DNA from: Patescibacteria group bacterium | Lineage (GTDB): Bacteria > Patescibacteriota > Minisyncoccia > Phycocordibacterales > Phycocordibacteraceae | DNA: 64,000 nt | Assembly: GCA_040390125.1 (NCBI GenBank) | Contig: JAZJYZ010000001.1 | Coordinates: 163,698-227,697 of the forward strand | Direction: 5' to 3' | In this document: in pieces, positions 1 to 64,000 of the stretch | How the letters are laid out: each line of letters opens with the position of its first letter | How positions within the stretch are numbered: the stretch's first letter is position 1 | The notes under the pieces: generated by a model | Told to the model about the DNA's origin: nothing | Seen by the model: only the letters and a program-made list of their open reading frames with translations | Databases searched by the model: none | Translations under genes and position numbers: made by a program

Positions 1-341
1 TCACGGATGTCTTCACGAACGTCAGCACGTCCGGTAGTAGTTGCTGCGTCCCTCTTGTCTTCTCGCACATCCCTCCTGTCCTCTGCACGATCTTTCACAT
101 CTTCTCGCTTATCGGCGGGGAGGAGTGCTCGTATCGGCTGAGGAATAAGAGATTTTATTCGGGGTGCTGGTTTTGGTGGTACGGGTCTTTCTGTGGTTAC
201 GGTGGCATCAGCCTCTGCTGTAACTGTTGCTTCCTCGGCGGATACACTGCCTGCCCATAGGAATAGGGCAAGAAGGATGGAAAGAAAAGCACTCTGTGCA
301 ATAAGGCGTGGAATGTTATTGGGTACTGCAATTGATTTCAT
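1..341 (-). CDS. Partial CDS running off the window start. Hypothetical secreted protein with an N-terminal signal peptide, followed by charged REDV/KDR-type repeats
   Basis: Manual reverse translation from ATG at 339-341 gives MKSIAVPNNIPRLIAQSAFLSILLALFLWAGSVSA... with no stop before the window edge; hydrophobic signal-like N-terminus. Confidence 0.4.
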   Translation of the reverse strand, partial: MKSIAVPNNIPRLIAQSAFLSILLALFLWAGSVSAEEATVTAEADATVTTERPVPPKPAPRIKSLIPQPIRALLPADKREDVKDRAEDRRDVREDKRDAATTTGRADVREDIR

Positions 342-437
342 AACGATATAGATAAGTTAATAAAAATGCCACAGCGAATGTAGGGCATCTTTCTGTTACC
401 AGTATATATGACGTTTGAGTGAGGTTTTTCTTTCCAA

Positions 438-477
438 CCCAACACAAAACCCGCCTTTTGGCGGGTTTTGTGTTGGG
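438..477. terminator. Bidirectional rho-independent terminator; perfect 18-bp palindrome cccaacacaaaacccgcc/ggcgggttttgtgttggg with a T-rich loop
   Basis: Perfect inverted repeat seen directly, just downstream of the ppa stop on the minus strand. Confidence 0.7.
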
Positions 478-496
478 TAGCATTGATTATTTTAGG

Positions 497-1021
497 TTAT
501 TTTTTGAATTTTTCCTGGTAGAGCTTTCTTCCTCGCTCGAACGCTGCTTTTGCGTCTGCTGCACTCTTGAAGCCAGGGACGGTTACTTTCTCACCTTTTA
601 AATCTTTATATGTTTCAAAGAAGTTCTGAATTTCTTTGAGTGTGTGCTTGTTTATGTCAGCAAGGTCGTGCACATCATCCCAACGCTTGTCTTTTACTGG
701 AACACCTATGACCTTGTAGTCCTCCTCTCCTGCGTCAATCATTTCCATGAATGCTACAGGGCGAATACGGACGAGCATTCCAGAAGGGATTGGAAATGTT
801 GCGAGTACCACAACATCCAAGGCATCACCGTCGTCCCAGTACGTTTTCGGGATGAAGCCATACTCAAAAGGATACGGTGCTGAGCCATAGTTTGCACGAT
901 CAAGTGCGAGCATTCCGGTTTCCTTATCTATTTCGTACTTGTTGTGCGATCCTTTTGGAATTTCAATAACCGCATTCATCTCATCTGCGGTGCCTGGGTC
1001 GATGTCGTGCCAAAGATTCAT
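497..1021 (-). CDS. ppa: Inorganic pyrophosphatase (family I)
   Basis: 174-aa ORF of typical family I pyrophosphatase length; the translated sequence reads as this family throughout. Confidence 0.93.
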   Translation of the reverse strand: MNLWHDIDPGTADEMNAVIEIPKGSHNKYEIDKETGMLALDRANYGSAPYPFEYGFIPKTYWDDGDALDVVVLATFPIPSGMLVRIRPVAFMEMIDAGEEDYKVIGVPVKDKRWDDVHDLADINKHTLKEIQNFFETYKDLKGEKVTVPGFKSAADAKAAFERGRKLYQEKFKK

Positions 1022-1059
1022 AGTGAACAGTTTACAGCTAACAGTTTACAGAAACAACT

Positions 1060-2310
1060 TTATTCGTCTGCTTTTTCTACTGATTGCTCAAGGGGAGCTT
1101 CTTCAATTGCTTCGGCTTCTGCCTCGCCAACCTCCTTATCTTCAGGGGAAGAGAGTTCTTCTTCGGCGGAGAGTTTTGCAGTATCGCCTTCGTTCTCGCT
1201 CACCGCTGCCACTGTTCCGCCAATTGGGCGGATGTCTATTGACCAGCCAGTAAGCTTTGCAGCGAGACGCACATTTTGACCGCCACGGCCGATTGCCAAC
1301 GATTGCTGATCTTCAGAGACTTCAGCAACTGCACGATGTGTTTCTTCATCAAGCTCGATTGAGAGTACTTGAGCAGGGGAGAGTGCGTCTTCAATAAATT
1401 GCTTTGTTTCTTCTGACCATTCAATGATGTCGATGCGTTCACCGCCGAGCTCGCTCATGACAGTTGAGACACGAACACCTCGCTGACCTACGAGTGCACC
1501 CACTGGGTCAATGCGTGAATCGGTTGCATGCACAGCAACTTTGGAGCGACCGCCCGCTTCACGAGCGATAGCTTTTATGACAACTGCACCGCTTGCGATT
1601 TCAGGCACTTCAAGTTCGAAAAGTTTTTCCAAGAATTTTGGATGTGCACGTGACAAGCGCAAGAATACGCCACGAACTCCTTCCTCCACTGAAAAGAGGT
1701 ATGCACGTACACGCTCACCTGCACGGTAGCGCTCACCTGGAATTTGCTCGTGGTACGGCATGATGCCTGTTGCACGACCCAAGTCCACGTAGAGGTTCCC
1801 ACGTTCAATGCGTTGCACGATGCCGTGAACGATGTCTCCTTCTTTACCGCCGTATTCTTCAACAACTGAAGCACGTTCTGCTTCACGAATTTTCTGCATG
1901 ATGACCTGCTTTGCGGTTTGTGCGGCGATGCGTCCGAAGTCAGTCTTTTGCTCTAAGGGAAAGATAAGTTCATCACCTACGGCGACATCTCTTTTAATAC
2001 GCTTTGCGTCTTCAACAAAGAGGAATCGCTCTTCGTTGTAGTGAGGACGTTCATCGCCTTCTTCTACGGGCGATTCATCGCCGTCCATGCGAACTTCTGA
2101 AGGATCAACAACCATCTTTACTTGGAAGAAATTCACACCTCCGGTTGAAATATCAAATTGCGCACGGACTATTTGGTCACGCTTGCCGTATTCACGCTTG
2201 TAGGCAGTTGCAAGAGCACCTTCTATGGCTTCTATCATCTTGTCACGTGGGATGCCCCGCTCTTCAGAGAATTGATCGATGACGAGGTTTATTGTTTTGA
2301 GGTCGAACAT
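1060..2310 (-). CDS. nusA: Transcription termination/antitermination factor NusA with an acidic C-terminal tail
   Basis: 416-aa ORF whose N-terminal, S1 and KH regions read as NusA; Glu/Asp-rich C-terminus. Confidence 0.93.
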   Translation of the reverse strand: MFDLKTINLVIDQFSEERGIPRDKMIEAIEGALATAYKREYGKRDQIVRAQFDISTGGVNFFQVKMVVDPSEVRMDGDESPVEEGDERPHYNEERFLFVEDAKRIKRDVAVGDELIFPLEQKTDFGRIAAQTAKQVIMQKIREAERASVVEEYGGKEGDIVHGIVQRIERGNLYVDLGRATGIMPYHEQIPGERYRAGERVRAYLFSVEEGVRGVFLRLSRAHPKFLEKLFELEVPEIASGAVVIKAIAREAGGRSKVAVHATDSRIDPVGALVGQRGVRVSTVMSELGGERIDIIEWSEETKQFIEDALSPAQVLSIELDEETHRAVAEVSEDQQSLAIGRGGQNVRLAAKLTGWSIDIRPIGGTVAAVSENEGDTAKLSAEEELSSPEDKEVGEAEAEAIEEAPLEQSVEKADE

Positions 2311-2556
2311 GGTTAGATTTTATTAGCGAGTGATAACGAGTTTAGAAAATCTTCCACCCCGTTAAATCCCCGGAACGGGGACGCTTCGTATTCGAAGCGT
2401 ATTTAACAGGGTTAACGAAAATATAGTCGAGTGGCTCTCCTTGTTTTCCTAAAAAAACAGGCCCGCTACGCGGACCCGTGGAGGGAAACTGACTCAAAAA
2501 GTATAGCTTAGAGGAGCAAACGTGTCAACGCTCCAAATGCATCAGCGTTACCACTT

Positions 2557-2925
2557 CTAATTATAGGGAGAAGTCCACTCGTCCAATTTACGTTTCATAG
2601 CACCTCCAATTTGTCGTATCTTACCTATCCCAAAAAGAGTGCCTATCAATCCAGCAAGGAACTTACCGTGTTGTATAATCACTTGTAAAAAATCTTGTCC
2701 CGTTCGTGCTCCTTCAGCAAGCACTTCGCCTCCGTAATAGACTCCAGCTTGTGCCAGCTCCTCTACCGATACGTTCTTTACCTTCGCATTTTCACCTGGT
2801 CCTCTAAAAACATTAGCTACGTCAACAGGAACAGAAAGATCCTCTCGTCTTATAACAGATTTACCACCGCTTGCAGGGTGAGATTCAAAAGCAGAATGAG
2901 TCAATTTTTCAGCAGCAAAAGCCAT
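2557..2925 (-). CDS. Hypothetical 122-aa protein with a C-terminal glycine-zipper amphipathic segment (GKFLAGLIGTLFGIGKI)
   Basis: ORF with a TTGACA-containing upstream region; its C-terminal motif resembles that of the divergent neighbour at 3318-3626. Confidence 0.5.
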   Translation of the reverse strand: MAFAAEKLTHSAFESHPASGGKSVIRREDLSVPVDVANVFRGPGENAKVKNVSVEELAQAGVYYGGEVLAEGARTGQDFLQVIIQHGKFLAGLIGTLFGIGKIRQIGGAMKRKLDEWTSPYN

Positions 2926-3317
2926 ATGTAATTTTGTTCAATAAATTTCTCGGATTTCTAATATCAGTAGGGTACTACACTTAAACCATTCTGTCAAGTA
3001 CTTCTTTCCGAGCATTTTTTAGCCGTATTTTTGGTATTTTCTCGCTTCTATTTTTAATGTTTTCTTTTATTTTTTATTTCTAATGTTTCGCCCTCCTACC
3101 GCCTGTTTCGCTTCCGCTCAACATCGGCGGTTCCCGAAACGGGATCGGAGGAAAATTGAAGCAGTTCAATTTTCCTCCCCAAAAGCCAAAAGCCAAAAGC
3201 TCAACGCTTCCCTGATGTTAGCCTGTATACAGAATGCGCGTACCTTGACAAGTAGTTATATTGCATGTAGGATGACCACCATTAGATTGGGTTTATTAAT
3301 TCCCAGATTTAATTCTA

Positions 3318-3626
3318 TTGCATAAATTTATGAACAATGAAGGTATAGGTATGACTTCCGGCCTCTCAAGACGTGGGAAAATCCGACGTGGAGGTTTAGT
3401 GCAAGCTGGTGGATTCACGGCTGGAGCTGCAGTTGTGGGAGTCATCGGTGAACGTATTTTGGCCGCTCATTCTGGCTTTAGTTTTGACAGTAGCTTTAGA
3501 GACAATCTACCTGCAATTATAGGGGAAGTCACAAACAATTTTGCTGGCCTTCTTGGTATTCTTGGTATTAAGGGAATGGCGGAATTACTTCTTGGGAAAA
3601 AAATTGTTTTAAGGACAGAAAAATAA
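3318..3626 (+). CDS. Hypothetical 102-aa glycine-rich protein (GxxxG zippers; C-terminal FAGLLGILGIKGM), a possible paralog of 2557-2925
   Basis: ORF followed by a clean terminator; upstream TTGACAagtag...TAGGAT promoter-like sequence at 3247-3275. Confidence 0.5.
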   Translation: MHKFMNNEGIGMTSGLSRRGKIRRGGLVQAGGFTAGAAVVGVIGERILAAHSGFSFDSSFRDNLPAIIGEVTNNFAGLLGILGIKGMAELLLGKKIVLRTEK

Positions 3627-3645
3627 AGTTACTTTTTGATTTCAT

Positions 3646-3677
3646 AAAAACCCGAAGTCTCGCTTCGGGTTTTTATT
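3646..3677 (+). terminator. Rho-independent terminator (cccgaag tctcg cttcggg then T-run)
   Basis: GC stem followed by TTTTTATTTT. Confidence 0.7.
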
Positions 3678-3749
3678 TTGTAATTTCCTCCACTAAACCC
3701 TAGCCACTAAACGCTAAACCCTGCTCTGTAATGTTATTCTTACCAAAGA

Positions 3750-5486
3750 ATGGTCGTTCCCGACGCACAATTAAAGACATTTGTGATTGATTCTGGGTTG
3801 GTATCCCGGAAAGATTTTGAATCTGCAGAGAAAACTGCAAAAGATACAGCACAGCCCTTGAGTGACACGCTGGTTTCTGCCGGTATTTTGAGCGAAGACG
3901 ATCTTCGCCGGATGCAGGCACACATACTCGGGATTCCGTTTATATCTCTTTCAGGAATCAAGATAGATTTTGAAGTACTCTCGCTCATTCCGGAGCCTAT
4001 TGCCCGCAAACACAATGTCATTGCATATAAGAAGACAGACGACTCTCTTGAAGTGGCAATGCTCTACACAAGCGACTTGGAGCCTTTGAATTTCATAAAG
4101 AAGAAAATAGGGTTGAAAATTCTACCTCGCCTGACCGACACTGCATCTCTAAAGAGTGCACTCTTGCAGTATCAGAAGTCTCTAAAGGAAGAATTTGGCG
4201 ACATTATTCAAGGTGCTTCGCAGTCGATTACAGATACTGAGAGTTTGGACACCGCAGGCTTAAAGAAGCTTGCTGATGATGTGCCGGTCATTAAGGTGGT
4301 GGACACTCTGCTTCGGCATGCGGTAGTGCAGGGTGCATCGGACATCCATATTGAGCCATTAGAAGAGATGCTCCTGGTGCGGTATCGAATCGACGGGGTA
4401 TTACATGATGCGATGGAGTTGCCAAAAAATATTGCAGCGGGTGTGACGGCACGCATTAAGGTGCTGGCAAACTTAAAACTTGATGAGAAACGTCTTCCGC
4501 AAGATGGTCGCTTTAAGATGGAAGCCGACAAAGAGAGAGTGTCGCTCCGTGTATCTGTGATGCCTACGTATTTTGGAGAAAAAACAGTGATGCGTCTTCT
4601 TCGTGAAGGCGGGGGAGGATTCACACTCGAATCGTTAGGGTTTCATGGTGTTGCACTTGAGCGTGTACATGCAGCATCAAAACAATCGACAGGTATGATT
4701 TTGATGACGGGACCAACGGGAAGTGGAAAGACGACGACCTTGTACACCATTTTGGATATTTTGAACACGCCCGACGTAAATATTTCAACCATTGAAGATC
4801 CTATTGAATATCAAATGCCACGTGTAAACCAGACACAAGTGAGGGCCGACATTGGTTTCACTTTTGCCTCAGGCTTACGCTCTCTTGTGCGTCAAGACCC
4901 GGACATCATCATGGTTGGAGAAATTCGTGACACTGAAACTGCGTCACTTGCAATCAACGCAGCCTTGACGGGACATCTTGTCCTCTCAACCCTTCATACT
5001 AATTCTGCAGCGGCGGCAATACCACGTCTCGTCGACATGGAGGCAGAGCCGTTTCTCTTGGTTTCATCACTTAGAGTGATTATCGGTCAGCGGTTAGTGC
5101 GACGGTTAGCTTCTGATCGTATTGAATACACATTGTCTGAAGAAGAGATTCAGCAGTTGAAAGCCACCATTGATATTGATCGTGTTCTTGCTGTTCTAAA
5201 AGAAGAAAAACACATCCCTACCGAGGCAACCATTAAAGAGATTCCATTCTTTAAGCCGAAAGAAAACGGAGTCTCCGTTGATGGGTACTCTGGGCGTATT
5301 GGTATCCACGAAGTTTTGCCGGTAACTCACGAAATACGAGAGCTTATTTTGAAGCGAGTGTCGGCGGATGACATTGAAGTGCAAGCAAAGCATGAAGGCA
5401 TGCTGACAATGGTGGAGGATGGAATTTTTAAGGCGGCGACAGGAATTACAACGATTGAAGAAGTCCTCCGAGTTATTAGCGAGTAG
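3750..5486 (+). CDS. pilB: Type IV pilus assembly ATPase PilB/GspE family
   Basis: Walker A GPTGSGKTTT; 578 aa; followed by pilC and pilin genes. Confidence 0.9.
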   Translation: MVVPDAQLKTFVIDSGLVSRKDFESAEKTAKDTAQPLSDTLVSAGILSEDDLRRMQAHILGIPFISLSGIKIDFEVLSLIPEPIARKHNVIAYKKTDDSLEVAMLYTSDLEPLNFIKKKIGLKILPRLTDTASLKSALLQYQKSLKEEFGDIIQGASQSITDTESLDTAGLKKLADDVPVIKVVDTLLRHAVVQGASDIHIEPLEEMLLVRYRIDGVLHDAMELPKNIAAGVTARIKVLANLKLDEKRLPQDGRFKMEADKERVSLRVSVMPTYFGEKTVMRLLREGGGGFTLESLGFHGVALERVHAASKQSTGMILMTGPTGSGKTTTLYTILDILNTPDVNISTIEDPIEYQMPRVNQTQVRADIGFTFASGLRSLVRQDPDIIMVGEIRDTETASLAINAALTGHLVLSTLHTNSAAAAIPRLVDMEAEPFLLVSSLRVIIGQRLVRRLASDRIEYTLSEEEIQQLKATIDIDRVLAVLKEEKHIPTEATIKEIPFFKPKENGVSVDGYSGRIGIHEVLPVTHEIRELILKRVSADDIEVQAKHEGMLTMVEDGIFKAATGITTIEEVLRVISE

Positions 5487-5576
5487 AATGTAGAAAGTAG
5501 AGAAGTAAACACACTATGCATATTCTTTCTACCTTCCACTTTCTACCTTCCACTTTCTACCTTCCATATACTCACT

Positions 5577-6791
5577 ATGAAATTCAAAGTTACTGCTATC
5601 ACTAAAAGCGGAGAAATGTACACGGACGTCGTCGATGTGGCGGATCGTTTTCAGGTATACCGCGATATACGCGAAAAAGGTGACACCGTTCTTGATTTAA
5701 AAGAGGAGGGGACAGGAAAATCCTTCTCACTCAATTTCTCCCTCGATATATTCAATCCTATTTCGCTTGATGAGAAGGTAGTGCTGGCACGCAATCTTGC
5801 TGCAATGCTTGAAGCAGGCCTCACTATTTCTCGTTCACTTGAAGTGATGAAGCGACAAACAAGAAACGTGCGAATGCAAAACACTCTGACTGCCATTATT
5901 GCTGATGTGAAGAAGGGCGAAACATTCTCCGCCGCTCTTGCCGGGTTCCCTAAGGTTTTTTCGCAGTTGATGATTGCTATGGTGCGTGCCGGAGAAGAAT
6001 CAGGAAAACTCACTGAGGCACTACGGGTCGTTTCCATTCAGATGGAGCGCTCTTCTAATCTGCAGAAAAAAATTAAAGGTGCGCTTATTTACCCAGGAAT
6101 AGTCTTGAGTGCAATGGTGGGCATTGGAATACTTATGCTCGTCTATGTTGTGCCGACGTTGTCTGGAACGTTCAAAGAATTGAAAGTGTCTCTCCCCCCA
6201 ACCACTCAGTTTATTATTGGTGCAAGCGATTTCTTGATTCACAACACACTCGTCGCTCTGCTGTGTTTTGGCGTTCTGGCGGTAGTATGTGTGTGGGCTA
6301 TGCGGTCAGTAAGAGGTAAGCATTTCTTAGGATGGCTTTTTTTGAAAATTCCCGTTATTGGTCCATTAATGGTGGAAATTAATGTTGCACGCACGACTCG
6401 AACACTCGCATCGTTATTTGCTTCGGGTGTTAATGCGATTTTGTCGGTGAAAATTACGTGCGATGTTCTTGAGAATGTTCAATATAAGAAGGTGCTCATT
6501 GAGGCAGAAAAAAGTCTCACTGAAGGTTCACCTTTGTCAGTAACTTTTGCAAAATATCCAAAACTTTTTCCGCCGTTGGTTTCTGAAATCATGGCGGTTG
6601 GCGAAGAAACGGGACGTTTGTCGGTTCTTCTTAAAGAGAATGCAGAATTTTATGAGGATTCGGTGGAACGTCAAACCAAGGACATGTCTACAATCATTGA
6701 GCCGTTCTTGATGATTATTATTGGTGTCATGGTTGGGTTTTTTGCGCTCTCAATGATCGCCCCAATCTATTCATTGTCGAGTGGAATTTAA
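5577..6791 (+). CDS. pilC: Type IV pilus inner-membrane platform protein PilC/GspF
   Basis: 404 aa polytopic membrane protein directly downstream of pilB. Confidence 0.88.
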   Translation: MKFKVTAITKSGEMYTDVVDVADRFQVYRDIREKGDTVLDLKEEGTGKSFSLNFSLDIFNPISLDEKVVLARNLAAMLEAGLTISRSLEVMKRQTRNVRMQNTLTAIIADVKKGETFSAALAGFPKVFSQLMIAMVRAGEESGKLTEALRVVSIQMERSSNLQKKIKGALIYPGIVLSAMVGIGILMLVYVVPTLSGTFKELKVSLPPTTQFIIGASDFLIHNTLVALLCFGVLAVVCVWAMRSVRGKHFLGWLFLKIPVIGPLMVEINVARTTRTLASLFASGVNAILSVKITCDVLENVQYKKVLIEAEKSLTEGSPLSVTFAKYPKLFPPLVSEIMAVGEETGRLSVLLKENAEFYEDSVERQTKDMSTIIEPFLMIIIGVMVGFFALSMIAPIYSLSSGI

Positions 6792-7274
6792 ATGAGGTGT
6801 CAGCTTTCAGCTTTCAGCTTTCAGGCGACGCCTCGTCGGATCCGAAGGGATCATAGGAGGAAAGAAAGCTTTTCGCGAGGGATGACACTTATTGAAGTAG
6901 TCGTCGCCGTCTCTTTGATGCTTATAATTTTCTTGGGATTTTTTGGTGCCTATGTGGCGTCTGCTGACTTGGTGCGGAGCACTTCTGCCCGAAGTGGAGC
7001 TCTCTTTCTTATGGCAAACAGAATGGAATACATAAGGGGGTTGGCGTATGGCTCTATAGGTACTGTGGGTGGAACGCCGTCAGGAAGTCTTGTGGCTAGT
7101 GAGCCAAGGATTTTGAATGGTATTACTTACACCATTCGTACAACGGTTGCATACATTGATGACGGAGCGAATGGTGCCGGTGCCGGCGATTATAAAACAG
7201 TGAAAGTTGAAGCAGATTGGAATTTTAGAAATGTCTCACAAAGTATCTCTACTGTTACCTATGTCGCACCGTAA
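6792..7274 (+). CDS. Type IV pilin / pseudopilin with a prepilin-type N-terminal methylation motif (SRG|MTLIEVVVAV); true start uncertain
   Basis: Class III signal hallmark G followed by xTLIE with E at +5 and a hydrophobic helix. The only in-frame ATG upstream gives a 30-aa leader overlapping the AGCTTTCAG repeats; ATG at 6882 would give no leader. Confidence 0.75.
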   Translation: MRCQLSAFSFQATPRRIRRDHRRKESFSRGMTLIEVVVAVSLMLIIFLGFFGAYVASADLVRSTSARSGALFLMANRMEYIRGLAYGSIGTVGGTPSGSLVASEPRILNGITYTIRTTVAYIDDGANGAGAGDYKTVKVEADWNFRNVSQSISTVTYVAP

Positions 7275-7857
7275 AAACAGCACTACACGTGGCATGACCT
7301 TAGTTGAAGTCTTGATGACAGTTGCGGTTGTTGCAGTGGTTATGGTGAGTGCGTCTGATGCAGTGCTCTCGCTCTATCGGGCAAATTCCACAGGGACACG
7401 CGGAGTGTCGCAGGTCGGAAGTGCGAGGCACGCACTAGATGCATTGATGGAAGAGCTTCGCCAAAGCTCGTATGGTAACGATGGGTCTTATCCAATTGTT
7501 TCGATTGCCACTTCTTCGATTACTTTTTTTAGTGCTATTCCAAATAGTTCAAGTGCCATGCGAGTTCAGTATCAACTTTCAAGCACAACACTAAATCGAA
7601 GTACGGTGAGCCCAGGTACTCCGCCAACATACACAAGCGCCCCGGTCACCTCGGTTGCCACCGCATACAGTAACAATGTTGCTATGGGTATTCCTATTTT
7701 TCGCTATTACGATAAAAATGGTTTAGAAATTACTGACATGACTCGGACTACTGATGTTCGGTCTGTATCGATTGCAATTAGTATTCTCAATCCTGGGATG
7801 ACTACTCCGTTTATGCTGACTGCAACAACGACGTTGCGTAATTTGAGAGGAATATGA
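7261..7857 (+). CDS. Second pilin/pseudopilin (leader MSHRKNSTTRG | MTLVEVLMTVAVVAVV)
   Basis: Prepilin motif with E at +5; the ORF track starts earlier at TTG 7207, and ATG 7261 gives an 11-aa basic leader. Confidence 0.75.
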   Translation: MSHRKNSTTRGMTLVEVLMTVAVVAVVMVSASDAVLSLYRANSTGTRGVSQVGSARHALDALMEELRQSSYGNDGSYPIVSIATSSITFFSAIPNSSSAMRVQYQLSSTTLNRSTVSPGTPPTYTSAPVTSVATAYSNNVAMGIPIFRYYDKNGLEITDMTRTTDVRSVSIAISILNPGMTTPFMLTATTTLRNLRGI

Positions 7858-9104
7858 AGAATCTACCTCAGGTTCCAGCTTTCAGGTTCCAGCTTTCAGC
7901 TACAGGCAACAGAAGGGTGCGGGGGTTTTTGACGATTTTTGTACTCGTTGCTTCCTCCGTGTTTTTATTTTTACTCTCTGAGCTTATGGGCTCACTGACG
8001 TTAGAGCGTTTAGGGGGAACAATAGAGGCCGACAGTGAAAAAGCTTTTCATATAGCCGAAGCCGGGCTTGAGTACTATCGTTGGCACTTTGCAGAGTTTC
8101 CAGGTGATCTACAAGACGGTACTGCAAGTGCGGGGCCCTATGAGCATGATGTAGCGGATCCAGAAACTAGTAACACAATTGGAACATTTTCTCTTGATAT
8201 CTCAGGCATAACTTCATGCGGTGTACTCACATCCGCCACAGTGAACTCAACTGGTTCCATGGCTAGTAGCTCAACACACCGAACTACGTTGATTGCTGAA
8301 TATGGAAAACCCACACTTTCCGCATCAACGAGTCCGGCGAAGTCCGATGCTACAGCAATTGCAACATCGCTCCCAAGTTTGAAGACGTACGCACAGTCGT
8401 CAGGCGTTTACATTGCGACATCCACAGGGTATGGATACAAAATTGTTTTCAAATCGAACGGAACATTTGATGCGTCGCCCGTTACTGGTGTCACGGAGGT
8501 ATGGGGGTATTCAACGGATGATGGGTGGCAACAAGAGGATACGATTATTTCTACAACAGGTGTTGCGGTGAACCATACTGTGCCTTCCGAATGTCCGGTG
8601 GTATTTGTTGAAGATACTGTCTGGCTTCAAGGCACTGTTTCGGGCAAAGTTACGTTAGTTTCCGCAAATATAACAAACGCTGGCGTCGATCCGAATATTG
8701 TACTTACCGGAAACATTACGTACGCCCACGCATACGATGATGGTTTTACGGCGATTGCTGAAGATTCAGTACTGATATCACTAGATTCTCCTGACGTCAT
8801 GCAACTCTCAGGAATCTATGTAGCCAGCAAGGGTCACTTTGGGCGGCATCGCTATGATGCATCCGGCACTCACGCTGTTCCCGTAAGCCTTCAGTCGTCA
8901 GTGCTCCGCTCCACCCTCAACACATTTGGGACATTTGCTTCAATGGAGACAGTTGATACTAAATGGCTCTCTTCCGGTGCGTTTATTTCAGGCTATAGCA
9001 CAAGGACTGATGTCCATGATCCTTTCTTAGGAAAGCTACCTCCGCCGTTCACTCCGGTTACTTCAAATGACTTCCGTTTCACAGACTGGAGAATACAGGA
9101 GTAG
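7854..9104 (+). CDS. PilX-like minor pilin / pilus-associated protein (N-terminal TM helix, then an AFHIAEAGLEY motif typical of the PilX N domain)
   Basis: TM helix LTIFVLVASSVFLFLL followed by an A.AEAG motif; a GTG at 7917 is an alternative start, because the first 60 nt are AGCTTTCAG repeats. Confidence 0.6.
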   Translation: MKNLPQVPAFRFQLSATGNRRVRGFLTIFVLVASSVFLFLLSELMGSLTLERLGGTIEADSEKAFHIAEAGLEYYRWHFAEFPGDLQDGTASAGPYEHDVADPETSNTIGTFSLDISGITSCGVLTSATVNSTGSMASSSTHRTTLIAEYGKPTLSASTSPAKSDATAIATSLPSLKTYAQSSGVYIATSTGYGYKIVFKSNGTFDASPVTGVTEVWGYSTDDGWQQEDTIISTTGVAVNHTVPSECPVVFVEDTVWLQGTVSGKVTLVSANITNAGVDPNIVLTGNITYAHAYDDGFTAIAEDSVLISLDSPDVMQLSGIYVASKGHFGRHRYDASGTHAVPVSLQSSVLRSTLNTFGTFASMETVDTKWLSSGAFISGYSTRTDVHDPFLGKLPPPFTPVTSNDFRFTDWRIQE

Positions 9105-9163
9105 TTGTTAGTGAACAGTGGACAGTGTTTAGGGAAAAGAAACAGCACTATTTTTGAATTCTT

Positions 9164-9733
9164 TTAGCGAGTACTTCTTAGTTTTTCTATAACTTTCACA
9201 ACCAAATCTTTTGGGTTCGTGTCATATGCTATCACTGCACCATGATCAGTCGGACATACTTTCATAATGTCTCTGATTTTGTCACTGACTCCGCCCGACC
9301 CTTCGAGTACGCCAATTACTTTACCTTCGTAGTTTGCAATGCAAAATTCTTCTAGCGTTCCAGTTTCACCACCGATGAAGATAGCCCCATCGCAATTGCG
9401 GATATTCAAATAGTTTCTTCCCGTGTATCCGCTTCCAGTCCACATAATTACCGAAGCTCCATCGAGAGGTCTCTCATACCTTTCTACATGCTCCCTAGGA
9501 TCATGTGCTGGTGAAATTCCCAATACAAACCCTCCTTTTTTAATCGCTGTTTTCCCTGCAATACCTGGCAAGCCTGCAGTGGCACCTGTAACTACTATTG
9601 CCTCGCACTCGATGATTGTTTCGCCGATTATAGCCGCCTGTTGTTCAGAATCTTTATTCCAAGTGAAAGCGCCCCCGAACACACCGATTCGTAGAGTCTT
9701 TTCGCTCAAAGAGTGTATTGAGTTACTTTTCAT
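9164..9733 (-). CDS. TIGR00725/LOG-family Rossmann-fold protein (SLOG / lysine-decarboxylase-like)
   Basis: IGVFGG...VVTGATAGLPGIAGKTAIKKGGFVLGISP pattern. Confidence 0.7.
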   Translation of the reverse strand: MKSNSIHSLSEKTLRIGVFGGAFTWNKDSEQQAAIIGETIIECEAIVVTGATAGLPGIAGKTAIKKGGFVLGISPAHDPREHVERYERPLDGASVIMWTGSGYTGRNYLNIRNCDGAIFIGGETGTLEEFCIANYEGKVIGVLEGSGGVSDKIRDIMKVCPTDHGAVIAYDTNPKDLVVKVIEKLRSTR

Positions 9734-10685
9734 GTCTTTTGTTTAGTTTCTTATTTTTGGTCGACTGGAGTGATTTTTGTGTTTCTTCAATGAGAACCGC
9801 ATTTTCTTCAATTTCCTTCATGGTTCTGTTGCCTACGACAATGGCACTCACCCCAGACTCTTTGAGTATGTGTTCGAAAGCCGACCTTCTGAGTCCTTTT
9901 GGTGAAGTATTTTTTTCTAGCAATACCAAAACCTTCTTCAAAACTTGCTCGACCTTGCCTCTGTTATGTTGTAGGTTCCATTTCCAATAATCGTCAATAA
10001 GAGGTAGGTCTTCTATTTTCTTAAAGTTTCCCGTGAGGTAGCCTCTTTTTAATGGGCCTCCAACGAGAACTCCTATGCCGTATTCTTCGGCTTCTTTAAT
10101 AGCCTCTTTGCACTCAGTATCAATTAAATTGTACTGAAGCATGATGACATCAATGTCTTGCGTCAGAGCCGCTCTCACGTGTTCTGGTTCATTTTCAAAG
10201 CTGTACCCAATAGCTTTAACCAAACCTAATGCTTGGAGTGTTTTAGCGACAGCGATAGCCTTGCCATTTTTAACTTTTTCCAATGACGGTGCATGAATGA
10301 GTAGTATGTCGACATAATCCGTTTGGAGACGTCTCAAGCTTTGTTTGAATTGATCAACGATTCGTTCTGGTTCGAAATTGCTTCGGTGTGAATATTCATC
10401 GAATTGCCCAAGCTTGAGGCAATAAAATACCTCACTGCGTTTGTTTTTAAATGCTTTGCCCAATAACTCTTGGGCACGGCTCTGCAAATAGCCACGCTCG
10501 TCTTTATATTGTCCATAGACTACAGCGGCATCGAAAATATTGATGCCGAGTTTTTGTGCTGCTTGCAGGATCTCAATATTCTCTTTCTCAGAATTTGAAT
10601 GCCATCTGCCACCGCCTATCTGCCAGACACCAAAACCCAAGAGGGAAACGTCAAAACCTGTATTGCCGAGTTTTCTATAAAGCAT
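9723..10685 (-). CDS. Aldo/keto reductase family oxidoreductase
   Basis: N-terminal LGNTGFDVSLLGFGVWQIGG motif, then the AKR barrel. Confidence 0.85.
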   Translation of the reverse strand: MLYRKLGNTGFDVSLLGFGVWQIGGGRWHSNSEKENIEILQAAQKLGINIFDAAVVYGQYKDERGYLQSRAQELLGKAFKNKRSEVFYCLKLGQFDEYSHRSNFEPERIVDQFKQSLRRLQTDYVDILLIHAPSLEKVKNGKAIAVAKTLQALGLVKAIGYSFENEPEHVRAALTQDIDVIMLQYNLIDTECKEAIKEAEEYGIGVLVGGPLKRGYLTGNFKKIEDLPLIDDYWKWNLQHNRGKVEQVLKKVLVLLEKNTSPKGLRRSAFEHILKESGVSAIVVGNRTMKEIEENAVLIEETQKSLQSTKNKKLNKRHEK

Positions 10686-10831
10686 GCTTAGTATTATTGA
10701 CTTGAGTTGAGAAAGTTGTCAAAATATAAATGACATATCTTGAAAATAACTATATTTATATTGAATAAAATAGCTTAAAACTGTTGTTATTTATTTGACA
10801 AAAATATTCAATTCAGCTTAACTGTTCGTAT

Positions 10832-11611
10832 ATGAAGGAGATAGATGAGCTATTACGTGATTTCGGTTTGTCCTCAAAAGAAATCCAAGTCTTGATGGCT
10901 GTTTTTCAAGCAGGCAAAATATCTCCGGCAGCTATTGCAAAACTGACAAAACTTAAAAGACCCACGGTGTATGTTCTTGCAAAAGAGCTCGCAAAACGGG
11001 GGTTTCTTCTGGAGGACACTACAGGAAAGACTATCAATTATCTTCCTACACAGCCTGAATATTTGTCTGAAGTTATCGAACGGGAACATTCAGTTCTTGC
11101 TGAAAAGGAGCGAATCATCAAAAATATTACCGAAAGCTTAAAAAGCTTACCTCGATCTTCCACCTACGCAGTACCAAAGATTCGTTTCGTTGAAGGAGAG
11201 AAGGAGGTCGAGCAGTTTCTGTACCGTCAGATTCCTGAGTGGTTTGCGAGTATGGAGGTAGCTCATACCAGAACGTGGTGGGGGTTTCAAGATAGCTCCT
11301 TCGTTCAATCGGCTCGCTATCGCAAGTGGATAGAGTGGCACTGGAAACAGATGCCAAATGACTTTGACCTTAGATTACTTTCTAATATTTCAGACACAGA
11401 AACCGCCATGCAAGGGAAAATCAGCGAACGACGGAGAATACGCTTCTGGGAAGATGCTGATTTTACAGCCACTCAGTGGTTTATGGGTGAATACTCAGTG
11501 ATGATAATGACATCTGCTACACCGCATTATCTTGTCGAGACGAAAGATGCGGTGTATGCAAGAAATATGCGTGCATTATTCAAACATTTATGGCAGGAAG
11601 TTTCAAAATAA
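10832..11611 (+). CDS. TrmB/MarR-like winged-helix transcriptional regulator
   Basis: N-terminal HTH region LSSKEIQVLMAVFQAGKISPAAIAKLTKLKRPTVYVLAKELAKRGFL. Confidence 0.65.
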   Translation: MKEIDELLRDFGLSSKEIQVLMAVFQAGKISPAAIAKLTKLKRPTVYVLAKELAKRGFLLEDTTGKTINYLPTQPEYLSEVIEREHSVLAEKERIIKNITESLKSLPRSSTYAVPKIRFVEGEKEVEQFLYRQIPEWFASMEVAHTRTWWGFQDSSFVQSARYRKWIEWHWKQMPNDFDLRLLSNISDTETAMQGKISERRRIRFWEDADFTATQWFMGEYSVMIMTSATPHYLVETKDAVYARNMRALFKHLWQEVSK

Positions 11612-11731
11612 GTGCAGAAGGACTGAAGCCCGACAGCTGACCCCCACGGGGACTGAGATTTATAGCCAATCGTTGAACTCTTGGACAAATCGGGAGCCTG
11701 CAAGCTTCTGTGTTAGGATTTCTGCATGAAT

Positions 11732-11846
11732 CCCGTTAGAAATTGCGAATGCGAAACAGATAGAAATGGACTGCTGAGGTCGATGTTTAGTATTTTAAAT
11801 ATAGGTAGGTGCGAGGCACAGGCATTCGCATTCTATTTCTAACGGG
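11732..11846. repeat. Long imperfect inverted repeat (21-25-nt arms cccgttagaaattgcgaatgc / gcattcgcattctatttctaacggg) enclosing about 70 nt; it ends exactly at the tpiA start codon
   Basis: Arms are reverse complements with one 4-nt bulge. Confidence 0.55.
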
Positions 11847-12599
11847 ATGAAAAAACTCATCGTCGGTAACTGGAAACTGTATGTGAATACTCCTGCTGAA
11901 GGCAAAAAGCTCATTCGTGACATTGATAAGAAACTGCCCCGTGGACTCAAAGTGGAAGTAGCACTATGTCCGCAAGTGTCGCTCGCACCTCTTTTGAAGA
12001 GTGAGTATAAAGGGAAACGAATGTCTTTTGGTACGCAGGATGTTTTTTTCGAAGGGGGTGGAGCTCATACGGGGCAGACGTCTCCAAAAGCTCTTGTCGC
12101 ATCTGGAATTAAGTATGTAATTGTGGGGCACGCAGAAAGAAGAGCAGAGGGGGACACTGATGAAATTGTTGCAAAAAAAGCAGTCACGGCAATTAAGGCA
12201 AAATTGCACCCAATCGTGTGTGTTGGTGAACCATCTCGTGACTCTGAGGGTGTGTATTTAACATATCTTGCGAACAGCGTGATTTCTTCACTCGCTCGTA
12301 TTGAAGCTACGGACGCTTCAAAATTTACTATTGCGTATGACCCACTGTGGGCCATTGGTGCCCCGCTCGCTCCATCGCCTCGCATTGTTGCGGAGGCGGT
12401 TATGTTCATCAGAAAAACTATTGCAGATATGTGGGGACGAGAACGTGCGCTGAAAGTTCGTATTATTTATGGAGGCTCAGTCAATGCAGAAAGTGCTGCA
12501 TTGTTTGCAGCAACTCCTGGTATACAAGGCCTTCTTCCGGGACGTGCAAGTGTTGACGCAGAAGAATTTACAGGAATCATTCGGGCTTTCAATTCGTAA
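11847..12599 (+). CDS. tpiA: Triosephosphate isomerase
   Basis: 250-aa ORF that reads as triosephosphate isomerase; directly upstream of pgk, the usual glycolytic pairing. Confidence 0.93.
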   Translation: MKKLIVGNWKLYVNTPAEGKKLIRDIDKKLPRGLKVEVALCPQVSLAPLLKSEYKGKRMSFGTQDVFFEGGGAHTGQTSPKALVASGIKYVIVGHAERRAEGDTDEIVAKKAVTAIKAKLHPIVCVGEPSRDSEGVYLTYLANSVISSLARIEATDASKFTIAYDPLWAIGAPLAPSPRIVAEAVMFIRKTIADMWGRERALKVRIIYGGSVNAESAALFAATPGIQGLLPGRASVDAEEFTGIIRAFNS

Positions 12600-12612
12600 A
12601 TCCAATTTGTTC

Positions 12613-13725
12613 ATGCACTCTATTGAAACAGTAACGAATTTGAGTGGTGTGCGAGTACTCGTGCGTTGTTCCTATGATGTGCCGGTAAAGGATGAAGTCG
12701 TTGTCGATACCATCCGACTGGACAACGGTTTACAGACGGTGGAGTATTTAATACGTAAAGGTGCACGTATTATTCTCATTGGGCACATTGGGCGAGATCC
12801 AAAAAATTCTTTGAAGCCCGTGTATGAATATCTGAAACAAAAAATAAATCTTACATTCGTTGATGATATTACTGGCGATGTAGCGCACAGGGCAGTTGAA
12901 GCTCTTGAGGACGGCGGAGTACTGTTGCTCGAGAATTTGCGTCGTGACCCTGGTGAGAAAGGTAATGATGAAAATTTCGCTCATTCGCTTGCATCTCTTG
13001 CGGACATATACGTGGATGATGCATTTACAAATGCACATCGCCATCATGCGTCCATGGTGGGAGTGACGAAGTTGTTGCCTTCGTATGCAGGATTTCAGTT
13101 TCTTGCTGAGGTGGAAGGGTTGAAGTCAGCTCTTGCCCCTTCGAGCCCGTCTCTAGCAATCGTAGGCGGAGCAAAATTTGAAACTAAAGTAGTATTGGTA
13201 CATACGCTTTTAGAAAAATACGACTTTGTGTTTGTAGGTGGTGCGGTTGTAAATGATTTTTTTGTCGCAAAAGGATACAGCGTAGGTAAGTCGCTTGTTT
13301 CAAAAACGCCGGTGGACAAGGACATTTTACAGAGTCCAAAAATACTTCTTCCAGAAATAGTAACAGTTGAGGGCTCAGGTGGTCGACGTGATGTATTGGT
13401 GCGTGATGTTCTAGAGGACGACGTTATTTTAGATATTGCTCCCGCATCTATTTTGGCACTCCAGCCAACTATTAATTCGGCACGCTCTATTTTATGGAAC
13501 GGTCCGATGGGTAATTTTGAAAAAGGATTTACTGCAGGGACTGACGCACTTGCCATTGCTATTGCTGGGTCGTCCGCAAAATCCATTGTTGGTGGCGGGG
13601 ACACCCTTTCCTCAATTCAAAATCTTGGGCTCATGGATAAATTTACGTTCGTTTCAACAGCGGGGGGCGCCATGCTCGACTTTCTTGCAAACGGCACGTT
13701 GCCGGGGATTGAAGCGCTTGACTAG
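12613..13725 (+). CDS. pgk: Phosphoglycerate kinase (start at ATG 12613 or TTG 12607; the track ORF begins earlier inside tpiA)
   Basis: PGK N- and C-domain sequence; gene order tpiA-pgk. Confidence 0.92.
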   Translation: MHSIETVTNLSGVRVLVRCSYDVPVKDEVVVDTIRLDNGLQTVEYLIRKGARIILIGHIGRDPKNSLKPVYEYLKQKINLTFVDDITGDVAHRAVEALEDGGVLLLENLRRDPGEKGNDENFAHSLASLADIYVDDAFTNAHRHHASMVGVTKLLPSYAGFQFLAEVEGLKSALAPSSPSLAIVGGAKFETKVVLVHTLLEKYDFVFVGGAVVNDFFVAKGYSVGKSLVSKTPVDKDILQSPKILLPEIVTVEGSGGRRDVLVRDVLEDDVILDIAPASILALQPTINSARSILWNGPMGNFEKGFTAGTDALAIAIAGSSAKSIVGGGDTLSSIQNLGLMDKFTFVSTAGGAMLDFLANGTLPGIEALD

Positions 13726-13781
13726 GCTTAATTGTTGTAGTTCTATAGACTAAATACATAGTTAATTTTTAATCAAAGAAT

Positions 13782-14030
13782 ATGCCTGGACCTCGTTTGG
13801 AACGTTTTTTATTAAAGCTTGTACCACGAAGAAGCTTAGAAAGGGAATCAGATAGACTGTACGGTTTAGTATATAAGCATGCAGCGTTTGAGCACCATGA
13901 CGCTCGATTAAAGATAGTGGATGACGAGATTGGGGATCGTAATTTTAAAAAATACGGAACCAGGGTGCACCTTGAACCAAGACGTAAACCGGTAAGACTA
14001 GGAAAACCAAAGAAAGGATGGTTTGGTTAG
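13782..14030 (+). CDS. Hypothetical basic 82-aa ORF
   Basis: ORF only. Confidence 0.2.
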   Translation: MPGPRLERFLLKLVPRRSLERESDRLYGLVYKHAAFEHHDARLKIVDDEIGDRNFKKYGTRVHLEPRRKPVRLGKPKKGWFG

Positions 14031-14091
14031 TTTAAAAAAGAGATCCCCCCTAAACACTAGATGATTCCTGCGGATCCGATGAAACTGGTCC

Positions 14092-14520
14092 CTACGGACA
14101 CGACGAAGCGTCGCCTAAACCCTGCTTAATTTTCTCCGCCACTTCTTTTGCTCCTCCTTCTTTATATTCAGTTCCTATCCACGGCTTATGGGGGTCTCCT
14201 TCAATGCGGGGGATGATGTGCATGTGTGCATGAAATACTAGCTGATGTGCGGCAGGTTCGTTGTTCATTGTTATGTTAATGCCGTCTGCTCCGACGGCAT
14301 TTTTTATGACGGGTGCAAGATAGTACACTGTTTTCATTACTTCTAGCCAAACACTTTCCGGCATGTCCAGCATATTTCTATAATGAACTTTTGGAACTAC
14401 GAGTGTGTGGCCTGCATTATTAGGACGGATATCAAGAAATGCGAACGTATGCTCGTTTTCAAATAGCATTTCTGCCGGGATTTCTTTGGCAATTATTTTA
14501 CAAAATAGACAATCAGTCAT
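14092..14520 (-). CDS. HIT-family (histidine triad) nucleotide hydrolase
   Basis: HAHMHIIP histidine triad motif. Confidence 0.9.
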   Translation of the reverse strand: MTDCLFCKIIAKEIPAEMLFENEHTFAFLDIRPNNAGHTLVVPKVHYRNMLDMPESVWLEVMKTVYYLAPVIKNAVGADGINITMNNEPAAHQLVFHAHMHIIPRIEGDPHKPWIGTEYKEGGAKEVAEKIKQGLGDASSCP

Positions 14521-14623
14521 AGGTTAGGTGTCAGCTGCCAGCTTTCAGGTTCCAGCTTCTCTTAATTCAAAGCTGAAAGCTGGAACCTGAAAGCTTCCTC
14601 TCTAAAATGTTACCATGTCCTAA

Positions 14624-16309
14624 ATGCAGATACTCCACCCGTTAGTCGAGCGAATACTTGAAAATAGAAAGATTGAAGACCGAGAGTTGTTCTTGAATCC
14701 TCTGTATGACGCAAGACACGACCCATTTCTTTTGAAGGGGATGGATGTGTCAGTTGCACGGATTCTCGAAGCAATAAAAAAAGGAGAAAAGATATGCGTA
14801 TGGCACGACTATGATTGTGATGGCATTCCCGGTGGAGCACTTCTTTTTGATTTTTTTCGTCGCATTGGATATGAGATCGAAACATACGTGCCCGAGCGAA
14901 GTGAAGGATATGGGCTCAATGTTCCCGGCATTGATTCTCTGAAAGAAAAAGGAATCTCTCTTATCATCACTGTTGATTGTGGAATCACTGATGTTCTAGA
15001 AGTGGCACATGCAAACAGTCTTGGAATTGAAACAATTGTTACTGACCATCACCTTCCGCAGGCAACACTTCCACCAGCACTTGCAGTTATCAATGCGCAC
15101 CAATCGGATGATGTGTATCCGTTCAAGGGGCTGTGTGGCACTGGTGTTGCATTTAAGTTAGTAGAAGCTCTCATTCAAAAAGGTTCGTTCAATATACCCG
15201 AAGGATCTGAAAAGTGGCTATTGGATTTGGTAGCAGTTGCAACAGTTGCGGACATGGTGCCGTTAACTGGTGAGAATCGTACTCTTGTAAAATATGGGCT
15301 CACGGTTCTGAGAAAAGGCAGACGTCCTGGCTTGAAGGCATTGCTGGAAGCTGAACGCATTCCGCTTATGACCGTTGCTGAGGATGATATCGCTTTTTCT
15401 ATTGCACCAAAAATAAATGCGGCGTCACGTATGAAGAGTCCGAAACTTTCCTTCGAGCTTCTCACAACCGAGTCAGAAACACGAGCACGGGAAATTGCAA
15501 AAGAGTTAGTGCAGTTAAATCAAGCACGGAAAATCGAAGGTATGCATGTAGCCAAAGATGTGAAGAAACGAATGGAAATGATGCCGAGCATTGATTCTGT
15601 AGTGGTTATGGGGAGTCAATCATGGCGACCCTCACTTTTAGGCATAGCGGCAACGAATATTGTTGAAACGTATCAGCGTACCGTGTGCTTGTGGGGAATG
15701 GACCCTTCGACCGACTCAGGGCAAGTGGGTCTTATTAAAGGATCATGCAGGTCAAACGGCACCGTGAATATTGTTTCCTTAATGGTAGAAGCCAAAGATG
15801 CCTTTTTGGATTTTGGTGGGCATGAGCTTGCGGGCGGGTTTTCTGTCTCGCCTGAAAAAATTCATGATTTACCTCTGAAGCTTCAGCAAGCACTCGAGTC
15901 GCTTACGTCGAGAGGGGGCGGAGAAATAGATTCAGGGGCCAGAAATAAAGGCGTAGTTGAAAGTTCATTAACACTCGCTGAAGTAAATGACATTGCATTT
16001 GATGCGCTTCGTTCTCTTGCTCCCTTTGGTATGGAAAATCCAAAGCCTTTTTTCAAATTCAACAACGTTTCAGTTCTCGGGATTAATCGTTTTGGTAAAG
16101 CAAAAGAACACATTCGGCTTACTTTTTCCGATGATTCGGGACGGAAAACAGACGGCATCGTTTTCTTCGTTCCACGTTCCTCATTCAAAGATACGCTCGA
16201 GCTTCTCTCGGTAGGGGATATGTGTACCATTGAGGCATCTATTGAGCGTTCGTATTTTGCTGGTAGGAAAGAATTACGTTTACGAATAGAAAACATGCTT
16301 GTGTCTTAG
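14624..16309 (+). CDS. recJ: Single-stranded-DNA-specific 5'-3' exonuclease RecJ (DHH/DHHA1)
   Basis: 561-aa ORF carrying a DHH motif (TDHH at the VTDHHLP stretch), consistent with DHH/DHHA1 architecture. Confidence 0.9.
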   Translation: MQILHPLVERILENRKIEDRELFLNPLYDARHDPFLLKGMDVSVARILEAIKKGEKICVWHDYDCDGIPGGALLFDFFRRIGYEIETYVPERSEGYGLNVPGIDSLKEKGISLIITVDCGITDVLEVAHANSLGIETIVTDHHLPQATLPPALAVINAHQSDDVYPFKGLCGTGVAFKLVEALIQKGSFNIPEGSEKWLLDLVAVATVADMVPLTGENRTLVKYGLTVLRKGRRPGLKALLEAERIPLMTVAEDDIAFSIAPKINAASRMKSPKLSFELLTTESETRAREIAKELVQLNQARKIEGMHVAKDVKKRMEMMPSIDSVVVMGSQSWRPSLLGIAATNIVETYQRTVCLWGMDPSTDSGQVGLIKGSCRSNGTVNIVSLMVEAKDAFLDFGGHELAGGFSVSPEKIHDLPLKLQQALESLTSRGGGEIDSGARNKGVVESSLTLAEVNDIAFDALRSLAPFGMENPKPFFKFNNVSVLGINRFGKAKEHIRLTFSDDSGRKTDGIVFFVPRSSFKDTLELLSVGDMCTIEASIERSYFAGRKELRLRIENMLVS

Positions 16310-16315
16310 ATCTCT

Positions 16316-17023
16316 ATGAAAAAAGTTATACATCGAAGTGATGAGCGAGGGAGAGGAGAATACGGCTGGCTTACTACTCGCTACAGTTTTAGTTTTGCAG
16401 ATTGGCATGAGCCGACACGTATGGGTTTTGGCGCACTTCGAGTTATTAACGACGACGTGATTTCAGCAAGCTCCGGTTTTGGTATGCACCATCATCGAGA
16501 TATGGAAATAATTACTATAGTCACTAAAGGTACGGTGACCCATAAAGACAGTATGGGAAACGTCGGGGCAGTTCCCGCAGGTGACGTGCAGGTTATGTCG
16601 GCGGGAACTGGTGTTACTCACTCCGAATATAATGACTCGAAAGAAGAAGTGCTTTCTTTATTTCAAATATGGATACAGCCAAAAGAGTTTGGTATTAAAC
16701 CCAAGTACGCTCAAAAATCTTTTAATCTTGCTGAAGTAAAGAATGGACTGACACTTCTTGTTGCACCTATTGGAATGGGAGATGGTTTGCCTATCAATCA
16801 GGACGCATATATTTCGTATGCAGTGTTGGACAAAAATACTCCGTGCAACTACACGTTGAGAGAGAAAGGTAATGGTGTGTATCTCTTTGTGGTGAACGGC
16901 GATGTCACTTTTGACGGGGAAATTCTAAACTCAAGGGATGCCGTGGGTGTGTCGGGTGCAGATGAGTTGCTGATGACCTCTTCTCTTTCAGCACGAGTAC
17001 TTGTTATTGAGGCTCCTGTCTAA
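16316..17023 (+). CDS. Pirin-family cupin protein
   Basis: GFGMHHHRDMEIITIV motif (pirin HPHRGFE-like). Confidence 0.82.
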   Translation: MKKVIHRSDERGRGEYGWLTTRYSFSFADWHEPTRMGFGALRVINDDVISASSGFGMHHHRDMEIITIVTKGTVTHKDSMGNVGAVPAGDVQVMSAGTGVTHSEYNDSKEEVLSLFQIWIQPKEFGIKPKYAQKSFNLAEVKNGLTLLVAPIGMGDGLPINQDAYISYAVLDKNTPCNYTLREKGNGVYLFVVNGDVTFDGEILNSRDAVGVSGADELLMTSSLSARVLVIEAPV

Positions 17024-17052
17024 AAGGTTTTTTGAAAATTGGTCTAACGTAT

Positions 17053-17328
17053 CTATATTCTTCCGCTTCCACCACAGGTGGAACATTTTCTGTATGCCCA
17101 TCTTTTTTGTGGGACTCGAAATCTACCCGCTAGTTCAGTTTTCCAATACCCTAACCTCTTTTGTCCCTTGCACACTGGACACTTCTGCTTTCTTTTTTCG
17201 GGTGGACGAGAACCCGCAGTTTTTGATCCGATCATGGGGTCAAGTTTCACATCGGGATAGTTTTCTTTTCGCGCCTTCAGTCTTTCTTGACGTTTTTCTC
17301 TGGGTCTTTCTATCCGGTTCCTTGACAT
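17053..17328 (-). CDS. Hypothetical small basic zinc-ribbon protein (CPVCKG ... CSTCGG)
   Basis: Two CxxC pairs; lysine/arginine-rich. Confidence 0.35.
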   Translation of the reverse strand: MSRNRIERPREKRQERLKARKENYPDVKLDPMIGSKTAGSRPPEKRKQKCPVCKGQKRLGYWKTELAGRFRVPQKRWAYRKCSTCGGSGRI

Positions 17329-17437
17329 ATTCTTATTGTATTCAATATATAATTTTTTATAAATATGTCAAAAAAGCATCTCCTGAATTCAACCTCTCCC
17401 TGCGTATCTACATTCAAGCGTAGGATACAATACCCCA

Positions 17438-17857
17438 ATGTCTCAGATAATTATTTATACCGATGGAGGGTCTCGGGGGAATCCAGGGCCGTCGGGTTCG
17501 GGCGCTGTGGTAAAGGGTTTGAATGGAAAGAACGTCGCAAGTATCTCGGCGTTTTTGGGAGTACGCACTAACAACTGGGCGGAATATGAAGCACTCATTT
17601 TGGCACTTCGTGCTGCTGTTGATGCATTTGGAACACCAGTACCACATGGAGTGGTTGTGAGAATGGATTCAGAATTAATTGTTCGACAGATGAAAGGCGA
17701 ATATAAAGTAAAACATCCAGTGCTTAAGGAGCAATACACAAAGGTCCGTGTACTTATTGCAGAATCATTTCCTCAAATAAAATTTACACATATACCACGT
17801 GAAGAAAACAGCGAAGCAGACGCTCTTGCAAACGAAGCAATGGATCGAGGGGTTTAA
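17438..17857 (+). CDS. rnhA: Ribonuclease HI
   Basis: IYTDGGSRGNPGPSG motif. Confidence 0.9.
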   Translation: MSQIIIYTDGGSRGNPGPSGSGAVVKGLNGKNVASISAFLGVRTNNWAEYEALILALRAAVDAFGTPVPHGVVVRMDSELIVRQMKGEYKVKHPVLKEQYTKVRVLIAESFPQIKFTHIPREENSEADALANEAMDRGV

Positions 17858-17859
17858 AC

Positions 17860-19224
17860 ATGCGTGCCGATTGGCTACTTCGTTTCATTGTCCCCGTACT
17901 CTGTATCGGGACGGTCATTGGTGCGGGAGCATATTCGGTATTTGCACCTGAAAAACTTTCCTCGCTTTTTGAGGATTCCATTGGTAGTACCTCTGTCATT
18001 GAAGGTGTGGTTATTAGAGATCCTGATCAACGTGAACGCACGACGCATCTTGCAGTGGAGGTGCAAAAGTTGAATGGCGTTTCTGTTACAGAGAAGGTGC
18101 GAGTGCTTATTTTCTCAGATACGTTTGAGACTGCCGTCTATGGCGACCGCATTAGTGTGAAAGGAAAAATTAAAAAGCCCGAACCATTTGAAACTGATTC
18201 AGGGCGAACATTTAATTATCCAAAATATCTTCGTGCGCACGGCATTCTTTACACGATGTCTTCACCGAGTGTTGCGAAACTAGCGACGGGAGAAGGGAAC
18301 CCTATTGTTGCAGAGCTTCTCTCAATAAAGCACTCGTTTATCAAGGGTATCGAGCGTGCGGTGCCAGAACCTGAATCAGCCTTGCTTGCAGGGTTACTTC
18401 TTGGCGAGAAGCAGTCGCTCGGCGAAAAGCTCACGGAAGCATTCCGCAATGCTGGCGTGGTGCACATCATCGTGCTCTCTGGCTACAACGTGGCACTCGT
18501 TATTCAATGGATTTCGTTCGTATTTTTAAAAATATTTTCACAGAGGGTGGCGTATATTTTTTCCGCACTTTTTGTCGTTGGCTTTGCGATAATGACCGGC
18601 GGATCTGAAACGACTATTCGCGCCCTCATCATGGCGCTTCTCATGATGGTTGCAACCGTTTTGCATCGACCAAAGGCAGCACTTCGCATGCTCGCCATTG
18701 CTGCCGCCACAATGGCAGTCATGAATCCGTTTATCGTTTTGTATGATCTCTCGTTCCAGCTCTCCATTCTTGCAACGCTCGGGCTCATACTATTTTCTGA
18801 AACACTCGCGAGTCGTTTAACGTTCATTCCTAATTTTAAATACTTCCCATTTCGGGAAATTGTATCGACGACTCTGGCAACGCAGGTAACCGTGTTGCCA
18901 CTTCTTATATTTTCTATTGGAGCAGTATCTCTTGTATTTTTGCCCGCGAATGTTCTGGTTCTTCCGGCAGTTCCTGTTGCAATGTTTGTTGGATTCTTTG
19001 CATCGATTACTGCACTTCTCTCGCCGATACTCGCTTTTCCATTAAGTATTGTTGCGTATGGAATTCTTTCCTACATTATTTCTATCGCAACATTTTTTGG
19101 GTCACTGCCATTTGCATCGCTCCCTATTCCACGGGAGTGGATGTGGCCACTGTTAATGGTGCTCGGGTTTGCGTATGCGACCATTGGATGGTTACTGTTT
19201 CACCTAAGGCAGAAATTTTTCTAG
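17860..19224 (+). CDS. comEC: ComEC/Rec2 DNA-internalization channel protein (N-terminal OB-type domain plus the polytopic competence domain); it lacks the C-terminal metallo-beta-lactamase domain
   Basis: LLGEKQSLGEKLTEAFRNAGVVHIIVLSGYNVALV competence-domain signature; 454 aa, ending after the membrane domain. Confidence 0.85.
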   Translation: MRADWLLRFIVPVLCIGTVIGAGAYSVFAPEKLSSLFEDSIGSTSVIEGVVIRDPDQRERTTHLAVEVQKLNGVSVTEKVRVLIFSDTFETAVYGDRISVKGKIKKPEPFETDSGRTFNYPKYLRAHGILYTMSSPSVAKLATGEGNPIVAELLSIKHSFIKGIERAVPEPESALLAGLLLGEKQSLGEKLTEAFRNAGVVHIIVLSGYNVALVIQWISFVFLKIFSQRVAYIFSALFVVGFAIMTGGSETTIRALIMALLMMVATVLHRPKAALRMLAIAAATMAVMNPFIVLYDLSFQLSILATLGLILFSETLASRLTFIPNFKYFPFREIVSTTLATQVTVLPLLIFSIGAVSLVFLPANVLVLPAVPVAMFVGFFASITALLSPILAFPLSIVAYGILSYIISIATFFGSLPFASLPIPREWMWPLLMVLGFAYATIGWLLFHLRQKFF

Positions 19225-19235
19225 CGTGCATATAT

Positions 19236-19265
19236 AAAAAGCCCTCAAATGAAGGCTTTTTATAA
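19236..19265. terminator. Hairpin agccctc aaatg aaggct with flanking A/T runs; a likely bidirectional terminator between convergent comEC and sod
   Basis: Imperfect 7-bp stem with a T-run. Confidence 0.45.
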
Positions 19266-19431
19266 AGCAATTGTCTACGCTCTTATTATTTATACATGCG
19301 ATTGCCTCTGGGCTCGCTTTGCGTTACGCCTCTGTGCACGTTCCCGGCGCAACATGTTAAAGTAATGCCGGAACCGCCATGATGCTGGCATTGCATTGGT
19401 ATATCTTTCATCCATATTTTAGTATAGTACA

Positions 19432-20016
19432 CTAACTAGTTGCCTTTGTCAAGCACTTACTAACAACTACGCCGTTCAGGTTTTTAAAGAAGGCCTCTAT
19501 ATATTGTTTTTTCTCAGCCGGAGTGTAATCCACCATGTAGGCGTGCTCCCACATATCGAGTGCAAGAATTGTTTTTGTGTCGTTGAGTTGTCCTAACTCG
19601 TGGTCAGCAACAAAGTGAGTGAGGAAGTTTTTAGTTGTTGCATCATATGAAAGCAATGCCCAGCCGATGCCTCGCATCATTCCGACGGCTTTAAATTCAT
19701 TTTCCCATGATTCATATGAGCCGTACTGCGATACGAGTGCATCCTTGAGAGAGCCTTCGATAGGGGCGGGCGTTCCCTCCCACTGTGAGAAGTAGTGTTC
19801 GTGCATGCGCATGCCGTTCCACTCAAATCCGATGCGTCGAGTTACTTCAGCGAGGGCGTATGCGTTTTTTTCTGAATCTTTTTTCAGATCCAGAGCGGTT
19901 TCCTCAAGTGTGTTTAAAAATTTCACATAGCCCTCATATAGCTTGATGTGTATCTCAAGTTGCTTTGGTGAAATACCGTCCAAGTTTCCAAAGGTGAATT
20001 TTTTTGCAGTGTACAT
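19432..20016 (-). CDS. Fe/Mn superoxide dismutase
   Basis: DMWEHAYMVDY motif. Confidence 0.93.
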   Translation of the reverse strand: MYTAKKFTFGNLDGISPKQLEIHIKLYEGYVKFLNTLEETALDLKKDSEKNAYALAEVTRRIGFEWNGMRMHEHYFSQWEGTPAPIEGSLKDALVSQYGSYESWENEFKAVGMMRGIGWALLSYDATTKNFLTHFVADHELGQLNDTKTILALDMWEHAYMVDYTPAEKKQYIEAFFKNLNGVVVSKCLTKATS

Positions 20017-20193
20017 ATGAATTAGTGATCAGTGTACAGGGTTCAGTGTTTAGAGAAAAATCTTCTGAGTGGCTATTTGGGCCTTGGGAGCATTATATCA
20101 TTGTGGGTGTGGCGAGAATCCCAGTGAGCAGACTTTTGGTGTTACGACGCTTCGTATGGAAATATTTAAATTTTAAAGCGAATAGCTATTTGA

Positions 20194-21087
20194 TTGCACT
20201 GCATGAGTAATCTTAAAACGAGTCGCACTACAGGATACCAAAAGGTCGCTACCGGGCAGGTGTTCCTCATCGGCATCCTTGTTTTTGGGAATATTTTTGT
20301 ATGGACTATTCCTGTTCCGCACGGGCTTAAAGTTTCATTCCTCAACATTGGACAAGGGGATTCTATTTTTATAGAAGGGCCTACTGGCATACAAATGCTT
20401 GTCGATGCGGGACCTCCAGACAAGTCAGTACTGCGAGAACTTGGAAGCGTAATGCCTCTTTTTGATCGCTCCATCGATGCAGTAGTAGAGACGCATCCCG
20501 ACCAAGATCACCTTGGAGGTATTCCTGATGTGTTTGACCGCTATCAGGTCGGGACATTTTTAGAGCCAGGAATTCCAAATGACACAAAAGCAACGAAGGC
20601 TGTTGTGCTCGCAGTAGAGAAGTCAGGAGTAAAAGATATTGTTGCGAGGCGGGGTATGCGGTTAATTCTTGGCGGTGGGGCATACGCGGATATTCTTTTC
20701 CCTGATAGGGATCTACCAAAGATTGAAACGAACACTGGCTCAATAGTAATGCGTGTTGTGTATGGAAACACATCGTTTTTATTAAACGGGGATTCTCCGC
20801 AGGTAATTGAAAAATATTTGGTGTCAATTGATGGCAAACAACTTCAAAGCACTGTGCTTAAAGCAGGGCACCATGGCTCGAAAAGTTCGAGTACTTCTGA
20901 ATTTGTGAAAGTAGTGAACCCGAAGTACGGAATTTTCTCGAGAGGGTGTGACAATAAATACGGACATCCAGCACCTATCGTCGCTCAATTGTTTTCGAAT
21001 CTGCAGATCCCGATCTTTGATACGTGCACTGATGGGCGTATTACGTTTATCTCTGACGGGGAGAGTCTTGCTATAAAAAGGCAATAA
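20194..21087 (+). CDS. Stand-alone ComEC/Rec2-type metallo-beta-lactamase domain protein with one N-terminal TM anchor
   Basis: HPDQDHLGG MBL motif and KAGHHGSKSS typical of the ComEC C-terminal nuclease domain. Confidence 0.8.
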   Translation: MHCMSNLKTSRTTGYQKVATGQVFLIGILVFGNIFVWTIPVPHGLKVSFLNIGQGDSIFIEGPTGIQMLVDAGPPDKSVLRELGSVMPLFDRSIDAVVETHPDQDHLGGIPDVFDRYQVGTFLEPGIPNDTKATKAVVLAVEKSGVKDIVARRGMRLILGGGAYADILFPDRDLPKIETNTGSIVMRVVYGNTSFLLNGDSPQVIEKYLVSIDGKQLQSTVLKAGHHGSKSSSTSEFVKVVNPKYGIFSRGCDNKYGHPAPIVAQLFSNLQIPIFDTCTDGRITFISDGESLAIKRQ

Positions 21088-21124
21088 TGAATCGTGTGCA
21101 ATCGGGCGCTGTAGAGGTACTATT

Positions 21125-21328
21125 TTATCTGAAGCTACCTGTCAAACAGAAACCGCATTTATCAAACATTATTGGGGCCCTCTTCGCACATGCAGAACAT
21201 GTTTCAACAGCCTCTTCACCTCGAGCTGCTTTAAGGGCATGTTCGACTAGATCGAGGTCGATGGTATGGCGATCCCCCCTGAAAGGAGGGACGAGTCTTA
21301 ATTTTGATTCTGTTTTTGGTTCGCCCAT
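21125..21328 (-). CDS. Hypothetical 67-aa zinc-ribbon ORF (CSAC-x10-CGFC) downstream of rpmB
   Basis: ORF only; overlaps an alternative plus-strand ORF. Confidence 0.25.
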   Translation of the reverse strand: MGEPKTESKLRLVPPFRGDRHTIDLDLVEHALKAARGEEAVETCSACAKRAPIMFDKCGFCLTGSFR

Positions 21329-21378
21329 ATCAATAGTACAGAGATGAATCTGCAGGTAACGTACAAGTGTATTAGTGA

Positions 21379-21621
21379 CTAAATGACGTTTGCTTTTCTG
21401 AGGGTCTTGAATGCACCACGTTTTGCAATGGTTTTTACTGCACGAGCAGAGAGGAGAACAGAGATGTGTTTATTCAATTCTGGTACGAATATCTTGTGCT
21501 TTTGGAGGTTAGCTTTGCGTCGAACTTTTCCGCATGGGTTGTACTGCGTAGCACGGGTACGGTTTGAATACCGACCTCCTACGAGAGATGATTTACCAGT
21601 TACAGCGCATGCTCTAGCCAT
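21379..21621 (-). CDS. rpmB: 50S ribosomal protein L28
   Basis: MARACAVTGKSSLVGGRYSNRTRATQYN... matches the L28 pattern. Confidence 0.85.
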   Translation of the reverse strand: MARACAVTGKSSLVGGRYSNRTRATQYNPCGKVRRKANLQKHKIFVPELNKHISVLLSARAVKTIAKRGAFKTLRKANVI

Positions 21622-21677
21622 AGTTTTTAGAGGATACCATGGAGGGATTCAAGATTCAAGAATTTAAAAGCTAGCAC

Positions 21678-22400
21678 CTAGAAGCTAGAACCTTTTTCAA
21701 GGTATGCAACAATCGTGCGACGCTTCCATGCAGAGCCGTCAGCATGCTTGTGCTTGAATGATTTTTCGATCTTGTGAATGGTGAAATAGGGCTCGAAGAA
21801 CCCTCGTACTGACTCTTCTGTCCACACATACTCAGCAGTGTGTATTTCTGGATGAATATACATGCCCATCTCATCTCCCGGGCTTTCACGAAGCAGGCGT
21901 TTTGCATGGGAATCATCGTCAAGGAGAAATGATTTGAAAAAGAGCCACCCACCTGGTTTTAAAACACGAAGAATTTCTTGTCGGAGATTTTCACGCCCGG
22001 CTTGTTTCAAGACATGCGAGCTCATCATGTCGAGTGCGATGGTAACGGAATTGTCAGGCAAAGGAATTGGTTTTTCCATGTCTTGTACAAAAAATTTGAT
22101 AGGCAATCCTTCGCCAGCTTTTTTAGCAACAGTGATGGCGACTTCTGAAAGATCGTACCCAACACCACGCATGCCGAATGCATTTGCAAGGTAAATGAGG
22201 TTACGTCCGTTACCACATCCAACGTCGAGCGCTTGTGCCGTAACGTTCAGAAATTTCTTTCCATGTTCACGTATTAAATAGCGTGAGAATTTTTCAAGAT
22301 CTTCCGAAGGCTCGGTCGAGAGTGCAAGATGAGGATTTGCCCCACCGGTGCGGTTTGATTTACCGTATTCCTTATTCCAGAAATTGTTTTGTTTGGACAT
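21678..22400 (-). CDS. Class I SAM-dependent methyltransferase
   Basis: LDVGCGNGRNLIYLA motif I. Confidence 0.8.
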   Translation of the reverse strand: MSKQNNFWNKEYGKSNRTGGANPHLALSTEPSEDLEKFSRYLIREHGKKFLNVTAQALDVGCGNGRNLIYLANAFGMRGVGYDLSEVAITVAKKAGEGLPIKFFVQDMEKPIPLPDNSVTIALDMMSSHVLKQAGRENLRQEILRVLKPGGWLFFKSFLLDDDSHAKRLLRESPGDEMGMYIHPEIHTAEYVWTEESVRGFFEPYFTIHKIEKSFKHKHADGSAWKRRTIVAYLEKGSSF

Positions 22401-22460
22401 ACAGGTAGCTGTCAGCTTTCAGGTGTCAGCTTTCAGCTTTAAATCTAGAACTTCATAATT

Positions 22461-23201
22461 CTATTTGAGGGCTCCTTGGTGGCTTCGGCTCCACTCATAA
22501 AAAACGATTGCGGCTGAAGCGGCGGCGTTTAATGACTCTGTGCGTGGATGTACGGGAATGCGGAGCAGTATGTCACAAAGCTCTTCAGTTTTTTCACGAA
22601 TTCCTTTTCCTTCGTTGCCTACAATAAATAGTGATGGCTCGCTGAAAGATTCATCGATGAGAGATTGTGCCCCTTTACCTGCGAGCCCATATGTCCAAAA
22701 TCCTTTATCTTTTAGAAGTCGAATTGTTTGATTTACATTGCCAATCGTAACGAGTGGAATTCGGAATGCCATGCCCGCTGAAGTTTTTACCACGGCTCCT
22801 GTTATTGGGGCAGTGCGATGTTCAGGAATAAGGACAGCAGAGAGTCCCATTGCGGCGGCAGAGCGAATGATTGCACCGACGTTGTGCGGGTCTTGGAGTT
22901 CTCCTAAAAGCACGAGTGCGGGTTTTTTAGCAATGTTGAGTGTTTGTATGAATGTTTCAAATGGTACCAACAAAGCTTCGGTGTCGATGATAGCGACGAT
23001 ACCTTGATGAACCGCATCGTTTCCCACCATGTCGCTCCCTTTGAGTGTTGCAATGGTTATTTTTTTCTTCTCTAAAAGATTTTTTATTTTCTCATCATCA
23101 AAGACTGGGGAAAGGAAAACTTTCTTTACCACGTGCGTAGCGTGTTCGACCGCCTCAGCGACTGCGTGCTTTCCATAGATGTAGACCTTTTCTCGTTGCA
23201 T
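22461..23201 (-). CDS. SpoU/TrmH-family RNA 2'-O-methyltransferase (RlmB-like)
   Basis: 246-aa ORF reading as a SpoU/TrmH-class RNA methyltransferase (NVGAIIRSAAAMG stretch). Confidence 0.85.
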   Translation of the reverse strand: MQREKVYIYGKHAVAEAVEHATHVVKKVFLSPVFDDEKIKNLLEKKKITIATLKGSDMVGNDAVHQGIVAIIDTEALLVPFETFIQTLNIAKKPALVLLGELQDPHNVGAIIRSAAAMGLSAVLIPEHRTAPITGAVVKTSAGMAFRIPLVTIGNVNQTIRLLKDKGFWTYGLAGKGAQSLIDESFSEPSLFIVGNEGKGIREKTEELCDILLRIPVHPRTESLNAAASAAIVFYEWSRSHQGALK

Positions 23202-23395
23202 ATTTTTTAGCTTTCAGCTGTTAGCTTACCGCCTAGCGAGGTGAGAGGAAAGCGAATTCTTGCTTTCCCGAGGGAGCGACGGCGGAAAACCCTTTTAGGG
23301 TTTATAAGCTTATAGCTTTAAACAGCAAAGTTTCAAAAGACTTTCTTCTCCTCCCTGAAAGCTGTAAGCTATAACCTGAAAGCTGGTAGTTCAAT

Positions 23396-24025
23396 ATGGA
23401 ATTTCTCATCGGCATCGTAATAGTCATTCTTTCAATCATCTTCCACGAAGTGGCACATGGATATGTGGCTGATTGGCTAGGCGACCCTACTGCTCGCTAC
23501 GCAGGAAGGCTTACCTTGAACCCTGTACCACACGTAGACCCAATAGGTTCTATAGCTATTCCCGGTATTCTTGCCTTGACTGGCTCCCCGTTTTTGATTG
23601 GTTGGGCAAAACCTGTTCCGTATAACCCCTACAATTTAAAGAACCAGCGTTGGGGCGAGGCACTCGTTGGTTTAGCAGGTCCAGCGACCAACATCCTTAT
23701 CGCCCTTATATTTGGGCTTATTTTGAGATTTTCTGCCCCCCTGGGCATTTCCGGTGCCTTGCTCGGGGTATTTGTAATGGTTATTTATACCAACCTGGTA
23801 CTCGCTATATACAACATGATTCCGATACCACCCCTTGATGGGTCAAAAGTGCTTTCTGCAATACTTCCGCTCCAATTGCGTATGGGGTACAAGCGGTTAG
23901 AGGCTTCTATGTATGCCCTCGGTCCCTTTGGTCTTATTGGGGTGAGCTTAGTTGCCATATACCTCTTATGGCCGGTGCTTTCAGGTTTTGTGCAGGCTCT
24001 TTTCTCCTTGATCGTAGGGACATGA
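23396..24025 (+). CDS. Site-2-protease-like (M50 family) membrane Zn metalloprotease
   Basis: HEVAH (HExxH) inside the first TM helix; polytopic. Confidence 0.8.
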   Translation: MEFLIGIVIVILSIIFHEVAHGYVADWLGDPTARYAGRLTLNPVPHVDPIGSIAIPGILALTGSPFLIGWAKPVPYNPYNLKNQRWGEALVGLAGPATNILIALIFGLILRFSAPLGISGALLGVFVMVIYTNLVLAIYNMIPIPPLDGSKVLSAILPLQLRMGYKRLEASMYALGPFGLIGVSLVAIYLLWPVLSGFVQALFSLIVGT

Positions 24026-24099
24026 GGCCTTGTCTGTTGCGTTTTTAAGCCTTGCCTTGTATAGTATCCGAACTGCCCTTGCGCAGTTTTTTCGTAACA

Positions 24100-24513
24100 A
24101 TGGCTACCATAAATCAACTGAGGAAGAATCCTCGCCGAAAAGCATCTCGAAAGACGAAAACCGTTGCGTTGTCTCGTGGTTTCAACGTTCTCAAAAATCG
24201 CCCTACATTCTACCCATCGCCTTTCAAGCGTGGTGTTTGTACAAAAGTAACAACAAAGACACCAAGAAAGCCTAACTCAGCTGTCCGAAAGATTGCTCGT
24301 GTCCGCCTTACAAACGGCATGGAGGTGACCGCCTACATTCCTGGCGAGGGTCACAATTTGCAGGAACACTCCGTTGTTATGCTTCGTGGTGGCCGTACTA
24401 AAGACCTTTCACTCCGTTACAAAGTGGTCCGTGGACGCCTTGACGCAGCCGGTCTTGAAAAACGTCGTCGTGGACGAAGCCGTTACGGAAGTAAACGCCC
24501 AAAGGCAAAATAA
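24100..24513 (+). CDS. rpsL: 30S ribosomal protein S12
   Basis: [14 protein letters not shown]...PNSAVRK; start at ATG 24100 within the longer track ORF. Confidence 0.95.
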
Positions 24514-24516
24514 TAT

Positions 24517-24987
24517 ATGCGTAGACGACTCAAAAAACAGAACGTCATTGCTCCTGATTCAAAATATGAATCAGAGTTTTTGGCACGATTCATCAATACC
24601 GTTATGTGGGATGGAAAGAAAAGCATCGCACAGACGATTGTTTACGATGCCCTCGACGAAATAAAGAAGCGTGATGACACACTCGATCCAATAGTTGTTT
24701 TTGATACAGCCATTTCAAATGTAAGCCCAACAATTGAAGTTCGTTCACGTCGTGTTGGTGGTGCAAACTATCAAGTTCCTCGTGAAGTACGGCCTGAACG
24801 TCGTCGCTCGCTCGCATTCAGATGGATTGTTACTGCTGCTCGTGCAAAGAAAGGAAAGCCAATGGCTTTGAAGCTTGCTGATGAGCTCATGGCAGCGTCA
24901 AAAAATGAAGGAAGTGCAGTGAAGAAGCGTGAAGACGTACACCGCATGGCAGAATCCAACCGTGCCTTTGCTCACTTGGCTTGGTAA
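24517..24987 (+). CDS. rpsG: 30S ribosomal protein S7
   Basis: S7 sequence, immediately after rpsL. Confidence 0.95.
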
Positions 24988-24992
24988 ATAGT

Positions 24993-25247
24993 ATGAGTGA
25001 GCGTGAAGTGAGAGAGGGTTTTATACGAGGTGCACTAGAGGAGATTTTGACGACACCCGATAGAGCGGCACGTTTGTTAAGTGCTTTACCTAAGGGGGAG
25101 CGTACTGCGGTTGCTTCTGGAGCTTTTGATAGGATAGAAGCTGCTTTAGGTAGTCGAGATCCTCAAGATGTTGAAGCTCTCGGAACCACAGGAGGAATTA
25201 TTGATGCTTATATGGATGTGCATGTAAGAGGAAATCGTCCGAAATAA
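24993..25247 (+). CDS. Hypothetical 84-aa protein inserted between rpsG and fusA
   Basis: ORF with locally elevated GC; unusual position inside the str operon. Confidence 0.35.
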   Translation: MSEREVREGFIRGALEEILTTPDRAARLLSALPKGERTAVASGAFDRIEAALGSRDPQDVEALGTTGGIIDAYMDVHVRGNRPK

Positions 25248-25249
25248 GT

Positions 25250-25501
25250 ATGGTTCGTGAAAATAGTCCGATTGCAGGCAGAATCGGCAGGCGCAGTACG
25301 CCAGCAGAAATAGAAGCCGAAATTGAAAGACTCAGGGAAGACTTGCGGGCAAGTGACGGAGACCCAGCATCCAACCAACCGCTCGTATCGAATATAAAAA
25401 TTCTTCAGGAAATGTTGAACAAAAGAAGAAGCAAGGAACGAAAGCAAGAGAAAAAACCAAAAGCAACTATTACCACATTAAAACCGAGGTCAAAGAAATA
25501 A
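25250..25501 (+). CDS. Hypothetical 83-aa protein with a coiled-coil-like N-terminal half and a lysine-rich C-terminus
   Basis: ORF starting right after the previous stop; EIEAEIERLREDL heptads. Confidence 0.35.
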   Translation: MVRENSPIAGRIGRRSTPAEIEAEIERLREDLRASDGDPASNQPLVSNIKILQEMLNKRRSKERKQEKKPKATITTLKPRSKK

Positions 25502-25513
25502 TTTTTTAATACT

Positions 25514-27667
25514 ATGGGCAAAAGAGACTATCCATTGGACAGAGTTCGAAACTTCGGCATCATTGCGCACATTGATGCAGGTAAGACGACAACCTCTGAG
25601 CGTGTTTTGTACTACACGGGCTCTCAACACAAAATCGGCGAAGTGCACGAAGGAGAGACGACGACCGACTGGATGGAGCAAGAGCGTGAGCGTGGTATCA
25701 CCATTACCTCCGCTGCTATTACGTGTTTCTGGACACCCACTGAAGAGACAGATAAGAAAGACACGAGCAAAAAAATTCGCTTTAACGTCATCGACACTCC
25801 TGGACACATCGACTTCACCATTGAAGTGAAGCGCTCGCTTCGTGTGCTTGACGGCGCTGTGGTGGTTTTTGATGGCGTTGCAGGGGTTGAGCCACAATCA
25901 GAAACAAACTGGCGTTACGCTGACGAAGGAAAAGTTCCTCGCATTTGTTTCATCAATAAACTCGACCGAACTGGCGCATCATTTGAGCGTTCCTACGCAT
26001 CTATTTTAGACCGCCTCACCAAGGACGCTGTTCGCATGCAGGTTCCGATTGGTGAAGAAGGAGATCATGTGGGTGTTGTAGAGCTGTTGACTCGTGAAGC
26101 AGTGTATTTCGATGGTGACATGGGTGAGATTGTTCGTCGTGAAAAAGAAATTCCAGAAAATTTGAAAGCAGATGTTGAAAAGTATCGTGGTGAGCTCATT
26201 GAGAAAATTGTTTCTGAGGATGACGCCATGATGTCGAGCTACCTCGACGGTGTTGAACCATCTCTTGCTGATTTGAAAAAGACGCTCCGCAAAGCAGTCA
26301 TTGATAACAAAATTGTTCCTGTATATGCAGGCTCAGCACTGAAGAACAAAGGTGTTCAGCTTGTGCTCGATGCTGTGGTGGAATACCTCCCATCACCACT
26401 CGATTTGCCACCAACCAAAGGTATTAATCCAGACACAGGTGAAGAAGTATTCCGCAATGCTTCAGACGATGAGCCATTCTGTGCACTCGTCTTTAAACTC
26501 CAGACTGACCCATTCGTGGGGGCACTTTCATTTTTCCGTGTGTACTCAGGAAAAATTGAAGCAGGTTCGTATGTATACAACGCATCAACTGGCGTAAAGG
26601 AACGCCTTGGACGTATTGTGCGTCTTCAGGCTGACAAGCGTGAAGAAGTGAAAGAAGTTTTCACTGGGGAAATTGCAGCAGCAGTGGGCCTCAAAGAAGC
26701 AAAGACTTCTAACACGCTTGCTGACGAAGCAAACCCAATGATTCTTGAAATCATTAAGGCACCAGACCCAGTGGTTTCGATGCGTATTGAACCAAAAACA
26801 AAGGGTGACCAAGAAAGAATGGGTATGGCACTCAAAAAACTTTCTGATGAAGACCCAAGCTTCCGTGTCACCTCAGACGCTGAAACTATGGAAACAATTA
26901 TTGCAGGCATGGGTGAGCTTCACCTTGAAATTCTTGTTGACCGTATGAAACGTGAGTTCAATGTGGATGCAACCACAGGCAAACCACAAGTTGCGTACCG
27001 AGAAACAATTCAGAAAGAAGCAGAAGCAAATCATAAATACATTAAGCAAACTGGAGGTAAGGGTCAGTACGGTCACGTGGCAATTAAAATCAGGCCAATG
27101 GAACCGCTTGACCCTGGTGCAAAAGTAAAGAACAACGTGAAGCGTGAAGCGCACTTCGAGTTCATAAACAACATTAAGGGGGGTGTTATTCCACAAGAAT
27201 TTATTCCTGCAGTTGAGAAGGGTATTCGTGAAGCGATGGAGCGAGGTATTGTTGCAGGATTTAAAATGGAAGACATTTCAGTCGATCTCTTTGACGGTTC
27301 ATCTCACGATGTCGACTCATCAGAAATCGCATTCAAAATTGCGGCATCAATGGCATTCAAAGAGGCTGCTGAGCGTGCACGGCCAGTCTTGCTCGAGCCA
27401 GTCATGAAAGTTGAAGTCGTGGTACCGGAGAAATTCATGGGTGATATCACAGGGCACGTGACTTCAAAGCGAGGTGCGATTGATTCAATAGAAGAGCGAG
27501 GTATGGCAAAGGTAGTGAACGCAAAAGTGCCACTTTCAGAAATGTTCGGCTACACAACAGCGCTTCGTTCCATGACCGAGGGTCGTGGCGTTATGGCAAT
27601 GGAATTCGATCACTACGAAGTCGTTCCGCAAAACGTTGCTGAGACTATCAAGGCTGCACGGAAGTGA
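25514..27667 (+). CDS. fusA: Elongation factor G
   Basis: 717-aa ORF reading as EF-G throughout (G motifs AHIDAGKTT and DTPGH plus the domain IV-V region). Confidence 0.97.
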   Translation: MGKRDYPLDRVRNFGIIAHIDAGKTTTSERVLYYTGSQHKIGEVHEGETTTDWMEQERERGITITSAAITCFWTPTEETDKKDTSKKIRFNVIDTPGHIDFTIEVKRSLRVLDGAVVVFDGVAGVEPQSETNWRYADEGKVPRICFINKLDRTGASFERSYASILDRLTKDAVRMQVPIGEEGDHVGVVELLTREAVYFDGDMGEIVRREKEIPENLKADVEKYRGELIEKIVSEDDAMMSSYLDGVEPSLADLKKTLRKAVIDNKIVPVYAGSALKNKGVQLVLDAVVEYLPSPLDLPPTKGINPDTGEEVFRNASDDEPFCALVFKLQTDPFVGALSFFRVYSGKIEAGSYVYNASTGVKERLGRIVRLQADKREEVKEVFTGEIAAAVGLKEAKTSNTLADEANPMILEIIKAPDPVVSMRIEPKTKGDQERMGMALKKLSDEDPSFRVTSDAETMETIIAGMGELHLEILVDRMKREFNVDATTGKPQVAYRETIQKEAEANHKYIKQTGGKGQYGHVAIKIRPMEPLDPGAKVKNNVKREAHFEFINNIKGGVIPQEFIPAVEKGIREAMERGIVAGFKMEDISVDLFDGSSHDVDSSEIAFKIAASMAFKEAAERARPVLLEPVMKVEVVVPEKFMGDITGHVTSKRGAIDSIEERGMAKVVNAKVPLSEMFGYTTALRSMTEGRGVMAMEFDHYEVVPQNVAETIKAARK

Positions 27668-27704
27668 TTAACGTGCGTTCTTGTAGGTAGGAAGCGTAGG
27701 GTGT

Positions 27705-28031
27705 ATGACCTCAAGAGCCTCGGAAAAAATTAAAACTCAAAGAGAAATTGTTAGGCTAAAATTTGTTCGACCTAAAACTTTTAAAGAAGCCAATCTACGA
27801 TTGGCGGATCTAAAAAAGACACTGGGGAAAATTGATTCGCAACTGAGTAGCGAGTTGTTTCGTAATCGTTTTCCTGATGCAGTAAGTTACGCACGATGGC
27901 GACGCAGTGCCTATAAGGCTAAAGCTTTTTGTGGAATTGAAATGGCATTCATCAAAGGTGTGTTGAAACAGTTCAAGAAAAATAACTCTAGACAAAAAGG
28001 GGCTCTACCAATAATCGCTCCTCATTCTTAA
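27705..28031 (+). CDS. Hypothetical 108-aa basic ORF in the fusA-tuf spacer
   Basis: ORF only. Confidence 0.2.
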   Translation: MTSRASEKIKTQREIVRLKFVRPKTFKEANLRLADLKKTLGKIDSQLSSELFRNRFPDAVSYARWRRSAYKAKAFCGIEMAFIKGVLKQFKKNNSRQKGALPIIAPHS

Positions 28032-28722
28032 AAATCCTTAAAGTGTTTTTGATTGTTTTTTATGGCACACGGTTTTAGAGAGGGAACTTCTGCTGTTAAC
28101 ACTACGTGCCCTTTTTGTTTAAAAACTATTATGGTCATTAGAGATGGCCTTAGGAGGAAGATATTGCCACATTTCTCCACGAATACGAAGGGTGCTACTG
28201 AAGGTTGCGAGGGTAACGGGCGTGCAATCGAGGATTCGGATTAGTATTCCACAACACTCCGAACATTCTCTTGCGTAGTGAAACTAAGCGGAATACTATA
28301 GGTCTTATATGGAGGGTAGTACCCATCGGTTAGTGAGCTTTGGTAGGTCTTTTGTTGTAAGCAAAGGAGCAGATGTGAAACATAGGGGGATGAAGCGCCT
28401 TCCAGAAGACAGAAGCGTGCAAGGCCAGGATGGCTCAGCAGACAGGCATAATCGTACTCGTTTGAGGGGAAAGCGGGTTCGTTTCGATCCGAACGCACCA
28501 TTCCCAACTTTGATGTAATTGTGCTTGAAATTCGAACCTGATTCTTGACTCTTTTTAAGCTTTCAGATACAGTACCCCGTAACGCTTCACGCGTTCTTTT
28601 CGTCTACGATTCCTGGTTGTGCGGGCTTTCGGAGCGAAGCAAGGGCTCGGTGGTTTTTCTTAGCTCTTTGATTTAGAATTTACTAGTCCCTATACACTAA
28701 ACACTAATCACTAATTTATAAT

Positions 28723-29919
28723 ATGGTAGATTTCGCACGCACTAAGCCTCACGTCAACGTCGGTACTATCGGCCACGTCGACCACGGCAAGACTACCCTC
28801 ACTGCGGCTATCCTTTCCGTTCTTGCAAAGGCAGGAAATGGATACAGCGCATCAGTGAAGGACGTCGCTCAGATCGACAATGCACCTGAAGAAAAGGCTC
28901 GTGGTATTACCATCTCCCTTTCGCACTCCGAGTACGAATCACCAGCTCGCCACTACGCACACATCGATGCTCCTGGCCACGCTGACTACATCAAGAACAT
29001 GATTACTGGTGCCGCCCAAATGGACGGTGCAATTCTCGTTGTTGCTGCAACGGACGGTGTGATGCCTCAAACGCGTGAACACATTCTCCTCGCTAAGCAA
29101 GTTGGTGTACCAAAGGTCATTGTTTTCTTGAACAAGGTTGACATGGTTGACGATAAAGACCTCGTTGAGCTCGTTGAAGAAGAAGTTCGTGAGCTCCTCA
29201 CCAAGCAAGGCTTTGATGGTGCTGCAACTCCGGTTATCCGTGGTTCAGGCTTGAAGGCTCTTGAGAATCCAGCACCAGGCAACGAATGGTCTGAGAAGAT
29301 CATGGAGCTTGTAAAGGCACTCGATGATTACATTCCACAGCCAGAGAGAGACGTTTCTAAGCCATTCCTTATGCCAATTGAGGACATTTTCTCGATTGAA
29401 GGACGTGGCACCGTGGTTACTGGCCGTATTGAGCGTGGTCAGATAAAAGTAGGTGAAGAAGTTGAAATTGTCGGCCTCCAGCCAACAGTTAAGACCACTA
29501 TCACTGGTATTGAAATGTTCAACAAGTCCTTGCAAGAAGGTATGGCAGGCGACAACGCAGGCATCTTGCTCCGTGGTACGAAGAAAGAAGACGTACACCG
29601 TGGACAAGTTCTCGGAAAGACTGGCACCGTTACTCCGCACACTGACTTTGAAGCAGAAGTCTACATTCTCTCAAAGGAAGAAGGAGGTCGTCACACACCG
29701 TTCTTTACAGGCTACAAGCCACAGTTCTACGTCCGCACTACTGACGTCACTGGCGATGTAACCTTGCCTGAAGGAGTTGAAATGGTTATGCCAGGAGATA
29801 CCGTGAAGTTTAAAGTGAAACTTGTAGCACCAGTTGCCCTTGAAGAACAACAGCGCTTTGCTATCCGTGAAGGAGGTAAGACTGTCGGTGCTGGCGTGGT
29901 AACGAAGATAGTTGCGTAA
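28723..29919 (+). CDS. tuf: Elongation factor Tu
   Basis: [10 protein letters not shown] and DAPGHADY motifs; 398 aa. Confidence 0.97.
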
Positions 29920-30016
29920 ATTAGAACGTAGAAAGTTGTAGGTAGAATGTAGAAAACATTTCAGCAAAGAAAGTTCTTTAAAAAACTACATACTACCTGC
30001 TACTTACTACCCACTT

Positions 30017-30406
30017 GTGCATATGGCTGAAGAAACAACAACAAAAGCAAAAACGAAGCGTGTAACAAAAAAGAGCGTGGGTGCTGTGGCACCTGCAACT
30101 ACTTCGAAGTTGCGCCTTCGTGTGCGAGCCTATGATCACAAGGTCTTGGATGCTTCAGTGAAGCAGATTATCGACACCGCACTCCGTTTTGATGCGGAGG
30201 TTGTAGGTCCTATCCCGCTTCCAACTGACATCAAGAAGTTCACCGTGAACGCTTCGTCGTTCGTCTACAAAGATGCTCGTGAGCAGTTCGAGATTCGTAC
30301 ACATAAGCGAATTTTGGACATCGTAAACCCAACACCAAAAATCATTGATGCTTTGACGAACCTTTCGTTGCCATCAGGTGTCTCGGTTGATGTAAGGATG
30401 ATGTAG
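30017..30406 (+). CDS. rpsJ: 30S ribosomal protein S10 with a basic N-terminal extension
   Basis: [14 protein letters not shown]...FEIRTHKR S10 core. Confidence 0.93.
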
Positions 30407-30537
30407 TCGTTTGACGAGAATCGCAATCTGCTTTGTTGCAGGTTGCGGTGCTCTCTCGCCGTACGTAAGAGTACGGCTCGGTTTGCTCCTCGCCTGCGCC
30501 TCGCATCTCATCGATTCTCTCCAAACTCCAAATTAAA

Positions 30538-30566
30538 AACCGCCCGAAAGGGCGTTTTTTAATTTG
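30538..30566. terminator. Bidirectional rho-independent terminator aaaaaccgcccgaaagggcgtttttt
   Basis: GC-rich hairpin with A-run upstream and T-run downstream. Confidence 0.75.
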
Positions 30567-30597
30567 TGTTGCGTACAAGTTCTACGTTCCCCTGCTC

Positions 30598-30741
30598 TTA
30601 GGCTCTTTTATACCATTCTTTGGTAAGTTTATTGTATACATAATCGAATGGCATAGAAAAAGGATGAGGGTGGTGTTTAAAACCTGGACCAGTCGTTTCA
30701 TAACCACCTCGTCGTGAAATTAATTTTAGTCTCTCTTTCAT
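30598..30741 (-). CDS. Hypothetical 47-aa basic protein (MKERLKLISRRGGYETTGPGFKHHPHPFSMPFDYVYNKLTKEWYKRA), antisense to the S10 operon. The 61-aa track ORF starts inside the promoter, so the downstream ATG is preferred
   Basis: Consensus promoter immediately upstream and terminator immediately downstream on the minus strand. Confidence 0.3.
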   Translation of the reverse strand: MKERLKLISRRGGYETTGPGFKHHPHPFSMPFDYVYNKLTKEWYKRA

Positions 30742-30773
30742 AGATAAAATATAAGTTTTTAAGTGATACGTAA

Positions 30774-30802
30774 ATAATAGCATATTAGAAACCTTCTGTC
30801 AA
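30774..30802 (-). promoter_or_regulatory. Near-consensus sigma70-type promoter on the minus strand: TTGACA, 17-nt spacer, TATTAT
   Basis: -35 at 30797-30802 and -10 at 30774-30779 (read as the reverse complement); exact 17-nt spacer. Confidence 0.5.
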
Positions 30803-30906
30803 GTATTTCTATAGTGAGTTCAACAAGTAAGTGTACCACTCCAGACTTCTAAGGGGGGGCACCTTTGGTAAAATACCGAGGTTTCGTCGTGGTATTTTTA
30901 GGTTTC

Positions 30907-30935
30907 TTGCATCTTTTAGGTGCTTTGTGTATAGT
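30907..30935 (+). promoter_or_regulatory. Candidate promoter for the rplC operon: TTGCAT, 17-nt spacer, TATAGT
   Basis: Hexamers with an exact 17-nt spacer, about 120 nt upstream of rplC. Confidence 0.45.
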
Positions 30936-31014
30936 AGCTGAAACGCTACGTTTGCCTCCGAAACATCGAAAGGGTTGGACCCTTCGACAAGCTCAGGGTA
31001 AACCAATGGTATAT

Positions 31015-31047
31015 CGCACACTGCGAATACCGGTGTGCGTTTTTCTT
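31015..31047 (+). terminator. Leader hairpin cgcacac..gtgtgcg followed by TTTTTCTTT, 10 nt upstream of the rplC start; a candidate attenuator
   Basis: 7-bp GC-rich stem with a T-run; an alternative upstream hairpin cgaaaggg/cccttcg lies at 30967-30986. Confidence 0.45.
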
Positions 31048-31056
31048 TAAACAAAA

Positions 31057-31665
31057 ATGAAATTTCTTATCGGTACAAAACAGGGAATGACACAGGTCTT
31101 CAATTCAGCAGGTCACGCTGTGCCTGTTACCGTTATACATGCGCCAAAGGTTACAGTGACCCAAGTAAAGAACGTGGAGACTGATGGCTACAAGGCAGTG
31201 CAGGTAGGGTACGGTGAACAAAAGCAATCACGCATTGCAAAACCACAGCAACCTAAAGGAAATGTTCGTGGGCTTCGTGAGTTTCGTTTCGACGGAGCTG
31301 AGGCTCTTGAGGTCGGTGCCACATTTGATGTCACTGCTTTCTCAGAAGGTGAAAGCGTCGTTGTTTCAGGAATTTCAAAAGGAAAAGGTTTCCAGGGCGT
31401 CGTAAAGCGATACGGTTTCAAAGGAGGTCCTCGTACACATGGTCAGAAACATTCTGAAAGAGAGCGTGGTTCTTCAGGAGGAGGCCCAGGCCGAGCAGGT
31501 GGTCGCGTCGTGAAGGGTATGCGCATGGCAGGCCGAATGGGTTCTGACCGTGTGACTGTTCCAAATCTCGAGGTCATTCGAGTGGACAGTGTAAAAAATG
31601 AGATTTTTGTTCGTGGAGCAGTTCCAGGACGAAAGGGAACAGTAATTGAGATTCGTGGCAAATAA
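31057..31665 (+). CDS. rplC: 50S ribosomal protein L3
   Basis: 202-aa ORF reading as L3 (MKFLIGTKQGMTQVF... N-terminus, Gly/Arg-rich middle region). Confidence 0.95.
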   Translation: MKFLIGTKQGMTQVFNSAGHAVPVTVIHAPKVTVTQVKNVETDGYKAVQVGYGEQKQSRIAKPQQPKGNVRGLREFRFDGAEALEVGATFDVTAFSEGESVVVSGISKGKGFQGVVKRYGFKGGPRTHGQKHSERERGSSGGGPGRAGGRVVKGMRMAGRMGSDRVTVPNLEVIRVDSVKNEIFVRGAVPGRKGTVIEIRGK

Positions 31666-31666
31666 T

Positions 31667-32347
31667 ATGAAAGCATCTATATACAACACAAGTGCAAAAG
31701 AAGTAGGGGAAATCGAACTCCCAGATAGCATTTTCGGTGTAAAGCGAAATGATGCCTTGGTGCATCAGGTTGTTCTTGCCATGCAGGCAAACGCTCGCAC
31801 ACCAGTGGCTCACACGAAGGGTCGTGGTGAAGTACGAGGAGGAGGTAAGAAGCCATGGAAGCAAAAAGGCACTGGACGAGCTCGTCATGGTTCTATTCGT
31901 TCTCCTATTTGGAGAGGAGGAGGCACCACACATGGTCCTGTAAAGGAACGTGATTTCTCGCAGAAGATAAATAAGAAGATGCGCGCAAAAGCAGTTGCAA
32001 CAGTTCTTTCAGAAAAACTCCGCAAAGGAAAAATGATTTTTGTTGACTCGCTTTCCTTCAAGGCTCCAAAGACAAAAGATGCAAAGGCAACCCTCGGAGG
32101 TCTTGCTAAGATTGCAGGATTTGCAGAGCTTGCTACCCGAAGAAATAATGCAGCGCTCATTCTTCTTTCGAAGCATGATGTTGCTGCAGTAAAGAGTTTC
32201 CGCAACATGAAGAATGTGATGGTTGATGAAGCAAGAAATGCAAACCCTGTTGACTTGCTTACCTACCGATATATCCTCATTGTAGATCCACAGGTTGCTG
32301 TTAAAACCCTCTCATCCCGCCTTTCTGATATTAAAGCTAAAAGCTAA
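31667..32347 (+). CDS. rplD: 50S ribosomal protein L4 (start at ATG 31667; C-terminus ...IKAKS encoded by AAAGCTAAAAGC repeats)
   Basis: 227-aa ORF reading as L4 (RGEVRGGGKKPWKQKGTGRARHGS... central region); position between rplC and rplW. Confidence 0.9.
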   Translation: MKASIYNTSAKEVGEIELPDSIFGVKRNDALVHQVVLAMQANARTPVAHTKGRGEVRGGGKKPWKQKGTGRARHGSIRSPIWRGGGTTHGPVKERDFSQKINKKMRAKAVATVLSEKLRKGKMIFVDSLSFKAPKTKDAKATLGGLAKIAGFAELATRRNNAALILLSKHDVAAVKSFRNMKNVMVDEARNANPVDLLTYRYILIVDPQVAVKTLSSRLSDIKAKS

Positions 32348-32374
32348 AAGCTATAACCTAAAAGCTGACTATAT

Positions 32375-32782
32375 ATGGCACTTTTCAACACAAAAAAGAA
32401 TACGAAGAAGGCGAAGGAATCGATTCCAGAATCGAAGTCTGTTCTCCCTGAAAGCTCTAAGCCAAAAGCCAAAAGCTCTTCTGAACGTCCTTCTGCTCTC
32501 GCTGAGTATGCCAATGTTTTGGTACGCCCTCGCATTACCGAGAAAGCAGCAAACATGACCGCACAAGGTGTGTATACATTTGATATTCGCAAGACCGCAA
32601 CAAAGAAGGATGTTGCTAAGGCGGTACACGCACTCTACAAAGTGATGCCAATTAAAGTGAATGTCGTAAATACACCAGCAAAACGTGTGCAGATGAGAAA
32701 GAAGCGTGGTTTTGGTAAGACTGCTGCATCAAGAAAAGCTCTTGTATTTTTAAAGAAAGGTGACACTATCCGTTTCTCATAA
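32375..32782 (+). CDS. rplW: 50S ribosomal protein L23 with a roughly 40-aa K/S/P-rich N-terminal extension
   Basis: L23 core VLVRPRITEKA...; position between rplD and rplB. Confidence 0.88.
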   Translation: MALFNTKKNTKKAKESIPESKSVLPESSKPKAKSSSERPSALAEYANVLVRPRITEKAANMTAQGVYTFDIRKTATKKDVAKAVHALYKVMPIKVNVVNTPAKRVQMRKKRGFGKTAASRKALVFLKKGDTIRFS

Positions 32783-32800
32783 ATTTTTTACTATACGCAT

Positions 32801-33664
32801 ATGTCTTCTACACGAAATTACAAAGCACGCACCGCATCTACTCGTCACATGAGTGTGATTCGTTACCGGGGTGTTGTGACGACCAGCAAGCCTCTAAAGT
32901 CTTTGACGAAGGGTAAGAAAAACCGTGCAGGCCGAAACTCTTTTGGTCGTATTACAACTCGCCACCAAGGAGGCGGACACAAACAGCAGGTGCGCATGGT
33001 TGATTTTATGTTCGCTAAAAAGAACATCTGGGGCAAGGTTGAGCACATTGAATACGATCCCACTCGCTCAGGTTTCATTGCTCGCATTGTAGACATAGAC
33101 GGAGAGCGCCGATACATACTTGCACCGAAGTCTTTGAAAGTTGACGATAAAGTCATCACTTCTGAAACTGCCCCAATCACTCCTGGAAATCGTCTTCCTT
33201 TGAAGAATATTCCAATTGGAACATTCATCTACAACATTGAGATTCATGCAAACGGGGGTGCGAAGATTGCTCGAAGTGCTGGCAATCATGCCGAGCTTAT
33301 TGCACTTGACGCTGGGTACGCTCAAATCAAGCTCCCTTCAACTGAAGTTCGCAAGGTGGTAGACACTGCATGGGCATCCATTGGCGAGGTTTCAAACGAT
33401 GCACATCATCTTGTCATCATTGGTAAAGCAGGTCGTTCTAGACACATGGGTATCCGCCCAACGGTACGTGGTACTGCTATGAACCCAGTTGACCATCCAC
33501 ACGGAGGAGGTGAAGGCCGTCAGGGTCGTGGACACAGAAGGCAACGCACTATGTGGGGTAAGCCATCAGGAAAGGGTCAAAAGACACGAACTCCAAAGAA
33601 ATACTCCAATCCGTTCATTGTTTCTCGTCGCCGTGTTGGAAAGAAGAGAACAAAGGGAGCGTAA
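32801..33664 (+). CDS. rplB: 50S ribosomal protein L2
   Basis: 287-aa ORF reading as L2 (Gly/His/Arg-rich C-terminal half ...GRNSFGRITTRHQGGGHKQ... and ...DHPHGGGEGRQGRGHRRQ...). Confidence 0.95.
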   Translation: MSSTRNYKARTASTRHMSVIRYRGVVTTSKPLKSLTKGKKNRAGRNSFGRITTRHQGGGHKQQVRMVDFMFAKKNIWGKVEHIEYDPTRSGFIARIVDIDGERRYILAPKSLKVDDKVITSETAPITPGNRLPLKNIPIGTFIYNIEIHANGGAKIARSAGNHAELIALDAGYAQIKLPSTEVRKVVDTAWASIGEVSNDAHHLVIIGKAGRSRHMGIRPTVRGTAMNPVDHPHGGGEGRQGRGHRRQRTMWGKPSGKGQKTRTPKKYSNPFIVSRRRVGKKRTKGA

Positions 33665-33673
33665 ATTTCAGAA

Positions 33674-33709
33674 TAAAAAATCCCCCGCCATATATGGCGG
33701 GGGATTTTT
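33674..33709. terminator. Strong palindromic terminator aaaaaatcccccgcca tatatggcgggggatttttta, right after rplB
   Basis: 12-bp GC-rich stem flanked by A/T runs. Confidence 0.7.
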
Positions 33710-33727
33710 AGTTGTACAATATAGGAC

Positions 33728-36700
33728 ATGAACGTTATTTCTCGAAGTGTCAATTTTTCGTTTCTTTTTTTCGGGATCTCTTTTGCTTTGGTAGCAGTGC
33801 TTTTTGTTGCATTGCCAACGCCTGTTCATGCTGGTCCTCAAACTGGTGGTTGCGGAGAATCTTGGGGATATGAGTATACCGTAGTAGTAAACCCGTATAC
33901 GCCATTTACTCCTGCTCATGATGCCTGGCACTCACTTCACGGCGGTGATAGCTACACGGTACAGAGTGCATATCAAATAGCTAGCGTTGGTGATGAGGGA
34001 TGTCCTGTTAGTGATCCACCATACATAGCCCCTACTGTTGGCGTTGTCGTAGTTCCTTTAACTATTACTGCGGGTGAATCTTCCCAGCTTGCGTGGGGGG
34101 CCGAGAATACACTTTCTTGTACGGGCACGAACTTTTCAACTGGCTCGGCCACTCAAGGTGTAGTCACTGTTTCTCCAACAGTGACTACAACCTATTCTGT
34201 TAGTTGTACTGACGGTGCTACTACTGTATCGTCGAGTGCTACGCTATTTGTTAATCCACCACCTGTACCCACAGCATCTCTAAGCGCAAGTACAAATTCT
34301 ATTGTCTCAGGGAGCCCCTCAACGCTCACGTGGAATTCCACGAACGCCACTTCGTGTGCAGGTACTAATTTTTCAACCGGCGGAGCAACGGCAGGATCTG
34401 TGAGCGTTTCGCCAGTGAGTAGCACTTCATACCTTGTATCTTGCACAGGGCTTAGTGGATCGGCTTCAGCTTCTGTTACTGTCACCGTAACGCCTCCAGT
34501 CCTCCAAGCAAGTTGTTCAGTTTCATCCACGTCTGCCATTGTTGGGCAAGCAGTCACGTGGACTGCCGTACCTTCCGGTGGTACCGGCTCCTACACGTAT
34601 TCCTGGAGTGGAAGTGATAGTCTTTCAGGTACAGGAAGTTCAGTTTCGAAATCATACTCATCGACGGGTACCAAAACTGGCTCTGTTAGTGTCACCTCTG
34701 GATCGCAAACAACTTCGGTGACTTGCTCGAACAGTGTGTCGATAAGTAATGCTCCAGTTGCTGTTTCTTGTTCAGTATCTCCAACCTCTGCCACCGTCGG
34801 TAGCTCTGCTACGTGGAGCGCAAGTGCCTCAGGTGGCACCGGCTCCTACACGTATTCGTGGACTGGTACTGACAGTCTTTCCGGCACGGGTGCGTCTGTA
34901 TCCAAAACATATTCCACGACGGGAACAAAAACTGGATCGGTAACGGCAACCTCCGGCGGACAATCGGCTACAGCAAATTGTTCAAACAGTGTAGTGGTGA
35001 GTAACACTCCAGTAACTGGTTCTTGTTCGGTGTCGCCATCTTCTCAAACAACAGGCAGTGCCGTCACGTGGAGCGCAAGTGCTTCCGGTGGCACCGGCTC
35101 GTACAGCTATGTATGGAGTGGCACCGATAGTCTTTCAGGCAGTGCCAGTTCCGTTTCGAAGACGTATTCAAGCACTGGCACGAAGAGTGGCTCAGTAATA
35201 ATTACTTCAGGGGGAAATTCTACGAGCGTGACCTGTGCAAACTCGGTATCAGTAAGTTATCCGGCAATTACCGGCTCGTGCTCTGTGTCGCCTACAACTA
35301 TCACCGCAGGTGGTTCTGCAACGTGGAGTGCAAGTGCTTCTGGTGGCTCCGGTTCCTACACGTATTCTTGGAGTGGTACGGACAGCCTTTCTGGCACAGG
35401 CACATCAGTCACAAAAACCTACTCCAGTTCGGGTGCGAAGACTGCCTCGATTACTATTACTTCAGGCGGAAGTTCCGAGGTAATTAACTGCTCTAATGCA
35501 CTCACGGTAGGTAATGTGCCGGTAGGTGGTTCCTGCTCTGTAACGCCAACCAGTATGTATGCCGGTAGTTCTGCAACATGGACTGCTGTACCTTCAGGTG
35601 GCACCGGCTCGTACACGTATGTATGGAGTGGCACTGACAGTCTTTCAGGTACTGCTAGCTCGGTTTCAAAAACGTATTCAGGAAGCGGTATTAAGACGGG
35701 TTCCGTCGCAATCACTTCAGGAGGAAATTCTGCTACTGTGACGTGTTCGAATTCTGTTGCAGTGAGTGTGACGTTGTCGGATCTCATTACTGGTGCTGTG
35801 TCTCCAACTTCTGCCGTTGCAGGTGTTGCACAAATGTTTTCTGCAACAATCACCAACATTGGGCAGTCTGGGACGAATGGTGCTTTCACGAGTTTATTCC
35901 AGCGAGCAACATCTGCAGGTGGTGCAAATACGACCGATATTGGCACCGATGGCTCTCCGAGTGTGTCTGCAAATGGTACAGACGTGGCTGGGCTTTCGTA
36001 TGCGTTTCCCTCAGGAGGTATTTGGTACTTACGTGTTTGGGCCGACAAAAGCGGAACGGCGGATTCGGGGGCCATTAATGAGTCGAGTGAAAGCAATAAC
36101 TCAGGTGCATGGACTGCAATCTCTGTGTCGAGCCCAACATTGAGTGCGTACTGTAATGTCGCACCTGCCTCGGGATATTCTGGAGATACATTTACGTGGA
36201 CGGCATACCCATCTGGTGGCACCGGCTCCTACACCTATTCGTGGACTGGCAGTGACGGACTCTCCGGCACCACGCAAAGTGTTGCAAAATCATATTCGAC
36301 TTCTGGCACTAAGACTGGTTCCGTGACGGTGGTTTCTGGCGGGCAATCGGTAGGTGCCACATGTGCATCTGCAAATCTATCGAATGTTCCAAGTGCGCTC
36401 ATAACCGCAACTCCAAATTCTATTATTCTTGGCAACACGTCTCGTCTTGACTGGACTTCTTCAAACGCATCTTCCTGTAACAGTTCTGCTTTCTCGACCG
36501 GCGGGGCACCATCGGGTTCCGTAACCGTTACCCCTTTAACTACAAAAACCTATGACCTGACCTGTACTGATGGCACACGAACAGGTGTCTCTAGCGCAAC
36601 GGTGACCGTCGTTCCTGTTGGACTCACGCTTTCAATCAATCCTTCAACGACAGTTCGTCAAGGGGATCCTGCAACAGTTAACTGGTCAGTGAGTGGAAGT

Positions 36701-36871
36701 CCTGATTCTTGTTCAATTCAGGGTCCTGGTCTCTCATCAACCGCTCTCTCTGGGTCACGGGTAGTGACTATTACTGCGGAGAGCACTTACGTCCTCACGT
36801 GTACCTCAGGAGGTTCTTCGATAACCACTTCAGTCACTATAGGCCTGACCCCCCACTTTGAAGAGTTTTAA
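33728..36871 (+). CDS. Giant 1047-aa secreted Ser/Thr/Gly-rich tandem-repeat protein. It has a signal peptide, 6 copies of an 85-aa Cys-bracketed module (CSVSPTS..TW.A.ASGGTGSYTYSW.GTDSLSGTG.SVSKTYS.TGTKTGSV...C.NSV.VSN) and 4 copies of a second roughly 70-aa module (L.W.S.NA.SC....FSTGGA..GSV.V.P....Y.L.CT). It is inserted between rplB and rpsS
   Basis: Uninterrupted 3144-nt ORF; about 255-bp nucleotide-level tandem repeats (ggtggcaccggctcctacacgtattcgtgg recurs at 34576, 34830, 35088, 35342, 35596, 36212); hydrophobic N-terminus ending ...PTPVHA. Confidence 0.8.
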   Translation: MNVISRSVNFSFLFFGISFALVAVLFVALPTPVHAGPQTGGCGESWGYEYTVVVNPYTPFTPAHDAWHSLHGGDSYTVQSAYQIASVGDEGCPVSDPPYIAPTVGVVVVPLTITAGESSQLAWGAENTLSCTGTNFSTGSATQGVVTVSPTVTTTYSVSCTDGATTVSSSATLFVNPPPVPTASLSASTNSIVSGSPSTLTWNSTNATSCAGTNFSTGGATAGSVSVSPVSSTSYLVSCTGLSGSASASVTVTVTPPVLQASCSVSSTSAIVGQAVTWTAVPSGGTGSYTYSWSGSDSLSGTGSSVSKSYSSTGTKTGSVSVTSGSQTTSVTCSNSVSISNAPVAVSCSVSPTSATVGSSATWSASASGGTGSYTYSWTGTDSLSGTGASVSKTYSTTGTKTGSVTATSGGQSATANCSNSVVVSNTPVTGSCSVSPSSQTTGSAVTWSASASGGTGSYSYVWSGTDSLSGSASSVSKTYSSTGTKSGSVIITSGGNSTSVTCANSVSVSYPAITGSCSVSPTTITAGGSATWSASASGGSGSYTYSWSGTDSLSGTGTSVTKTYSSSGAKTASITITSGGSSEVINCSNALTVGNVPVGGSCSVTPTSMYAGSSATWTAVPSGGTGSYTYVWSGTDSLSGTASSVSKTYSGSGIKTGSVAITSGGNSATVTCSNSVAVSVTLSDLITGAVSPTSAVAGVAQMFSATITNIGQSGTNGAFTSLFQRATSAGGANTTDIGTDGSPSVSANGTDVAGLSYAFPSGGIWYLRVWADKSGTADSGAINESSESNNSGAWTAISVSSPTLSAYCNVAPASGYSGDTFTWTAYPSGGTGSYTYSWTGSDGLSGTTQSVAKSYSTSGTKTGSVTVVSGGQSVGATCASANLSNVPSALITATPNSIILGNTSRLDWTSSNASSCNSSAFSTGGAPSGSVTVTPLTTKTYDLTCTDGTRTGVSSATVTVVPVGLTLSINPSTTVRQGDPATVNWSVSGSPDSCSIQGPGLSSTALSGSRVVTITAESTYVLTCTSGGSSITTSVTIGLTPHFEEF

Positions 36872-36896
36872 TTTAGCCGTTTAGTGCTATTGGACC

Positions 36897-36926
36897 CTTT
36901 GTGCAACCTCCGGAGGTTGCACAAAG
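36897..36926. repeat. REP-like perfect palindrome ctttgtgcaacctcc|ggaggttgcacaaag (left flank of the transposase gene)
   Basis: The exact palindrome is shared with 37648-37689. Confidence 0.65.
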
Positions 36927-36945
36927 AGTGTGGTAGCCTAAATTG

Positions 36946-37638
36946 ATGCCTAAAGCATTACCAAAGTCGCGAGAAGGAATTGCTCCGGGGGAGTATTATC
37001 ATATTGTTAATCGTGGCGCTCATCGACAGACGATCTTTAAAGAAAAAAGCGACTGGCGCCGATTTCTTTTTAATGTGTTGTTTCTTCAATCTCCACATCA
37101 ATTTAAAAACATACATCGGATTACGGAAAGCTTTCTTCCAGATATTGGCTTTGCTGTCCCTAACGAAGATATCGAGGCTATCATAGAGAGTCGTTTTGTA
37201 GAAGTGGTTTGTTTTTGTCTCATGTCAAACCATTTTCACTTACTGGTCAAAGAAACTACTGAAGGCGGAATCGCACGCTATATGCAGCGTGTCTCTGACG
37301 GATACACAAAATATTACAATGTTAAATATGAAGCTACTGGGCATGTATTTCAGGGTCCATACAAAGCGGTGCATGTAAAAACAGACTCTCAGCTTCTCTA
37401 CACATCCGCCTATATTCATAGAAATCCTCGTGACATACGAGAGTGGTCAGGGAAGGAGTTTGAATACCCGTGGTCGTCACTCCAAGATTTTACTGACGCA
37501 AATCGATGGGGAGGACTCATAGTGCCCGAGATTGTTACGGGTCAGTTTTCCGTCACACCTAAAAGTAATTATGCTGATTTTGTTAAAACAACAACCGCCA
37601 AACTTTTAGCTGAGGAGCTTGAAGGCATCATTCTATAA
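36946..37638 (+). CDS. IS200-like / REP-associated tyrosine (Y1, HuH) transposase
   Basis: YHIVNRG..., HuH motif CLMSNHFHLLVKE, catalytic-Tyr region YTSAYIHRNP; 230 aa. Confidence 0.75.
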   Translation: MPKALPKSREGIAPGEYYHIVNRGAHRQTIFKEKSDWRRFLFNVLFLQSPHQFKNIHRITESFLPDIGFAVPNEDIEAIIESRFVEVVCFCLMSNHFHLLVKETTEGGIARYMQRVSDGYTKYYNVKYEATGHVFQGPYKAVHVKTDSQLLYTSAYIHRNPRDIREWSGKEFEYPWSSLQDFTDANRWGGLIVPEIVTGQFSVTPKSNYADFVKTTTAKLLAEELEGIIL

Positions 37639-37647
37639 ATTTCCTAC

Positions 37648-37689
37648 AACGCCATTTGTGCAACCTCCGGAGGTTGCACAAATGGCGTT
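37648..37689. repeat. REP-like perfect 42-nt palindrome aacgccatttgtgcaacctcc|ggaggttgcacaaatggcgtt (right flank)
   Basis: Perfect 21-bp arms; the core is identical to 36897-36926. Confidence 0.65.
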
Positions 37690-37781
37690 GACAGGAGGCG
37701 GGTGATTGGGATAGTATGCCCAAAGCTCGTGAGGGCGCATTTTTCTTAGTGCGTACCTGTTTGGGTAATACATACAACACA

Positions 37782-38141
37782 ATGGCTCGCTCACTTAAAA
37801 AAGGTCCCTATGTTGCACACAAGCTTCTAAAGAAGATTGATGGCAAGAAGCCTGCAACGACAGCCCCTATAAAGACATGGGCACGTGCATCTGAAATCAG
37901 CCCTGAAATGGTTGGCTTTGTTTTTCTTGTTCATAACGGTAAGGATTTTCCAGAAGTATTTGTTACAGAGGAAATGGTAGGACACCGTCTTGGTGAATTT
38001 TCGGCGACAACGAAATTCACTCGTCACGGAGGTAAGATGCAGAAAGAACTTGAGCAGAAGAAGAAAGAGTCTGAAATTGCAGCAGCACAAGCAGCCAAGG
38101 CTCCAGCAGACGGAAAAACTAAAGCTCCGGCAAAAAAGTAA
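37782..38141 (+). CDS. rpsS: 30S ribosomal protein S19 with a lysine/alanine-rich C-terminal extension
   Basis: [19 protein letters not shown]...; start at ATG 37782 within the longer track ORF. Confidence 0.9.
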
Positions 38142-38166
38142 TTTTTTGATACATAGCATTTAGAAT

Positions 38167-38511
38167 ATGAAGGCGACACTTTCCAACTACAAGCAGACTC
38201 CACGTAAAACAAGGCTCGTTACTGAACTTGTAAAAGGTAAGAGCATTGACGCAGCGCTTCTTGCGTTGAAGTTCTTGGACAAGCGTGCGGCTACGCCAGT
38301 TGCAAAACTTATTGCATCCGCCGTTGCAAACGCCGAGAAGCAAGGAGAAGACGCTCGCACCCTCGTGGTACAAAACATCACTGTTAACAAAGGACTCGTT
38401 GCTATGCGTTCTATGCCACGTGCATTTGGTCGTTCGTCCCCAATTCGTCATCGTATGAGCCACGTAACCGTTACTTTGGGTAAAGCTAAAGTCGCCAAGA
38501 AAAAGAAATAA
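38167..38511 (+). CDS. rplV: 50S ribosomal protein L22
   Basis: L22 sequence; operon position. Confidence 0.93.
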   Translation: MKATLSNYKQTPRKTRLVTELVKGKSIDAALLALKFLDKRAATPVAKLIASAVANAEKQGEDARTLVVQNITVNKGLVAMRSMPRAFGRSSPIRHRMSHVTVTLGKAKVAKKKK

Positions 38512-38512
38512 T

Positions 38513-39193
38513 ATGACAAAAATTGTACATCCATACGCACACCGCCTTGGCATTCTTCGTGACTGGCAGAGTCGCTGGTTTGCAGGTTCTGCAAAGAAGA
38601 ACCGTGAATTCATTCGCACCGACGCAATGATTAGGCAGTTTTTGAGCAAGCGTCTTCGTGGTTCTTACGTGTCGCATGTAGAAATCGAACGTTCCCAAAA
38701 AGATTTGCGTGTACAGATTCATACCGCACGCCCTGGTATGGTCATTGGACGCTCGGGTGAGGGAGCAACAAAACTCAAAAAAGACTTACATCAAATGTTG
38801 AAGAGCATGCAACTTGCATCAGTGCCTTCACTCCACCTCGATATCATTGAAGTACGCTCGCCTGAATCAAATGCTGCCATTGTTGCTGGTATGGTTGTGG
38901 AAAGTCTTGAAAAAAGATTGCCATTTCGTCGAGTGTTGAAGCAGACCATCGATAAAGTGATGGCGAACCGAGATGTGAAAGGTGTACGTATTGGCGTTTC
39001 CGGCATGCTCGGCTCTGGCTCAATGTCACGCACCGAAGAATTGAAGAGGGGGCGCATTCCTCTTCAGACATTTCGTGCAGACATCGACTATGCGCAGGTT
39101 GCGGCTAATCTTCCTTTGGGCAAAATCGGTGTAAAGGTATGGATTTATCGTGGCGATGTATTCGCTGACGACACGATGCGACCAAAAGTATAA
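38513..39193 (+). CDS. rpsC: 30S ribosomal protein S3
   Basis: 226-aa ORF reading as S3; position between rplV and rplP. Confidence 0.95.
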   Translation: MTKIVHPYAHRLGILRDWQSRWFAGSAKKNREFIRTDAMIRQFLSKRLRGSYVSHVEIERSQKDLRVQIHTARPGMVIGRSGEGATKLKKDLHQMLKSMQLASVPSLHLDIIEVRSPESNAAIVAGMVVESLEKRLPFRRVLKQTIDKVMANRDVKGVRIGVSGMLGSGSMSRTEELKRGRIPLQTFRADIDYAQVAANLPLGKIGVKVWIYRGDVFADDTMRPKV

Positions 39194-39202
39194 TTTTTCT
39201 AT

Positions 39203-39622
39203 ATGTTGTTCCCAAAAAAAGTAAAATACAGAAAGTGGCAACGCTCACGCGTGAACCCAAAAAAGAAACAGGTGGCAACACGTGGTATTACGCTTGCGTT
39301 CGGTTCCCACGGATTGAAAGCTATTTCTTCTGATCGTATTTCATCAAATCAGCTTGAGGCTGCTCGTAGAGCAGGAGCAAGACTCTTGGGTAAAACTGGT
39401 CGTGTGTGGATTCGTGTATTTCCTGATCGTCCTGACACAAAGAAGGGAGGGGAGTTGCCGATGGGTAAAGGTAAAGGCGACCCGTACCGCTTTGTTGTGG
39501 AGGTAAAGCCAGGCAGAATTCTTTTTGAGATTGATGGCGTTACTGATGCAATTGCTCGGGAGGCACTCCGTAAAGCTGCGACGAAATTGTCAGTTAAGAC
39601 GACCGTAATTGCTCGCCACTAA
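39203..39622 (+). CDS. rplP: 50S ribosomal protein L16
   Basis: L16 sequence. Confidence 0.95.
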   Translation: MLFPKKVKYRKWQRSRVNPKKKQVATRGITLAFGSHGLKAISSDRISSNQLEAARRAGARLLGKTGRVWIRVFPDRPDTKKGGELPMGKGKGDPYRFVVEVKPGRILFEIDGVTDAIAREALRKAATKLSVKTTVIARH

Positions 39623-39624
39623 AT

Positions 39625-39819
39625 TTGCATATGAAAGCTATAGATGTTAGGAAGAAGAACGACAGTGAACTAATGAAGCTCCTTGGAGATCTCGAAATTG
39701 AGCTCCGTGAATTTCGTTTCGGTATGTCGGGAGGACGCACGAAAAATGTTCGCAAAGCTCGAGGAATACGTGCCGATATTGCCCGCATTAAAGCAATTAT
39801 GACCGAGAGAAGCGCATAA
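39625..39819 (+). CDS. rpmC: 50S ribosomal protein L29
   Basis: 64-aa ORF reading as L29 (...ELMKLLGDLEIELREFRF...); position between rplP and rpsQ. Confidence 0.88.
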   Translation: MHMKAIDVRKKNDSELMKLLGDLEIELREFRFGMSGGRTKNVRKARGIRADIARIKAIMTERSA

Positions 39820-39824
39820 TCTAT

Positions 39825-40064
39825 ATGGAACCAACTACAAAACACAAAAAGACATTGAACGGCACGGTTGTGTCGACAAAAATGAAAGACACTATTACCG
39901 TGGCGGTGAATCGCTACGTTAAAGACTCGAAGTATAAGAAGTACGTTCGTCAGACCAAGAAGTATCTTGCGCATGATCCAGGCAACACCAAAGTAGAAGG
40001 TGAGCGAGTCACCATTGAAGAGTGTCGCCCTATGTCGAAGAATAAGCATTTCATAGTTATATGA
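39825..40064 (+). CDS. rpsQ: 30S ribosomal protein S17
   Basis: 79-aa ORF reading as S17 (...TLNGTVVSTKMKDTITVAVNRYV...); position between rpmC and rplN. Confidence 0.9.
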   Translation: MEPTTKHKKTLNGTVVSTKMKDTITVAVNRYVKDSKYKKYVRQTKKYLAHDPGNTKVEGERVTIEECRPMSKNKHFIVI

Positions 40065-40441
40065 TTCAAGATCGCTCACTCGTCATCATTGCAGATAACA
40101 CCGGCGGTAAGGTTGGACGCATTTTCAAAGTGCTTGGTGGTTCAAAAAAGACCATTGCACAAATTGGTGACCGAGTAGTGCTTTCAGTGCAATCTGCGGA
40201 ACCTCGTAAGATGGTTAAGAAGAAAGAAGTTTTGACTGCGGTTGTTGTTCGTCAGCGAAAGTCATTCCGTCGAGTTGATGGTTCGTACATTCGTTTTGAT
40301 GACAACGCTGTCGTGATTCTTTCAAAGAATGCAAAAGATCCGTTTGAGCCAAAAGCAAACCGTGTCTTCGGGCCTATCCCTCGAGAAATCGTAGACTTGG
40401 GGTACCAGAAGATTGGATCGCTGGCACCGGAGGTAGTATAA
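40061..40441 (+). CDS. rplN: 50S ribosomal protein L14
   Basis: MIQDRSLVIIADNTGGK... Confidence 0.95.
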   Translation: MIQDRSLVIIADNTGGKVGRIFKVLGGSKKTIAQIGDRVVLSVQSAEPRKMVKKKEVLTAVVVRQRKSFRRVDGSYIRFDDNAVVILSKNAKDPFEPKANRVFGPIPREIVDLGYQKIGSLAPEVV

Positions 40442-40507
40442 GGAGCTTTTAGGCAACGCTTCGTTGGATCCGTAGGGATCATAGGAAAAAGAAAAAACAA
40501 AAACAAC

Positions 40508-40810
40508 ATGAAAATAAAAAAAGGAGACAAAATAATTATCATCACCGGCAAGGACAAAGGCAAGACGGGGACGGTGACACGTGCACTTCCAGCAGTGAGT
40601 AAAATTATTGTTGAGGGTTTGAACCTCAAAAAGAAGCATCAGAAGCCACGAGGAAACCGCAAAGGTCAGATTGTTGATATGGCGATGCCATTCCATGTAT
40701 CAAACGCCATGCTTGTTGATCCAAAATCAGGCAAAGGTACACGCATTTCTATTTCAATGAAGGGTGATAAGCGAGTCCGTATCGCAGTTAAGAGTGGATC
40801 AGAAGTGTAA
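40508..40810 (+). CDS. rplX: 50S ribosomal protein L24
   Basis: MKIKKGDKIIIITGKDKGK... KOW motif. Confidence 0.9.
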   Translation: MKIKKGDKIIIITGKDKGKTGTVTRALPAVSKIIVEGLNLKKKHQKPRGNRKGQIVDMAMPFHVSNAMLVDPKSGKGTRISISMKGDKRVRIAVKSGSEV

Positions 40811-40860
40811 TTAGGCTTAGAGCTTCTAGCTTTCAGCTTTTAGGGAGGAAAAACAAAAAT

Positions 40861-41406
40861 ATGAAAACAACACTAGTACGAGAATTAGAAAAATCAGCAT
40901 TCAAGACTCTGAAGGGAGATTTTGGTTACAAAAATACTTTTCAGGCTCCACACTTAGTAAAGGTGGTTATTTCGACAGGCATCGGAAAAATAAAGGATAA
41001 GAAGAAGGTTGAACTTATTGAAAATAGACTTGCTTTGATTACTGGCCAAAAAGCAGCTGTGCGTGGTGCTAAGAAGTCAGTCGCATCCTTCAAGGTGCGT
41101 CAGGGTGACCCAGTAGGGTATCAAGTAACGCTCCGTGGGGCTCGCATGTATGATTTTTTGGACAAACTCGTACACATCTCACTCCCTCGAACTCGTGACT
41201 TTCGTGGACTTTCCGCAAAAGCGATTGATTCTTTGGGTAACATAACCCTCGGCATTAAGGAGCACACGATTTTCCCTGAAACTTCAGACGAAGAATTGAA
41301 GGATGTGTTCGGTCTCGCCATCACCATTGTGACGACGGCAAAAGATGAGAAACAAGCAGAGGCATTCTTCCGCCACATTGGGGTCCCACTTCAGGAAGCC
41401 GTGTAA
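40861..41406 (+). CDS. rplE: 50S ribosomal protein L5
   Basis: L5 sequence; operon position. Confidence 0.95.
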   Translation: MKTTLVRELEKSAFKTLKGDFGYKNTFQAPHLVKVVISTGIGKIKDKKKVELIENRLALITGQKAAVRGAKKSVASFKVRQGDPVGYQVTLRGARMYDFLDKLVHISLPRTRDFRGLSAKAIDSLGNITLGIKEHTIFPETSDEELKDVFGLAITIVTTAKDEKQAEAFFRHIGVPLQEAV

Positions 41407-41424
41407 GTATCCACTCAAATTTTT

Positions 41425-41571
41425 ATGGGACACGAAGATCAAGGTACTTCTTTTCCAATTCCCCCAGCAGAATCCATACCAGGACTGCTCGAAAGCCTCG
41501 GGCTTACCGGTAAAGCACTTCCCGGACCCTTGTTTGGTCAAAAACCATCATCAAAGCCTGAGGCAGATTAA
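41425..41571 (+). CDS. Unlisted 48-aa ORF (MGHEDQGTSFPIPPAESIPGLLESLGLTGKALPGPLFGQKPSSKPEAD) in the rplE-aroK spacer
   Basis: ORF found manually; below the track length cutoff. Confidence 0.15.
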   Translation: MGHEDQGTSFPIPPAESIPGLLESLGLTGKALPGPLFGQKPSSKPEAD

Positions 41572-41638
41572 ACATAGCTAGATTTCGTCTCTTAATGTTT
41601 TGGTAAGATAAGGTTTCTTACGTCTTGATTCACAAAAC

Positions 41639-42169
41639 ATGAAAGGTATTACTTTTATAGGAATGTCAGGAAGTGGTAAATCAAGCGTAGGCGCAAGATT
41701 GGCAATGCAGATTGGATGGAAGTTTGTTGATCTTGATAAACTGATTTTGGAAAAACAATCTGCTACTCATCACGAAATAATGCAAAGGTTTGGTGAGGAA
41801 GGGCTTAAAGCTCTTGAGGAGCAGTACACACTAGAACTAGATTTTGCTAATACAGTTTTTGCACCTGGGGGGAGCTTAGTATATTCACAGCTCGCAATGG
41901 AAAAAGCGAAAGATGAATCTACGCTTATTTATCTTCGGGTTCCACCAAGGATCATTGAGAGTAGGTTAGGTGATCGCCTGCACCGAAATGGCATCGTTGG
42001 CCTTGAGGAGAAAGGCCTTGCTGGAGTTATGGCGGAACGCATTCCGCTCTATGAAGGCTATGCGGACTATGTGTTTGATTCAGAAATGCAGAGTGTTCAA
42101 GAGATGGCAGAAAAAATTATTACTACACTGCGAAGTCGTGGTTTAGATTTTCCCTATGCGGTTTCATAG
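41639..42169 (+). CDS. aroK: Shikimate kinase
   Basis: P-loop GMSGSGKSSVG; about 176 aa. Confidence 0.8.
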   Translation: MKGITFIGMSGSGKSSVGARLAMQIGWKFVDLDKLILEKQSATHHEIMQRFGEEGLKALEEQYTLELDFANTVFAPGGSLVYSQLAMEKAKDESTLIYLRVPPRIIESRLGDRLHRNGIVGLEEKGLAGVMAERIPLYEGYADYVFDSEMQSVQEMAEKIITTLRSRGLDFPYAVS

Positions 42170-43466
42170 CACTAACAAGCATTCAAAAGGCTTTTCTTTT
42201 TCTCAGGCAATTCTTGCAGGTCTTGCTCCTGACGGAGGGTTGTTCATGCCGGATCGCTGGCCATCTTTACCAAAACGTTTTTTTTTAGATTTAAAAGAGT
42301 CAACGTTCGCTGACAGTGCATTCTCAATAGCTAAGCATTTTGTGCCTCAAATCTCAGACAGAGACCTTCGTCGCCTAACAAAAGATGCCTTCAATTTTCC
42401 TGTACCCCTTGTTCCCCTTGGGGATGGGGTATTTTTGTTAGAACTTTTTCATGGTCCAACCATGGCTTTTAAAGACTTCGGTGCACGTTTTTTGTCTCGT
42501 ATTTCAAGTTTTTTCCTCCGCCAATCAAAAAAGAAGATGACGATTATTGTTGCCACGTCGGGTGACACTGGCTCGGCAGTTGCAAGCGGGTTTTTCAAGG
42601 TTCCTCATGTGCGAATATTTATTTTGTATCCAAGTGGAAAGGTAAGTCCACTACAAGAAAAACAGCTAACGACGTACGGAGGGAATATTACCGCTATCGA
42701 AGTGAAGGGCACATTCGATGACTGCCAAAAGCTTGCAAAACAAGCACTTGCTGACAGAGAGCTTGTGGAAGCCCTCAACCTCTCTTCTGCAAATTCAATT
42801 AATTTCGGACGATTGTTACCGCAGTCGTTTTATTATTTTTGGGCATGGAAGCAATTGCAAGAGAAAGGAATTTACAAAGATCCTGTATTCGTCGTGCCGA
42901 GCGGAAATTTTGGTAATGGGTTTGCTGGTTTAATGGCAAAACGAATGGGACTCCCTGTCTCGAAGTTTGTTTTTGCAACAAATGCGAATGCAATTGTGCC
43001 TAGTTACCTAAAGACAGGGAAATTTCTAGCTCAAAAATCAAAAAATACTATTTCAAACGCAATGGACGTGGGCAATCCGAGTAACTTTGCTCGTATTCTA
43101 GCTCTATATGACGGGAAGAGAGTGAAAATGAAAGAGGATATATGGAGCGAGAGTGTATCTGATGGGGTGACAAAAAAAACTATCCGTCGAGTTTTTGAAG
43201 AGTATGGGTACACGCTTGACCCACATACAGCAGTTGGCGTTGCAGCTGCATGGCGATTTCGAAAAGAAACAAAAAATGAAAATCCGATCGTAGTTCTCTC
43301 AACGGCACATCCGGCAAAATTTCGTGAAGTTGTGGAACCTGTCATCGGGAAGAAAATCACGCTGCCGTTGCAATTACGTGCTCCAATGAAAAAGAAAAAA
43401 CACTCACACCTGATTCCTGCTTCGTACGGCATCCTCAAGAAATTTTTATTGACTCACGAAGATTGA
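42156..43466 (+). CDS. thrC: Threonine synthase
   Basis: N-terminal ...LAGLAPDGGLFMP... and PLP-lysine region FHGPTMAFKDFG. Confidence 0.85.
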   Translation: MRFHSTNKHSKGFSFSQAILAGLAPDGGLFMPDRWPSLPKRFFLDLKESTFADSAFSIAKHFVPQISDRDLRRLTKDAFNFPVPLVPLGDGVFLLELFHGPTMAFKDFGARFLSRISSFFLRQSKKKMTIIVATSGDTGSAVASGFFKVPHVRIFILYPSGKVSPLQEKQLTTYGGNITAIEVKGTFDDCQKLAKQALADRELVEALNLSSANSINFGRLLPQSFYYFWAWKQLQEKGIYKDPVFVVPSGNFGNGFAGLMAKRMGLPVSKFVFATNANAIVPSYLKTGKFLAQKSKNTISNAMDVGNPSNFARILALYDGKRVKMKEDIWSESVSDGVTKKTIRRVFEEYGYTLDPHTAVGVAAAWRFRKETKNENPIVVLSTAHPAKFREVVEPVIGKKITLPLQLRAPMKKKKHSHLIPASYGILKKFLLTHED

Positions 43467-43502
43467 CACGTACTTTCCCACTGGTAGAGTTGCATTGCAT
43501 AT

Positions 43503-43688
43503 ATGCCAAAAGACCCAGAATCAGCACCCTTGAATCGAACATCTGTGAAGCATGTGCCTAGGTTTGGGAAAGGTTTTAGACTGATTCGAGAAATAGATGT
43601 GCCTGTGGGCGGGGGACAGGGAACAGAGAGAGTTTTTACTTTTATGGAGTTTCCGGATGGTCGTCGTCAGTGGTTAGGACGTCGTTAA
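43503..43688 (+). CDS. Hypothetical 61-aa ORF
   Basis: ORF only. Confidence 0.15.
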   Translation: MPKDPESAPLNRTSVKHVPRFGKGFRLIREIDVPVGGGQGTERVFTFMEFPDGRRQWLGRR

Positions 43689-43718
43689 TATTTTCTGGGT
43701 TTATTTTTCGTAGTTTAC

Positions 43719-44003
43719 ATGTTTGAGCGAGGCGTGAGATCTGTGAAAGGCTCCAGTAGACCATGGGTCGCACTTGGGATGGTGGCGGCGCTTTTTTCTC
43801 CGGATAAATATCCTGATCCTGTACAGCGAGGTGTAGATGCCGGCTTTCGTTTGGCGGAAAGTGGCGATTGCAGGGGATCCATAAGAGATGAGTATATTGA
43901 GGTGCTTGCACAAGAGCATCGTCCTCTGCGTTACGTCCTGCCGTTCGTCAAGGCACGCAATGATACCTGTGCACGAGCGGAGTCCATGGTTGATTTTCGC
44001 TAG
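43719..44003 (+). CDS. Hypothetical 94-aa ORF
   Basis: ORF only; GC-rich. Confidence 0.2.
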   Translation: MFERGVRSVKGSSRPWVALGMVAALFSPDKYPDPVQRGVDAGFRLAESGDCRGSIRDEYIEVLAQEHRPLRYVLPFVKARNDTCARAESMVDFR

Positions 44004-44184
44004 TTTGACCTCTTAGTTCGTTTCTGCTATCCTAGCAATAGCTTTTCGAAGCGCTTTTTCTTTACCCTTCAACTTCGTTCAGGGTGAAAGGCCTCTTCCC
44101 GAAAGGGTGAGGTACGGAAAAGGGCTCTAAAAGGCGAATACCCTTCATCTCAGCACAGGCTGAATGAATACGGTTCCCTAAAAA

Positions 44185-44454
44185 ATGGCTAAAAAGTCAC
44201 AATTGGCTCGCAATTCCAAGCGTATCAAAACGGTCGCTCGTTTTGCTGTTAAACGTGCTGCGTTAAAGAAGGCGGGAGATTGGGAAGGTCTACAGAAGCT
44301 TCCTAAGAACGCTTCACCAATTCGTGTGAAGAATCGCTGTGCAGTTACTGGTCGTGGTCAGGGCTATATGCGTCATTTCGGACTTTCTCGTATCCAGTTT
44401 CGTGAGATGGCACGCCGTGGCGAGATCCCAGGCGTTAAGAAGTCTTCTTGGTAA
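44185..44454 (+). CDS. rpsN: 30S ribosomal protein S14 (long, non-zinc-ribbon type)
   Basis: [17 protein letters not shown]...[27 protein letters not shown]. Confidence 0.9.
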
Positions 44455-44478
44455 TTCTGTTCACTTTTCACTATATTT

Positions 44479-44874
44479 ATGATTACAGATCCTATTGGAG
44501 ATTTCATAGTTCGACTCAAGAACGCCACAGCGGTGCGCAAAGCATCAGTCGCTGTTCCGTTTTCCAAGTTGAAACTCGCCGTAGCACTTGCATTGAAGAA
44601 ATCAGGCTATCTTGGTGAAATTTCTGAAGAAGGCTCCGGTGTTCAAAAGACCCTTGTTGTTGAGCTTATCTATGGAGCCGACGGACTGCCAAAAATCAAC
44701 GGTGTAAAGCGAATTTCAAAGCCTGGGCGCCGTCTCTATGCAAAGGCACGTGAAGTTTTCCCAGTTAAATATGGCAAAGGACTCCTGGTGCTTTCAACTC
44801 CGCAGGGCATTGTTACTGACCGTGAGGCTCGCCAAAATAGACTTGGAGGAGAGACGCTTTTCAAGATTTGGTAG
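44479..44874 (+). CDS. rpsH: 30S ribosomal protein S8
   Basis: MITDPIGDFIVRLKNA... Confidence 0.95.
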   Translation: MITDPIGDFIVRLKNATAVRKASVAVPFSKLKLAVALALKKSGYLGEISEEGSGVQKTLVVELIYGADGLPKINGVKRISKPGRRLYAKAREVFPVKYGKGLLVLSTPQGIVTDREARQNRLGGETLFKIW

Positions 44875-44899
44875 TCGCGCTCACTATAAATAATTCACT

Positions 44900-45436
44900 A
44901 TGTCACGCATCGGTAAAAACCCAATTACACTTCCAGCAAACACGCACGTTTCAGTTGCGGAAGGTGTTTTGACTGTGAAGGGGCCTTTGGGTTCCATCAC
45001 AAAGCCTGTGCACTCGATGGTAGCGATTGCTGTCGATGGCTCTTCCGTGACCGTTACACCAGCCAACACCTCAAAGCTCGCACGATCTCTCTGGGGTACC
45101 TTCGCATCTCACATCAAGAACATGGTTGCCGGTGTGAATAAGAAATATGAGAAGAAGTTGACGCTTGAAGGTATCGGGTACCGTGTGGAAGTACAAGGTA
45201 AGAACATGAAATTTGCTGTTGGTTTTTCTCATCCAGTTATCCTTCCTATTCCTGCCGGTATTGAAGTAGCAGTTGAGAAGAATCAGATAACCGTTTCAGG
45301 TATCGACAAAGACGAAGTGGGGCAGTTTTCAGCAGTTGTTCGTGCGGTGAAGAAGCCTGAACCATACAAAGGCAAGGGCATTCGCTACGAAGGTGAGTAC
45401 GTACGTCGTAAGCAAGGTAAGAAAGCATCTGCATAA
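44900..45436 (+). CDS. rplF: 50S ribosomal protein L6
   Basis: [12 protein letters not shown]... Confidence 0.95.
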
Positions 45437-45444
45437 TTTTTCAT

Positions 45445-45801
45445 ATGTCTAAACTCACTCCAAAAACTCAATCAGCACTTCGCGCTCGCAGACACCGCCG
45501 TATTCGTGGAAAGGTGAAGGGTACTGCTACCTGTCCACGCCTTGCGATTTTTCGCTCAAACAAATATTTCTACGCTCAGCTCATTGATGACGACAAGCAG
45601 GTGACTCTTGCGAGCGCTTCATCTATGGATGTGAAGGGTAAGTCAATGATGGAAGATGCAAAAATTGTTGGTGAGCGTGTTGCGAAAGCGGGTATCGAAA
45701 AAGGCGTTAAGAAAGTAGTCTTTGATCGTGGAGGCTTTACGTACACAGGACGTGTGCGTGCACTTGCCGAAGCTGCACGAGCCGGAGGTCTTGAATTTTA
45801 G
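45445..45801 (+). CDS. rplR: 50S ribosomal protein L18
   Basis: L18 sequence; operon position. Confidence 0.9.
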
Positions 45802-45834
45802 TGAACAGTGTACAGTGAATAGTAAATAACAATT

Positions 45835-46470
45835 ATGAATGATGAACAAAACATGACCCCTTCAGACGGAAACACACCAGAAGCTGTATCTGTACCTACA
45901 GTGGTGGCTGACGCAAAAGGTGGAGCACCGAGAGGCTCTGGTAGCCCTCAGCGTGGAGGACGCCGTCCTCAGCGTGGAGGCCCGGGCGGAGACAGGAGAC
46001 CTTCTCGTGGAGGAGATCGCAAGCGTGAGCCTCGTGAACGAGCAGAATTTGATCAACGCACCATTCTTATTCGCCGTGTTGCTCGTGTTATGGCTGGCGG
46101 TAGACGCTTCTCATTCTCAGCTGCTATTGCAGCGGGTGACAGGAAGGGCAGGGTAGGTATTGGCGTCGGCAAGGGTGGCGACACAGCGCTTGCAATTGAA
46201 AAGGCACTTCGAGATGCAAAGAAAAATATGATTACCGTTAAAATGACGAAGACCATGAGCATTGCGCATGACGTGATGGCAAAAACTTCTTCAGGTATCG
46301 TTTCGATTCGTCCTTCCCCTGAACGTGGTATCGTTGCCGGTTCCGCAGTGAAGATTGTATTGGAACTTGCTGGCGTTAAAGATGTGACCGCAAAAGTACT
46401 TTCGTCTTCAAAAAATAAACTCAACATTGCCCGTGCGACAATTAAAGCACTTTCGACTCTCAAGAAATAA
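45835..46470 (+). CDS. rpsE: 30S ribosomal protein S5 with an RGG-rich N-terminal extension
   Basis: S5 core ...ARVMAGGRRFSFSAAIAAGD... Confidence 0.9.
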   Translation: MNDEQNMTPSDGNTPEAVSVPTVVADAKGGAPRGSGSPQRGGRRPQRGGPGGDRRPSRGGDRKREPRERAEFDQRTILIRRVARVMAGGRRFSFSAAIAAGDRKGRVGIGVGKGGDTALAIEKALRDAKKNMITVKMTKTMSIAHDVMAKTSSGIVSIRPSPERGIVAGSAVKIVLELAGVKDVTAKVLSSSKNKLNIARATIKALSTLKK

Positions 46471-46471
46471 C

Positions 46472-46999
46472 ATGGAACTCCACACACTTACACGCACAAA
46501 GAGTAACAAAGCAACCCGCCGTGTTGGCCGTGGAGGTAAGCGTGGCAAGACGTCTGGCCGTGGTTCAAAGGGTCAGAAGTCACGTGCTGGTGCAAAATTT
46601 CGTCCTGAATGGCGTGACATCATCAAAAAAATTCCAAAGCGACGTGGATACGGCAGAAACCGTTCTCGAACAGCCGTGCCACGCATCCGTTTTGCAACCG
46701 TGAATTTTGATACTCTCTCGAGACAGTTCAAGGCGGGGGACATCATTACTCCGATTGCATTGGTTAAGGCTGGAGCTGTACGCCGTATTTCTGGCAAAGT
46801 TCCTCCGATAAAGATTCTTGCTCGAGGAGAGATCAGCATGAAGCTCGCTTTTGAGGACGTTCTCATTTCAGAAGTAGCTAAGACACTAATTGAAAAAGCT
46901 GGTGGCACTGTCCGTGCTCCTATTTCAAAGAAGGTACTGCCTTCTAAAAAAGACACTTCTCCTAAAAAAGCTGCTTCCTCCCTAAAAGCTAAAAGCTAA
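46472..46999 (+). CDS. rplO: 50S ribosomal protein L15, directly after rpsE (no L30 gene), with a K/S-rich C-terminal tail
   Basis: MELHTLTRTKSNKATRRVGRGGKRGKTSGRG... Confidence 0.9.
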   Translation: MELHTLTRTKSNKATRRVGRGGKRGKTSGRGSKGQKSRAGAKFRPEWRDIIKKIPKRRGYGRNRSRTAVPRIRFATVNFDTLSRQFKAGDIITPIALVKAGAVRRISGKVPPIKILARGEISMKLAFEDVLISEVAKTLIEKAGGTVRAPISKKVLPSKKDTSPKKAASSLKAKS

Positions 47000-47011
47000 A
47001 AGCTGGTTACT

Positions 47012-48283
47012 ATGTCTGGATTTTTCACAAAACTCAAACTCATACTGAGCGACGGCACGCTTTTGAAGCGAATCGGTTTTGTCATTGCGGCACTCGCAGT
47101 ATTCAGGCTTCTTGCTACGATACCGATTCCAGGCATTGATCCAGACCGTCTTTCACAGTTTTTCTCAGGCAATCAATTCTTGGGTCTTTTAAATATTTTC
47201 TCCGGAGGAGGTCTTTCAAATCTCTCTATCGTTATGCTCGGTGTTGCTCCATACATCACTGCGTCAATCATCATGCAGGTTTTGACCATCATGTTCCCAA
47301 AATTGAAGACGATGTATCAGGAAGAAGGAGATCAGGGTCGCAAGAAGTTCAGTCAGTATTCTCGTCTCTTATCTGTCCCACTCGCATTCATCCAAGGGTA
47401 TGCATACCTCTCTCTGTTTGAGAGTCAGGGAGTTATTGATCAACTTCCGTTCATGGCGTTCATGTTGAACGTACTTATCGTAGCTGCAGGATCAGTCCTG
47501 TTGATGTGGATTGGCGAGCTCATGACTGAGTTCGGTATAGGTAATGGTGTCTCGCTCATCATTTTTGCAGGCATTGTGGCATCTGTTCCCCAGAATTTTG
47601 CTCAACTCTTATTTTCATTTAATCCCGCACAGATTCCTCTCTACATTGGTTTCATCGTCGCAGCCTTGGCGATTATCTACGGAGTGGTTGTCATGACTGA
47701 AGCTGAACGTCCAGTGCCAGTGACCTACGCAAAGCGTGTTCGTGGGAACAAACTCTACGGAGGTGTTTCTACCTACTTACCACTTCGCTTGAACCAAGCT
47801 GGCGTCATTCCAATTATTTTCGCTCTCTCTATTCTTCTTTTTCCTCAACTCCTTCTGAACTTCGCAGCGAAATCTTCTGTTCTCTGGCTTTCAGGGATCG
47901 CATCAGCGCTTCTTTCGTGGAATGGTGGTGCTGTGGTGTACGCTCTGTTCTATTTCCTCCTAGTCTTCCTCTTTACGTATTTCTACACCGCAGTCACGTT
48001 TGATCCAAACATGCTTGCCACAAACCTTCAGAAAAATGGTGCATTCGTTCCTGGTGTTCGTCCTGGGCTGCAGACCGCAGAGTATTTAGGGAAGGTTATT
48101 ACTCGTATCACTATGGTCGGAGCACTCTTTCTTGGTGTTGTTGCCGTGTTGCCACTTATTATGCAGTCCGTTACCGGCTTAACGACTCTCGCTATCGGTG
48201 GTACCGCACTCCTCATTGTGGTGTCAGTGGTATTGGATTTGGTGCGTAAAATCGAAGGGCAGATTTCTTTGCGGGAATATTAA
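47012..48283 (+). CDS. secY: Preprotein translocase SecY
   Basis: 423-aa polytopic membrane protein; conserved position after rplO. Confidence 0.95.
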   Translation: MSGFFTKLKLILSDGTLLKRIGFVIAALAVFRLLATIPIPGIDPDRLSQFFSGNQFLGLLNIFSGGGLSNLSIVMLGVAPYITASIIMQVLTIMFPKLKTMYQEEGDQGRKKFSQYSRLLSVPLAFIQGYAYLSLFESQGVIDQLPFMAFMLNVLIVAAGSVLLMWIGELMTEFGIGNGVSLIIFAGIVASVPQNFAQLLFSFNPAQIPLYIGFIVAALAIIYGVVVMTEAERPVPVTYAKRVRGNKLYGGVSTYLPLRLNQAGVIPIIFALSILLFPQLLLNFAAKSSVLWLSGIASALLSWNGGAVVYALFYFLLVFLFTYFYTAVTFDPNMLATNLQKNGAFVPGVRPGLQTAEYLGKVITRITMVGALFLGVVAVLPLIMQSVTGLTTLAIGGTALLIVVSVVLDLVRKIEGQISLREY

Positions 48284-48336
48284 AATCAAAGCTGTCAGCT
48301 TCCGGCTGTCAGCTTACAGCTTTAAATAGCAAAAGC

Positions 48337-48909
48337 ATGAAAGGAAAATTCATACTCGTTATTGGTCCATCCGGTTCCGGAAAAGGGACGCTCATAAATC
48401 ATATTCGGCCTTTGTTTCCGGAACTTATGTATCCGAAGTCTTCAACAACTCGCTCCATGCGTGCAAATGAAAAACATGGTGAGCACTATTATTTTCTTTC
48501 TCGTGAGGAATTTCAAACCCGTATTGATAACAATGATTTTCTTGAATGGGCAGAGTATGGCGGACACTTTTACGGTACGCTTGCCTCTGAAGTTATACCT
48601 CTTCTCGATGTTGGAAAAACTGCCTTGAAGGAGCTTGAGGTACAAGGCGTTCGTCAACTGCAAGGGAAGATCCCGAAAGAGGAACTTGCTATCATTTTTG
48701 TGAATGCAGGTTCTTGGTCCGAAATGGAGACCCGCATTCGTGCACGTGCGCCAATATCGGAAACCGAACTAGAAAAACGAAAAGCACGCTATCAAGATGA
48801 GATGAGTTTCATGTCAGAGGCGGATTTTGTTGTTGAAAATCATTCAGGCGAGGTGGATTCTGCAAAGAAACGATTTGAAGAAGTCGTACGTTCTCTTATT
48901 GCAGGTTAA
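48337..48909 (+). CDS. gmk: Guanylate kinase
   Basis: GPSGSGKGT P-loop, ...STTRSMR...YYFLSREEF... Confidence 0.85.
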   Translation: MKGKFILVIGPSGSGKGTLINHIRPLFPELMYPKSSTTRSMRANEKHGEHYYFLSREEFQTRIDNNDFLEWAEYGGHFYGTLASEVIPLLDVGKTALKELEVQGVRQLQGKIPKEELAIIFVNAGSWSEMETRIRARAPISETELEKRKARYQDEMSFMSEADFVVENHSGEVDSAKKRFEEVVRSLIAG

Positions 48910-48919
48910 TATAGTATTT

Positions 48920-49501
48920 ATGGACACCGAACAAAAACATCTATTTTTCTTTGTAGGACGCATCGCCTCTGGTAAAGAAACACAGTGTGTACAGCTTGCT
49001 GAGAAGCTTGGATATACGGTTTTTAGTACCGGCGGAAAATTTCGTGAAATTGTTGCGTCAAATTCATTGTTAGGCAATCGTATCAAAGCCGACTACGAGA
49101 AAGGACTTCTCATGCCTTCCTGGGTTGCAAACTACATGTTTCAGGAATTTCTTTTCAATCTTCCTCCTCAAAACGGGGCAATTTTTGAAGGTTCAGGTCG
49201 GGACGTTGATCAAGCCAAGGTGATAGAAGAGGTTACCAGTTGGCTGGGTCGTTCATACACTGTTTTGAATTTGGACGTAAGTGAAGAAGAGGTAATCAAG
49301 CGTTCGCTTCTTCGAGGACGTGATTCTACTGACAAGGATGAATCAGTAATCCGCATGCGTCTTGCTGAATACAACCGTCTCACAAAACCTGCAATTGAAT
49401 ATTTCCAGTCTTTAGGAAAGTGTATGAATATCAATGGTGAACAGACACCTGAACAAGTGCACGAAGAGGTGATGCAAAAAGTGAGCGAGGTTTTGAAATA
49501 A
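48920..49501 (+). CDS. adk: Adenylate kinase-like nucleoside monophosphate kinase (divergent)
   Basis: P-loop GRIASGKETQ; LID-like RGRDSTD..DESVIRMRLAEY; conserved position between secY and map. Confidence 0.7.
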   Translation: MDTEQKHLFFFVGRIASGKETQCVQLAEKLGYTVFSTGGKFREIVASNSLLGNRIKADYEKGLLMPSWVANYMFQEFLFNLPPQNGAIFEGSGRDVDQAKVIEEVTSWLGRSYTVLNLDVSEEEVIKRSLLRGRDSTDKDESVIRMRLAEYNRLTKPAIEYFQSLGKCMNINGEQTPEQVHEEVMQKVSEVLK

Positions 49502-49511
49502 CCCACAGAGG

Positions 49512-50276
49512 ATGATTGCAACAGAAAAAGATATTCCGATTCTTCGAGAGGGCGGAAAACATCTCGCAAGTGTGCTTAACGCAGTTGCGAAAGCTACTGT
49601 ACCCGGTGTTTCAACCGACGAGCTCAATACTCTTGCAGAAAAACTAATACGGGACTTTGGGGACACGCCATCGTTAGTCGGATACACGCCTCGAGGAGCT
49701 TCACGTCCATACCCTGCAACTATCTGTATTTCAATAAACGAGGAAGTGGTACACGGCATTCCAAATGAAAACCCGAGCATTATTAAAGAAGGAGACGTTG
49801 TTGGGCTTGATTGTGTCCTCTCGCATGGTGGTCTCTTGGTGGATAGCGCACTCACCGTAATTGCAGGTAAGGGCGACATAGAGGCAAAGGCACTCCTTAA
49901 AGCAACCGAAGAAGCACTTATGGCTGGCATTCGTTCCGCAAAAGGAGGTGCACGCATAGGTGACATTAGTTCCGCCATTGAGGCGGTTGGTGTGAAGTGT
50001 GGATACGGTATTGTTTTTGAACTTGGAGGGCACGGAGTGGGGAATACAGTACATGAAGAGCCGTATGTGCCGAACGTTGGAGACGCTGGCACTGGCACAC
50101 TTTTAACTCCAGGTCTTGTCATTGCTATTGAGCCAATGTTTACGGAAGGTACGCCCCGTGTGAAGCTTTTGAAAGATGGATATACATTCGTGACGACAGA
50201 CGGTTCTCGTGCCGCACACTTTGAGCACACCATCCTCATCACTGAAGGAAAACCTGAAATACTTACGAGACTGTAA
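49512..50276 (+). CDS. map: Methionine aminopeptidase type I
   Basis: Pita-bread fold sequence; operon position. Confidence 0.9.
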   Translation: MIATEKDIPILREGGKHLASVLNAVAKATVPGVSTDELNTLAEKLIRDFGDTPSLVGYTPRGASRPYPATICISINEEVVHGIPNENPSIIKEGDVVGLDCVLSHGGLLVDSALTVIAGKGDIEAKALLKATEEALMAGIRSAKGGARIGDISSAIEAVGVKCGYGIVFELGGHGVGNTVHEEPYVPNVGDAGTGTLLTPGLVIAIEPMFTEGTPRVKLLKDGYTFVTTDGSRAAHFEHTILITEGKPEILTRL

Positions 50277-50331
50277 GGGCACAATTTCCCCAGTTTGCGC
50301 AAGGGAGAGGCTTGCTGGTATAACTGCATCA

Positions 50332-50598
50332 ATGGCATTTGACTCACGTGGTCCGGAAGGATCTCATGACAGAAAACCAATCAAGTCGCTTGTACTTATG
50401 CAGTACCCTCCTCCATTAATATTTCCGATCAAGCCCACTACTCCAGCACGAGAGCAATATTTTGGTTCTGACCAATGTAAGGGTTGTTCTGGATGGGGAG
50501 AGCAATATCAGGGATATACGAATGAAAGAGGGGTGTCTGTGTCTACGTTGTTGCTCCCATGCAAAGTGTGCGGTGGAACGAAGAAAAAGCCAGCCTAA
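50332..50598 (+). CDS. Hypothetical small protein with DnaJ-type zinc-finger motifs CKGCSGWG ... CKVCGGTK (start uncertain; the track ORF begins inside map)
   Basis: CxxCxGxG repeats; occupies the position where infA/rpmJ would be expected. Confidence 0.3.
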   Translation: MAFDSRGPEGSHDRKPIKSLVLMQYPPPLIFPIKPTTPAREQYFGSDQCKGCSGWGEQYQGYTNERGVSVSTLLLPCKVCGGTKKKPA

Positions 50599-50642
50599 AT
50601 ATAATCTTGACAAAATAATTTTCAAAAGGCACAGTAGCTTCC

Positions 50643-50813
50643 ATGACTGTTTTTGGTGCAGAGGCGTTGGATACTACAGAATGTGGGCCTGTGAAGGCGA
50701 GAGAAGTCTGGTGTGTTGCCTGTGAGGCAACTGGAAAATTAAAGGGAGAAGAATGCCCGCATTGTGAGGGAAGGAAAAAAGTGAAAGTTGCTGTTTCATC
50801 GAGAAAGTTTTAA
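50643..50813 (+). CDS. Unlisted 56-aa zinc-ribbon protein MTVFGAEALDTTECGPVKAREVWCVACEATGKLKGEECPHCEGRKKVKVAVSSRKF
   Basis: Manual translation; CxxC-x10-CxxC of the CxxCxG type; below the track cutoff. Confidence 0.35.
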   Translation: MTVFGAEALDTTECGPVKAREVWCVACEATGKLKGEECPHCEGRKKVKVAVSSRKF

Positions 50814-50881
50814 GTGGAGGCATTTGTAGCGTGGTCACTTTGATTGTTGTCTGTTAGCATAAGAAACCCTTTAGGGGTTTT

Positions 50882-51598
50882 ATGAATACAGGAAACATTC
50901 GCTCCAACACTTTTCCCACAAGTGTCACTTTCCCTGAAGTAACTATAGAGCTAGTTCGTACAAGGTTTGAATACGGCGACATCTCCACTTTTATTTTCAA
51001 ATCCGAAGAATCTATTTCTTTTAAAGCAGGTCAGTACGTACACCTCCGTCTTTCAAATGTAGCCTCAGGGCATAAGGCAGTACGTGAGTTTTCCTTCGCC
51101 TCTGTACCAGGAGAAAAGGAAATCTGGTTTTCAGTAAATACTCGTTCCGGCAGTCCATATCAGGTAGCGTTGCGGGCACTCGTGCCTGGCAACAAAGCGT
51201 CTCTCTTCAAGATTAAAGGTGAGATGGTTGTGCCGGAAGACTTGGGTGCACACATAGTGTTAATTGCACACGGCGTCGGTATGGCGCCGTTTCGTGCAAT
51301 TCTTCATGATGCTCATGCCCGAGACCTGAATGTAGATTTCACACTGGTACAAGTAGACAAAGAAAAGTACCTCTATGAAGAGGAGATTAGAGAGTTGTCT
51401 TATGAGCAGCATCGAATTACTCGTGTGCAATTAGGAGAAACACTCGAAGGTGTCATTCAAAAACACCCGGGAGCGTATTTTTTCTTAGCCGGCTCTCTGT
51501 CGTTTGTGGAAAGTATCAAAGGCAAGCTTATCGGGAGAGGTGTGAGTGTTGAAAAAATAAAAACTGACATCTTTAAAGGTCTTACTGATGATTTTTAG
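50882..51598 (+). CDS. FNR-type FAD/NAD(P)-binding oxidoreductase (ferredoxin-reductase-like electron transfer protein)
   Basis: REFSFAS (RxYS-type FAD motif) and HGVGMAPF NAD-binding motif. Confidence 0.7.
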   Translation: MNTGNIRSNTFPTSVTFPEVTIELVRTRFEYGDISTFIFKSEESISFKAGQYVHLRLSNVASGHKAVREFSFASVPGEKEIWFSVNTRSGSPYQVALRALVPGNKASLFKIKGEMVVPEDLGAHIVLIAHGVGMAPFRAILHDAHARDLNVDFTLVQVDKEKYLYEEEIRELSYEQHRITRVQLGETLEGVIQKHPGAYFFLAGSLSFVESIKGKLIGRGVSVEKIKTDIFKGLTDDF

Positions 51599-51683
51599 GA
51601 TTCCATGGCAGGTTCTACGAAAATTTTAAACTTTAAATGGTATGTTAGACTAACGATGTTATTTAAAAATATTTTGGTGTTCT

Positions 51684-51749
51684 ATGGCAAAAGGAAATCA
51701 CTCGCAGAAAAAAGAGATGAAGAAGCCGAAGAAAGATAAGAAGAAGTAA
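51684..51749 (+). CDS. Unlisted 21-aa lysine-rich micro-ORF MAKGNHSQKKEMKKPKKDKKK, followed by a strong terminator
   Basis: Manual translation; terminator aaaaggcaccc gta gggtgcctttt at 51755-51780. Confidence 0.25.
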   Translation: MAKGNHSQKKEMKKPKKDKKK

Positions 51750-51754
51750 GTAGC

Positions 51755-51780
51755 AAAAGGCACCCGTAGGGTGCCTTTTC
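51755..51780 (+). terminator. Rho-independent terminator ggcaccc-gta-gggtgcc then TTTTCTCTTC
   Basis: 7-bp GC stem with a T-run. Confidence 0.6.
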
Positions 51781-51813
51781 TCTTCTCCAATCGGTAGCGT
51801 TACAATATGCACT

Positions 51814-52338
51814 ATGTCGCCTAAAGCGTATTGGAGCTTTTTTGTACTAGCGGTAAGCATGTGTGCCATCGGGGCTTGGATTTTTTTTGAATCTCCGCAT
51901 TCGCCAGCGTCTCAAGTGGCTTCTTGTACTGAGGAGGCAAAAATTTGTCCTGATGGTAGAGCGGTGATGCGTGGGGGGCCCGCATGTGAATTTGCGCCCT
52001 GCTTAGCGCCTGTCTACAACTGGATTGTGAGTGATACAGAAACAAAGAGTCGCTCCGGTGCGCCTCTCATTAACGTGGCGCTTTCCTTGAACGGTAAAGA
52101 ATACCAAGCAGGAACATACGAGGGTGCATGTGCGGAAATTGGCGATGCCGAGTGGCCACTTCTCATTGGCGAAGAAGCAGGAGCGGCTTGTTGGTTTGGA
52201 GCTACCGGCATTGAGCTTGGTGTGTTTGAGGAGCAGGGGCGGTTGGTTTTGAAAAGGGCAGTGCTCAAAGAGGGTACAAATTCCGAAATCGTTCGAGATA
52301 ATTTTGAAACATTGATGAAACTTGGGTCAAATATCTGA
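51814..52338 (+). CDS. Hypothetical membrane-anchored Cys-containing protein
   Basis: N-terminal TM helix; 8 Cys in the predicted extracytoplasmic part. Confidence 0.45.
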   Translation: MSPKAYWSFFVLAVSMCAIGAWIFFESPHSPASQVASCTEEAKICPDGRAVMRGGPACEFAPCLAPVYNWIVSDTETKSRSGAPLINVALSLNGKEYQAGTYEGACAEIGDAEWPLLIGEEAGAACWFGATGIELGVFEEQGRLVLKRAVLKEGTNSEIVRDNFETLMKLGSNI

Positions 52339-52382
52339 TTGCCCGCAGGTGCGTGCGAGCGACACGTTATACTACTTGATAC

Positions 52383-55265
52383 ATGCCAGGATTTAATCCC
52401 AACAAAGGAATCGATACAAAAGCGGCAAAGCTCTCACCTGAGCATCAGCTTACGAAGCTTCGTGAGACTGCACGCTCAGGTGGTGGTGGCAGGGGTCAGC
52501 GAGGAGGTCCGGCATTGCCCGTTGAAACCTCTGTCCTTCCGGCTGTTTCGCAAGCTCTTGATGGCACCGAACAGGAAGAGAAGAGTGGCATCATTCTTGA
52601 ACTCACACCAGACTCAAATGACAAGGACATGGAAGAGCTTTTGGGGATTCTCCACGCTAGAGGATTCAAAGCGGTGATGAAAGAGCTCGACCGCATAGAT
52701 AATCCGCACCTTGAAGACGATTTTCATCGTTTACTTGTTCAATACCGAACGGCAGGGCACTCGATTCCGGGTCTTGATCCTAACGACCCTCTAGCAAAGG
52801 CACTCGATTTTGTACTTTTGGATGTTGCAGTTCCTGAGGCAGCACCGGGAAAACCAGGAGGCTCTTTGAAAGATATCTGTACGCAAATGGAGCAGTTTTA
52901 TTTGAGTATGATTCCGTTTGTTGCCCTGCCGGATACTGTGTTTTTGAAGGATTGGCAAAAACGACGGAGAATTCATCTCCAACATTTCACATTGGAAATC
53001 GCTGTTTCGCACACAAAAGAAGAGGCAGTCTTTTACCTATCAGTGCCTCGTGCGAAACGGGAGACTTTCGAAAAGCAGATTTTTGCGATGTTTCCTCGTG
53101 CGCGTGTCGTTGAAAAGAAGGATGACTACAATATCTTTAACCAGTTTGGTGCAACTGTGGGTGCTTCTGCGTACTATCATCGTCCGCCACCAATCCCCTT
53201 GAAGACCTCTGAGGAGTTTACCCACGATCCTTTGAACGTCACCCTAGCTGCACTATCGAAAATTACAAAAGAAGGGGAGGGAGCTGCAATTCAGATTGCG
53301 GTTGCTCCTGCGGGCGATTATCACTCGAAGCGTATCCGCTATGTGCTCGATGAGCTCAATAAAGGAAAGAGCGGGGCGAACGATGTGTTCCGAAAGAATA
53401 TGTATATGGAGCATTATTCGCCGATGCGTCGATTTTTCCAGAACCTCGGGAAAGGTTTCAAACTATTTCTTGAAAGTTCCGAGGAAAAAAAGAAGGACGA
53501 TAAGCATATTGATGCCTTTGCGACAGAGGCAGTGTCCAAAAAACTGAAGAGCGTTATTGTGGGTGTGAATTTACGCATCGTTGCTTCGGCTCGAACAAAA
53601 GAACGGGCTCATGCGATTCTCACTGAGATCGAAAATACGTTCGGGCAGTACGAAGATGCAAAGGCAAACCGACTTCGCTTTAAGCATTTAAAAAAGAAAG
53701 AACTCCGAGATTTCCTACGTGCATTTATCTTTCGAACGTTCGATCGCCAAGCACACGAGGGCTTTTTCTATCAGCTTTGGCTTGAGTGGACACGCAAAGC
53801 TGCGCCAACGCCTTTAATGCATAAGATTCCTTTGATGCCTATGAACTTGGCAGAACTTTCAACCATTTTTCACCTCACCATTGCTGGTGGTACGGCGTCT
53901 CGTGAAGCGAAGACTGCAAGCGCTAAGCTTGCACCTGCACCACCAGGGCTTCCAGACAAAGGAATTGTCATTGGTAATAATCGCTACTCGAATATTGCAA
54001 CACCCATTCATTTCACGCCGGACGACAGGCTCCGTCACATGTACACCATCGGACAGACCGGTACCGGTAAAACAAACTTCTTGAAGAATATGATTATTCA
54101 AGACATCGAAAATGGGGAAGGAGTGTGCTTCATCGACCCGCACGGCGTGGATGTATTGGAGATACTCTCACGCATTCCGAAAGAACGTTATGACGATCTC
54201 ATTTACTTCGACCCGGCCTATACCGCACGGCCCATGGGCCTCAACATGCTTGAGTATGATCCACGGTTTCCTGAGCAAAAGACATTCGTGGTGGATGAGA
54301 TGTTTAAGATTTTCAAAAAATTGTACGGCGATGTGCCGGAAGCTTTTGGTCCTATCTTCGAGCAGTACTTCCGTAATGCCACCATGCTTGTGCTTGAGGA
54401 CCCTGACACTGGTTCCACGTTGATGGATATTTCACGAGTACTCGCTGACGATGAATTCCGTGCGTTGAAACTTTCTCGTTGCAGAAATCCCGTCGTGACG
54501 CATTTCTGGGAAGACATTGCGGAAAATGTGCGTGGCGAAGGAGACTTGCGTAACGTCGTGCCGTACATCACGTCAAAGTTCGACATCTTCATCGCAAACG
54601 AAATTATGCGTCCAATCATAGGTCAGCAACGTTCCGCCTTCAATTTCAAGGACATCATGGACAATAAGAAGATACTTTTAGTGAACCTCTCCAAGGGTCG
54701 ACTTGGTGATGTGAATGCCAACCTCATTGGTCTTGTGATTGTCGGCAAGATTATGATGACCGCACTTGCACGCACGGAATATCTACATTTGAATCCGCCG
54801 AACTTCTATCTATATATCGACGAATTCCAAAATATCACCACCAACACTATTTCAACGATTCTCTCTGAAGCACGTAAATTCCGTCTCTCTATGACCATGG
54901 CACACCAGTATGTCGCACAGCTTGGCAAAGAAATCAAAGAGGCTGTTTTCGGTAACGTGGGCACCATGGCGGTGTTCCGTGTTGGGCCAGACGATGCTGA
55001 ATATATTTCAAAACAATTTCAGCCAACATTTGAAGTCACTGATTTCCTTAAAATCGATAATTACCATGCATACTTGAAGCTTCTTGCAGGAGGAAAGCCA
55101 GCACCACCGTTTAGTATAGAAACTATTCCATTCCAGCCGGGCGATTTCCTTAACATTGATGCTCTGAAGCAGATTTCATATCAGCGCTATGGACGAGCAC
55201 GAGAAGCGGTTGAAGCTGATATCCGTCAGAAATACGACCAGATGCGGGAAAACCAGAAAGACTAG
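52383..55265 (+). CDS. 960-aa protein. The C-terminal half is a VirD4/TraD/TrwB-like type IV coupling-protein P-loop ATPase; the N-terminal ~450 aa has no recognisable domain
   Basis: Walker A GQTGTGKTN followed by FIDPHG, Walker B YLYIDEFQNI, and an SEARKFRLSMTMAHQ TraD/VirD4-type motif. Confidence 0.7.
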   Translation: MPGFNPNKGIDTKAAKLSPEHQLTKLRETARSGGGGRGQRGGPALPVETSVLPAVSQALDGTEQEEKSGIILELTPDSNDKDMEELLGILHARGFKAVMKELDRIDNPHLEDDFHRLLVQYRTAGHSIPGLDPNDPLAKALDFVLLDVAVPEAAPGKPGGSLKDICTQMEQFYLSMIPFVALPDTVFLKDWQKRRRIHLQHFTLEIAVSHTKEEAVFYLSVPRAKRETFEKQIFAMFPRARVVEKKDDYNIFNQFGATVGASAYYHRPPPIPLKTSEEFTHDPLNVTLAALSKITKEGEGAAIQIAVAPAGDYHSKRIRYVLDELNKGKSGANDVFRKNMYMEHYSPMRRFFQNLGKGFKLFLESSEEKKKDDKHIDAFATEAVSKKLKSVIVGVNLRIVASARTKERAHAILTEIENTFGQYEDAKANRLRFKHLKKKELRDFLRAFIFRTFDRQAHEGFFYQLWLEWTRKAAPTPLMHKIPLMPMNLAELSTIFHLTIAGGTASREAKTASAKLAPAPPGLPDKGIVIGNNRYSNIATPIHFTPDDRLRHMYTIGQTGTGKTNFLKNMIIQDIENGEGVCFIDPHGVDVLEILSRIPKERYDDLIYFDPAYTARPMGLNMLEYDPRFPEQKTFVVDEMFKIFKKLYGDVPEAFGPIFEQYFRNATMLVLEDPDTGSTLMDISRVLADDEFRALKLSRCRNPVVTHFWEDIAENVRGEGDLRNVVPYITSKFDIFIANEIMRPIIGQQRSAFNFKDIMDNKKILLVNLSKGRLGDVNANLIGLVIVGKIMMTALARTEYLHLNPPNFYLYIDEFQNITTNTISTILSEARKFRLSMTMAHQYVAQLGKEIKEAVFGNVGTMAVFRVGPDDAEYISKQFQPTFEVTDFLKIDNYHAYLKLLAGGKPAPPFSIETIPFQPGDFLNIDALKQISYQRYGRAREAVEADIRQKYDQMRENQKD

Positions 55266-55391
55266 GCGACGCTTCGTCGGATCCGTAGGGATCACTTAGT
55301 GTTTATAGAAACTTCTTATAATTTCTGAGCTCGCCCTCCCCTAAACACTAAACGCTAGCCCCTAACCCCTCTTAGTGGTATAGTCGCTTCA

Positions 55392-56003
55392 ATGAATACA
55401 GATGCAAAATTTGAGAATGAGCGCACGCTAGTCATATTGAAGCCTGACGCTGTGCAACGCTCTCTCGTGGGCGAGATAATGAAGCGTATTGAAAGGACGG
55501 GACTAAAGTTTGTGGCCTTCAAGTTTGGTATCGCTACGGAAGATCAACTTGTTCGTCACTACAATAAGGACGAAAAGTGGTTTCTTGAGAAAGGAACTCG
55601 AATATTGAATGACCGAACCACCCATAACTTGCCAATAGAGAAGGATGCGCTTGGGTACGGTAAAGAAATAATAGATTCAATAGTGAAATTCATGACTGCA
55701 GGTCCTGTATTAATGATGGTGATTGAAGGAAATGAGTCAGTAGCCGTTGTGAAGAAGCTTGTGGGTGCCACAGAGCCAAAGACATCGGATGTCGGGACTA
55801 TTCGAGGTGACTACACTGTGGATTCGTATGACCACTCATCGGTACAGAGTCGTGCCGTCAGAAACCTCGTCCACTGCTCTGAATCTCCTGAAGAAGCATC
55901 ACGTGAAATTGCCGTGTGGTTTAAGCCCGAAGAAATTTTGAAATATCGTATCGTTCAGGAGCAGATCCTCTACGATGTGAACCTTGACGGGATAATGGAG
56001 TAG
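55392..56003 (+). CDS. ndk: Nucleoside diphosphate kinase (with an internal insertion)
   Basis: LVILKPDAVQR..., ...NLVHCSESPEEASREIAVWF. Confidence 0.88.
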   Translation: MNTDAKFENERTLVILKPDAVQRSLVGEIMKRIERTGLKFVAFKFGIATEDQLVRHYNKDEKWFLEKGTRILNDRTTHNLPIEKDALGYGKEIIDSIVKFMTAGPVLMMVIEGNESVAVVKKLVGATEPKTSDVGTIRGDYTVDSYDHSSVQSRAVRNLVHCSESPEEASREIAVWFKPEEILKYRIVQEQILYDVNLDGIME

Positions 56004-56041
56004 CTTCCAGCTTCCAGCTTCCAGCTTCCAGAGAAAATTGT

Positions 56042-56350
56042 ATGTTTTTAGGAAGGCAAGATGATGCAGTAACAGTAGCCCCTGAGGTACATTCTGTTGT
56101 ATTTGAGAATGAAAAAATTAGAGTTTTAGATGTTGTTGTTCCTGTGGGTTATAAAAGTGGATTGCATTGGCATCCCCAGAATATGGGATATGTTCTCACT
56201 CCGGGCACTTTGCGGTTCACTTTGCCTGATGGGGCAGTAAAAGATGTAGTGTTGTCTCTGAATCAGGTTACACAAGGGGAAGGTGCACATATCGTTGAAA
56301 ATATAGGCACTGAGACCGTAAGAGTGATGCAAATTGAATTCAAGAATTAA
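56042..56350 (+). CDS. Small cupin-domain protein
   Basis: GLHWHPQN...GEGAHIVEN cupin motifs. Confidence 0.65.
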   Translation: MFLGRQDDAVTVAPEVHSVVFENEKIRVLDVVVPVGYKSGLHWHPQNMGYVLTPGTLRFTLPDGAVKDVVLSLNQVTQGEGAHIVENIGTETVRVMQIEFKN

Positions 56351-56411
56351 AGTTTTTTAAGCTGGAACCTGACAGCTGGCACCTGAAAGCTGAAAGGCAT
56401 GGTACGCTTTT

Positions 56412-56612
56412 AGAGGGGTTAGTGACGGAGTATTAACCTCGTTGAAAAACTTTAGGGAGCTTTACATCGTTATGTGCTGGTGACTCCCTTTGGGGGATTC
56501 CGAAGCCCATTAACTGCGAGCACCCACCTGGAGCTTCGGCTCTAAGGTTAATACTCCGTCAGTGACCCTTTCAAATTCCGCCGTACGAGCAGAGTCTTGT
56601 GGCGGTTTTTTT
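56412..56612 (+). ncRNA. Candidate structured ncRNA (6S-like or regulatory leader). A roughly 23-bp closing helix pairs 56415-56438 with 56545-56567, internal hairpins lie between them, and an intrinsic terminator sits at 56578-56612
   Basis: Long-range complementarity gggttagtgacggagtattaacc / ggttaatactccgtcagtgaccc seen directly; internal gggag...ctccc and gagcttcggctc (UUCG loop) hairpins; T-run. Confidence 0.35.
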
Positions 56613-56655
56613 ATTTTTGCCTAATTACAGACCTGCGTTTGCTACTATAGAGACT

Positions 56656-58032
56656 ATGGAAAAATCTATTTCTATTATGTTTGCACGTGGCGCAAGGCGG
56701 GTCACGGGCTCTAACTTTCTTGTTGAAGCCAAGAGCGGTGACACTACTACACGCATTCTTATTGATTGCGGACTTGCTCAAGGGGAGCGTTTCTGTGAAT
56801 CAACAAACAAGGATACATTTTCCTATGAGCCAGCATCTGTTGATGTTGTGCTGTTTACACATGCACATGCTGACCACATTGGACTATTCCCCAAACTTGT
56901 TAAAGATGGGTTTAAGGGGCGAGCTTTCGCAACAGCTCCTACCAAAGCACTCACTCCCATAATGCTCGAGGACTCCGTAAAGATAATCGCACTCGAAGCA
57001 AAGAGGTGCAACGATGAGCCACCATACGGCACGGAGGACGTGCTTCGGGCAGTAGAGTACATTGATGAAGCGGTCTATGAAAAACCTATCAATCTCGCAC
57101 CTGGCATTACTGCAACGTTCAATAATGCAGGGCACATACTAGGCTCCGCTACGATTCTTCTTGATATCTTTGGAAAGAGAATTCTTTTTACAGGAGATCT
57201 AGGTCGTGTGCCCGCAGCTATTGTTCCAGATAGAGATGTCCCGGAAGGGGTAGAATTTCTCGTGACTGAGAGTGTGTATGGTAATAAGACGCACGGCTCG
57301 CTCCAAGAGAGTGAGGCAGTACTCCTCTCGGCAGTGAGGGGAGTTGTTGCAAACGAAGGAACGCTTTTAATTCCTGCTTTTTCACTTGAGCGCACACAAA
57401 TTATTCTTGCGTCTCTTGATAAGGCAATTACAAGCGGGGCCATCCCGCCAGTTGCTGTATTTATGGATTCTCCTCTCGCCGCAAAAGTGACCGATGTATA
57501 TCGGAAGTATCCAAAATTTCTTCGTGCTGATATCAGAGCACGATTAGAGAGTGGAGATGACCCTTTTTCATTTCCAAGCCTCAAAGTGAGCGTGCATCCG
57601 GATGAATCAGACGCCATTGATCGGCATCCTGGCCCTAAGATAATCATTGCGGGTGCTGGCATGAGTCACGGTGGGCGTATACGGAGGCACGAAGCGAAGT
57701 ATCTACCCCAGAAATCAACCACACTTCTCCTGGCAGGCTATCAAGTGCCGGGAAGTTTAGGGCGAAGACTCAAGGACGGTGCAAAAAGCGTGGATATTGA
57801 TGGTGTACGGGTCGCTGTGCGAGCGTCCATTGCCTCTACTGATGGTTTTTCGGCGCATGCTGATAAAGATGACCTCATGACATTTGCTGAGGCGGTGAGT
57901 CCAAAGCGTGTGTTTGTAGTATTAGGAGAAACTGAAGCTTCGGCATTTTTAGCTCAGCGTATCGCAGGGTTCTTGAACATCCCCGTTGATGTACCGAGGG
58001 AAGGGGAAACATACGAAATCCCTCTTGTTTGA
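56656..58032 (+). CDS. Beta-CASP MBL-fold RNA-metabolising hydrolase (RNase J / CPSF-like)
   Basis: HAHADH motif; about 458 aa; start at ATG 56656 downstream of the terminator. Confidence 0.8.
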   Translation: MEKSISIMFARGARRVTGSNFLVEAKSGDTTTRILIDCGLAQGERFCESTNKDTFSYEPASVDVVLFTHAHADHIGLFPKLVKDGFKGRAFATAPTKALTPIMLEDSVKIIALEAKRCNDEPPYGTEDVLRAVEYIDEAVYEKPINLAPGITATFNNAGHILGSATILLDIFGKRILFTGDLGRVPAAIVPDRDVPEGVEFLVTESVYGNKTHGSLQESEAVLLSAVRGVVANEGTLLIPAFSLERTQIILASLDKAITSGAIPPVAVFMDSPLAAKVTDVYRKYPKFLRADIRARLESGDDPFSFPSLKVSVHPDESDAIDRHPGPKIIIAGAGMSHGGRIRRHEAKYLPQKSTTLLLAGYQVPGSLGRRLKDGAKSVDIDGVRVAVRASIASTDGFSAHADKDDLMTFAEAVSPKRVFVVLGETEASAFLAQRIAGFLNIPVDVPREGETYEIPLV

Positions 58033-58088
58033 CAAAGTAGAGGTTTTTTATAGACTCTCTGTATTAACGTAAAAAATAGTTATTTTCT

Positions 58089-58268
58089 ATGGCGAGGGAT
58101 GGTGCAGAAAGTGTTCATAAAAAAGATCCAGTCGATGCCATTTTAGCTGGTGCCGCTCGTGTGAGGGCCAGCAGAGCAAAACTTCACAGAGACATAAGTA
58201 GATTGACCCCAGCACAGCGTGAAGAATATAAACGAAGAGCCGAAGCGCTACCTAATAGCTATTTCTGA
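58089..58268 (+). CDS. Unlisted 59-aa hypothetical ORF (MARDGAESVHKKDPVDAILAGAARV...)
   Basis: Manual translation; followed by a bidirectional terminator. Confidence 0.25.
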   Translation: MARDGAESVHKKDPVDAILAGAARVRASRAKLHRDISRLTPAQREEYKRRAEALPNSYF

Positions 58269-58270
58269 AT

Positions 58271-58300
58271 AAAAAATCCCCGCATAAGCGGGGATTTTTG
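58271..58300. terminator. Bidirectional terminator aaaaaatccccgc ataa gcggggattttt (also terminates rplT on the minus strand)
   Basis: Palindromic GC stem flanked by A and T runs. Confidence 0.75.
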
Positions 58301-58312
58301 TTAGACAGGTTC

Positions 58313-58660
58313 TTAGGCGATTTTCTTCACTACACGGTCGAATGCTTCTGGGTAGGCGACAGCAATTTCTGAAAGTACTTTGCGGTCGAGCTCGATGTTT
58401 GCTTTTTTGAGTGCACCCATGAAGGTGCTGTAGTTTTTGAAACCACGCTCACGGAGTGCCGCATTGATGCGGACAATTGCGAGTCCTCGCATCGTTCTTT
58501 TCTTAGCTCTACGGTCACGGAATGCGTACTTACCAGCGTGCTTCAAAGCTTCAAGCGCTTGTTTTGTTTTTGTTGAACGTCCAAAACGATAACCTTTTGC
58601 GGCTTTCAATATATTGCGACGGCGCTTCATTGCTTTCGGTCCTCCTTTTACTCGTGACAT
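58313..58660 (-). CDS. rplT: 50S ribosomal protein L20
   Basis: 115-aa basic ORF reading as L20; infC-rpmI-rplT gene order. Confidence 0.95.
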
Positions 58661-58709
58661 ATGAAATTAGGGATTAGTGTTTAGTGGATAGTGTTTAGGG
58701 AAAGAAAAT

Positions 58710-58901
58710 CTAGGCGCCGTTTCCAGGAAGGAAGCGGGCACGCACCCCCGGACTCATTGTTACCAATTTGGCCCGTGCTTTGACGGTGCGAGTCTTTCGG
58801 CTGTCACGAGCATTGAAATGGTCTTGCCCACCCTTGCGAGCAACAATCTTGCCGGTTCGAGTAACCCTGAGTCGCTTTGTATAAGATTTGTTAGTTTTCA
58901 T
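58710..58901 (-). CDS. rpmI: 50S ribosomal protein L35
   Basis: Small basic protein between infC and rplT. Confidence 0.9.
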   Translation of the reverse strand: MKTNKSYTKRLRVTRTGKIVARKGGQDHFNARDSRKTRTVKARAKLVTMSPGVRARFLPGNGA

Positions 58902-58905
58902 TTTA

Positions 58906-59439
58906 TTATTTTACTGCCTTCTGTTTGCCTGCTTTTTCGATAATCATATTAAATCCTTTCGGACCTTTCTGAATATCTTCAGCGATGCGGTAGTCCTCGG
59001 GAACCAAGAGCACGAAACGCTTCAGTCGCTCCTTAAGGAACGCTGGATCCATGTATTTGTAGCGTCCCTTGAGGAATAACTCTACACGTACCCGGTGTCC
59101 TTCTTTGAGCCAGCCAGCTGCTTGTCGAGCCTTACGGAGAAGGTCATTCTCCCCAGTGCCCACCTCTACCTGGACTGCCTTTGTCTCTGTAATGTGCGAT
59201 TTAGCCCTTATTTCCCGGTCTTTTTTCTGCTGCTCGTATTGAAATTTACCATAATCCATTATTTTCGCAACCGGCGGGGTGGCACTCGGCGAAACCTCAA
59301 TTAAATCAAGTTCAGCCTCTTTGGCTTGAGCCATTGCGTCGGCCAGTGTGATAACGCCGATATTTTCGCCGTTAGGACCTATGACCCGAAGTTCGGGTGC
59401 GCGTATCTGCGCATTGATGCGTGTTTTTAGAGTAGCCAA
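58906..59439 (-). CDS. infC: Translation initiation factor IF-3
   Basis: ...RAPELRVIGPNGENIGVI...; infC-rpmI-rplT order. Confidence 0.9.
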   Translation of the reverse strand: MATLKTRINAQIRAPELRVIGPNGENIGVITLADAMAQAKEAELDLIEVSPSATPPVAKIMDYGKFQYEQQKKDREIRAKSHITETKAVQVEVGTGENDLLRKARQAAGWLKEGHRVRVELFLKGRYKYMDPAFLKERLKRFVLLVPEDYRIAEDIQKGPKGFNMIIEKAGKQKAVK

Positions 59440-59511
59440 GGTTTTGTAGGTTGACTTATCAACGTAGAATAGCGTTTTTAGTGGGTTTGTGCAATGACCT
59501 TTCGGCTTATT

Positions 59512-61275
59512 TTACGACACATCACCTCCATACTGAAAGCGTTTCCATGACGGCATGAAGACTCGTATTGCTTCTTCAGATTTTGTAAAGACGCACTGCT
59601 CATCATAGAGGGTTTGTATGGTGGGGAATTTTTTAAGCCGTTCAAGCAGCTTAGTGTTTCCCGAAGTGAGAAATACTTTCTTACCGTGTCCTCTGAGGTT
59701 TTCTATCGCTTCGACTAGCATATTTTCACCTTCGTAGTCGATGCCGAAAAGATTTCGAAGGCGGAGCATAACGATAGGAATGCTTTTCGTTCGTGCCATG
59801 TGTCGAAGATTCGCCGCATGCTGTCCGCTGTCGATATATCCCAAGAAGCCCGCAATACTGTACGTAACAAAAGCGAATTCTTTTCCTTCTGGAATTTTCA
59901 GAATCTTTGCCCGGCGGTTTTCGTCTTTCGTGCCGTCGCAGAAATTAAAAATGACATCGAAGTATCCATGGCTCACGCGGTCGGCAAAGAAAAGGAGCGA
60001 GAGCACTGCACCGATGAGGACTGCGATTCCTGCGTCCTCAAGAATCGTAATCAGAAGCACCAGAACTGCAATGAGGAATCCCTGCTTCTCTCGTTTGAAG
60101 AATTCAATAAAAACACTCACTTCAATTAGGCCAAGTGCCGTATTGACGAGGATGGCCGCAATAACGGCCATCGGGATAAAAACGAAATAGGGGAGTGCAA
60201 TGAGTGCGATCAGTCCGGTTACGGCGGCGGCGATTATAGAGGAAGTCCGATGTGTGGCACCAGCTTTGATATTTGCACCTGCACGGATGAATACTCCAGT
60301 TGCTGGCAAGCCGCCCATAACGCCCGATCCGATATTTGCAAGGGCAAGTCCGAATAATTCACGTCTGCTTGATGACTGAGTCTTCGTAATTTTGTCTCCG
60401 ATTTTTGCCGTAATGAGGGTTTCAAGGACGGCGATGAGTGCTACGGTCCCGCCTGTTCCGAGAAGGAACATGAATGTTTCGCGCGTTGAAAATAATTGTG
60501 GAAATTTTTCCCATGGAACTTGTGCGATAAGGGATGCCGAAAAGGATCCGAATTTATCACCGAGTGTGAATATGTCAGCTGCGGGAAAGTATGTTTTGCC
60601 GATCCATCCGCTCAGGATGCCGAGTATGGCCGCAGGAATGACAGCGGGAAGTCGTGGCATCCACCGCTTCCATAAAAGGATGAATGCGAGGAATGCGAAA
60701 AAAAAGAAGGCGGCAGTGACATGCGTTTCTCCGGCGTGTTTCATGTAGAGTCCGATGTCGCCGAGGAACGACCCTGTGCGTTTCAAGGCAGACAGGCCTG
60801 TCGCATCGAAAAGCTGAGAGGCTGCAATAAGGAGTGCAACGCCTGCCGCAAATCCGTGCATGACACTTGAGGGGATGTAATAGAGAAAACGGTCAGCGCC
60901 GATTGCCCAGACGATGAATATGAGAATGCCACAGACTATCGCAATAACAGGCAGGATGAGTGCACCAAGTCCCAAAGGAGCCGCAAGTGTTGCGGCGAAC
61001 AGGACAGTGGTGAGGGCACCGGCTGCACCGACGACGTTATAATTGCTGCCACCGAAAAATCCTGCAATAAGTGTTGCCCAAATACCAGTGATGACGCCAG
61101 GAATCGGTCCTGCACCTGAAGCGACAGAGAGTGCTATTGAAAGCGGAACAGAAATCAACGCAACGGTAATGCCCGATTTCCAGTTCTTTTTTAAATGACT
61201 GAAAACATGATTCATAATCGGACAAGTATACATCCGTTCGCAGTAGGTCAAAATAATACTCTTAGAAAAATACAA
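59512..61275 (-). CDS. SulP-family anion transporter with a C-terminal STAS domain
   Basis: Polytopic; SulP signature region ...GAAGALTTVLFAAT...; STAS-like C-terminus. Confidence 0.88.
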   Translation of the reverse strand: MYFSKSIILTYCERMYTCPIMNHVFSHLKKNWKSGITVALISVPLSIALSVASGAGPIPGVITGIWATLIAGFFGGSNYNVVGAAGALTTVLFAATLAAPLGLGALILPVIAIVCGILIFIVWAIGADRFLYYIPSSVMHGFAAGVALLIAASQLFDATGLSALKRTGSFLGDIGLYMKHAGETHVTAAFFFFAFLAFILLWKRWMPRLPAVIPAAILGILSGWIGKTYFPAADIFTLGDKFGSFSASLIAQVPWEKFPQLFSTRETFMFLLGTGGTVALIAVLETLITAKIGDKITKTQSSSRRELFGLALANIGSGVMGGLPATGVFIRAGANIKAGATHRTSSIIAAAVTGLIALIALPYFVFIPMAVIAAILVNTALGLIEVSVFIEFFKREKQGFLIAVLVLLITILEDAGIAVLIGAVLSLLFFADRVSHGYFDVIFNFCDGTKDENRRAKILKIPEGKEFAFVTYSIAGFLGYIDSGQHAANLRHMARTKSIPIVMLRLRNLFGIDYEGENMLVEAIENLRGHGKKVFLTSGNTKLLERLKKFPTIQTLYDEQCVFTKSEEAIRVFMPSWKRFQYGGDVS

Positions 61276-61457
61276 AAATACCTAGCTGAAGCTAGGTATT
61301 TTTGTACTGGTGGAGATGGAGGGTAATGGTCACGAGTAGAATACTCACCTTCGTTCGCATTCTCTCTCGACCCCGTCTCGCAGTCTCGAGCGAGACGTCG
61401 AGACATAGCTCCGACTCTCATTACTCCACGTGCATACAGCAGTGTATGCACTCCACG

Positions 61458-61499
61458 CCACAAATACAAAAGCCCGCCTAAGCGGGTTTGTATTTGTGG
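61458..61499 (-). terminator. Long palindromic hairpin ccacaaatacaaa-agcccgc-ctaa-gcgggtt-tgtatttgtgg overlapping the tmRNA 3' end; presumed ssrA terminator
   Basis: About 19-bp inverted repeat seen directly. Confidence 0.55.
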
Positions 61500-61900
61500 A
61501 GGTGGGGAGAGTCGAACTCCCGTACGAAGAGGGTCTCCGAAATGTTTCTACAAGACATAGTTCGTTTCAAGATTTAAGACAGGTGGGTAGAGAACGAACA
61601 AAATGACACCTATCCGAGCTCTCCAATTTCATTCTTTTCTACGAGCAGTAGAGAAGAATATAGCCTGATGTTATGGCACTAGAAACTTCGTATCAGACGT
61701 CAGAAGTCTAGCGCCGTCCCGACCGAAGTGAGGACGGAAGAGGTAGCTTACGCTAATGCCAACGCGAAGTCAGCACGAGTGAAGTAGCCCTTTATAGTAG
61801 AAGCGTTTGCACGTTTCAGTGCTCGAGGTTTAAGGTGTTCTCCAGCATTCACCGTCTTGCGCACAACAGAGGAAATTCTCCGTCGAAACCAGTCACCCCC
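61497..61900 (-). ncRNA. ssrA: tmRNA (SsrA), about 404 nt. The 5' end is GGGGGUGACUGGUUUCGACGG; the 3' tRNA-like end is GGGAGUUCGACUCUCCCCACCUCCA with CCA not encoded. The predicted tag reading frame ends ...ADFALALA*
   Basis: The 5' end matches the conserved tmRNA start GGGGCUGAUUCUGGAUUCGACGGG; the T-arm UUCGA and acceptor pairing GGGGGUG/CACCUCC include a G3:U pair; an alanine-rich tag ORF stop lies at 61748; smpB is adjacent. Confidence 0.8.
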
Positions 61901-61941
61901 CGGGACAACAGGCATGCCTGTGATTTCGGGGACTGGCTAAT

Positions 61942-62393
61942 TTAGTATTCAGTTTTCAAAGTACGTTCAATCTCACGTTTTGCGTCACGGCCCTTGAGGG
62001 TATCACGCTTGTCGTGCTTATTCTTATGACGCACAACTGCCACTTGAACTTTCAACTTACCGCTTTTATTATATACCATAATAGGTATAATTGTCAAACC
62101 CTTCTGTCCTTCTTTCAGAGCAAGTTCTCCAATTTCCTTCTTGCTCAAGAGGAGCCTTCTCGTTCGCTCAGTATCGTAGCTCTTCGGTGTATTGCTCACC
62201 TGGTACGCCGAGATAGTGGCGCCAGAGAGAAACGCTTCTCCACCTCGGACTACCACACGTGAACCTGCAAGCGAGGCTTTGCCTGTGCGGAGTGATTTCA
62301 CCTCTAGTCCAATCAACTGAAGCCCCGCCTCGTATGAGTCGAGGATTTCATATTCAAGACGTGCTTTTTTATTTTCTACTAGGGCTTTCATAC
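61942..62393 (-). CDS. smpB: SsrA-binding protein SmpB (start at the internal Met MKALVENKKARLEYEIL...)
   Basis: SmpB pattern ...YEAGLQLIGLEVKSLRTGKASL...; about 150 aa; adjacent to ssrA. Confidence 0.88.
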
Positions 62394-62410
62394 CAGGCTT
62401 TAGCATACCG

Positions 62411-63808
62411 CTATTTTTCTTTTTCACACGCCACATACCAGAGGTCTGTCGCAATTTCTTCGACGCACAGTGGAGCTGTGCCGAGAAGGGTATCGAGGCC
62501 GTAGATGGTGCTGATATACAAGGGTTTTTGAAAATCATATAAGAAAGCGATCTTCTCTTCTGTGGATGTTCCAGCCCACAGATGTGTCCACGTTTCGAGG
62601 TTGTGAGTATCATTGAGCATTCCAGGCGCTGCGATGTGTGCCGTGGTCCATCCCTCAAACCACGGAGCTTCGTTTGAAGTGGTGAGGATGGTTGCTTCGA
62701 CGGGTACTATTTTTCCAATTTCCTCAATTCTTACAATCTGTGCATCGGGCATGAGCGGTAGAGTGGTGGTGATCTGATTCCACAGGTTCCCGAAAAAGAG
62801 GCCAACGATAAGAGAGAGTCCCATGAGCGGTAGAAGAACATTGCGTGTGCCCCACGATGAACGCAGGGAGGAGCATAGGTGTCGTATCCCGTATGCTGAA
62901 AGTGCCACGAGTGCAATATCTGAAAAGAGGAATATTCTTTCATAAAAGGGAAGTCGCAAGAGCACGAATAAAAAACTTACAGACGCAAAGGCAATAAGAG
63001 TTTTTGGAACTATAGAGTGGCGAAATGCTCCTCGCCCTAAAAGAATGGCAAGAATGAGTGGAAAAGAAAAAATAGTATACGTTCTCCAATCGAGAAATAC
63101 TGCCGATGGAACTATGACAGTGAGCTCATGTACGGTGGGTGCATTCACGAGTGCAAAGAGCAGGCCTGCAAGTGCGATATGTATGCCGTACTCTTTTCTA
63201 CGACCATGCGAGAACACAAAAAGTACGATAAGTGTGAGGATATAGATAATGGCCGTAGTTTTATGAGTGAGCACTAATGCGATGTCGAGTGCGAGCCATG
63301 CGAGTAGCCACTTCCGCTCAATTGCAATAAATGCGAGCAACATGAAATCAAGAGCCAGTGCATTTTTGAGAAGGAAATACCAGTATCCGCTGTAGGCTAT
63401 CGATGAGCCGATTAAGAGCATTCCCGCAACAAATGCACCCCACGTGTGTAGATAGGGTTTGAGAAAGAGAAAGAGTAGTGCTGGCAGTATTGCCCAAAAG
63501 GCGAAATAGGTACCGTAGAGGATGAAGTCGGTTGGAAGATGAAGAAAGCGAAGTAGGTCGAGCAGTATTCTCACGATAAGTGCGTCATCGCCAAGACCGG
63601 GCACTGGGGTGTTGGGGAATGACGTAAACGGTTCAATCAAATAACGTCTATAAAAGCCGGTGTCGTAGCCAAGGGGGTGCCGGCCGAATAGAAGGAAGGG
63701 GAGGGCGTGCAGTAGTAGTGAAGAAAGTCCCAGGAGGAAACTCCAGAAGATAGTCTGCTTATTTTCGGAAAGGGCAGATATCTGCATCTTCGTCGTAGTG
63801 TATCTCAT
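62411..63808 (-). CDS. Polytopic membrane protein, GT-C-fold glycosyltransferase-like (ArnT/PMT-family-like)
   Basis: More than 10 predicted TM helices; overall resemblance to GT39/ArnT-type proteins; weak. Confidence 0.5.
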   Translation of the reverse strand: MRYTTTKMQISALSENKQTIFWSFLLGLSSLLLHALPFLLFGRHPLGYDTGFYRRYLIEPFTSFPNTPVPGLGDDALIVRILLDLLRFLHLPTDFILYGTYFAFWAILPALLFLFLKPYLHTWGAFVAGMLLIGSSIAYSGYWYFLLKNALALDFMLLAFIAIERKWLLAWLALDIALVLTHKTTAIIYILTLIVLFVFSHGRRKEYGIHIALAGLLFALVNAPTVHELTVIVPSAVFLDWRTYTIFSFPLILAILLGRGAFRHSIVPKTLIAFASVSFLFVLLRLPFYERIFLFSDIALVALSAYGIRHLCSSLRSSWGTRNVLLPLMGLSLIVGLFFGNLWNQITTTLPLMPDAQIVRIEEIGKIVPVEATILTTSNEAPWFEGWTTAHIAAPGMLNDTHNLETWTHLWAGTSTEEKIAFLYDFQKPLYISTIYGLDTLLGTAPLCVEEIATDLWYVACEKEK

Positions 63809-63895
63809 CCCCAGCGTGCGAAGGGCGTCTATGGTCTTGTGCTACGCTTTCTTCTATTAGGCGACTTTTATATAATTTATAGGTATTTTTTTATA

Positions 63896-64000
63896 TGGCG
63901 TCAAAAAATAAAAATGGTCAGACCGCAAAGATGGTGTTTTCTCTCCTCGCTGCCGTAGTAATTACTGGCGGTGCTTTTTTTGTGGCGTCTGGCACGGTAC
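63896..64000 (+). CDS. Partial 5' end of a hypothetical membrane protein (MASKNKNGQTAKMVFSLLAAVVITGGAFFVASGTV...)
   Basis: ORF runs off the window end. Confidence 0.3.

Follow-up and report, generated by a model that had tools for sequence, protein, structure and literature searches.

The window, by which is meant the whole stretch of 64 kb of Patescibacteria DNA that was analysed, contains an S10 ribosomal operon in which rplB and rpsS, the genes for L2 and S19, are separated by two additional genes (Table 1). One of these encodes a giant secreted protein with PKD and CARDB repeats, and the other a Y1 HUH protein related to TnpA_REP, whose gene is bracketed by two perfect hairpins. The first-pass annotation had placed this unit between the giant repeat gene and rpsS, and Pfam matches confirm the neighbors, including rplV, which follows rpsS. 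The GC palindrome behind rplB probably closes the first part of a split S10 operon; a simple terminator scan did not list it.

Table 1. Features of the region between rplW and rpsS, with positions counted from the first nucleotide of the window.
Feature	Position	Strand	Remarks
rplW	32375-32782		Pfam
rplB	32801-33664		Pfam
Terminator-like GC palindrome	33676-33709	.	AAAAATCCCCCGCCATATATGGCGGGGGATTTTT; 17-nt arms, A/T runs on both sides, just 3' of rplB
Giant PKD/CARDB repeat secreted-protein gene	33728-36871	+	1047 aa; Pfam PKD_4 60.6 bits, CARDB weak
Upstream hairpin	36897-36926	.	30-nt perfect palindrome, core TTGTGCAACCTCCGGAGGTTGCACAA
Putative extended -10 of the Y1 gene (TGgTAGCCT)	36931-36939	+	6 nt 5' of the ATG; read from the sequence
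Y1 HUH (TnpA_REP/RAYT-like) gene	36946-37638	+	230 aa; HUH at residues 96-98, predicted catalytic Tyr156
Downstream hairpin	37647-37690	.	44-nt perfect palindrome, same 26-nt core
rpsS promoter, TTGACA-18-TAGTAT	37688-37717	+	10 of 12 consensus matches; best promoter-like site of the region in a promoter scan
rpsS 5' leader	37718-37781	+	Conserved AAGCTCG..GGGC element; small GC hairpin, then a T-run, attenuator-like
rpsS (ribosomal protein S19)	37782-38141	+	Pfam Ribosomal_S19 106.6 bits; first gene of the downstream half-operon

The Y1 gene, for which an alternative TTG start exists at 36943, has both hallmarks that had been read from its 230-residue product in the first-pass annotation: the HUH motif lies within MSNHFHLLV (N95-H96-F97-H98) and the tyrosine motif is YIHRNP (Y156-P161). 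In the Pfam search that the annotation had proposed as a check, the Y1_Tnp profile (PF01797) matches the protein with 39.1 bits (cutoff 23, E = 9e-10), which makes it a member of the superfamily. Its C-terminal region is also conserved and reads YPWSS...NRWGGL...SNYADF in the window, with SNYxDF found across homologs. Residues N95, H96, H98, Y156, H158 and P161, together with a long stretch of the C-terminal region, are invariant or nearly so in 40 homologs of 52-81% identity. This conservation indicates that the gene is under purifying selection and that the active site is intact.

The AlphaFold (AF2) model of the protein has a pLDDT of 84.9. Its best match in a Foldseek comparison with the PDB is 4er8 (E = 2e-6, TM 0.70), the E. 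coli TnpA_REP in complex with a REP hairpin, followed by the structures of the IS608 and ISDra2 TnpA proteins. A profile-to-PDB search ranks 2xm3 (E = 0.005) and 4er8 (E = 0.018). The identity to these solved structures is 10-17% only; a single-sequence search of the PDB gave spurious matches only, and a search of PHROGs gave no match. To judge from its motifs, the protein is a member of the class-2 branch of the Y1 HUH superfamily, which is of the TnpA_REP/RAYT type and is defined by a Y-x3-NP tyrosine motif (PMC6006769). With the NCBIfam profile REP_Tyr_transpos (NF047646) it scores 30.1 bits, below the cutoff of 80.

More than 1100 homologs were found, essentially all of them labelled Patescibacteria, Paceibacteria, Kaiserbacteria or Parcubacteria. 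A search of 1.84 billion representatives of 50%-identity clusters returned 89 matches at E<=1e-30 and 6385 at E<=1e-10, which suggests a compact family within the large Y1 superfamily. Nearly all homolog clusters occur on just 1-3 contigs, and the 64 kb window has a single copy of the gene. Among the described groups, the protein appears closest to subclass 2.1 (Quentin et al. 2018), equivalent to RAYT Group 1 (Bertels et al. 2017) or TIRYT, because in a comparison of motifs only (PMC6006769, Table 1) it shares NH[YF]H, FQ, Y[IV]HxNP and SS, and because its length is close to the median of 238 aa reported for that subclass (PMC6006769). Low copy number is a further likeness. Subclass 2.1 proteins are reported to carry a C-terminal HTH (Bac_DnaA_C, HTH_23 or HTH_28) and to have no REP-like sequences nearby (PMC6006769), whereas a Pfam search of the Y1 protein detects no HTH at E<=1 and its gene in the window is flanked by hairpins. 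The terminal inverted repeat consensus of TIRYT elements, GGGG[AT][CG]A[CG], was not seen in the flanks of the family.

The two hairpins of the window share the 26-nt core TTGTGCAACCTCCGGAGGTTGCACAA, which occurs exactly twice in the 64 kb, at 36899-36924 and 37656-37681. No third copy is present in the window at <=3 mismatches (0 expected in shuffles), and the looser pattern GTGCAAC-N2-16-GTTGCAC finds the same two sites and no others there. The first-pass annotation had reported the same palindrome on both sides of the gene. This is correct, as is the position of the upstream copy; the downstream one, given as 42 nt at 37648-37689, is longer by one base pair. Folded as single-stranded DNA, the upstream hairpin has an energy of -14.2 kcal/mol (z -5.5) and the downstream hairpin of -28.1 kcal/mol (z -12.1). 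A search of Rfam with the hairpins and the rpsS leader gave sub-threshold noise only and no known RNA family.

Characterized REPs have a conserved GTAG tetranucleotide 5' of the palindrome (PMC8266576). A candidate for such a guide motif lies 8 nt from the core at both copies of the window, in mirror orientation. GTAG/CTAC near the hairpins is conserved neither in the close relatives (L001, L013, L019 and L031) nor across the family, and it is treated here as a coincidence with the -10 element of the Y1 gene. This putative extended -10 was not called by the promoter scan; the arrangement TAG(C/T)CT-N6-ATG is retained in L013, L019 and L031. If it is used, the Y1 mRNA would be leaderless or nearly so, and the Y1 promoter would overlap or abut the upstream hairpin.

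The association of hairpin and gene extends through the family. It was screened in 80 metagenomic loci with relatives of 32-68% identity and in loci fetched otherwise, requiring perfect arms of >=9 bp. By this strict screen a perfect hairpin is present on both sides of the Y1 gene in 24 of 72 distinct loci and on one side in 32, numbers that are lowered by short contigs as well as by the strictness of the criterion. The upstream hairpin is typically 20-50 nt and the downstream hairpin 10-45 nt away from the gene. The stems are 9-22 bp long, with a TGTnnAAC...GTTnnACA-like sequence in the closer members, and a yCGr loop is common. Asymmetric loops reveal the relative orientation of the two copies, which is direct in some loci and, in many, inverted. 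In many members a TATAAT-like hexamer follows the upstream hairpin at a distance of 0-3 nt, so that the -35 of the Y1 gene would fall inside the hairpin. The hairpin cores differ between genomes, and within a genome the pair is either identical or related by compensated changes. Such change in concert within a genome fits a co-evolution of the protein with its hairpin.

The same hairpins flank Y1 genes that are distant from ribosomal genes. These observations suggest that the hairpins belong to the Y1 gene and that the layout is the REPtron of TnpA_REP (PMC8266576). They also bear on the simplest alternative, namely that the palindromes are ordinary terminators, insulators or RNA-stabilizing hairpins that have nothing to do with the Y1 protein. 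The palindromes are located at gene ends, between transcription units, their stems are very stable, and REPs in other bacteria influence mRNA stability (PMC8266576). Nevertheless, no T-run accompanies them and the terminator scan passed them over, and the genuine terminator-like hairpins of the window have A/T-run flanks. Hairpins of independent function would also not be expected to be identical within a genome and different between genomes, or to accompany the Y1 gene into unrelated contexts, and this alternative is scarcely credible.

Dispersal of the hairpins was assessed by scanning 185,579 species genomes, a set to which the source genome does not belong, with the pattern TTGNNCAACNNCCGGNNGTTGNNCAA; variants with other centers or outer bases escape this pattern, and the counts are therefore lower bounds. 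Three close MAGs, with the same core and Y1 proteins 87-92% identical to that of the window, gave no detected hairpin beyond the Y1 locus. The complete 721 kb genome CP174359.1 has three hairpins, two flanking the gene and one solo; the CAYNOO genome (locus L001) has one solo hairpin, and the JAZJXK genome (locus L117) has four, arranged as two doublets. All solo sites are intergenic. The relatives scanned thus have 2-6 copies per genome. A dispersed REP-like family, as had been proposed, finds slight support in the 1-4 solo copies of these three genomes and none in the 64 kb or in the three close MAGs, where no extra copies occur; high-copy dispersal of the palindrome was not found with this one pattern in the related genomes scanned (0-4 solo copies). 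The hairpin family is dispersed yet tiny, far below classical REP abundance. Matches to TTGNNCAACNNCCGGNNGTTGNNCAA in unrelated phyla (about 16, against about 9 expected by chance) were ignored.

REPtrons, in which a RAYT or TnpA_REP gene is flanked by REPs (PMC8266576, PMC5581495), have been named in E. coli, Stenotrophomonas and Marinomonas and correspond to Bertels groups 2/3 and Quentin subclasses 2.2/2.5. The Y1 unit resembles them in its Y1 HUH protein with Y-x3-NP, in having 4er8 as the best structural match, and in the bracketing of the gene by cognate palindromes. It is also similar in being apparently single-copy, in showing no sign of mobility, in a housekeeping-like vertical descent (with L117 as an outlier) and in the co-variation of protein and hairpin. 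It differs in several respects. There are 2-6 hairpins per genome here, as against tens to hundreds. The palindromes of the window family are perfect, without a bulge, of <=44 nt and without a conserved 5' GTAG. The protein, of 230 aa, has a distinct conserved C-terminal domain and falls below the NCBIfam cutoff. Finally, its Patescibacteria host has a genome of about 0.7 Mb, and its place within the S10 ribosomal operon is fixed.

This position appears to be old. The Y1 gene occupies the slot between rplB and rpsS in 19 independent loci, with Y1 identities of 54-92%, and all homolog contexts sampled from the top of the list are of this kind. In the commoner arrangement of the sampled loci, A, the Y1 gene lies on the opposite strand between the genes for L2 and S19, and the giant gene is missing (L002, L003, L004, L006, L008, L037, L039, L040, L119 and L120). 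Y1 is oriented as in arrangement A in the partial loci L041 and L046. In arrangement B the genes for L2, the giant protein, Y1 and S19 are co-directional (the window, L001, L013, L018/19, L031 and L117), and in L038 the Y1 gene is co-directional and the giant gene is missing. The Y1 gene, to judge from these layouts, has flipped its orientation at the slot at least twice. Two of the loci, L119 and L120, were found by way of L2 and hence without selection for Y1. Among the top 120 L2 homologs, 22 have a longest contig exactly equal in size to that of a top-120 Y1 homolog. More distant members of the family (L042-L116) are found in varied genomic contexts.

Of the 87 proteins in a neighbor-joining tree, 15 are encoded at the ribosomal locus, and these group in one clade nested in the larger family. 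The identity of the Y1 proteins is correlated with that of the adjacent L22, S3 and L16 (Mantel r = 0.70, p = 4e-4; r = 0.84 without L117), and the GC content of the Y1 gene equals that of its neighbors. The single clade, the co-divergence with ribosomal proteins and the local GC content together suggest that the slot was colonized once and that descent has been mostly vertical.

These findings do not support the proposal of the first-pass annotation that the unit had arrived in the operon by transposition, with the giant gene possibly in tow. An active insertion sequence of the IS200/IS605 type that has recently moved into the operon would account for a Y1 HUH protein between hairpins, as such proteins are found between the ends of IS200/IS605 elements, and some members have their hairpins in the direct orientation needed for peel-and-paste transposition. 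IS608 and ISDra2 do share the HUH/Tyr catalytic fold and hairpin borders with the Y1 unit. Their proteins, however, have a Y-x3-Q motif and a core of 130-150 aa, whereas the window protein has YIHRNP, 230 aa and a conserved C-terminal region; in this respect the annotation's comparison holds for RAYT/TnpA_REP, with Y-x3-NP, 4er8 and the hairpin pair, and fails for IS200/IS605. Such elements are near-identical and multicopy and often carry tnpB. Neither trait was seen in the window family: the gene is present once in the 64 kb, its homolog clusters are confined almost entirely to 1-3 contigs, and no tnpB is listed in any of the locus gene tables examined. IS200/IS605 hairpins are imperfect and have a single orientation, while those of the Y1 family are perfect and, in many loci, mutually inverted. 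Occupation of one slot in 19 loci, in step with the divergence of ribosomal proteins, is also difficult to reconcile with a recent insertion, which is highly improbable.

The giant gene cannot easily be made part of the same event. It is found in 6 of the 19 rplB-rpsS loci with Y1 and is absent from the commoner arrangement (L002-L008, L037-L040, L119 and L120), and a joint arrival of the two genes was rejected on the strength of arrangement A and of L038, where the Y1 gene is co-directional without it. Homologs of the giant protein in L001, L013, L019, L031 and L117 are only 44-59% identical to that of the window, where L2 is 95% identical, so that the gene is fast-evolving. It is best regarded, on the distribution of the gene, as lineage-specific cargo between rplB and the Y1 unit that lies outside the ancestral unit.

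Inheritance has not been purely vertical. In L117 the ribosomal proteins are about 92% identical to those of the window, whereas the Y1 protein is 58% identical to that of the window and <=64% identical to that of any sampled member. The core that flanks this gene (TGTGCAAGGCCCGGGCCTTGCACA) differs from the genome's four solo hairpins, and one of these matches the window core but for a single position. The resident gene may have been replaced, or it may have passed through a burst of rapid divergence. L117 gives some weight to a different explanation of the synteny, in which the unit either enters the rplB-rpsS gap repeatedly, as a homing-like, site-specific element, or is swapped there by recombination as a cassette, and the constant position reflects targeting and not descent. 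Variation of orientation among lineages would be in line with such exchange, and the highly conserved ribosomal flanks would supply homology arms for replacement. Yet the tree unites its ribosomal-locus members in one clade, L117 is one outlier among 12 loci and its removal raises the Mantel correlation, and no conserved target motif was found besides the hairpin itself. Targeting or exchange as the general cause of the synteny is consequently improbable.

By combining the evidence on the protein, the hairpins and the position, it is possible to describe the unit with reasonable, though not full, assurance as a Y1 HUH endonuclease, REPtron-like and probably domesticated, whose cognate hairpins are low in copy number and which is fixed within the S10 operon and inherited mostly by vertical descent. 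The module would consist of a hairpin, a promoter, the Y1 HUH gene and a second hairpin. By homology with TnpA_REP, the Y1 protein would be expected to bind single-stranded DNA at its cognate hairpin and to cleave and rejoin the strand beside it, with a metal held by H96 and H98 and a 5'-phosphotyrosine formed on Y156. One subfamily of the larger Patescibacteria family would have become fixed between rplB and rpsS in the ancestor of a broad Paceibacteria/Kaiserbacteria-type clade, and the S10 operon, interrupted by the unit, would then be transcribed in two parts. The second of these, from rpsS onward, would run from its own strong promoter, the -35 of which adjoins or overlaps the hairpin. 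The flips in orientation might plausibly have occurred via recombination between the flanking palindromes, each of which is its own inverted repeat. The gap toward rplB appears to have admitted cargo, the giant PKD gene being one example.

The contact between hairpin and rpsS promoter deserves separate consideration. A TTGAC[AG]-17/18-TAnnnT promoter lies 5' of rpsS in all 14 ribosomal loci checked, and in 17 of 18 loci a hairpin overlaps the -35 box or is 0-12 nt away from it, the exception being L037 with 34 nt. In the window, the outer arm of the downstream hairpin overlaps the -35 box by 3 nt. In loci of arrangement A with one perfect hairpin detected, that hairpin sits between the two divergent promoters. 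These features raise the question whether the Y1 protein was exapted as a regulator. It would bind the palindrome, either in duplex form as an operator or as a hairpin extruded from the DNA, and would control both its own promoter and that of rpsS, so that expression of ribosomal proteins would be tied to some state of the DNA. Such a role would be compatible with the REPtron-like endonuclease described above. The closeness of the -10-like hexamer to the upstream hairpin in many members, the place of single hairpins between divergent promoters and the long retention of the gene in genomes of about 0.7 Mb all speak for it. On the other hand, the invariance of the HUH and Tyr residues implies continuing selection for catalysis, which would be needless for a pure repressor. 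The layout of hairpin and promoter is also the same in members outside the ribosomal locus, where there is no ribosomal gene, and the closeness of hairpin and promoter could be a mere by-product of intergenic compaction. Exaptation as a regulator is unlikely on this balance.

A bolder form of the idea, which is doubtful though it merits attention, is that the catalytically intact RAYT-like enzyme and its hairpin together have become a fixed, host-serving part of the ribosomal cluster, with the hairpin as a control site shared by the Y1 and rpsS promoters. If true, a cellular role would become identifiable for a RAYT-type system for the first time, and a minimal REP population of 2-6 copies would be available for its study. 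The ribosomal operon that hosts the Y1 gene is the most conserved operon in bacteria. The catalytic residues have survived deep divergence in bacteria whose genomes are among the smallest, and with the promoter adjacency and the ribosomal location this makes selfish persistence alone hard to credit.

RAYT-like genes flanked by palindromes are already known. Searches of the literature found no description of this placement in CPR. The Y1 subfamily, with its perfect, GTAG-less and very low-copy hairpins, appears to be undescribed in the searchable literature, and the same appears to be true of its occurrence in Patescibacteria of about 0.7 Mb and of its fixed place in the S10 operon beside the rpsS promoter. 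With one gene and 2-6 hairpins the system is small enough for its specificity and regulation to be tested with a few oligonucleotides and reporters. Annotation pipelines that assume a contiguous rplB-rpsS pair in CPR, or that flag this Y1 gene as a mobile element, will misread the locus.

In several lineages the outer arm of the palindrome has extended so far that it takes in the first bases of the rpsS -35 box, and the outer sequences vary by lineage (ATGGCGTT, GGGGCGTT, ATGAGA and CATTTGTG). Such outward growth of the arms would be the expected product of intrastrand template switching at a palindrome.

The leader of rpsS, the first gene of the downstream half of the split S10 operon, looks like an attenuator. 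Its AAGCTCGnnAGGGC element, GC hairpin and T-run are also found 5' of rpsS at nine loci of relatives (L001, L002, L004, L013, L018, L037, L117, L119 and L120). The leader has no matching family in Rfam and could be a new ribosomal-protein leader for the rpsS-rplV-rpsC sub-operon. The S19 protein of the window (37782-38141) is 119 residues long, with the Pfam domain spanning residues 3-82 and a C-terminal extension rich in Lys and Ala; its length among relatives ranges from 94 to 154 residues.

At the other end of the interruption, the upstream half of the operon ends at rplB, and the perfect palindrome that follows looks like a bidirectional terminator closing this half. Between rplB and the Y1 unit (the HUH transposase-like gene with its two bracketing hairpins) lies a gap that accepts variable cargo, which differs among the window group, L118 and L003.

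The genome of L117, one of the ribosomal Y1 loci, is an outlier. Its Y1 is 58% identical to that of the window, whereas the ribosomal neighbours are about 92% identical to theirs there. The hairpin core flanking this Y1 is unlike that of four solo hairpins, situated away from the Y1 gene in the same genome, which are similar to the hairpin type of the window. The far greater divergence of Y1 than of its ribosomal neighbours, together with the difference between the flanking core and the solo hairpins, suggests that the resident Y1 gene of L117 was either replaced or diverged rapidly.

Locations of the features discussed (L-numbers are loci of relatives)
Feature	Location	Position or context
rpsS leader: conserved AAGCTCGnnAGGGC element, small GC hairpin, then T-run	window 37718-37781	between promoter and start codon
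Perfect GC palindrome, 34 nt, with A and T runs at its sides	window 33676-33709	immediately 3' of rplB
Fast-evolving giant PKD/CARDB protein gene	window 33728-36871	gap cargo, window group
At least three uncharacterised genes, beginning with a relative of the giant gene	L118:3241-7090	gap cargo
Non-coding stretch of about 700 nt in which terminator-like hairpins recur	L003:6690-7370	gap content
Diverged Y1 and solo hairpins, L117 genome	L117:2940-3730; L034:5405-5486; L036:3719-3798	
Two further inverted repeats	window 14526-14595 and 5477-5559	intergenic
Nested/tandem or second-type hairpins	L083:3608-3730; L105:1848-1890; L066:2932-2968	non-ribosomal Y1 members

Two further inverted repeats in the window, one being AGCTTTCAGGTTCCAGCTT with arms 18 nt apart and the other a 25-nt pair with arms 33 nt apart, have no sequence relationship to the Y1 hairpins. 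Some non-ribosomal members of the Y1 family have downstream hairpins that are nested or in tandem, or have a second hairpin type, which hints at several hairpin families, or at local multiplication of hairpins, beside the Y1 gene.

Follow-up and report, generated by a model that had tools for sequence, protein, structure and literature searches.

The gene at 52,383–55,265 on the + strand of the window (the whole 64,000-nucleotide stretch of Patescibacteria DNA analysed here) encodes a coupling-type ATPase in which two branches of the conjugation motors are combined. In the C-terminal half lies a nucleotide-binding domain of the VirD4/TrwB coupling-protein type, which has both Walker motifs (A and B) intact and includes an all-alpha insertion; the N-terminal half, assigned by homology to Pfam DUF8128, adopts in structural models the fold of the VirB4 N-terminal domain. 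The family is inherited with the chromosome. Bacillus conjugative plasmids encode proteins built in the same way, which are their only candidates for a type IV coupling protein (T4CP); there the gene directly precedes that of a Replic_Relax relaxase and a T4SS cluster of monoderm type. The explanation favoured here, to which about an even chance of being right is given, is a domesticated monoderm-type coupling ATPase that would dock via its VirB4-like domain instead of a membrane anchor.

Domain architecture of the 960-aa protein

The ORF starts with an ATG that is backed by homologues sharing the same first residues (e.g., MPGFNPNKG... in P0003), and it lies far above chance: the homology search returned over 400 matches of full length at E=0, Patescibacteria proteins of 920–990 aa. 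The GC content of the gene (0.46–0.48) is that of the surrounding window, and a promoter and terminator scan of 50,200–56,100 gave nothing better than shuffled sequence. The AF2 model of the protein has a mean pLDDT of 77 and a pTM of 0.60, a value at which the inter-domain geometry is uncertain. The following features are distinguished:

52,383–55,265, + strand: whole gene, encoding a soluble protein of 960 aa that joins DUF8128 to a T4CP-type ATPase (ORF, homologues, AF2 model)
52,383–52,604, + strand, aa 1–74: predicted disordered head with a short helix at 19–31 and the Gly/Arg-rich RSGGGGRGQRGG at aa 31–42 (pLDDT)
52,620–52,751, + strand, aa 80–123: three-helix bundle with the near-invariant NPHxEDDFHRLL (AF2 model, alignment)
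52,788–53,882, + strand, aa 136–500: DUF8128 alpha/beta domain, predicted VirB4-N-terminal-domain-like fold
53,961–55,127, + strand, aa 527–915: RecA-type nucleotide-binding domain of VirD4/TrwB type (Pfam, Foldseek, conservation)
54,051–54,077, + strand, aa 557–565: Walker A/P-loop GQTGTGKTN (sequence)
aa 583–588, + strand: FIDPHG (sequence)
54,273–54,662, + strand, aa 631–760: all-alpha insertion at the position of the T4CP all-alpha domain (predicted structure, conservation)
54,813–54,908, + strand: Walker B YIDEFQNI (aa 811–818, nt 54,813–54,836), then EARKFRLSMTMAHQ (aa 829–842) (sequence)
55,146–55,259, + strand, aa 922–959: C-terminal helical hairpin, helices 922–936 and 940–959 in the AF2 model, 51% mean identity

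The first-pass annotation of this DNA had claimed the ORF, the four motifs GQTGTGKTN, FIDPHG, YIDEFQNI and EARKFRLSMTMAHQ, a C-terminal half of T4CP type and the lack of a transmembrane anchor, and all of these hold, the motifs at their exact positions. Kyte-Doolittle windows of 19 residues reveal no transmembrane helix in the 960 aa, the top window (1.71, aa 777–795) falling within the ATPase core; outside that core no window exceeds 1.6, and across 53 family members the highest value within the first 500 aa is 1.44. Two T4CP models of Pfam pass their cut-offs on the protein, TraG-D_C with 26.7 bits against 22 and TrwB_AAD_bind with 25.5 bits against 20.5, and these, together with T4SS-DNA_transf, are annotated on many homologues. 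Foldseek aligns the domain to TrwB over about 430 residues (E 5e-12, TMt 0.62–0.67, around 0.65) and also matches Cag-beta and DotL. A profile search of the PDB returned only TrwB and DotL at E <0.01, these matches being marginal and centred on the P-loop, as were those of the phmmer search of the PDB, which is uninformative for the N-terminus. The NCBIfam equivalogs of TraD/VirD4 remained far under their cut-offs (SXT_TraD, 49 bits against 366).

The ATPase domain (aa 527–915) shows a mean identity of 77% across the family, with a minimum of 64%. In particular, G557, Q558, T559, G560, G562, and K563 are invariant in 53 sequences and T561 nearly so, and D813, E814, F815, N817, R831, K832, A840, H841, and Q842 are invariant in the family alignment. 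The window protein shares with the VirD4/TrwB coupling proteins (TrwB of R388, PDB 1e9r/1gki) the RecA-type nucleotide-binding domain, the Walker A and B motifs, the downstream AHQ motif and the all-alpha insertion, which in the AF2 model comprises eight helices between strands 606–609 and 764–768; it differs from them in lacking N-terminal transmembrane helices, in carrying an extra N-terminal region of about 450 aa and in having no linkage to relaxase or T4SS genes. In classical T4CPs, the all-alpha domain binds the substrate and is expected to be variable. In the window protein, in contrast, this insertion is not the most variable but the most conserved part, with a mean identity of 83%, the highest anywhere in the protein.

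Profile searches, which had been named as a possible refutation, set the protein apart from FtsK/SpoIIIE and make HerA unlikely. The FtsK_SpoIIIE model reaches 14.6 bits where 24 are required, with only 22 residues around the P-loop aligned, and an FtsK/SpoIIIE identity was rejected on this score, on the absence of a transmembrane helix and on that of the FtsK gamma domain. Identity with HerA is less clearly opposed but unlikely: DUF87, the HerA central domain, reaches 20.8 bits against 23.2 in the query (it is recorded on some homologues), the HerA barrel is lacking, Foldseek ranks HerA structures under VirB4 and TrwB, the N-terminal model finds no HerA match, and a NurA-like gene is absent among the neighbours at 85 related loci. 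A role in defence was also considered; PADLOC gave only a partial match to a mad8/HerA-type ATPase, and the reading was rejected because defence neighbours are missing.

The N-terminal half had been described as coiled-coil-rich and devoid of recognisable motifs, and neither description survives: the models consist of a disordered head, a three-helix bundle and an alpha/beta domain, and homologues bear PF26449 (DUF8128). The head, in which aa 1–17 and 29–74 have a pLDDT below 50, is the least constrained of these (34% mean identity), with a consensus KLRExxRSGGxGGG that is retained in the long forms. The helices of the bundle (80–93, 95–105, and 108–123) are predicted with a pLDDT of 84–90 and have a mean identity of 67%; H109, D112, and D113 are invariant and F114, H115, and R116 nearly invariant. 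This bundle is limited to the long, Paceibacteria-type forms and is missing from the forms of about 800 aa, in which the match begins around profile position 130. The possibility that short-form loci encode it as a separate upstream gene was tried and dropped, with a single weak case at L093 (hmmsearch E 0.007 among 792 ORFs; hhalign E 0.008) and an unsupportive L094. PF26449 is precomputed on homologues of 92–49% identity and on the syntenic genes of five loci (L001–L005) and gave no match on the window protein itself in the Pfam scan; its membership of DUF8128 is therefore assigned by close homology. A full-text literature search found no paper on DUF8128.

A chromosomal family with relatives on plasmids and phages

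The family is Patescibacteria-wide, with at least 515 GTDB species, all of them Patescibacteria, and 2005 representative clusters. In Paceibacteria-type genomes the gene is flanked by Map, which closes the ribosomal-protein/SecY/Adk operon, and by Ndk, in the conserved order SecY-Adk-Map-[gene]-Ndk-beta-CASP; Map was found upstream at 47 of 59 loci, generally as the immediately preceding gene, and Ndk downstream at 43 of 55. The gene diverges at about the same rate as these two neighbours, the mean identity to the window being 54.5% for this protein, 57.7% for Map, 50.8% for Ndk, and 66.5% for SecY. Clustering of the neighbours at 85 loci recovered only housekeeping families as recurrent, with no recurrent partner of another kind. 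The absence of T4SS and relaxase genes reported for the window is confirmed among its scanned ORFs and extends to the 85 related loci, and a conjugative element around the gene was sought in both sets and found in neither. The type IV pilus and ComEC genes attributed to the organism are indeed present, the window encoding PilB, PilC, and ComEC.

Outside the phylum, the architecture recurs in Bacillaceae plasmid DUF87/DUF8128 proteins named as a type IV secretory system conjugative DNA transfer family, e.g., WP_345805471.1 (NZ_CP154917.1) and WP_213380696.1 (NZ_OX419568.1). These proteins of about 885–913 aa also join DUF8128 to a T4CP-like ATPase and have no transmembrane helix, and tblastn aligns aa 170–956. 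They differ in their low identity (about 21%), in the lack of the disordered head and of the three-helix bundle and in their position directly upstream of a Replic_Relax relaxase inside a Tcp/Prg-like conjugation operon. In Bacillus the plasmid order is DUF87/DUF8128 protein, Replic_Relax relaxase, TcpE, VirB4 (AAA_10), VirB6-like protein, and lytic transglycosylase, and the 27.5-kb plasmid encodes no T4CP besides the DUF87/DUF8128 protein; on a plasmid of the actinomycete Embleya the order is PrgI, VirB4, T4CP, and relaxase. The link between the plasmid N-termini and the Patescibacteria family rests on phrog_5156, which matches the N-termini of both the window protein and the Bacillus plasmid protein, on the PF26449 matches precomputed on Bacillaceae members and on structure comparison, the sequence-only comparison by hhalign being weak: the CPR N-terminal profile against single plasmid proteins gave E 0.006 for Bacillus and E 0.003 for Embleya, and no match with the Bradyrhizobium plasmid protein.

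Large Bacillus phages encode similar proteins, namely gp156 of phage G, the "MsbA-like" protein of phage JL and a protein of phage Slash. The N-terminal model matches them in Foldseek with E 1e-13 to 5e-12, the ATPase half matches by tblastn, and phrog_5156 covers aa 207–959 with E 1.7e-72; the differences lie in the viral context and in an identity of 20–25%.

Possible roles of the ATPase in Patescibacteria

The distribution of coupling proteins in the phylum has been surveyed by Quinonero-Coronel et al. 2025 (PMC12102498), who report 5,713 VirD4-type T4CP homologues in 2,918 of 3,035 Patescibacteria genomes, only 148 of them near virB4, and suggest that they were possibly exapted. That study places the Patescibacteria VirB4 clade within the monoderm MPF-FATA class, with relaxases almost absent, and locates the VirB4 genes near dnaA/dnaN with VirB3/VirB6/TrsD; VirB4 was counted in 2,417 genomes, fewer than the 2,918 with T4CP homologues, so that at least about 500 genomes would have the ATPase and no T4SS. 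In S. epibionticum the T4SS is essential for epibiotic growth and a distant t4cp homologue, which may not be of the DUF8128 type, is reported as non-essential; the essential T4SS function therefore does not need that T4CP. A search started from a Saccharibacteria homologue gave no member named Southlakia/ML1, and the published Tn-seq result can be tied to this family only tentatively. The T4SS cluster of this organism has no recognisable coupling protein (PMC10633639). The window protein almost certainly belongs to the 5,713 homologues of that survey; the DUF8128/VirB4-like N-terminal domain, the missing transmembrane anchor, the Map-Ndk/ribosomal-operon synteny and the conservation pattern are not described in the passages of PMC12102498 consulted.

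In the favoured explanation, the Patescibacteria gene would derive from the coupling protein of a monoderm conjugation system and would have become domesticated, its relaxase partner having been lost. By analogy with TrwB and VirB4, the protein would form a ring ATPase, and it would reach a membrane partner through the VirB4-like domain, much as VirB4 docks on VirB3/VirB8, and not via transmembrane helices of its own. The most likely partner would be the chromosomal relaxase-less monoderm-type T4SS, which is encoded elsewhere in most Patescibacteria, usually without a T4CP beside it. ATP would be spent on recruiting or translocating a lineage-conserved substrate, for which a protein, DNA or another nucleic acid are candidates. 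Against this explanation, no T4SS gene is linked in the window or at the 85 loci, and the phage homologues presumably act without a T4SS; the non-essential t4cp homologue of S. epibionticum and the genomes that would have the ATPase and no T4SS count against it as well.

A less likely alternative is a T4SS-independent cytoplasmic translocase, i.e., a soluble hexameric pump for DNA or RNA with a housekeeping or semi-housekeeping function, for which its descent from conjugation would no longer matter. By analogy with FtsK, HerA, and ComFA, such a pump might clear chromosomes or dimers at division, pull or process DNA after ComEC or act in repair. In its favour, the gene closes the ribosomal-protein/SecY/Adk/Map operon and adjoins Ndk in about 80% of loci, and in other lineages it directly follows L15 (L092), lies near TopA, PGK, and FtsW (L091) or near RmuC, RecR, and DnaB (L046), or follows an FtsQ-like POTRA_1 gene at a distance of two or three genes (L093/L094); nevertheless, synteny with translation genes is not specific to DNA metabolism. 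The conservation of the ATPase domain is comparable to that of SecY, homologues are found in phages without a T4SS, and, according to PMC12102498, T4CP homologues are more widely distributed than VirB4 and can be dispensed with in an organism whose T4SS is essential. ComEC, RecJ, and type IV pilus genes occur in the genome, but the ComEC and pilus genes are unlinked, lying over 30 kb from the gene within the window. Moreover, the sub-threshold FtsK and HerA scores and the missing gamma domain and barrel argue against such a pump, the VirB4-like N-terminal domain is a membrane-complex docking module in the one solved case, and the nearest characterised context of this architecture is conjugation.

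A further reading, in which the DUF8128 ATPases would be living VirB4/VirD4 intermediates, is rather unlikely. Their VirD4-type motor would in this case have retained a VirB4-type N-terminal domain from the common ancestor, and it would serve the whole phylum Patescibacteria as a housekeeping translocase that needs no T4SS and is co-expressed with the translation and secretion core; its role may be to move nucleic acid taken from the host or to clear DNA at division.

It is quite unlikely that the protein is a divergent VirB4, i.e., an ATPase assembling or energising a T4SS and not a coupling protein. The window protein has the VirB4-type arrangement, an N-terminal domain followed by the ATPase domain; however, its ATPase is nearer to VirD4 than to VirB4 (TrwK of R388, PDB 7o42/8rtd) by profile, and none of the VirB4 models AAA_10, CagE_TrbE_VirB, and TraC_F_IV matches it at E<=0.1, whereas the T4CP-specific models do; as a positive control, the Bacillus plasmid VirB4 matches AAA_10 at 7.7e-116. 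The gene is not encoded with VirB3/VirB6/VirB8 at the 85 clustered loci, in the related plasmids the operon also includes a genuine VirB4 as a gene of its own, and the VirB4 genes of Patescibacteria are reported near dnaA/dnaN and not at this locus (PMC12102498).

The first-pass annotation had suggested a motor for DNA uptake or export by a non-classical system, a role in which the adjacent Cys-rich membrane protein, and possibly the FNR-like protein, would take part; this is very improbable. Both neighbours exist as described: the Cys-rich protein (51,814–52,338; 174 aa, 7 Cys, no Pfam match) has one N-terminal hydrophobic, putatively membrane-spanning segment (Kyte-Doolittle 2.02) and its gene adjoins on the same strand with a gap of 44 nt, and the FNR-like reductase ORF lies at 50,882–51,598. 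Yet the Cys-rich protein accompanies the gene at 3 of 80 species-level loci, those of the closest relatives, which are 71–89% identical across the N-terminal query. The FNR-like gene does so at 0 of 80, so that neither is a partner; Map and Ndk are the conserved neighbours, and the synteny largely refutes the proposal. The interpretation thus stands for a T4CP-type ATPase that lacks a membrane anchor and has no conjugative element around it, and falls for the partners. That the gene is left over from a prophage or from a conjugative or mobilisable element once integrated here, as plasmid and phage relatives and an IS200-like gene elsewhere in the window might suggest, is scarcely credible and refuted for practical purposes, since synteny is conserved over dozens of species and divergence follows that of Map, Ndk, and SecY, and flanking relaxase, integrase, and T4SS genes are absent and the GC content matches the window.

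Patescibacteria account for much of bacterial diversity and are host-dependent, and in Saccharibacteria, the one lineage tested, a relaxase-less T4SS is essential for the host-dependent lifestyle. The family offers a handle on this biology in the form of a conserved soluble coupling-type ATPase with a VirB4-like putative docking domain and an unusually conserved putative substrate-binding domain, together with experimentally tractable relatives on Bacillus plasmids and phages; the fixed chromosomal address makes orthologues easy to find. It also bears on the divergence of the VirB4 and VirD4 motors and, if the ATPase acts without a T4SS, it would represent a new housekeeping use of conjugation hardware.

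The coupling-type ATPase and its predicted N-terminal domain

The gene encodes 960 codons from an ATG start codon, which is correct since homologues open with identical residues. Its features are as follows.

Features of the gene (window 52383–55265, + strand) and its product
aa 1–74, +: disordered head containing RSGGGGRGQRGG (predicted models); mean identity 34%
aa 80–123, +: three-helix bundle with the near-invariant motif NPHxEDDFHRLL (predicted models)
aa 136–500, +: alpha/beta domain (predicted models), VirB4-like; mean identity 47%
N-terminal half, +: conserved junction PMNLxELxTxFHL (predicted models)
aa 527–915: ATPase domain; mean identity 77%, minimum 64%
aa 557–565, +: Walker A GQTGTGKTN (protein sequence)
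aa 583–588, +: FIDPHG motif (protein sequence)
aa 631–760 (window 54273–54662): all-alpha insertion; mean identity 83%, the most conserved region
aa 811–818, +: Walker B YIDEFQNI (protein sequence)
aa 829–842, +: EARKFRLSMTMAHQ motif (protein sequence)

The four sequence motifs, all quoted in the first-pass annotation, are present as stated there, and none of their key residues varies among 53 aligned homologues. The Pfam models TrwB_AAD_bind (25.5 bits vs a cut-off of 20.5) and TraG-D_C (26.7 bits vs 22) cover aa 542–588 and 808–879, whereas FtsK_SpoIIIE (14.6 vs 24 bits) and DUF87/HerA (20.8 vs 23.2 bits) are below threshold; NCBIfam gives only partial sub-threshold matches, the best being TraD/VirD4 models, and among PDB sequences compared with the family profile, TrwB (the VirD4-type coupling protein of R388) and DotL alone are found at E <0.01. 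The AlphaFold model (mean pLDDT 77) matches TrwB in Foldseek with a TM of 0.62–0.67 over ~430 residues, and further matches Cag-beta, DotL, and HerA. The ATPase is therefore of the type IV coupling protein (T4CP) type and not FtsK or, most probably, HerA, as the first-pass annotation had proposed for the motor half; profile searches do not place it firmly in either of those families.

The N-terminal half had been described as rich in coiled coil and lacking any recognisable motif; the models instead predict a head, a helix bundle, an alpha/beta domain, and a junction, and Pfam PF26449 (DUF8128) is recorded on homologues. The best Foldseek matches of the full-length model are TrwK chains (the VirB4 of R388), with ~900 aligned columns, so that both domains align in order; none of the VirB4 sequence models recognises the protein, while a genuine plasmid VirB4, used as positive control, matches AAA_10 at 8e-116. 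On these grounds the protein joins a VirB4-like N-terminal domain to a VirD4-like motor. A 19-residue hydropathy scan of the whole protein detects no membrane helix: the top window (1.71, aa 777–795) lies within the ATPase core, and the first 500 residues of family members reach at most 1.44. The product is a soluble ATPase in which the catalytic motifs are intact.

Genomic context, distribution, and conservation

The window is a segment of a Patescibacteria chromosome with the order S12-S7-EF-G-EF-Tu-S10...SecY-Gmk-Adk-Map, the ATPase gene, Ndk, cupin, beta-CASP nuclease, and L20/L35/IF-3; PilB, PilC, ComEC, and RecJ are also encoded. ComEC is apparently split into a Competence/DUF4131 membrane part (17860–19224) and a metallo-beta-lactamase ORF (20194–21087), separated by an opposite-strand ORF. 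Two genes interrupt the S10 operon between L2 and S19 (33728–37638), one for a PKD/CARDB protein of 1047 aa and the other for an IS200-like Y1 transposase; this insertion seems old and stable, since a Y1_Tnp gene lies just upstream of S19 also in two related genomes (L004 1–219; L005 1–70). The genes that separate Map from the ATPase gene are listed next.

Genes between Map and the ATPase gene
50209–50598: 129-aa ORF with CxxC pairs
50643–50813: 56-aa ORF with CxxC pairs; weak sub-threshold Anti-TRAP and DnaJ CXXCXGXG matches (Pfam)
50882–51598: FNR-like reductase
51814–52338: single-pass membrane protein of 174 aa, with 7 Cys and a single hydrophobic segment at the N-terminus

The two small ORFs belong to the lineage-specific insertion at this point. 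The Cys-rich and FNR-like neighbours highlighted in the first-pass annotation are present as described but do not hold as partners: the former recurs in 3 of 80 related loci, all from the closest genomes (L008–L010), and the latter in none of the 80. Their proximity is incidental. The first-pass annotation is confirmed as an observation and upheld in part as an interpretation: it was right about the coupling-type motor, while the N-terminal domain that it left unassigned now has an identity and these neighbours drop out.

Full-length homologues (more than 400, 920–990 aa) are all from Patescibacteria/Paceibacteria MAGs, and when 1.84 billion representatives are searched with a profile built on the first 525 residues, 2005 clusters match at E<=1e-3, including forms of ~800–840 aa that do not have the first ~130 residues. 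A scan of GTDB species representatives gave at least 515 loci, and the 80 retrieved are all Patescibacteria. Map is upstream in 47 of the 59 loci with enough flank and Ndk downstream in 43 of 55; both flank the gene in 33 of 43, and neither in 8. Neighbour clustering within 4 kb in 85 loci returns housekeeping families only (Map 53, Ndk 52, Adk 47, beta-CASP 41, SecY 36, DUF2238 34), with no recurring T4SS component, relaxase, or dedicated small partner.

Mean identity to the window proteins in 39 genomes is 54.5% for the ATPase, 57.7% for Map, 50.8% for Ndk, and 66.5% for SecY; the gene is vertically inherited under strong constraint. In classical coupling proteins the all-alpha domain is the variable, substrate-specific part; its strong conservation here implies a single conserved ligand across the lineage.

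More distant DUF8128 T4CPs of Saccharibacteria, a branch with thousands of members by itself, and of another lineage share 30–32% identity, are collinear from aa ~200 to ~948, and sit in housekeeping contexts too. In particular, in a distant Patescibacteria genome (GCA_030429505.1; L092 280–12571) a DUF8128 ATPase is directly 3' of ribosomal protein L15, in the usual SecY slot, so that the ribosomal-operon link reaches beyond the Paceibacteria-type family. What emerges is a T4CP that carries a VirB4-like head, lacks an anchor, and is fixed in the core chromosome throughout a phylum.

Short forms occupy other housekeeping contexts. In three short-form loci (L093 6486–7427; L094 6933–7730; L095 5246–6043) an FtsQ-like POTRA_1 gene is found upstream of the ATPase gene at a distance of two or three genes; in L094 and L095 a series of multi-pass membrane proteins without annotation comes after it. 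This could hint at a division or envelope link. In L093 a 141-aa acidic protein (9574–9999) ends one base before the 840-aa short-form gene (10001–12523) and is the best of 792 ORFs against the long-form three-helix-bundle profile (hmmsearch E 0.007; hhalign E 0.008, aa 79–125); this could be the N-terminal module in a split or fused state. The equivalent upstream ORF in L094 does not match this profile. A 673-aa protein directly downstream of the short form in L096 (7558–9579) has a faint T4SS_pilin (PF18895) match, the sole trace of T4SS linkage among the Patescibacteria loci examined.

Relatives on plasmids and phages

In a plasmid tblastn search, aa 170–956 align at 21% identity to Bacillus proteins of ~885–913 aa annotated as "DUF87 domain-containing", and many Bacillaceae members have a precomputed PF26449 match. 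On NZ_CP154917.1 (27.5 kb) and NZ_OX419568.1 this gene opens a conjugation operon, followed immediately 3' by a Replic_Relax relaxase and then by TcpE-like, VirB4 (AAA_10), VirB6-like, and lytic transglycosylase genes; no second T4CP is annotated on NZ_CP154917.1, and the hydropathy scan finds no TM helix in the homologue. The isolated N-termini of the window and Bacillus plasmid proteins match phrog_5156 (E 6.8e-15 and 1.3e-13, respectively). An Embleya (actinomycete) plasmid has the order PrgI, VirB4, 812-aa T4CP, and Replic_Relax relaxase, the T4CP N-terminus matching the N-terminal profile weakly (E 0.003). In monoderm conjugation operons, relatives thus act as the sole candidates for a coupling protein. 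Large Bacillus phages have proteins that the N-terminal model matches as well, namely in G (gp156), JL, and Slash (Foldseek E values between 1e-13 and 5e-12); those of G (gp156) and JL are matched by the C-terminal half too (tblastn).

When only the ATPase half is considered, the nearest plasmid match is a Bradyrhizobium "T4SS DNA-binding domain" protein of 708 aa (NZ_CP064708.1; L089 6044–8170), with 33% identity over aa 542–916 and an N-terminus that does not match DUF8128; CHAT-domain and TPR proteins are encoded on either side of it rather than T4SS components, and it is apparently another non-conjugative use of a T4CP-type motor.

Proposed role and significance

Quinonero-Coronel et al. 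(2025, PMC12102498) report 2,474 VirB4 homologues, spread over 2,417 of 3,035 Patescibacteria genomes, the majority in a clade that falls within the monoderm MPF-FATA class. They find relaxases nearly absent and count 5,713 VirD4-type T4CP homologues across 2,918 genomes, of which just 148 lie close to virB4. By their account the t4cp of S. epibionticum is far from virB4 and non-essential, and exaptation "cannot be ruled out". The T4SS cluster is described as essential and without recognisable coupling proteins or relaxases by Wang et al. (2023, PMC10633639).

The reading that we favour, to which we would give an even chance, is a domesticated, ring-forming coupling protein that would dock through its VirB4-like domain, as VirB4 does on VirB3/VirB8, instead of through TM helices, would spend ATP on recruiting or moving a substrate conserved across the lineage, and would most likely serve the chromosomal relaxase-less T4SS encoded elsewhere. 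A DNA or RNA translocase independent of any T4SS is the main alternative, less probable but serious: housekeeping gene contexts, phage homologues, the wider distribution of T4CPs than of VirB4, and the report that t4cp can be dispensed with in a setting that requires the T4SS all point to it. That the protein is truly a VirB4 is much less likely, AAA_10 matching the plasmid control and no VirB4 model this protein; a partnership with the adjacent Cys-rich protein, kept in the three closest loci only, is very improbable, and a remnant of a mobile element is the least credible reading for this vertically inherited gene.

A full-text literature search for "DUF8128" returned nothing, and the passages of the literature consulted say nothing of a VirB4-like N-terminal domain, the lack of an anchor, synteny with Map and Ndk, or the pattern of conservation. 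That orphan T4CP homologues are widespread in Patescibacteria is already published; the architecture, synteny, and conservation pattern are added here as testable specifics, which bear on the evolution of VirB4 and VirD4.

Follow-up and report, generated by a model that had tools for sequence, protein, structure and literature searches.

A conserved structured RNA upstream of a beta-CASP ribonuclease gene in Paceibacteria, probably a divergent 6S-type RNA

Introduction

6S RNA is an RNA that regulates RNA polymerase and is among the few nearly universal regulatory RNAs of bacteria. Whether the Paceibacteria carry such an RNA is the question raised by a locus in a 64-kb stretch of DNA of a Patescibacteria group bacterium, which was analysed as a whole and is called the window here. 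In an initial annotation, a structured RNA of ~200 nt, followed by a terminator of its own, had been proposed between a small "cupin" gene and an RNase-J-like gene, either as a discrete 6S-like RNA or as a leader of the ribonuclease gene. In the literature searched, no link of 6S RNA with Patescibacteria, the candidate phyla radiation, Parcubacteria or Saccharibacteria was found, and nothing relevant was found on non-coding RNAs or Rfam families in Patescibacteria. The analysis presented here supports the gene boundaries, the conserved structure, the match of a sequence motif to 6S RNA and the feasibility of a 6S-like refolding. By analogy with known 6S RNAs, the RNA is probably a divergent, previously unannotated 6S-type RNA of Paceibacteria, encoded by an independent gene analogous to ssrS.

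The locus and its neighbouring genes

On the + strand of the window, an open reading frame of 102 amino acids (56042-56350) is followed by the RNA and by a beta-CASP gene:

56656-58032, + strand: beta-CASP metallo-hydrolase gene, with its ATG at 56656

The label "cupin" for the upstream open reading frame corresponds to a Pfam Cupin_2 match that stays below threshold (18 bits against a cutoff of 27.2). The downstream gene does belong to the beta-CASP proteins, as was claimed, but it does not encode RNase J proper. The closest solved structure is the ribonuclease TTHA0252 (E = 6e-73), and the protein, whose relatives number in the hundreds, is therefore assigned to the TTHA0252/CPSF-73 type. 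A protein with 100% identity to it is encoded in a metagenome-assembled Patescibacteria genome. An extended -10-like sequence, TGcTACTAT, ends 7 nt before the ATG of this gene (56640-56658), and no obvious Shine-Dalgarno sequence precedes the ATG. Taken together, these two features suggest that the beta-CASP mRNA of the window may be leaderless or nearly leaderless.

For comparison, 80 Paceibacteria loci were collected with a profile scan, with one genome per species. The typical gene order in the relatives is a TraG-like ATPase, ndk, the RNA, a membrane protein of about 130 amino acids and the beta-CASP protein. The predicted membrane protein carries the motif YWxxWWxDIxMHxxGG and matches no Pfam family above threshold. 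Its gene is missing from the window and from seven other loci, so that the beta-CASP gene is the first downstream gene in eight loci, and it is present in the following:

Between the RNA and the beta-CASP gene: gene of the ~130-amino-acid membrane protein in L003, L006, L007, L009-L013, L016, L043 and L054
In the same position in further loci: L063, L068, L071, L078 and L080

In the window, the small "cupin" open reading frame is inserted between ndk and the RNA, where most relatives have no gene. In the corresponding region of locus L001 (3240-3689), there is a gene for a GNAT acetyltransferase. The spacer between ndk and the RNA looks like a place where small accessory genes are inserted. 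The "cupin" open reading frame is flanked by inverted arrays of heptamers (56002-56027 and 56359-56384) that are 81% complementary. Such 7-nt tandem arrays consist of three to six copies of the units GCTTTCA, GGTTCCA, GCTGTCA or GCTTCCA, occur in both orientations and are found at these positions of the window:

6803-6823, 7871-7898, 14534-14594, 22408-22442 and 23356-23390: 7-nt arrays
40815-40842, 48291-48325, 56003-56030 and 56356-56397: 7-nt arrays

The heptamer unit has 34 matches in the window with at most three mismatches, compared with 6.0 ± 2.6 in shuffled sequences. Nine of the ten clusters are intergenic, and at least nine short intergenic spacers are filled by them. The array at 56356-56397 lies directly upstream of the predicted promoter of the RNA, and L001 has TAAGCTA/TAAGCTG repeats in the corresponding place.

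A tmRNA gene is located at 61494-61900 on the - strand, a few kb downstream of the beta-CASP gene, and is also found a few kb downstream of this gene in L054, L071, L010, L009 and L007. The neighbourhood of ndk, the 6S-like RNA, the beta-CASP gene, open reading frames resembling rplT, rpmI and infC (named by eye from their translations in the window) and tmRNA may be conserved as a whole, with the tmRNA being the element that was checked in other loci.

Structure of the RNA

The body of the RNA spans 159 nt (56413-56571, + strand) and consists of a closing helix of 26 bp that encloses a domain of about 105 nt. The transcript and its elements are as follows:

56400-56408, + strand: extended -10 promoter, TGgTACGCT, with the hexamer TACGCT at 56403-56408
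56413-56439, + strand: 5' strand of the closing stem (helices 1 and 2 of the covariation alignment)
56440-56454, + strand: 5' strand of the central bubble, CGUUGAAAAACUUUA, 15 nt, A/U-rich, unpaired in the consensus
56455-56525, + strand: apical stem-loop, an irregular stem with GGG at 56455-56457 paired to CCC at 56523-56525
56485-56497, + strand: apical hairpin, UCCCU (56485-56489) paired to GGGGA (56493-56497)
56520-56529, + strand: nearly invariant block GCACCCACCU at the junction of the apical stem and the 3' bubble
56526-56528, + strand: ACC linker
56529-56544, + strand: 3'-bubble hairpin, UGGAGC-UUCG-GCUCUA, opposite the 5' bubble strand
56545-56571, + strand: 3' strand of the closing stem
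56572-56577, + strand: spacer of 6 nt
56578-56612, + strand: intrinsic terminator, CCGCC (56578-56582) and GGCGG (56601-56605) followed by seven T (56606-56612)

The folding energy of the + strand of 56351-56655 is -109.4 kcal/mol (z = -4.5 against dinucleotide shuffles, with none of 100 shuffles as good), while the - strand gives z = -3.3. A closing helix of 23 bp had been described earlier. The helix itself is present and slightly longer, as it consists of 9 bp (56413-56421 with 56563-56571) and 17 bp (56423-56439 with 56545-56561) that are separated by a single G/G mismatch (G56422/G56562). The part of the closing stem near the bubble, ...AUUAACCU, is conserved in both sequence and pairing.

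Within the enclosed domain, two internal hairpins had been proposed. The UUCG-looped gagc/gctc hairpin is present and forms the 3'-bubble hairpin. The other one, gggag...ctccc, has to be withdrawn, since GGGAG (56455-56459) is not paired with CUCCC: covariation instead supports the GGG:CCC pairing at the base of the apical stem, with the distal ...GC-A-CCC as the partner of GGGAG, and the UCCCU stretch pairs locally with GGGGA to form the apical hairpin. In the apical stem (56479-56506), an internal loop with UGGUGA on the 5' side and (U)CCGA on the 3' side is conserved in sequence in the closer half of the family, and it may be a protein-contact or tertiary motif.

Conservation and covariation in Paceibacteria

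The initial annotation named covariation in homologous loci as a check of the proposed fold. With nhmmer and the RNA of the window as query, a homologous sequence was identified in each of the 13 closest loci, where it precedes the beta-CASP gene in the same orientation. A covariance model was built from six close sequences and rebuilt from 16 sequences, after which the loci were searched again. With nhmmer and the two covariance models, the RNA was found in 49 of the 80 loci (+ strand, E < 0.05), 50-700 nt upstream of the beta-CASP gene. The search space consisted of the 80 loci around this gene. In every locus with a match, the RNA shares the strand of the beta-CASP gene and has ndk on its other side. 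The 64-kb window holds exactly one copy, and the family model clearly distinguishes the strands, with 155.8 bits on the + strand and 34 bits on the - strand.

Aligning 15 homologs with MAFFT and folding them with RNAalifold resulted in only 11 pairs. Indels had misaligned the closing stem, and therefore an iterative alignment with covariance models was adopted, from which the 26 best sequences were used for the covariation analysis (alignment A7). In this alignment, 87.1% of the cells in paired columns are paired, compared with 67.1 ± 0.9% in shuffles; fitting the alignment to the model inflates such pairing counts somewhat, but the margin is large and the folds of single sequences agree, with the same shape obtained for each of 15 homologs. 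Compensatory changes are present in 48 of the 55 pairs. Changes on both sides of a pair were counted in 291 cells, compared with 99.7 ± 9.4 in shuffles and with at most 69 when the pairing partners were slid by one to three columns.

Covariation is found in all five structural elements of the RNA. Compensatory changes are seen in every one of the 25 pairs of the closing stem (helices 1 and 2, with 88-89% of the cells paired), in 19 of 25 pairs of the apical stem (helices 3-6) and in four of five pairs of the 3'-bubble hairpin (helix 7, with 84% of the cells paired). The GGG:CCC pairing is invariant in all 26 sequences, and the GCACCCACCU block is conserved in all of them, with C127-C133 and T135 invariant in the alignment of 15 sequences. 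The 5' bubble strand is 13-20 nt long throughout the 26 sequences and is unpaired in the consensus. The fold is thus kept through compensatory changes in homologous loci.

Locus L054 has two tandem copies of the RNA, at about 3040-3260 and 3384-3522. Each copy has its own TATACT box, its own GGGAG and CACCCACCU motifs and its own terminator. Tandem 6S genes have been described in the Bacillus cereus group (PMC7726162), which these copies recall.

Promoter, terminator and transcription unit

The extended -10 element upstream of the RNA suggests, from the usual spacing, a transcription start at about 56413-56416, that is, at the first pairs of the closing stem. The TAnnnT element is invariant in the alignment of 15 sequences, and in all 50 family members it ends 4-8 nt before the closing stem. 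Its context is also partly conserved, with a T at -3 in 37 and a G at -2 in 33 of these 50 members. The pattern TGnTAnnnT is not enriched in the window (79 matches, with 117 expected), and for this reason the promoter call rests on the positional conservation in 50 genomes.

A simple terminator scan missed the terminator at 56578-56612, whose loop and bulge are beyond the limits of that scan, and folding recovers it. Both its presence and its position shortly before the next start codon agree with what had been reported, with 43 nt between the last T and the ATG. A hairpin with a run of at least four T follows the closing stem in 42 of the 50 family members. In several loci, for example L012, L039 and L045, another hairpin with a T-run lies just before the promoter of the RNA and was read by eye as the terminator of ndk. 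The primary transcript would thus be about 200 nt long, from about 56413-56416 to 56612. From the promoter and terminator sequences conserved in about 50 genomes, the RNA gene is predicted to be a transcription unit of its own, which is in agreement with the discrete RNA that had been proposed.

Comparison with 6S RNA

A rod shape and a length of about 200 nt are described for 6S RNAs, in which a closing stem and an apical stem flank a largely unstructured central bubble (PMC8876501). In the B. subtilis type, a small hairpin in the 3' bubble strand lies opposite a large 5' bulge that holds the start site of product RNAs (PMC8876501, PMC8414754). The Paceibacteria RNA has the rod fold of closing stem, central bubble and apical stem-loop (PMC8876501), the large unpaired 5' bubble with the opposite 3' hairpin (PMC8414754) and, at the apical edge of the bubble, the G-C pairs and the CCCACCU-type sequence of the 6S consensus (Rfam family RF00013). 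These elements follow each other as in canonical 6S RNA, and the hairpin in the 3' bubble strand is small and pre-formed, as in B. subtilis 6S-1. Also, the predicted organization as a stand-alone gene of about 160-200 nt would agree with that of 6S RNA. The closing stem of the window is unusually regular for a 6S RNA, with 26 bp and one mismatch.

GGGAG and GCACCCACCU are the only nearly invariant sequences of the family, and the latter matches the most conserved block of the RF00013 consensus. In this consensus, GGGagc ... gcaCCCACCUgga aligns to GGG...GCACCCACCU of the RNA at the same structural position. E. coli 6S has CACAUUCACCU at the position of the block, with the local layout CACAUUC-ACCU followed by a hairpin-forming stretch.

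A scan of Rfam at the gathering thresholds, with the window and 16 homologous loci, gave only tmRNA. In E-value mode, a search of 57 kb of loci is too insensitive for a 6S match of about 18 bits, and searches were therefore performed on 500-600 nt. In a 601-nt search of the window (56200-56800), RF00013 matches with its full model (1-187) at 18.4 bits and E = 0.16 over 4227 families, which for the 6S family alone corresponds to about 0.16/4227 ≈ 4e-5. The bubble boundaries, the GGG:CCC stem and the CCCACCU block of this match coincide with those that covariation gave independently, and the 5' bubble strand (56440-56454) aligns to the 5' bubble of the consensus. Of the distant members, L016 (17.1 bits, full length) and L078 (18.0 bits) also match, while L013 and L007, the remaining two of the five members tested in 500-600-nt searches, give no 6S match at E <= 10. 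None of the members tested reaches the gathering score of 46.4 bits, the best being 18.4. In the reciprocal direction, the family model R2 (filters off) gave no full-length match to E. coli ssrS, with a best score of 2.1 bits.

An Infernal-type scan for 6S, SRP, RNase P and riboswitch models had been recommended with the initial annotation. 6S is the sole family found on the RNA body, below threshold, and no other Rfam family, including SRP, RNase P and riboswitches, matches 56200-56800 at E <= 10. The 6S-like appearance noted at that time is supported by the architecture, the motif and the sub-threshold matches in three of five members; formal membership of RF00013 is not reached. The similarity to RF00013 is weak, but recurrent and structurally coherent, and the RNA falls outside the family as Rfam models it: it is too divergent to be detected at threshold and is missed by the 6S model of Rfam 15.

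Lineage-specific 6S-like RNAs are known from other bacteria. 6S-Flavo and Bacteroidales-1 are 6S-shaped, are missed by the general 6S model and were found by comparative genomics, and Rfam keeps them apart from RF00013. They belong to other phyla than the Paceibacteria RNA. Both families were presumably among the 4227 scanned, and neither matched here at E <= 10; if so, the Paceibacteria RNA would be a further separate lineage. Ms1 RNA is longer than 6S RNA and is not known outside Actinobacteria. It is structurally related to 6S RNA and acts on RNA polymerase, with binding to the polymerase core rather than to the holoenzyme (PMC9130861).

The same comparison bears on a second reading, in which the RNA is a stand-alone structured RNA with another, undescribed function specific to Paceibacteria and its 6S-like shape is convergent or coincidental. 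For the TTHA0252-type beta-CASP protein, such an RNA could act as partner, substrate or decoy, or it could be a scaffold for another protein. The scores of only 17-18 bits, the absence of a match in two of the five members and the failure of the family model to detect E. coli 6S all fit this reading. So does the constant position between ndk and the beta-CASP gene. This neighbourhood is not known for 6S genes: in E. coli, the 6S gene lies upstream of a gene for 5-formyl-THF cyclo-ligase, and in lactic acid bacteria, it lies near upsA/rarA (PMC8414754). The conserved apical internal loop UGGUGA/CCGA points in the same direction. To our knowledge, this loop has no counterpart in 6S RNA. However, all architectural features of 6S RNA are present and covary, and the sole strongly conserved block coincides, at the equivalent junction, with the block that is most conserved in the 6S consensus. 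In addition, no Rfam family but 6S recurs on the RNA body, and limited sequence identity is normal among true 6S RNAs (PMC8876501). A different function is regarded as a serious but rather unlikely explanation.

Proposed mechanism and the neighbouring ribonuclease

With the 6S-type reading, E. coli 6S and B. subtilis 6S-1 suggest a mechanism by analogy. Together with its flanking helices, the bubble of the rod would mimic an open promoter and occupy the active site of the holoenzyme of RNA polymerase with the housekeeping sigma factor. The invariant GGG:CCC pairs and ACCU would mark the upstream fork of the bubble and belong to the counterpart of the non-template strand. Short product RNAs may be templated by the A/U-rich 5' bubble strand together with the conserved ...AUUAACC strand of the closing stem, and they would then be antisense to about 56425-56443, for example 5'-AACGAGGUUAAUAC. 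The hybrid with such a product RNA would free the GGU of the 3' strand, which would then be available to the ACC of the invariant block. Pairing of ACC with GGU would lengthen the pre-formed 3'-bubble hairpin, leading to collapse of the bubble and release of the polymerase.

In E. coli 6S, an extended 3'-bubble hairpin drives release (PMC8876501), and this hairpin is extended with the freed 3' strand. A similar fold is obtained for the Paceibacteria RNA: 24 of 26 members form a longer 3'-bubble hairpin, through additional ACC:GGU pairs, when the 5' strand of the closing stem is blocked in folding. This result serves as a feasibility check and is partly built in, since the closing stem ends in ACC:GGU. 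In the window, the hairpin grows from 6 bp to about 9 bp.

A further possibility, which we consider quite doubtful, is that the RNA and the neighbouring TTHA0252-type beta-CASP ribonuclease form a functional module, so that the RNA is not simply the 6S RNA of Paceibacteria. In one variant, the nuclease would mature or destroy the RNA and thereby release RNA polymerase, as an alternative or in addition to release by product RNAs. In another variant, the RNA would regulate or guide the nuclease. Such a link is conceivable because RNase J1 of B. subtilis, also a beta-CASP protein, matures 6S-1 and degrades 6S-2 (PMC10578484). If true, a link between an RNA and a nuclease would be hard-wired in the genomes of a whole class of ultra-small symbiotic bacteria.

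Leaders and other explanations

The RNA could also be a cis-acting leader, an attenuator or riboswitch that controls the membrane-protein and beta-CASP genes through the terminator, and a leader of the ribonuclease gene had been offered as the alternative in the initial annotation. The order of promoter, structured RNA, intrinsic terminator and genes on the same strand is shared with leaders and riboswitches. Also, the RNA lies immediately upstream of the downstream genes in all loci and in the same orientation, and the terminator stands between it and these genes, in the window only 43 nt from the ATG. The pairing evidence argues against this explanation. In 38 transcripts folded, no mutually exclusive terminator and antiterminator pairings were found; in 37 of the 38 minimum-energy folds, both the closing stem and the terminator are present, without cross-pairing. 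The 5' arm of the terminator pairs with the RNA body no better than shuffled arms do (mean z = -0.23, with two of 38 below -2). Furthermore, the terminator sequences are not conserved across the alignment of 15 sequences, unlike the RNA body, and no riboswitch or leader family of Rfam matches this body. The first downstream gene varies as well, being the gene of the ~130-amino-acid membrane protein in most genomes and the beta-CASP gene in eight, and the beta-CASP gene of the window has the -10-like sequence of its own near the ATG. Unlike leaders, the RNA has a very stable end-to-end closing helix that starts at the predicted +1. Since no antiterminator pairing is seen and another gene intervenes in most genomes, a leader or riboswitch is very unlikely, and this alternative was given up.

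A divergent copy of SRP RNA or RNase P RNA or an inverted repeat of a mobile element is suggested by the long terminal inverted repeat and, for the first two, by the often divergent housekeeping RNAs of CPR bacteria, but it is highly improbable and effectively refuted, as Rfam shows neither SRP nor RNase P here at E <= 10, the size of ~160 nt and the shape do not fit RNase P RNA, and a mobile repeat is at odds with an RNA that occurs once in the 64-kb window, keeps the same syntenic place in about 50 genomes and has compensatory changes instead of repeat-like identity.

Implications for Paceibacteria

The presence of a 6S RNA in Paceibacteria would not be very surprising, since 6S RNA is nearly universal. 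The alignment and the model would allow the annotation of this RNA gene across a large class of uncultivated bacteria. The conserved linkage to the beta-CASP gene offers a testable lead on the turnover of the RNA. The family also provides a distant lineage for asking which features of 6S RNA are universal, with the GGG:CCC-ACCU junction and the extendable 3'-bubble hairpin as candidates. If the 6S reading is right, a global regulator of RNA polymerase has been retained in these bacteria, which are genome-reduced and probably host-dependent, and this would have a bearing on growth arrest and outgrowth in Paceibacteria.
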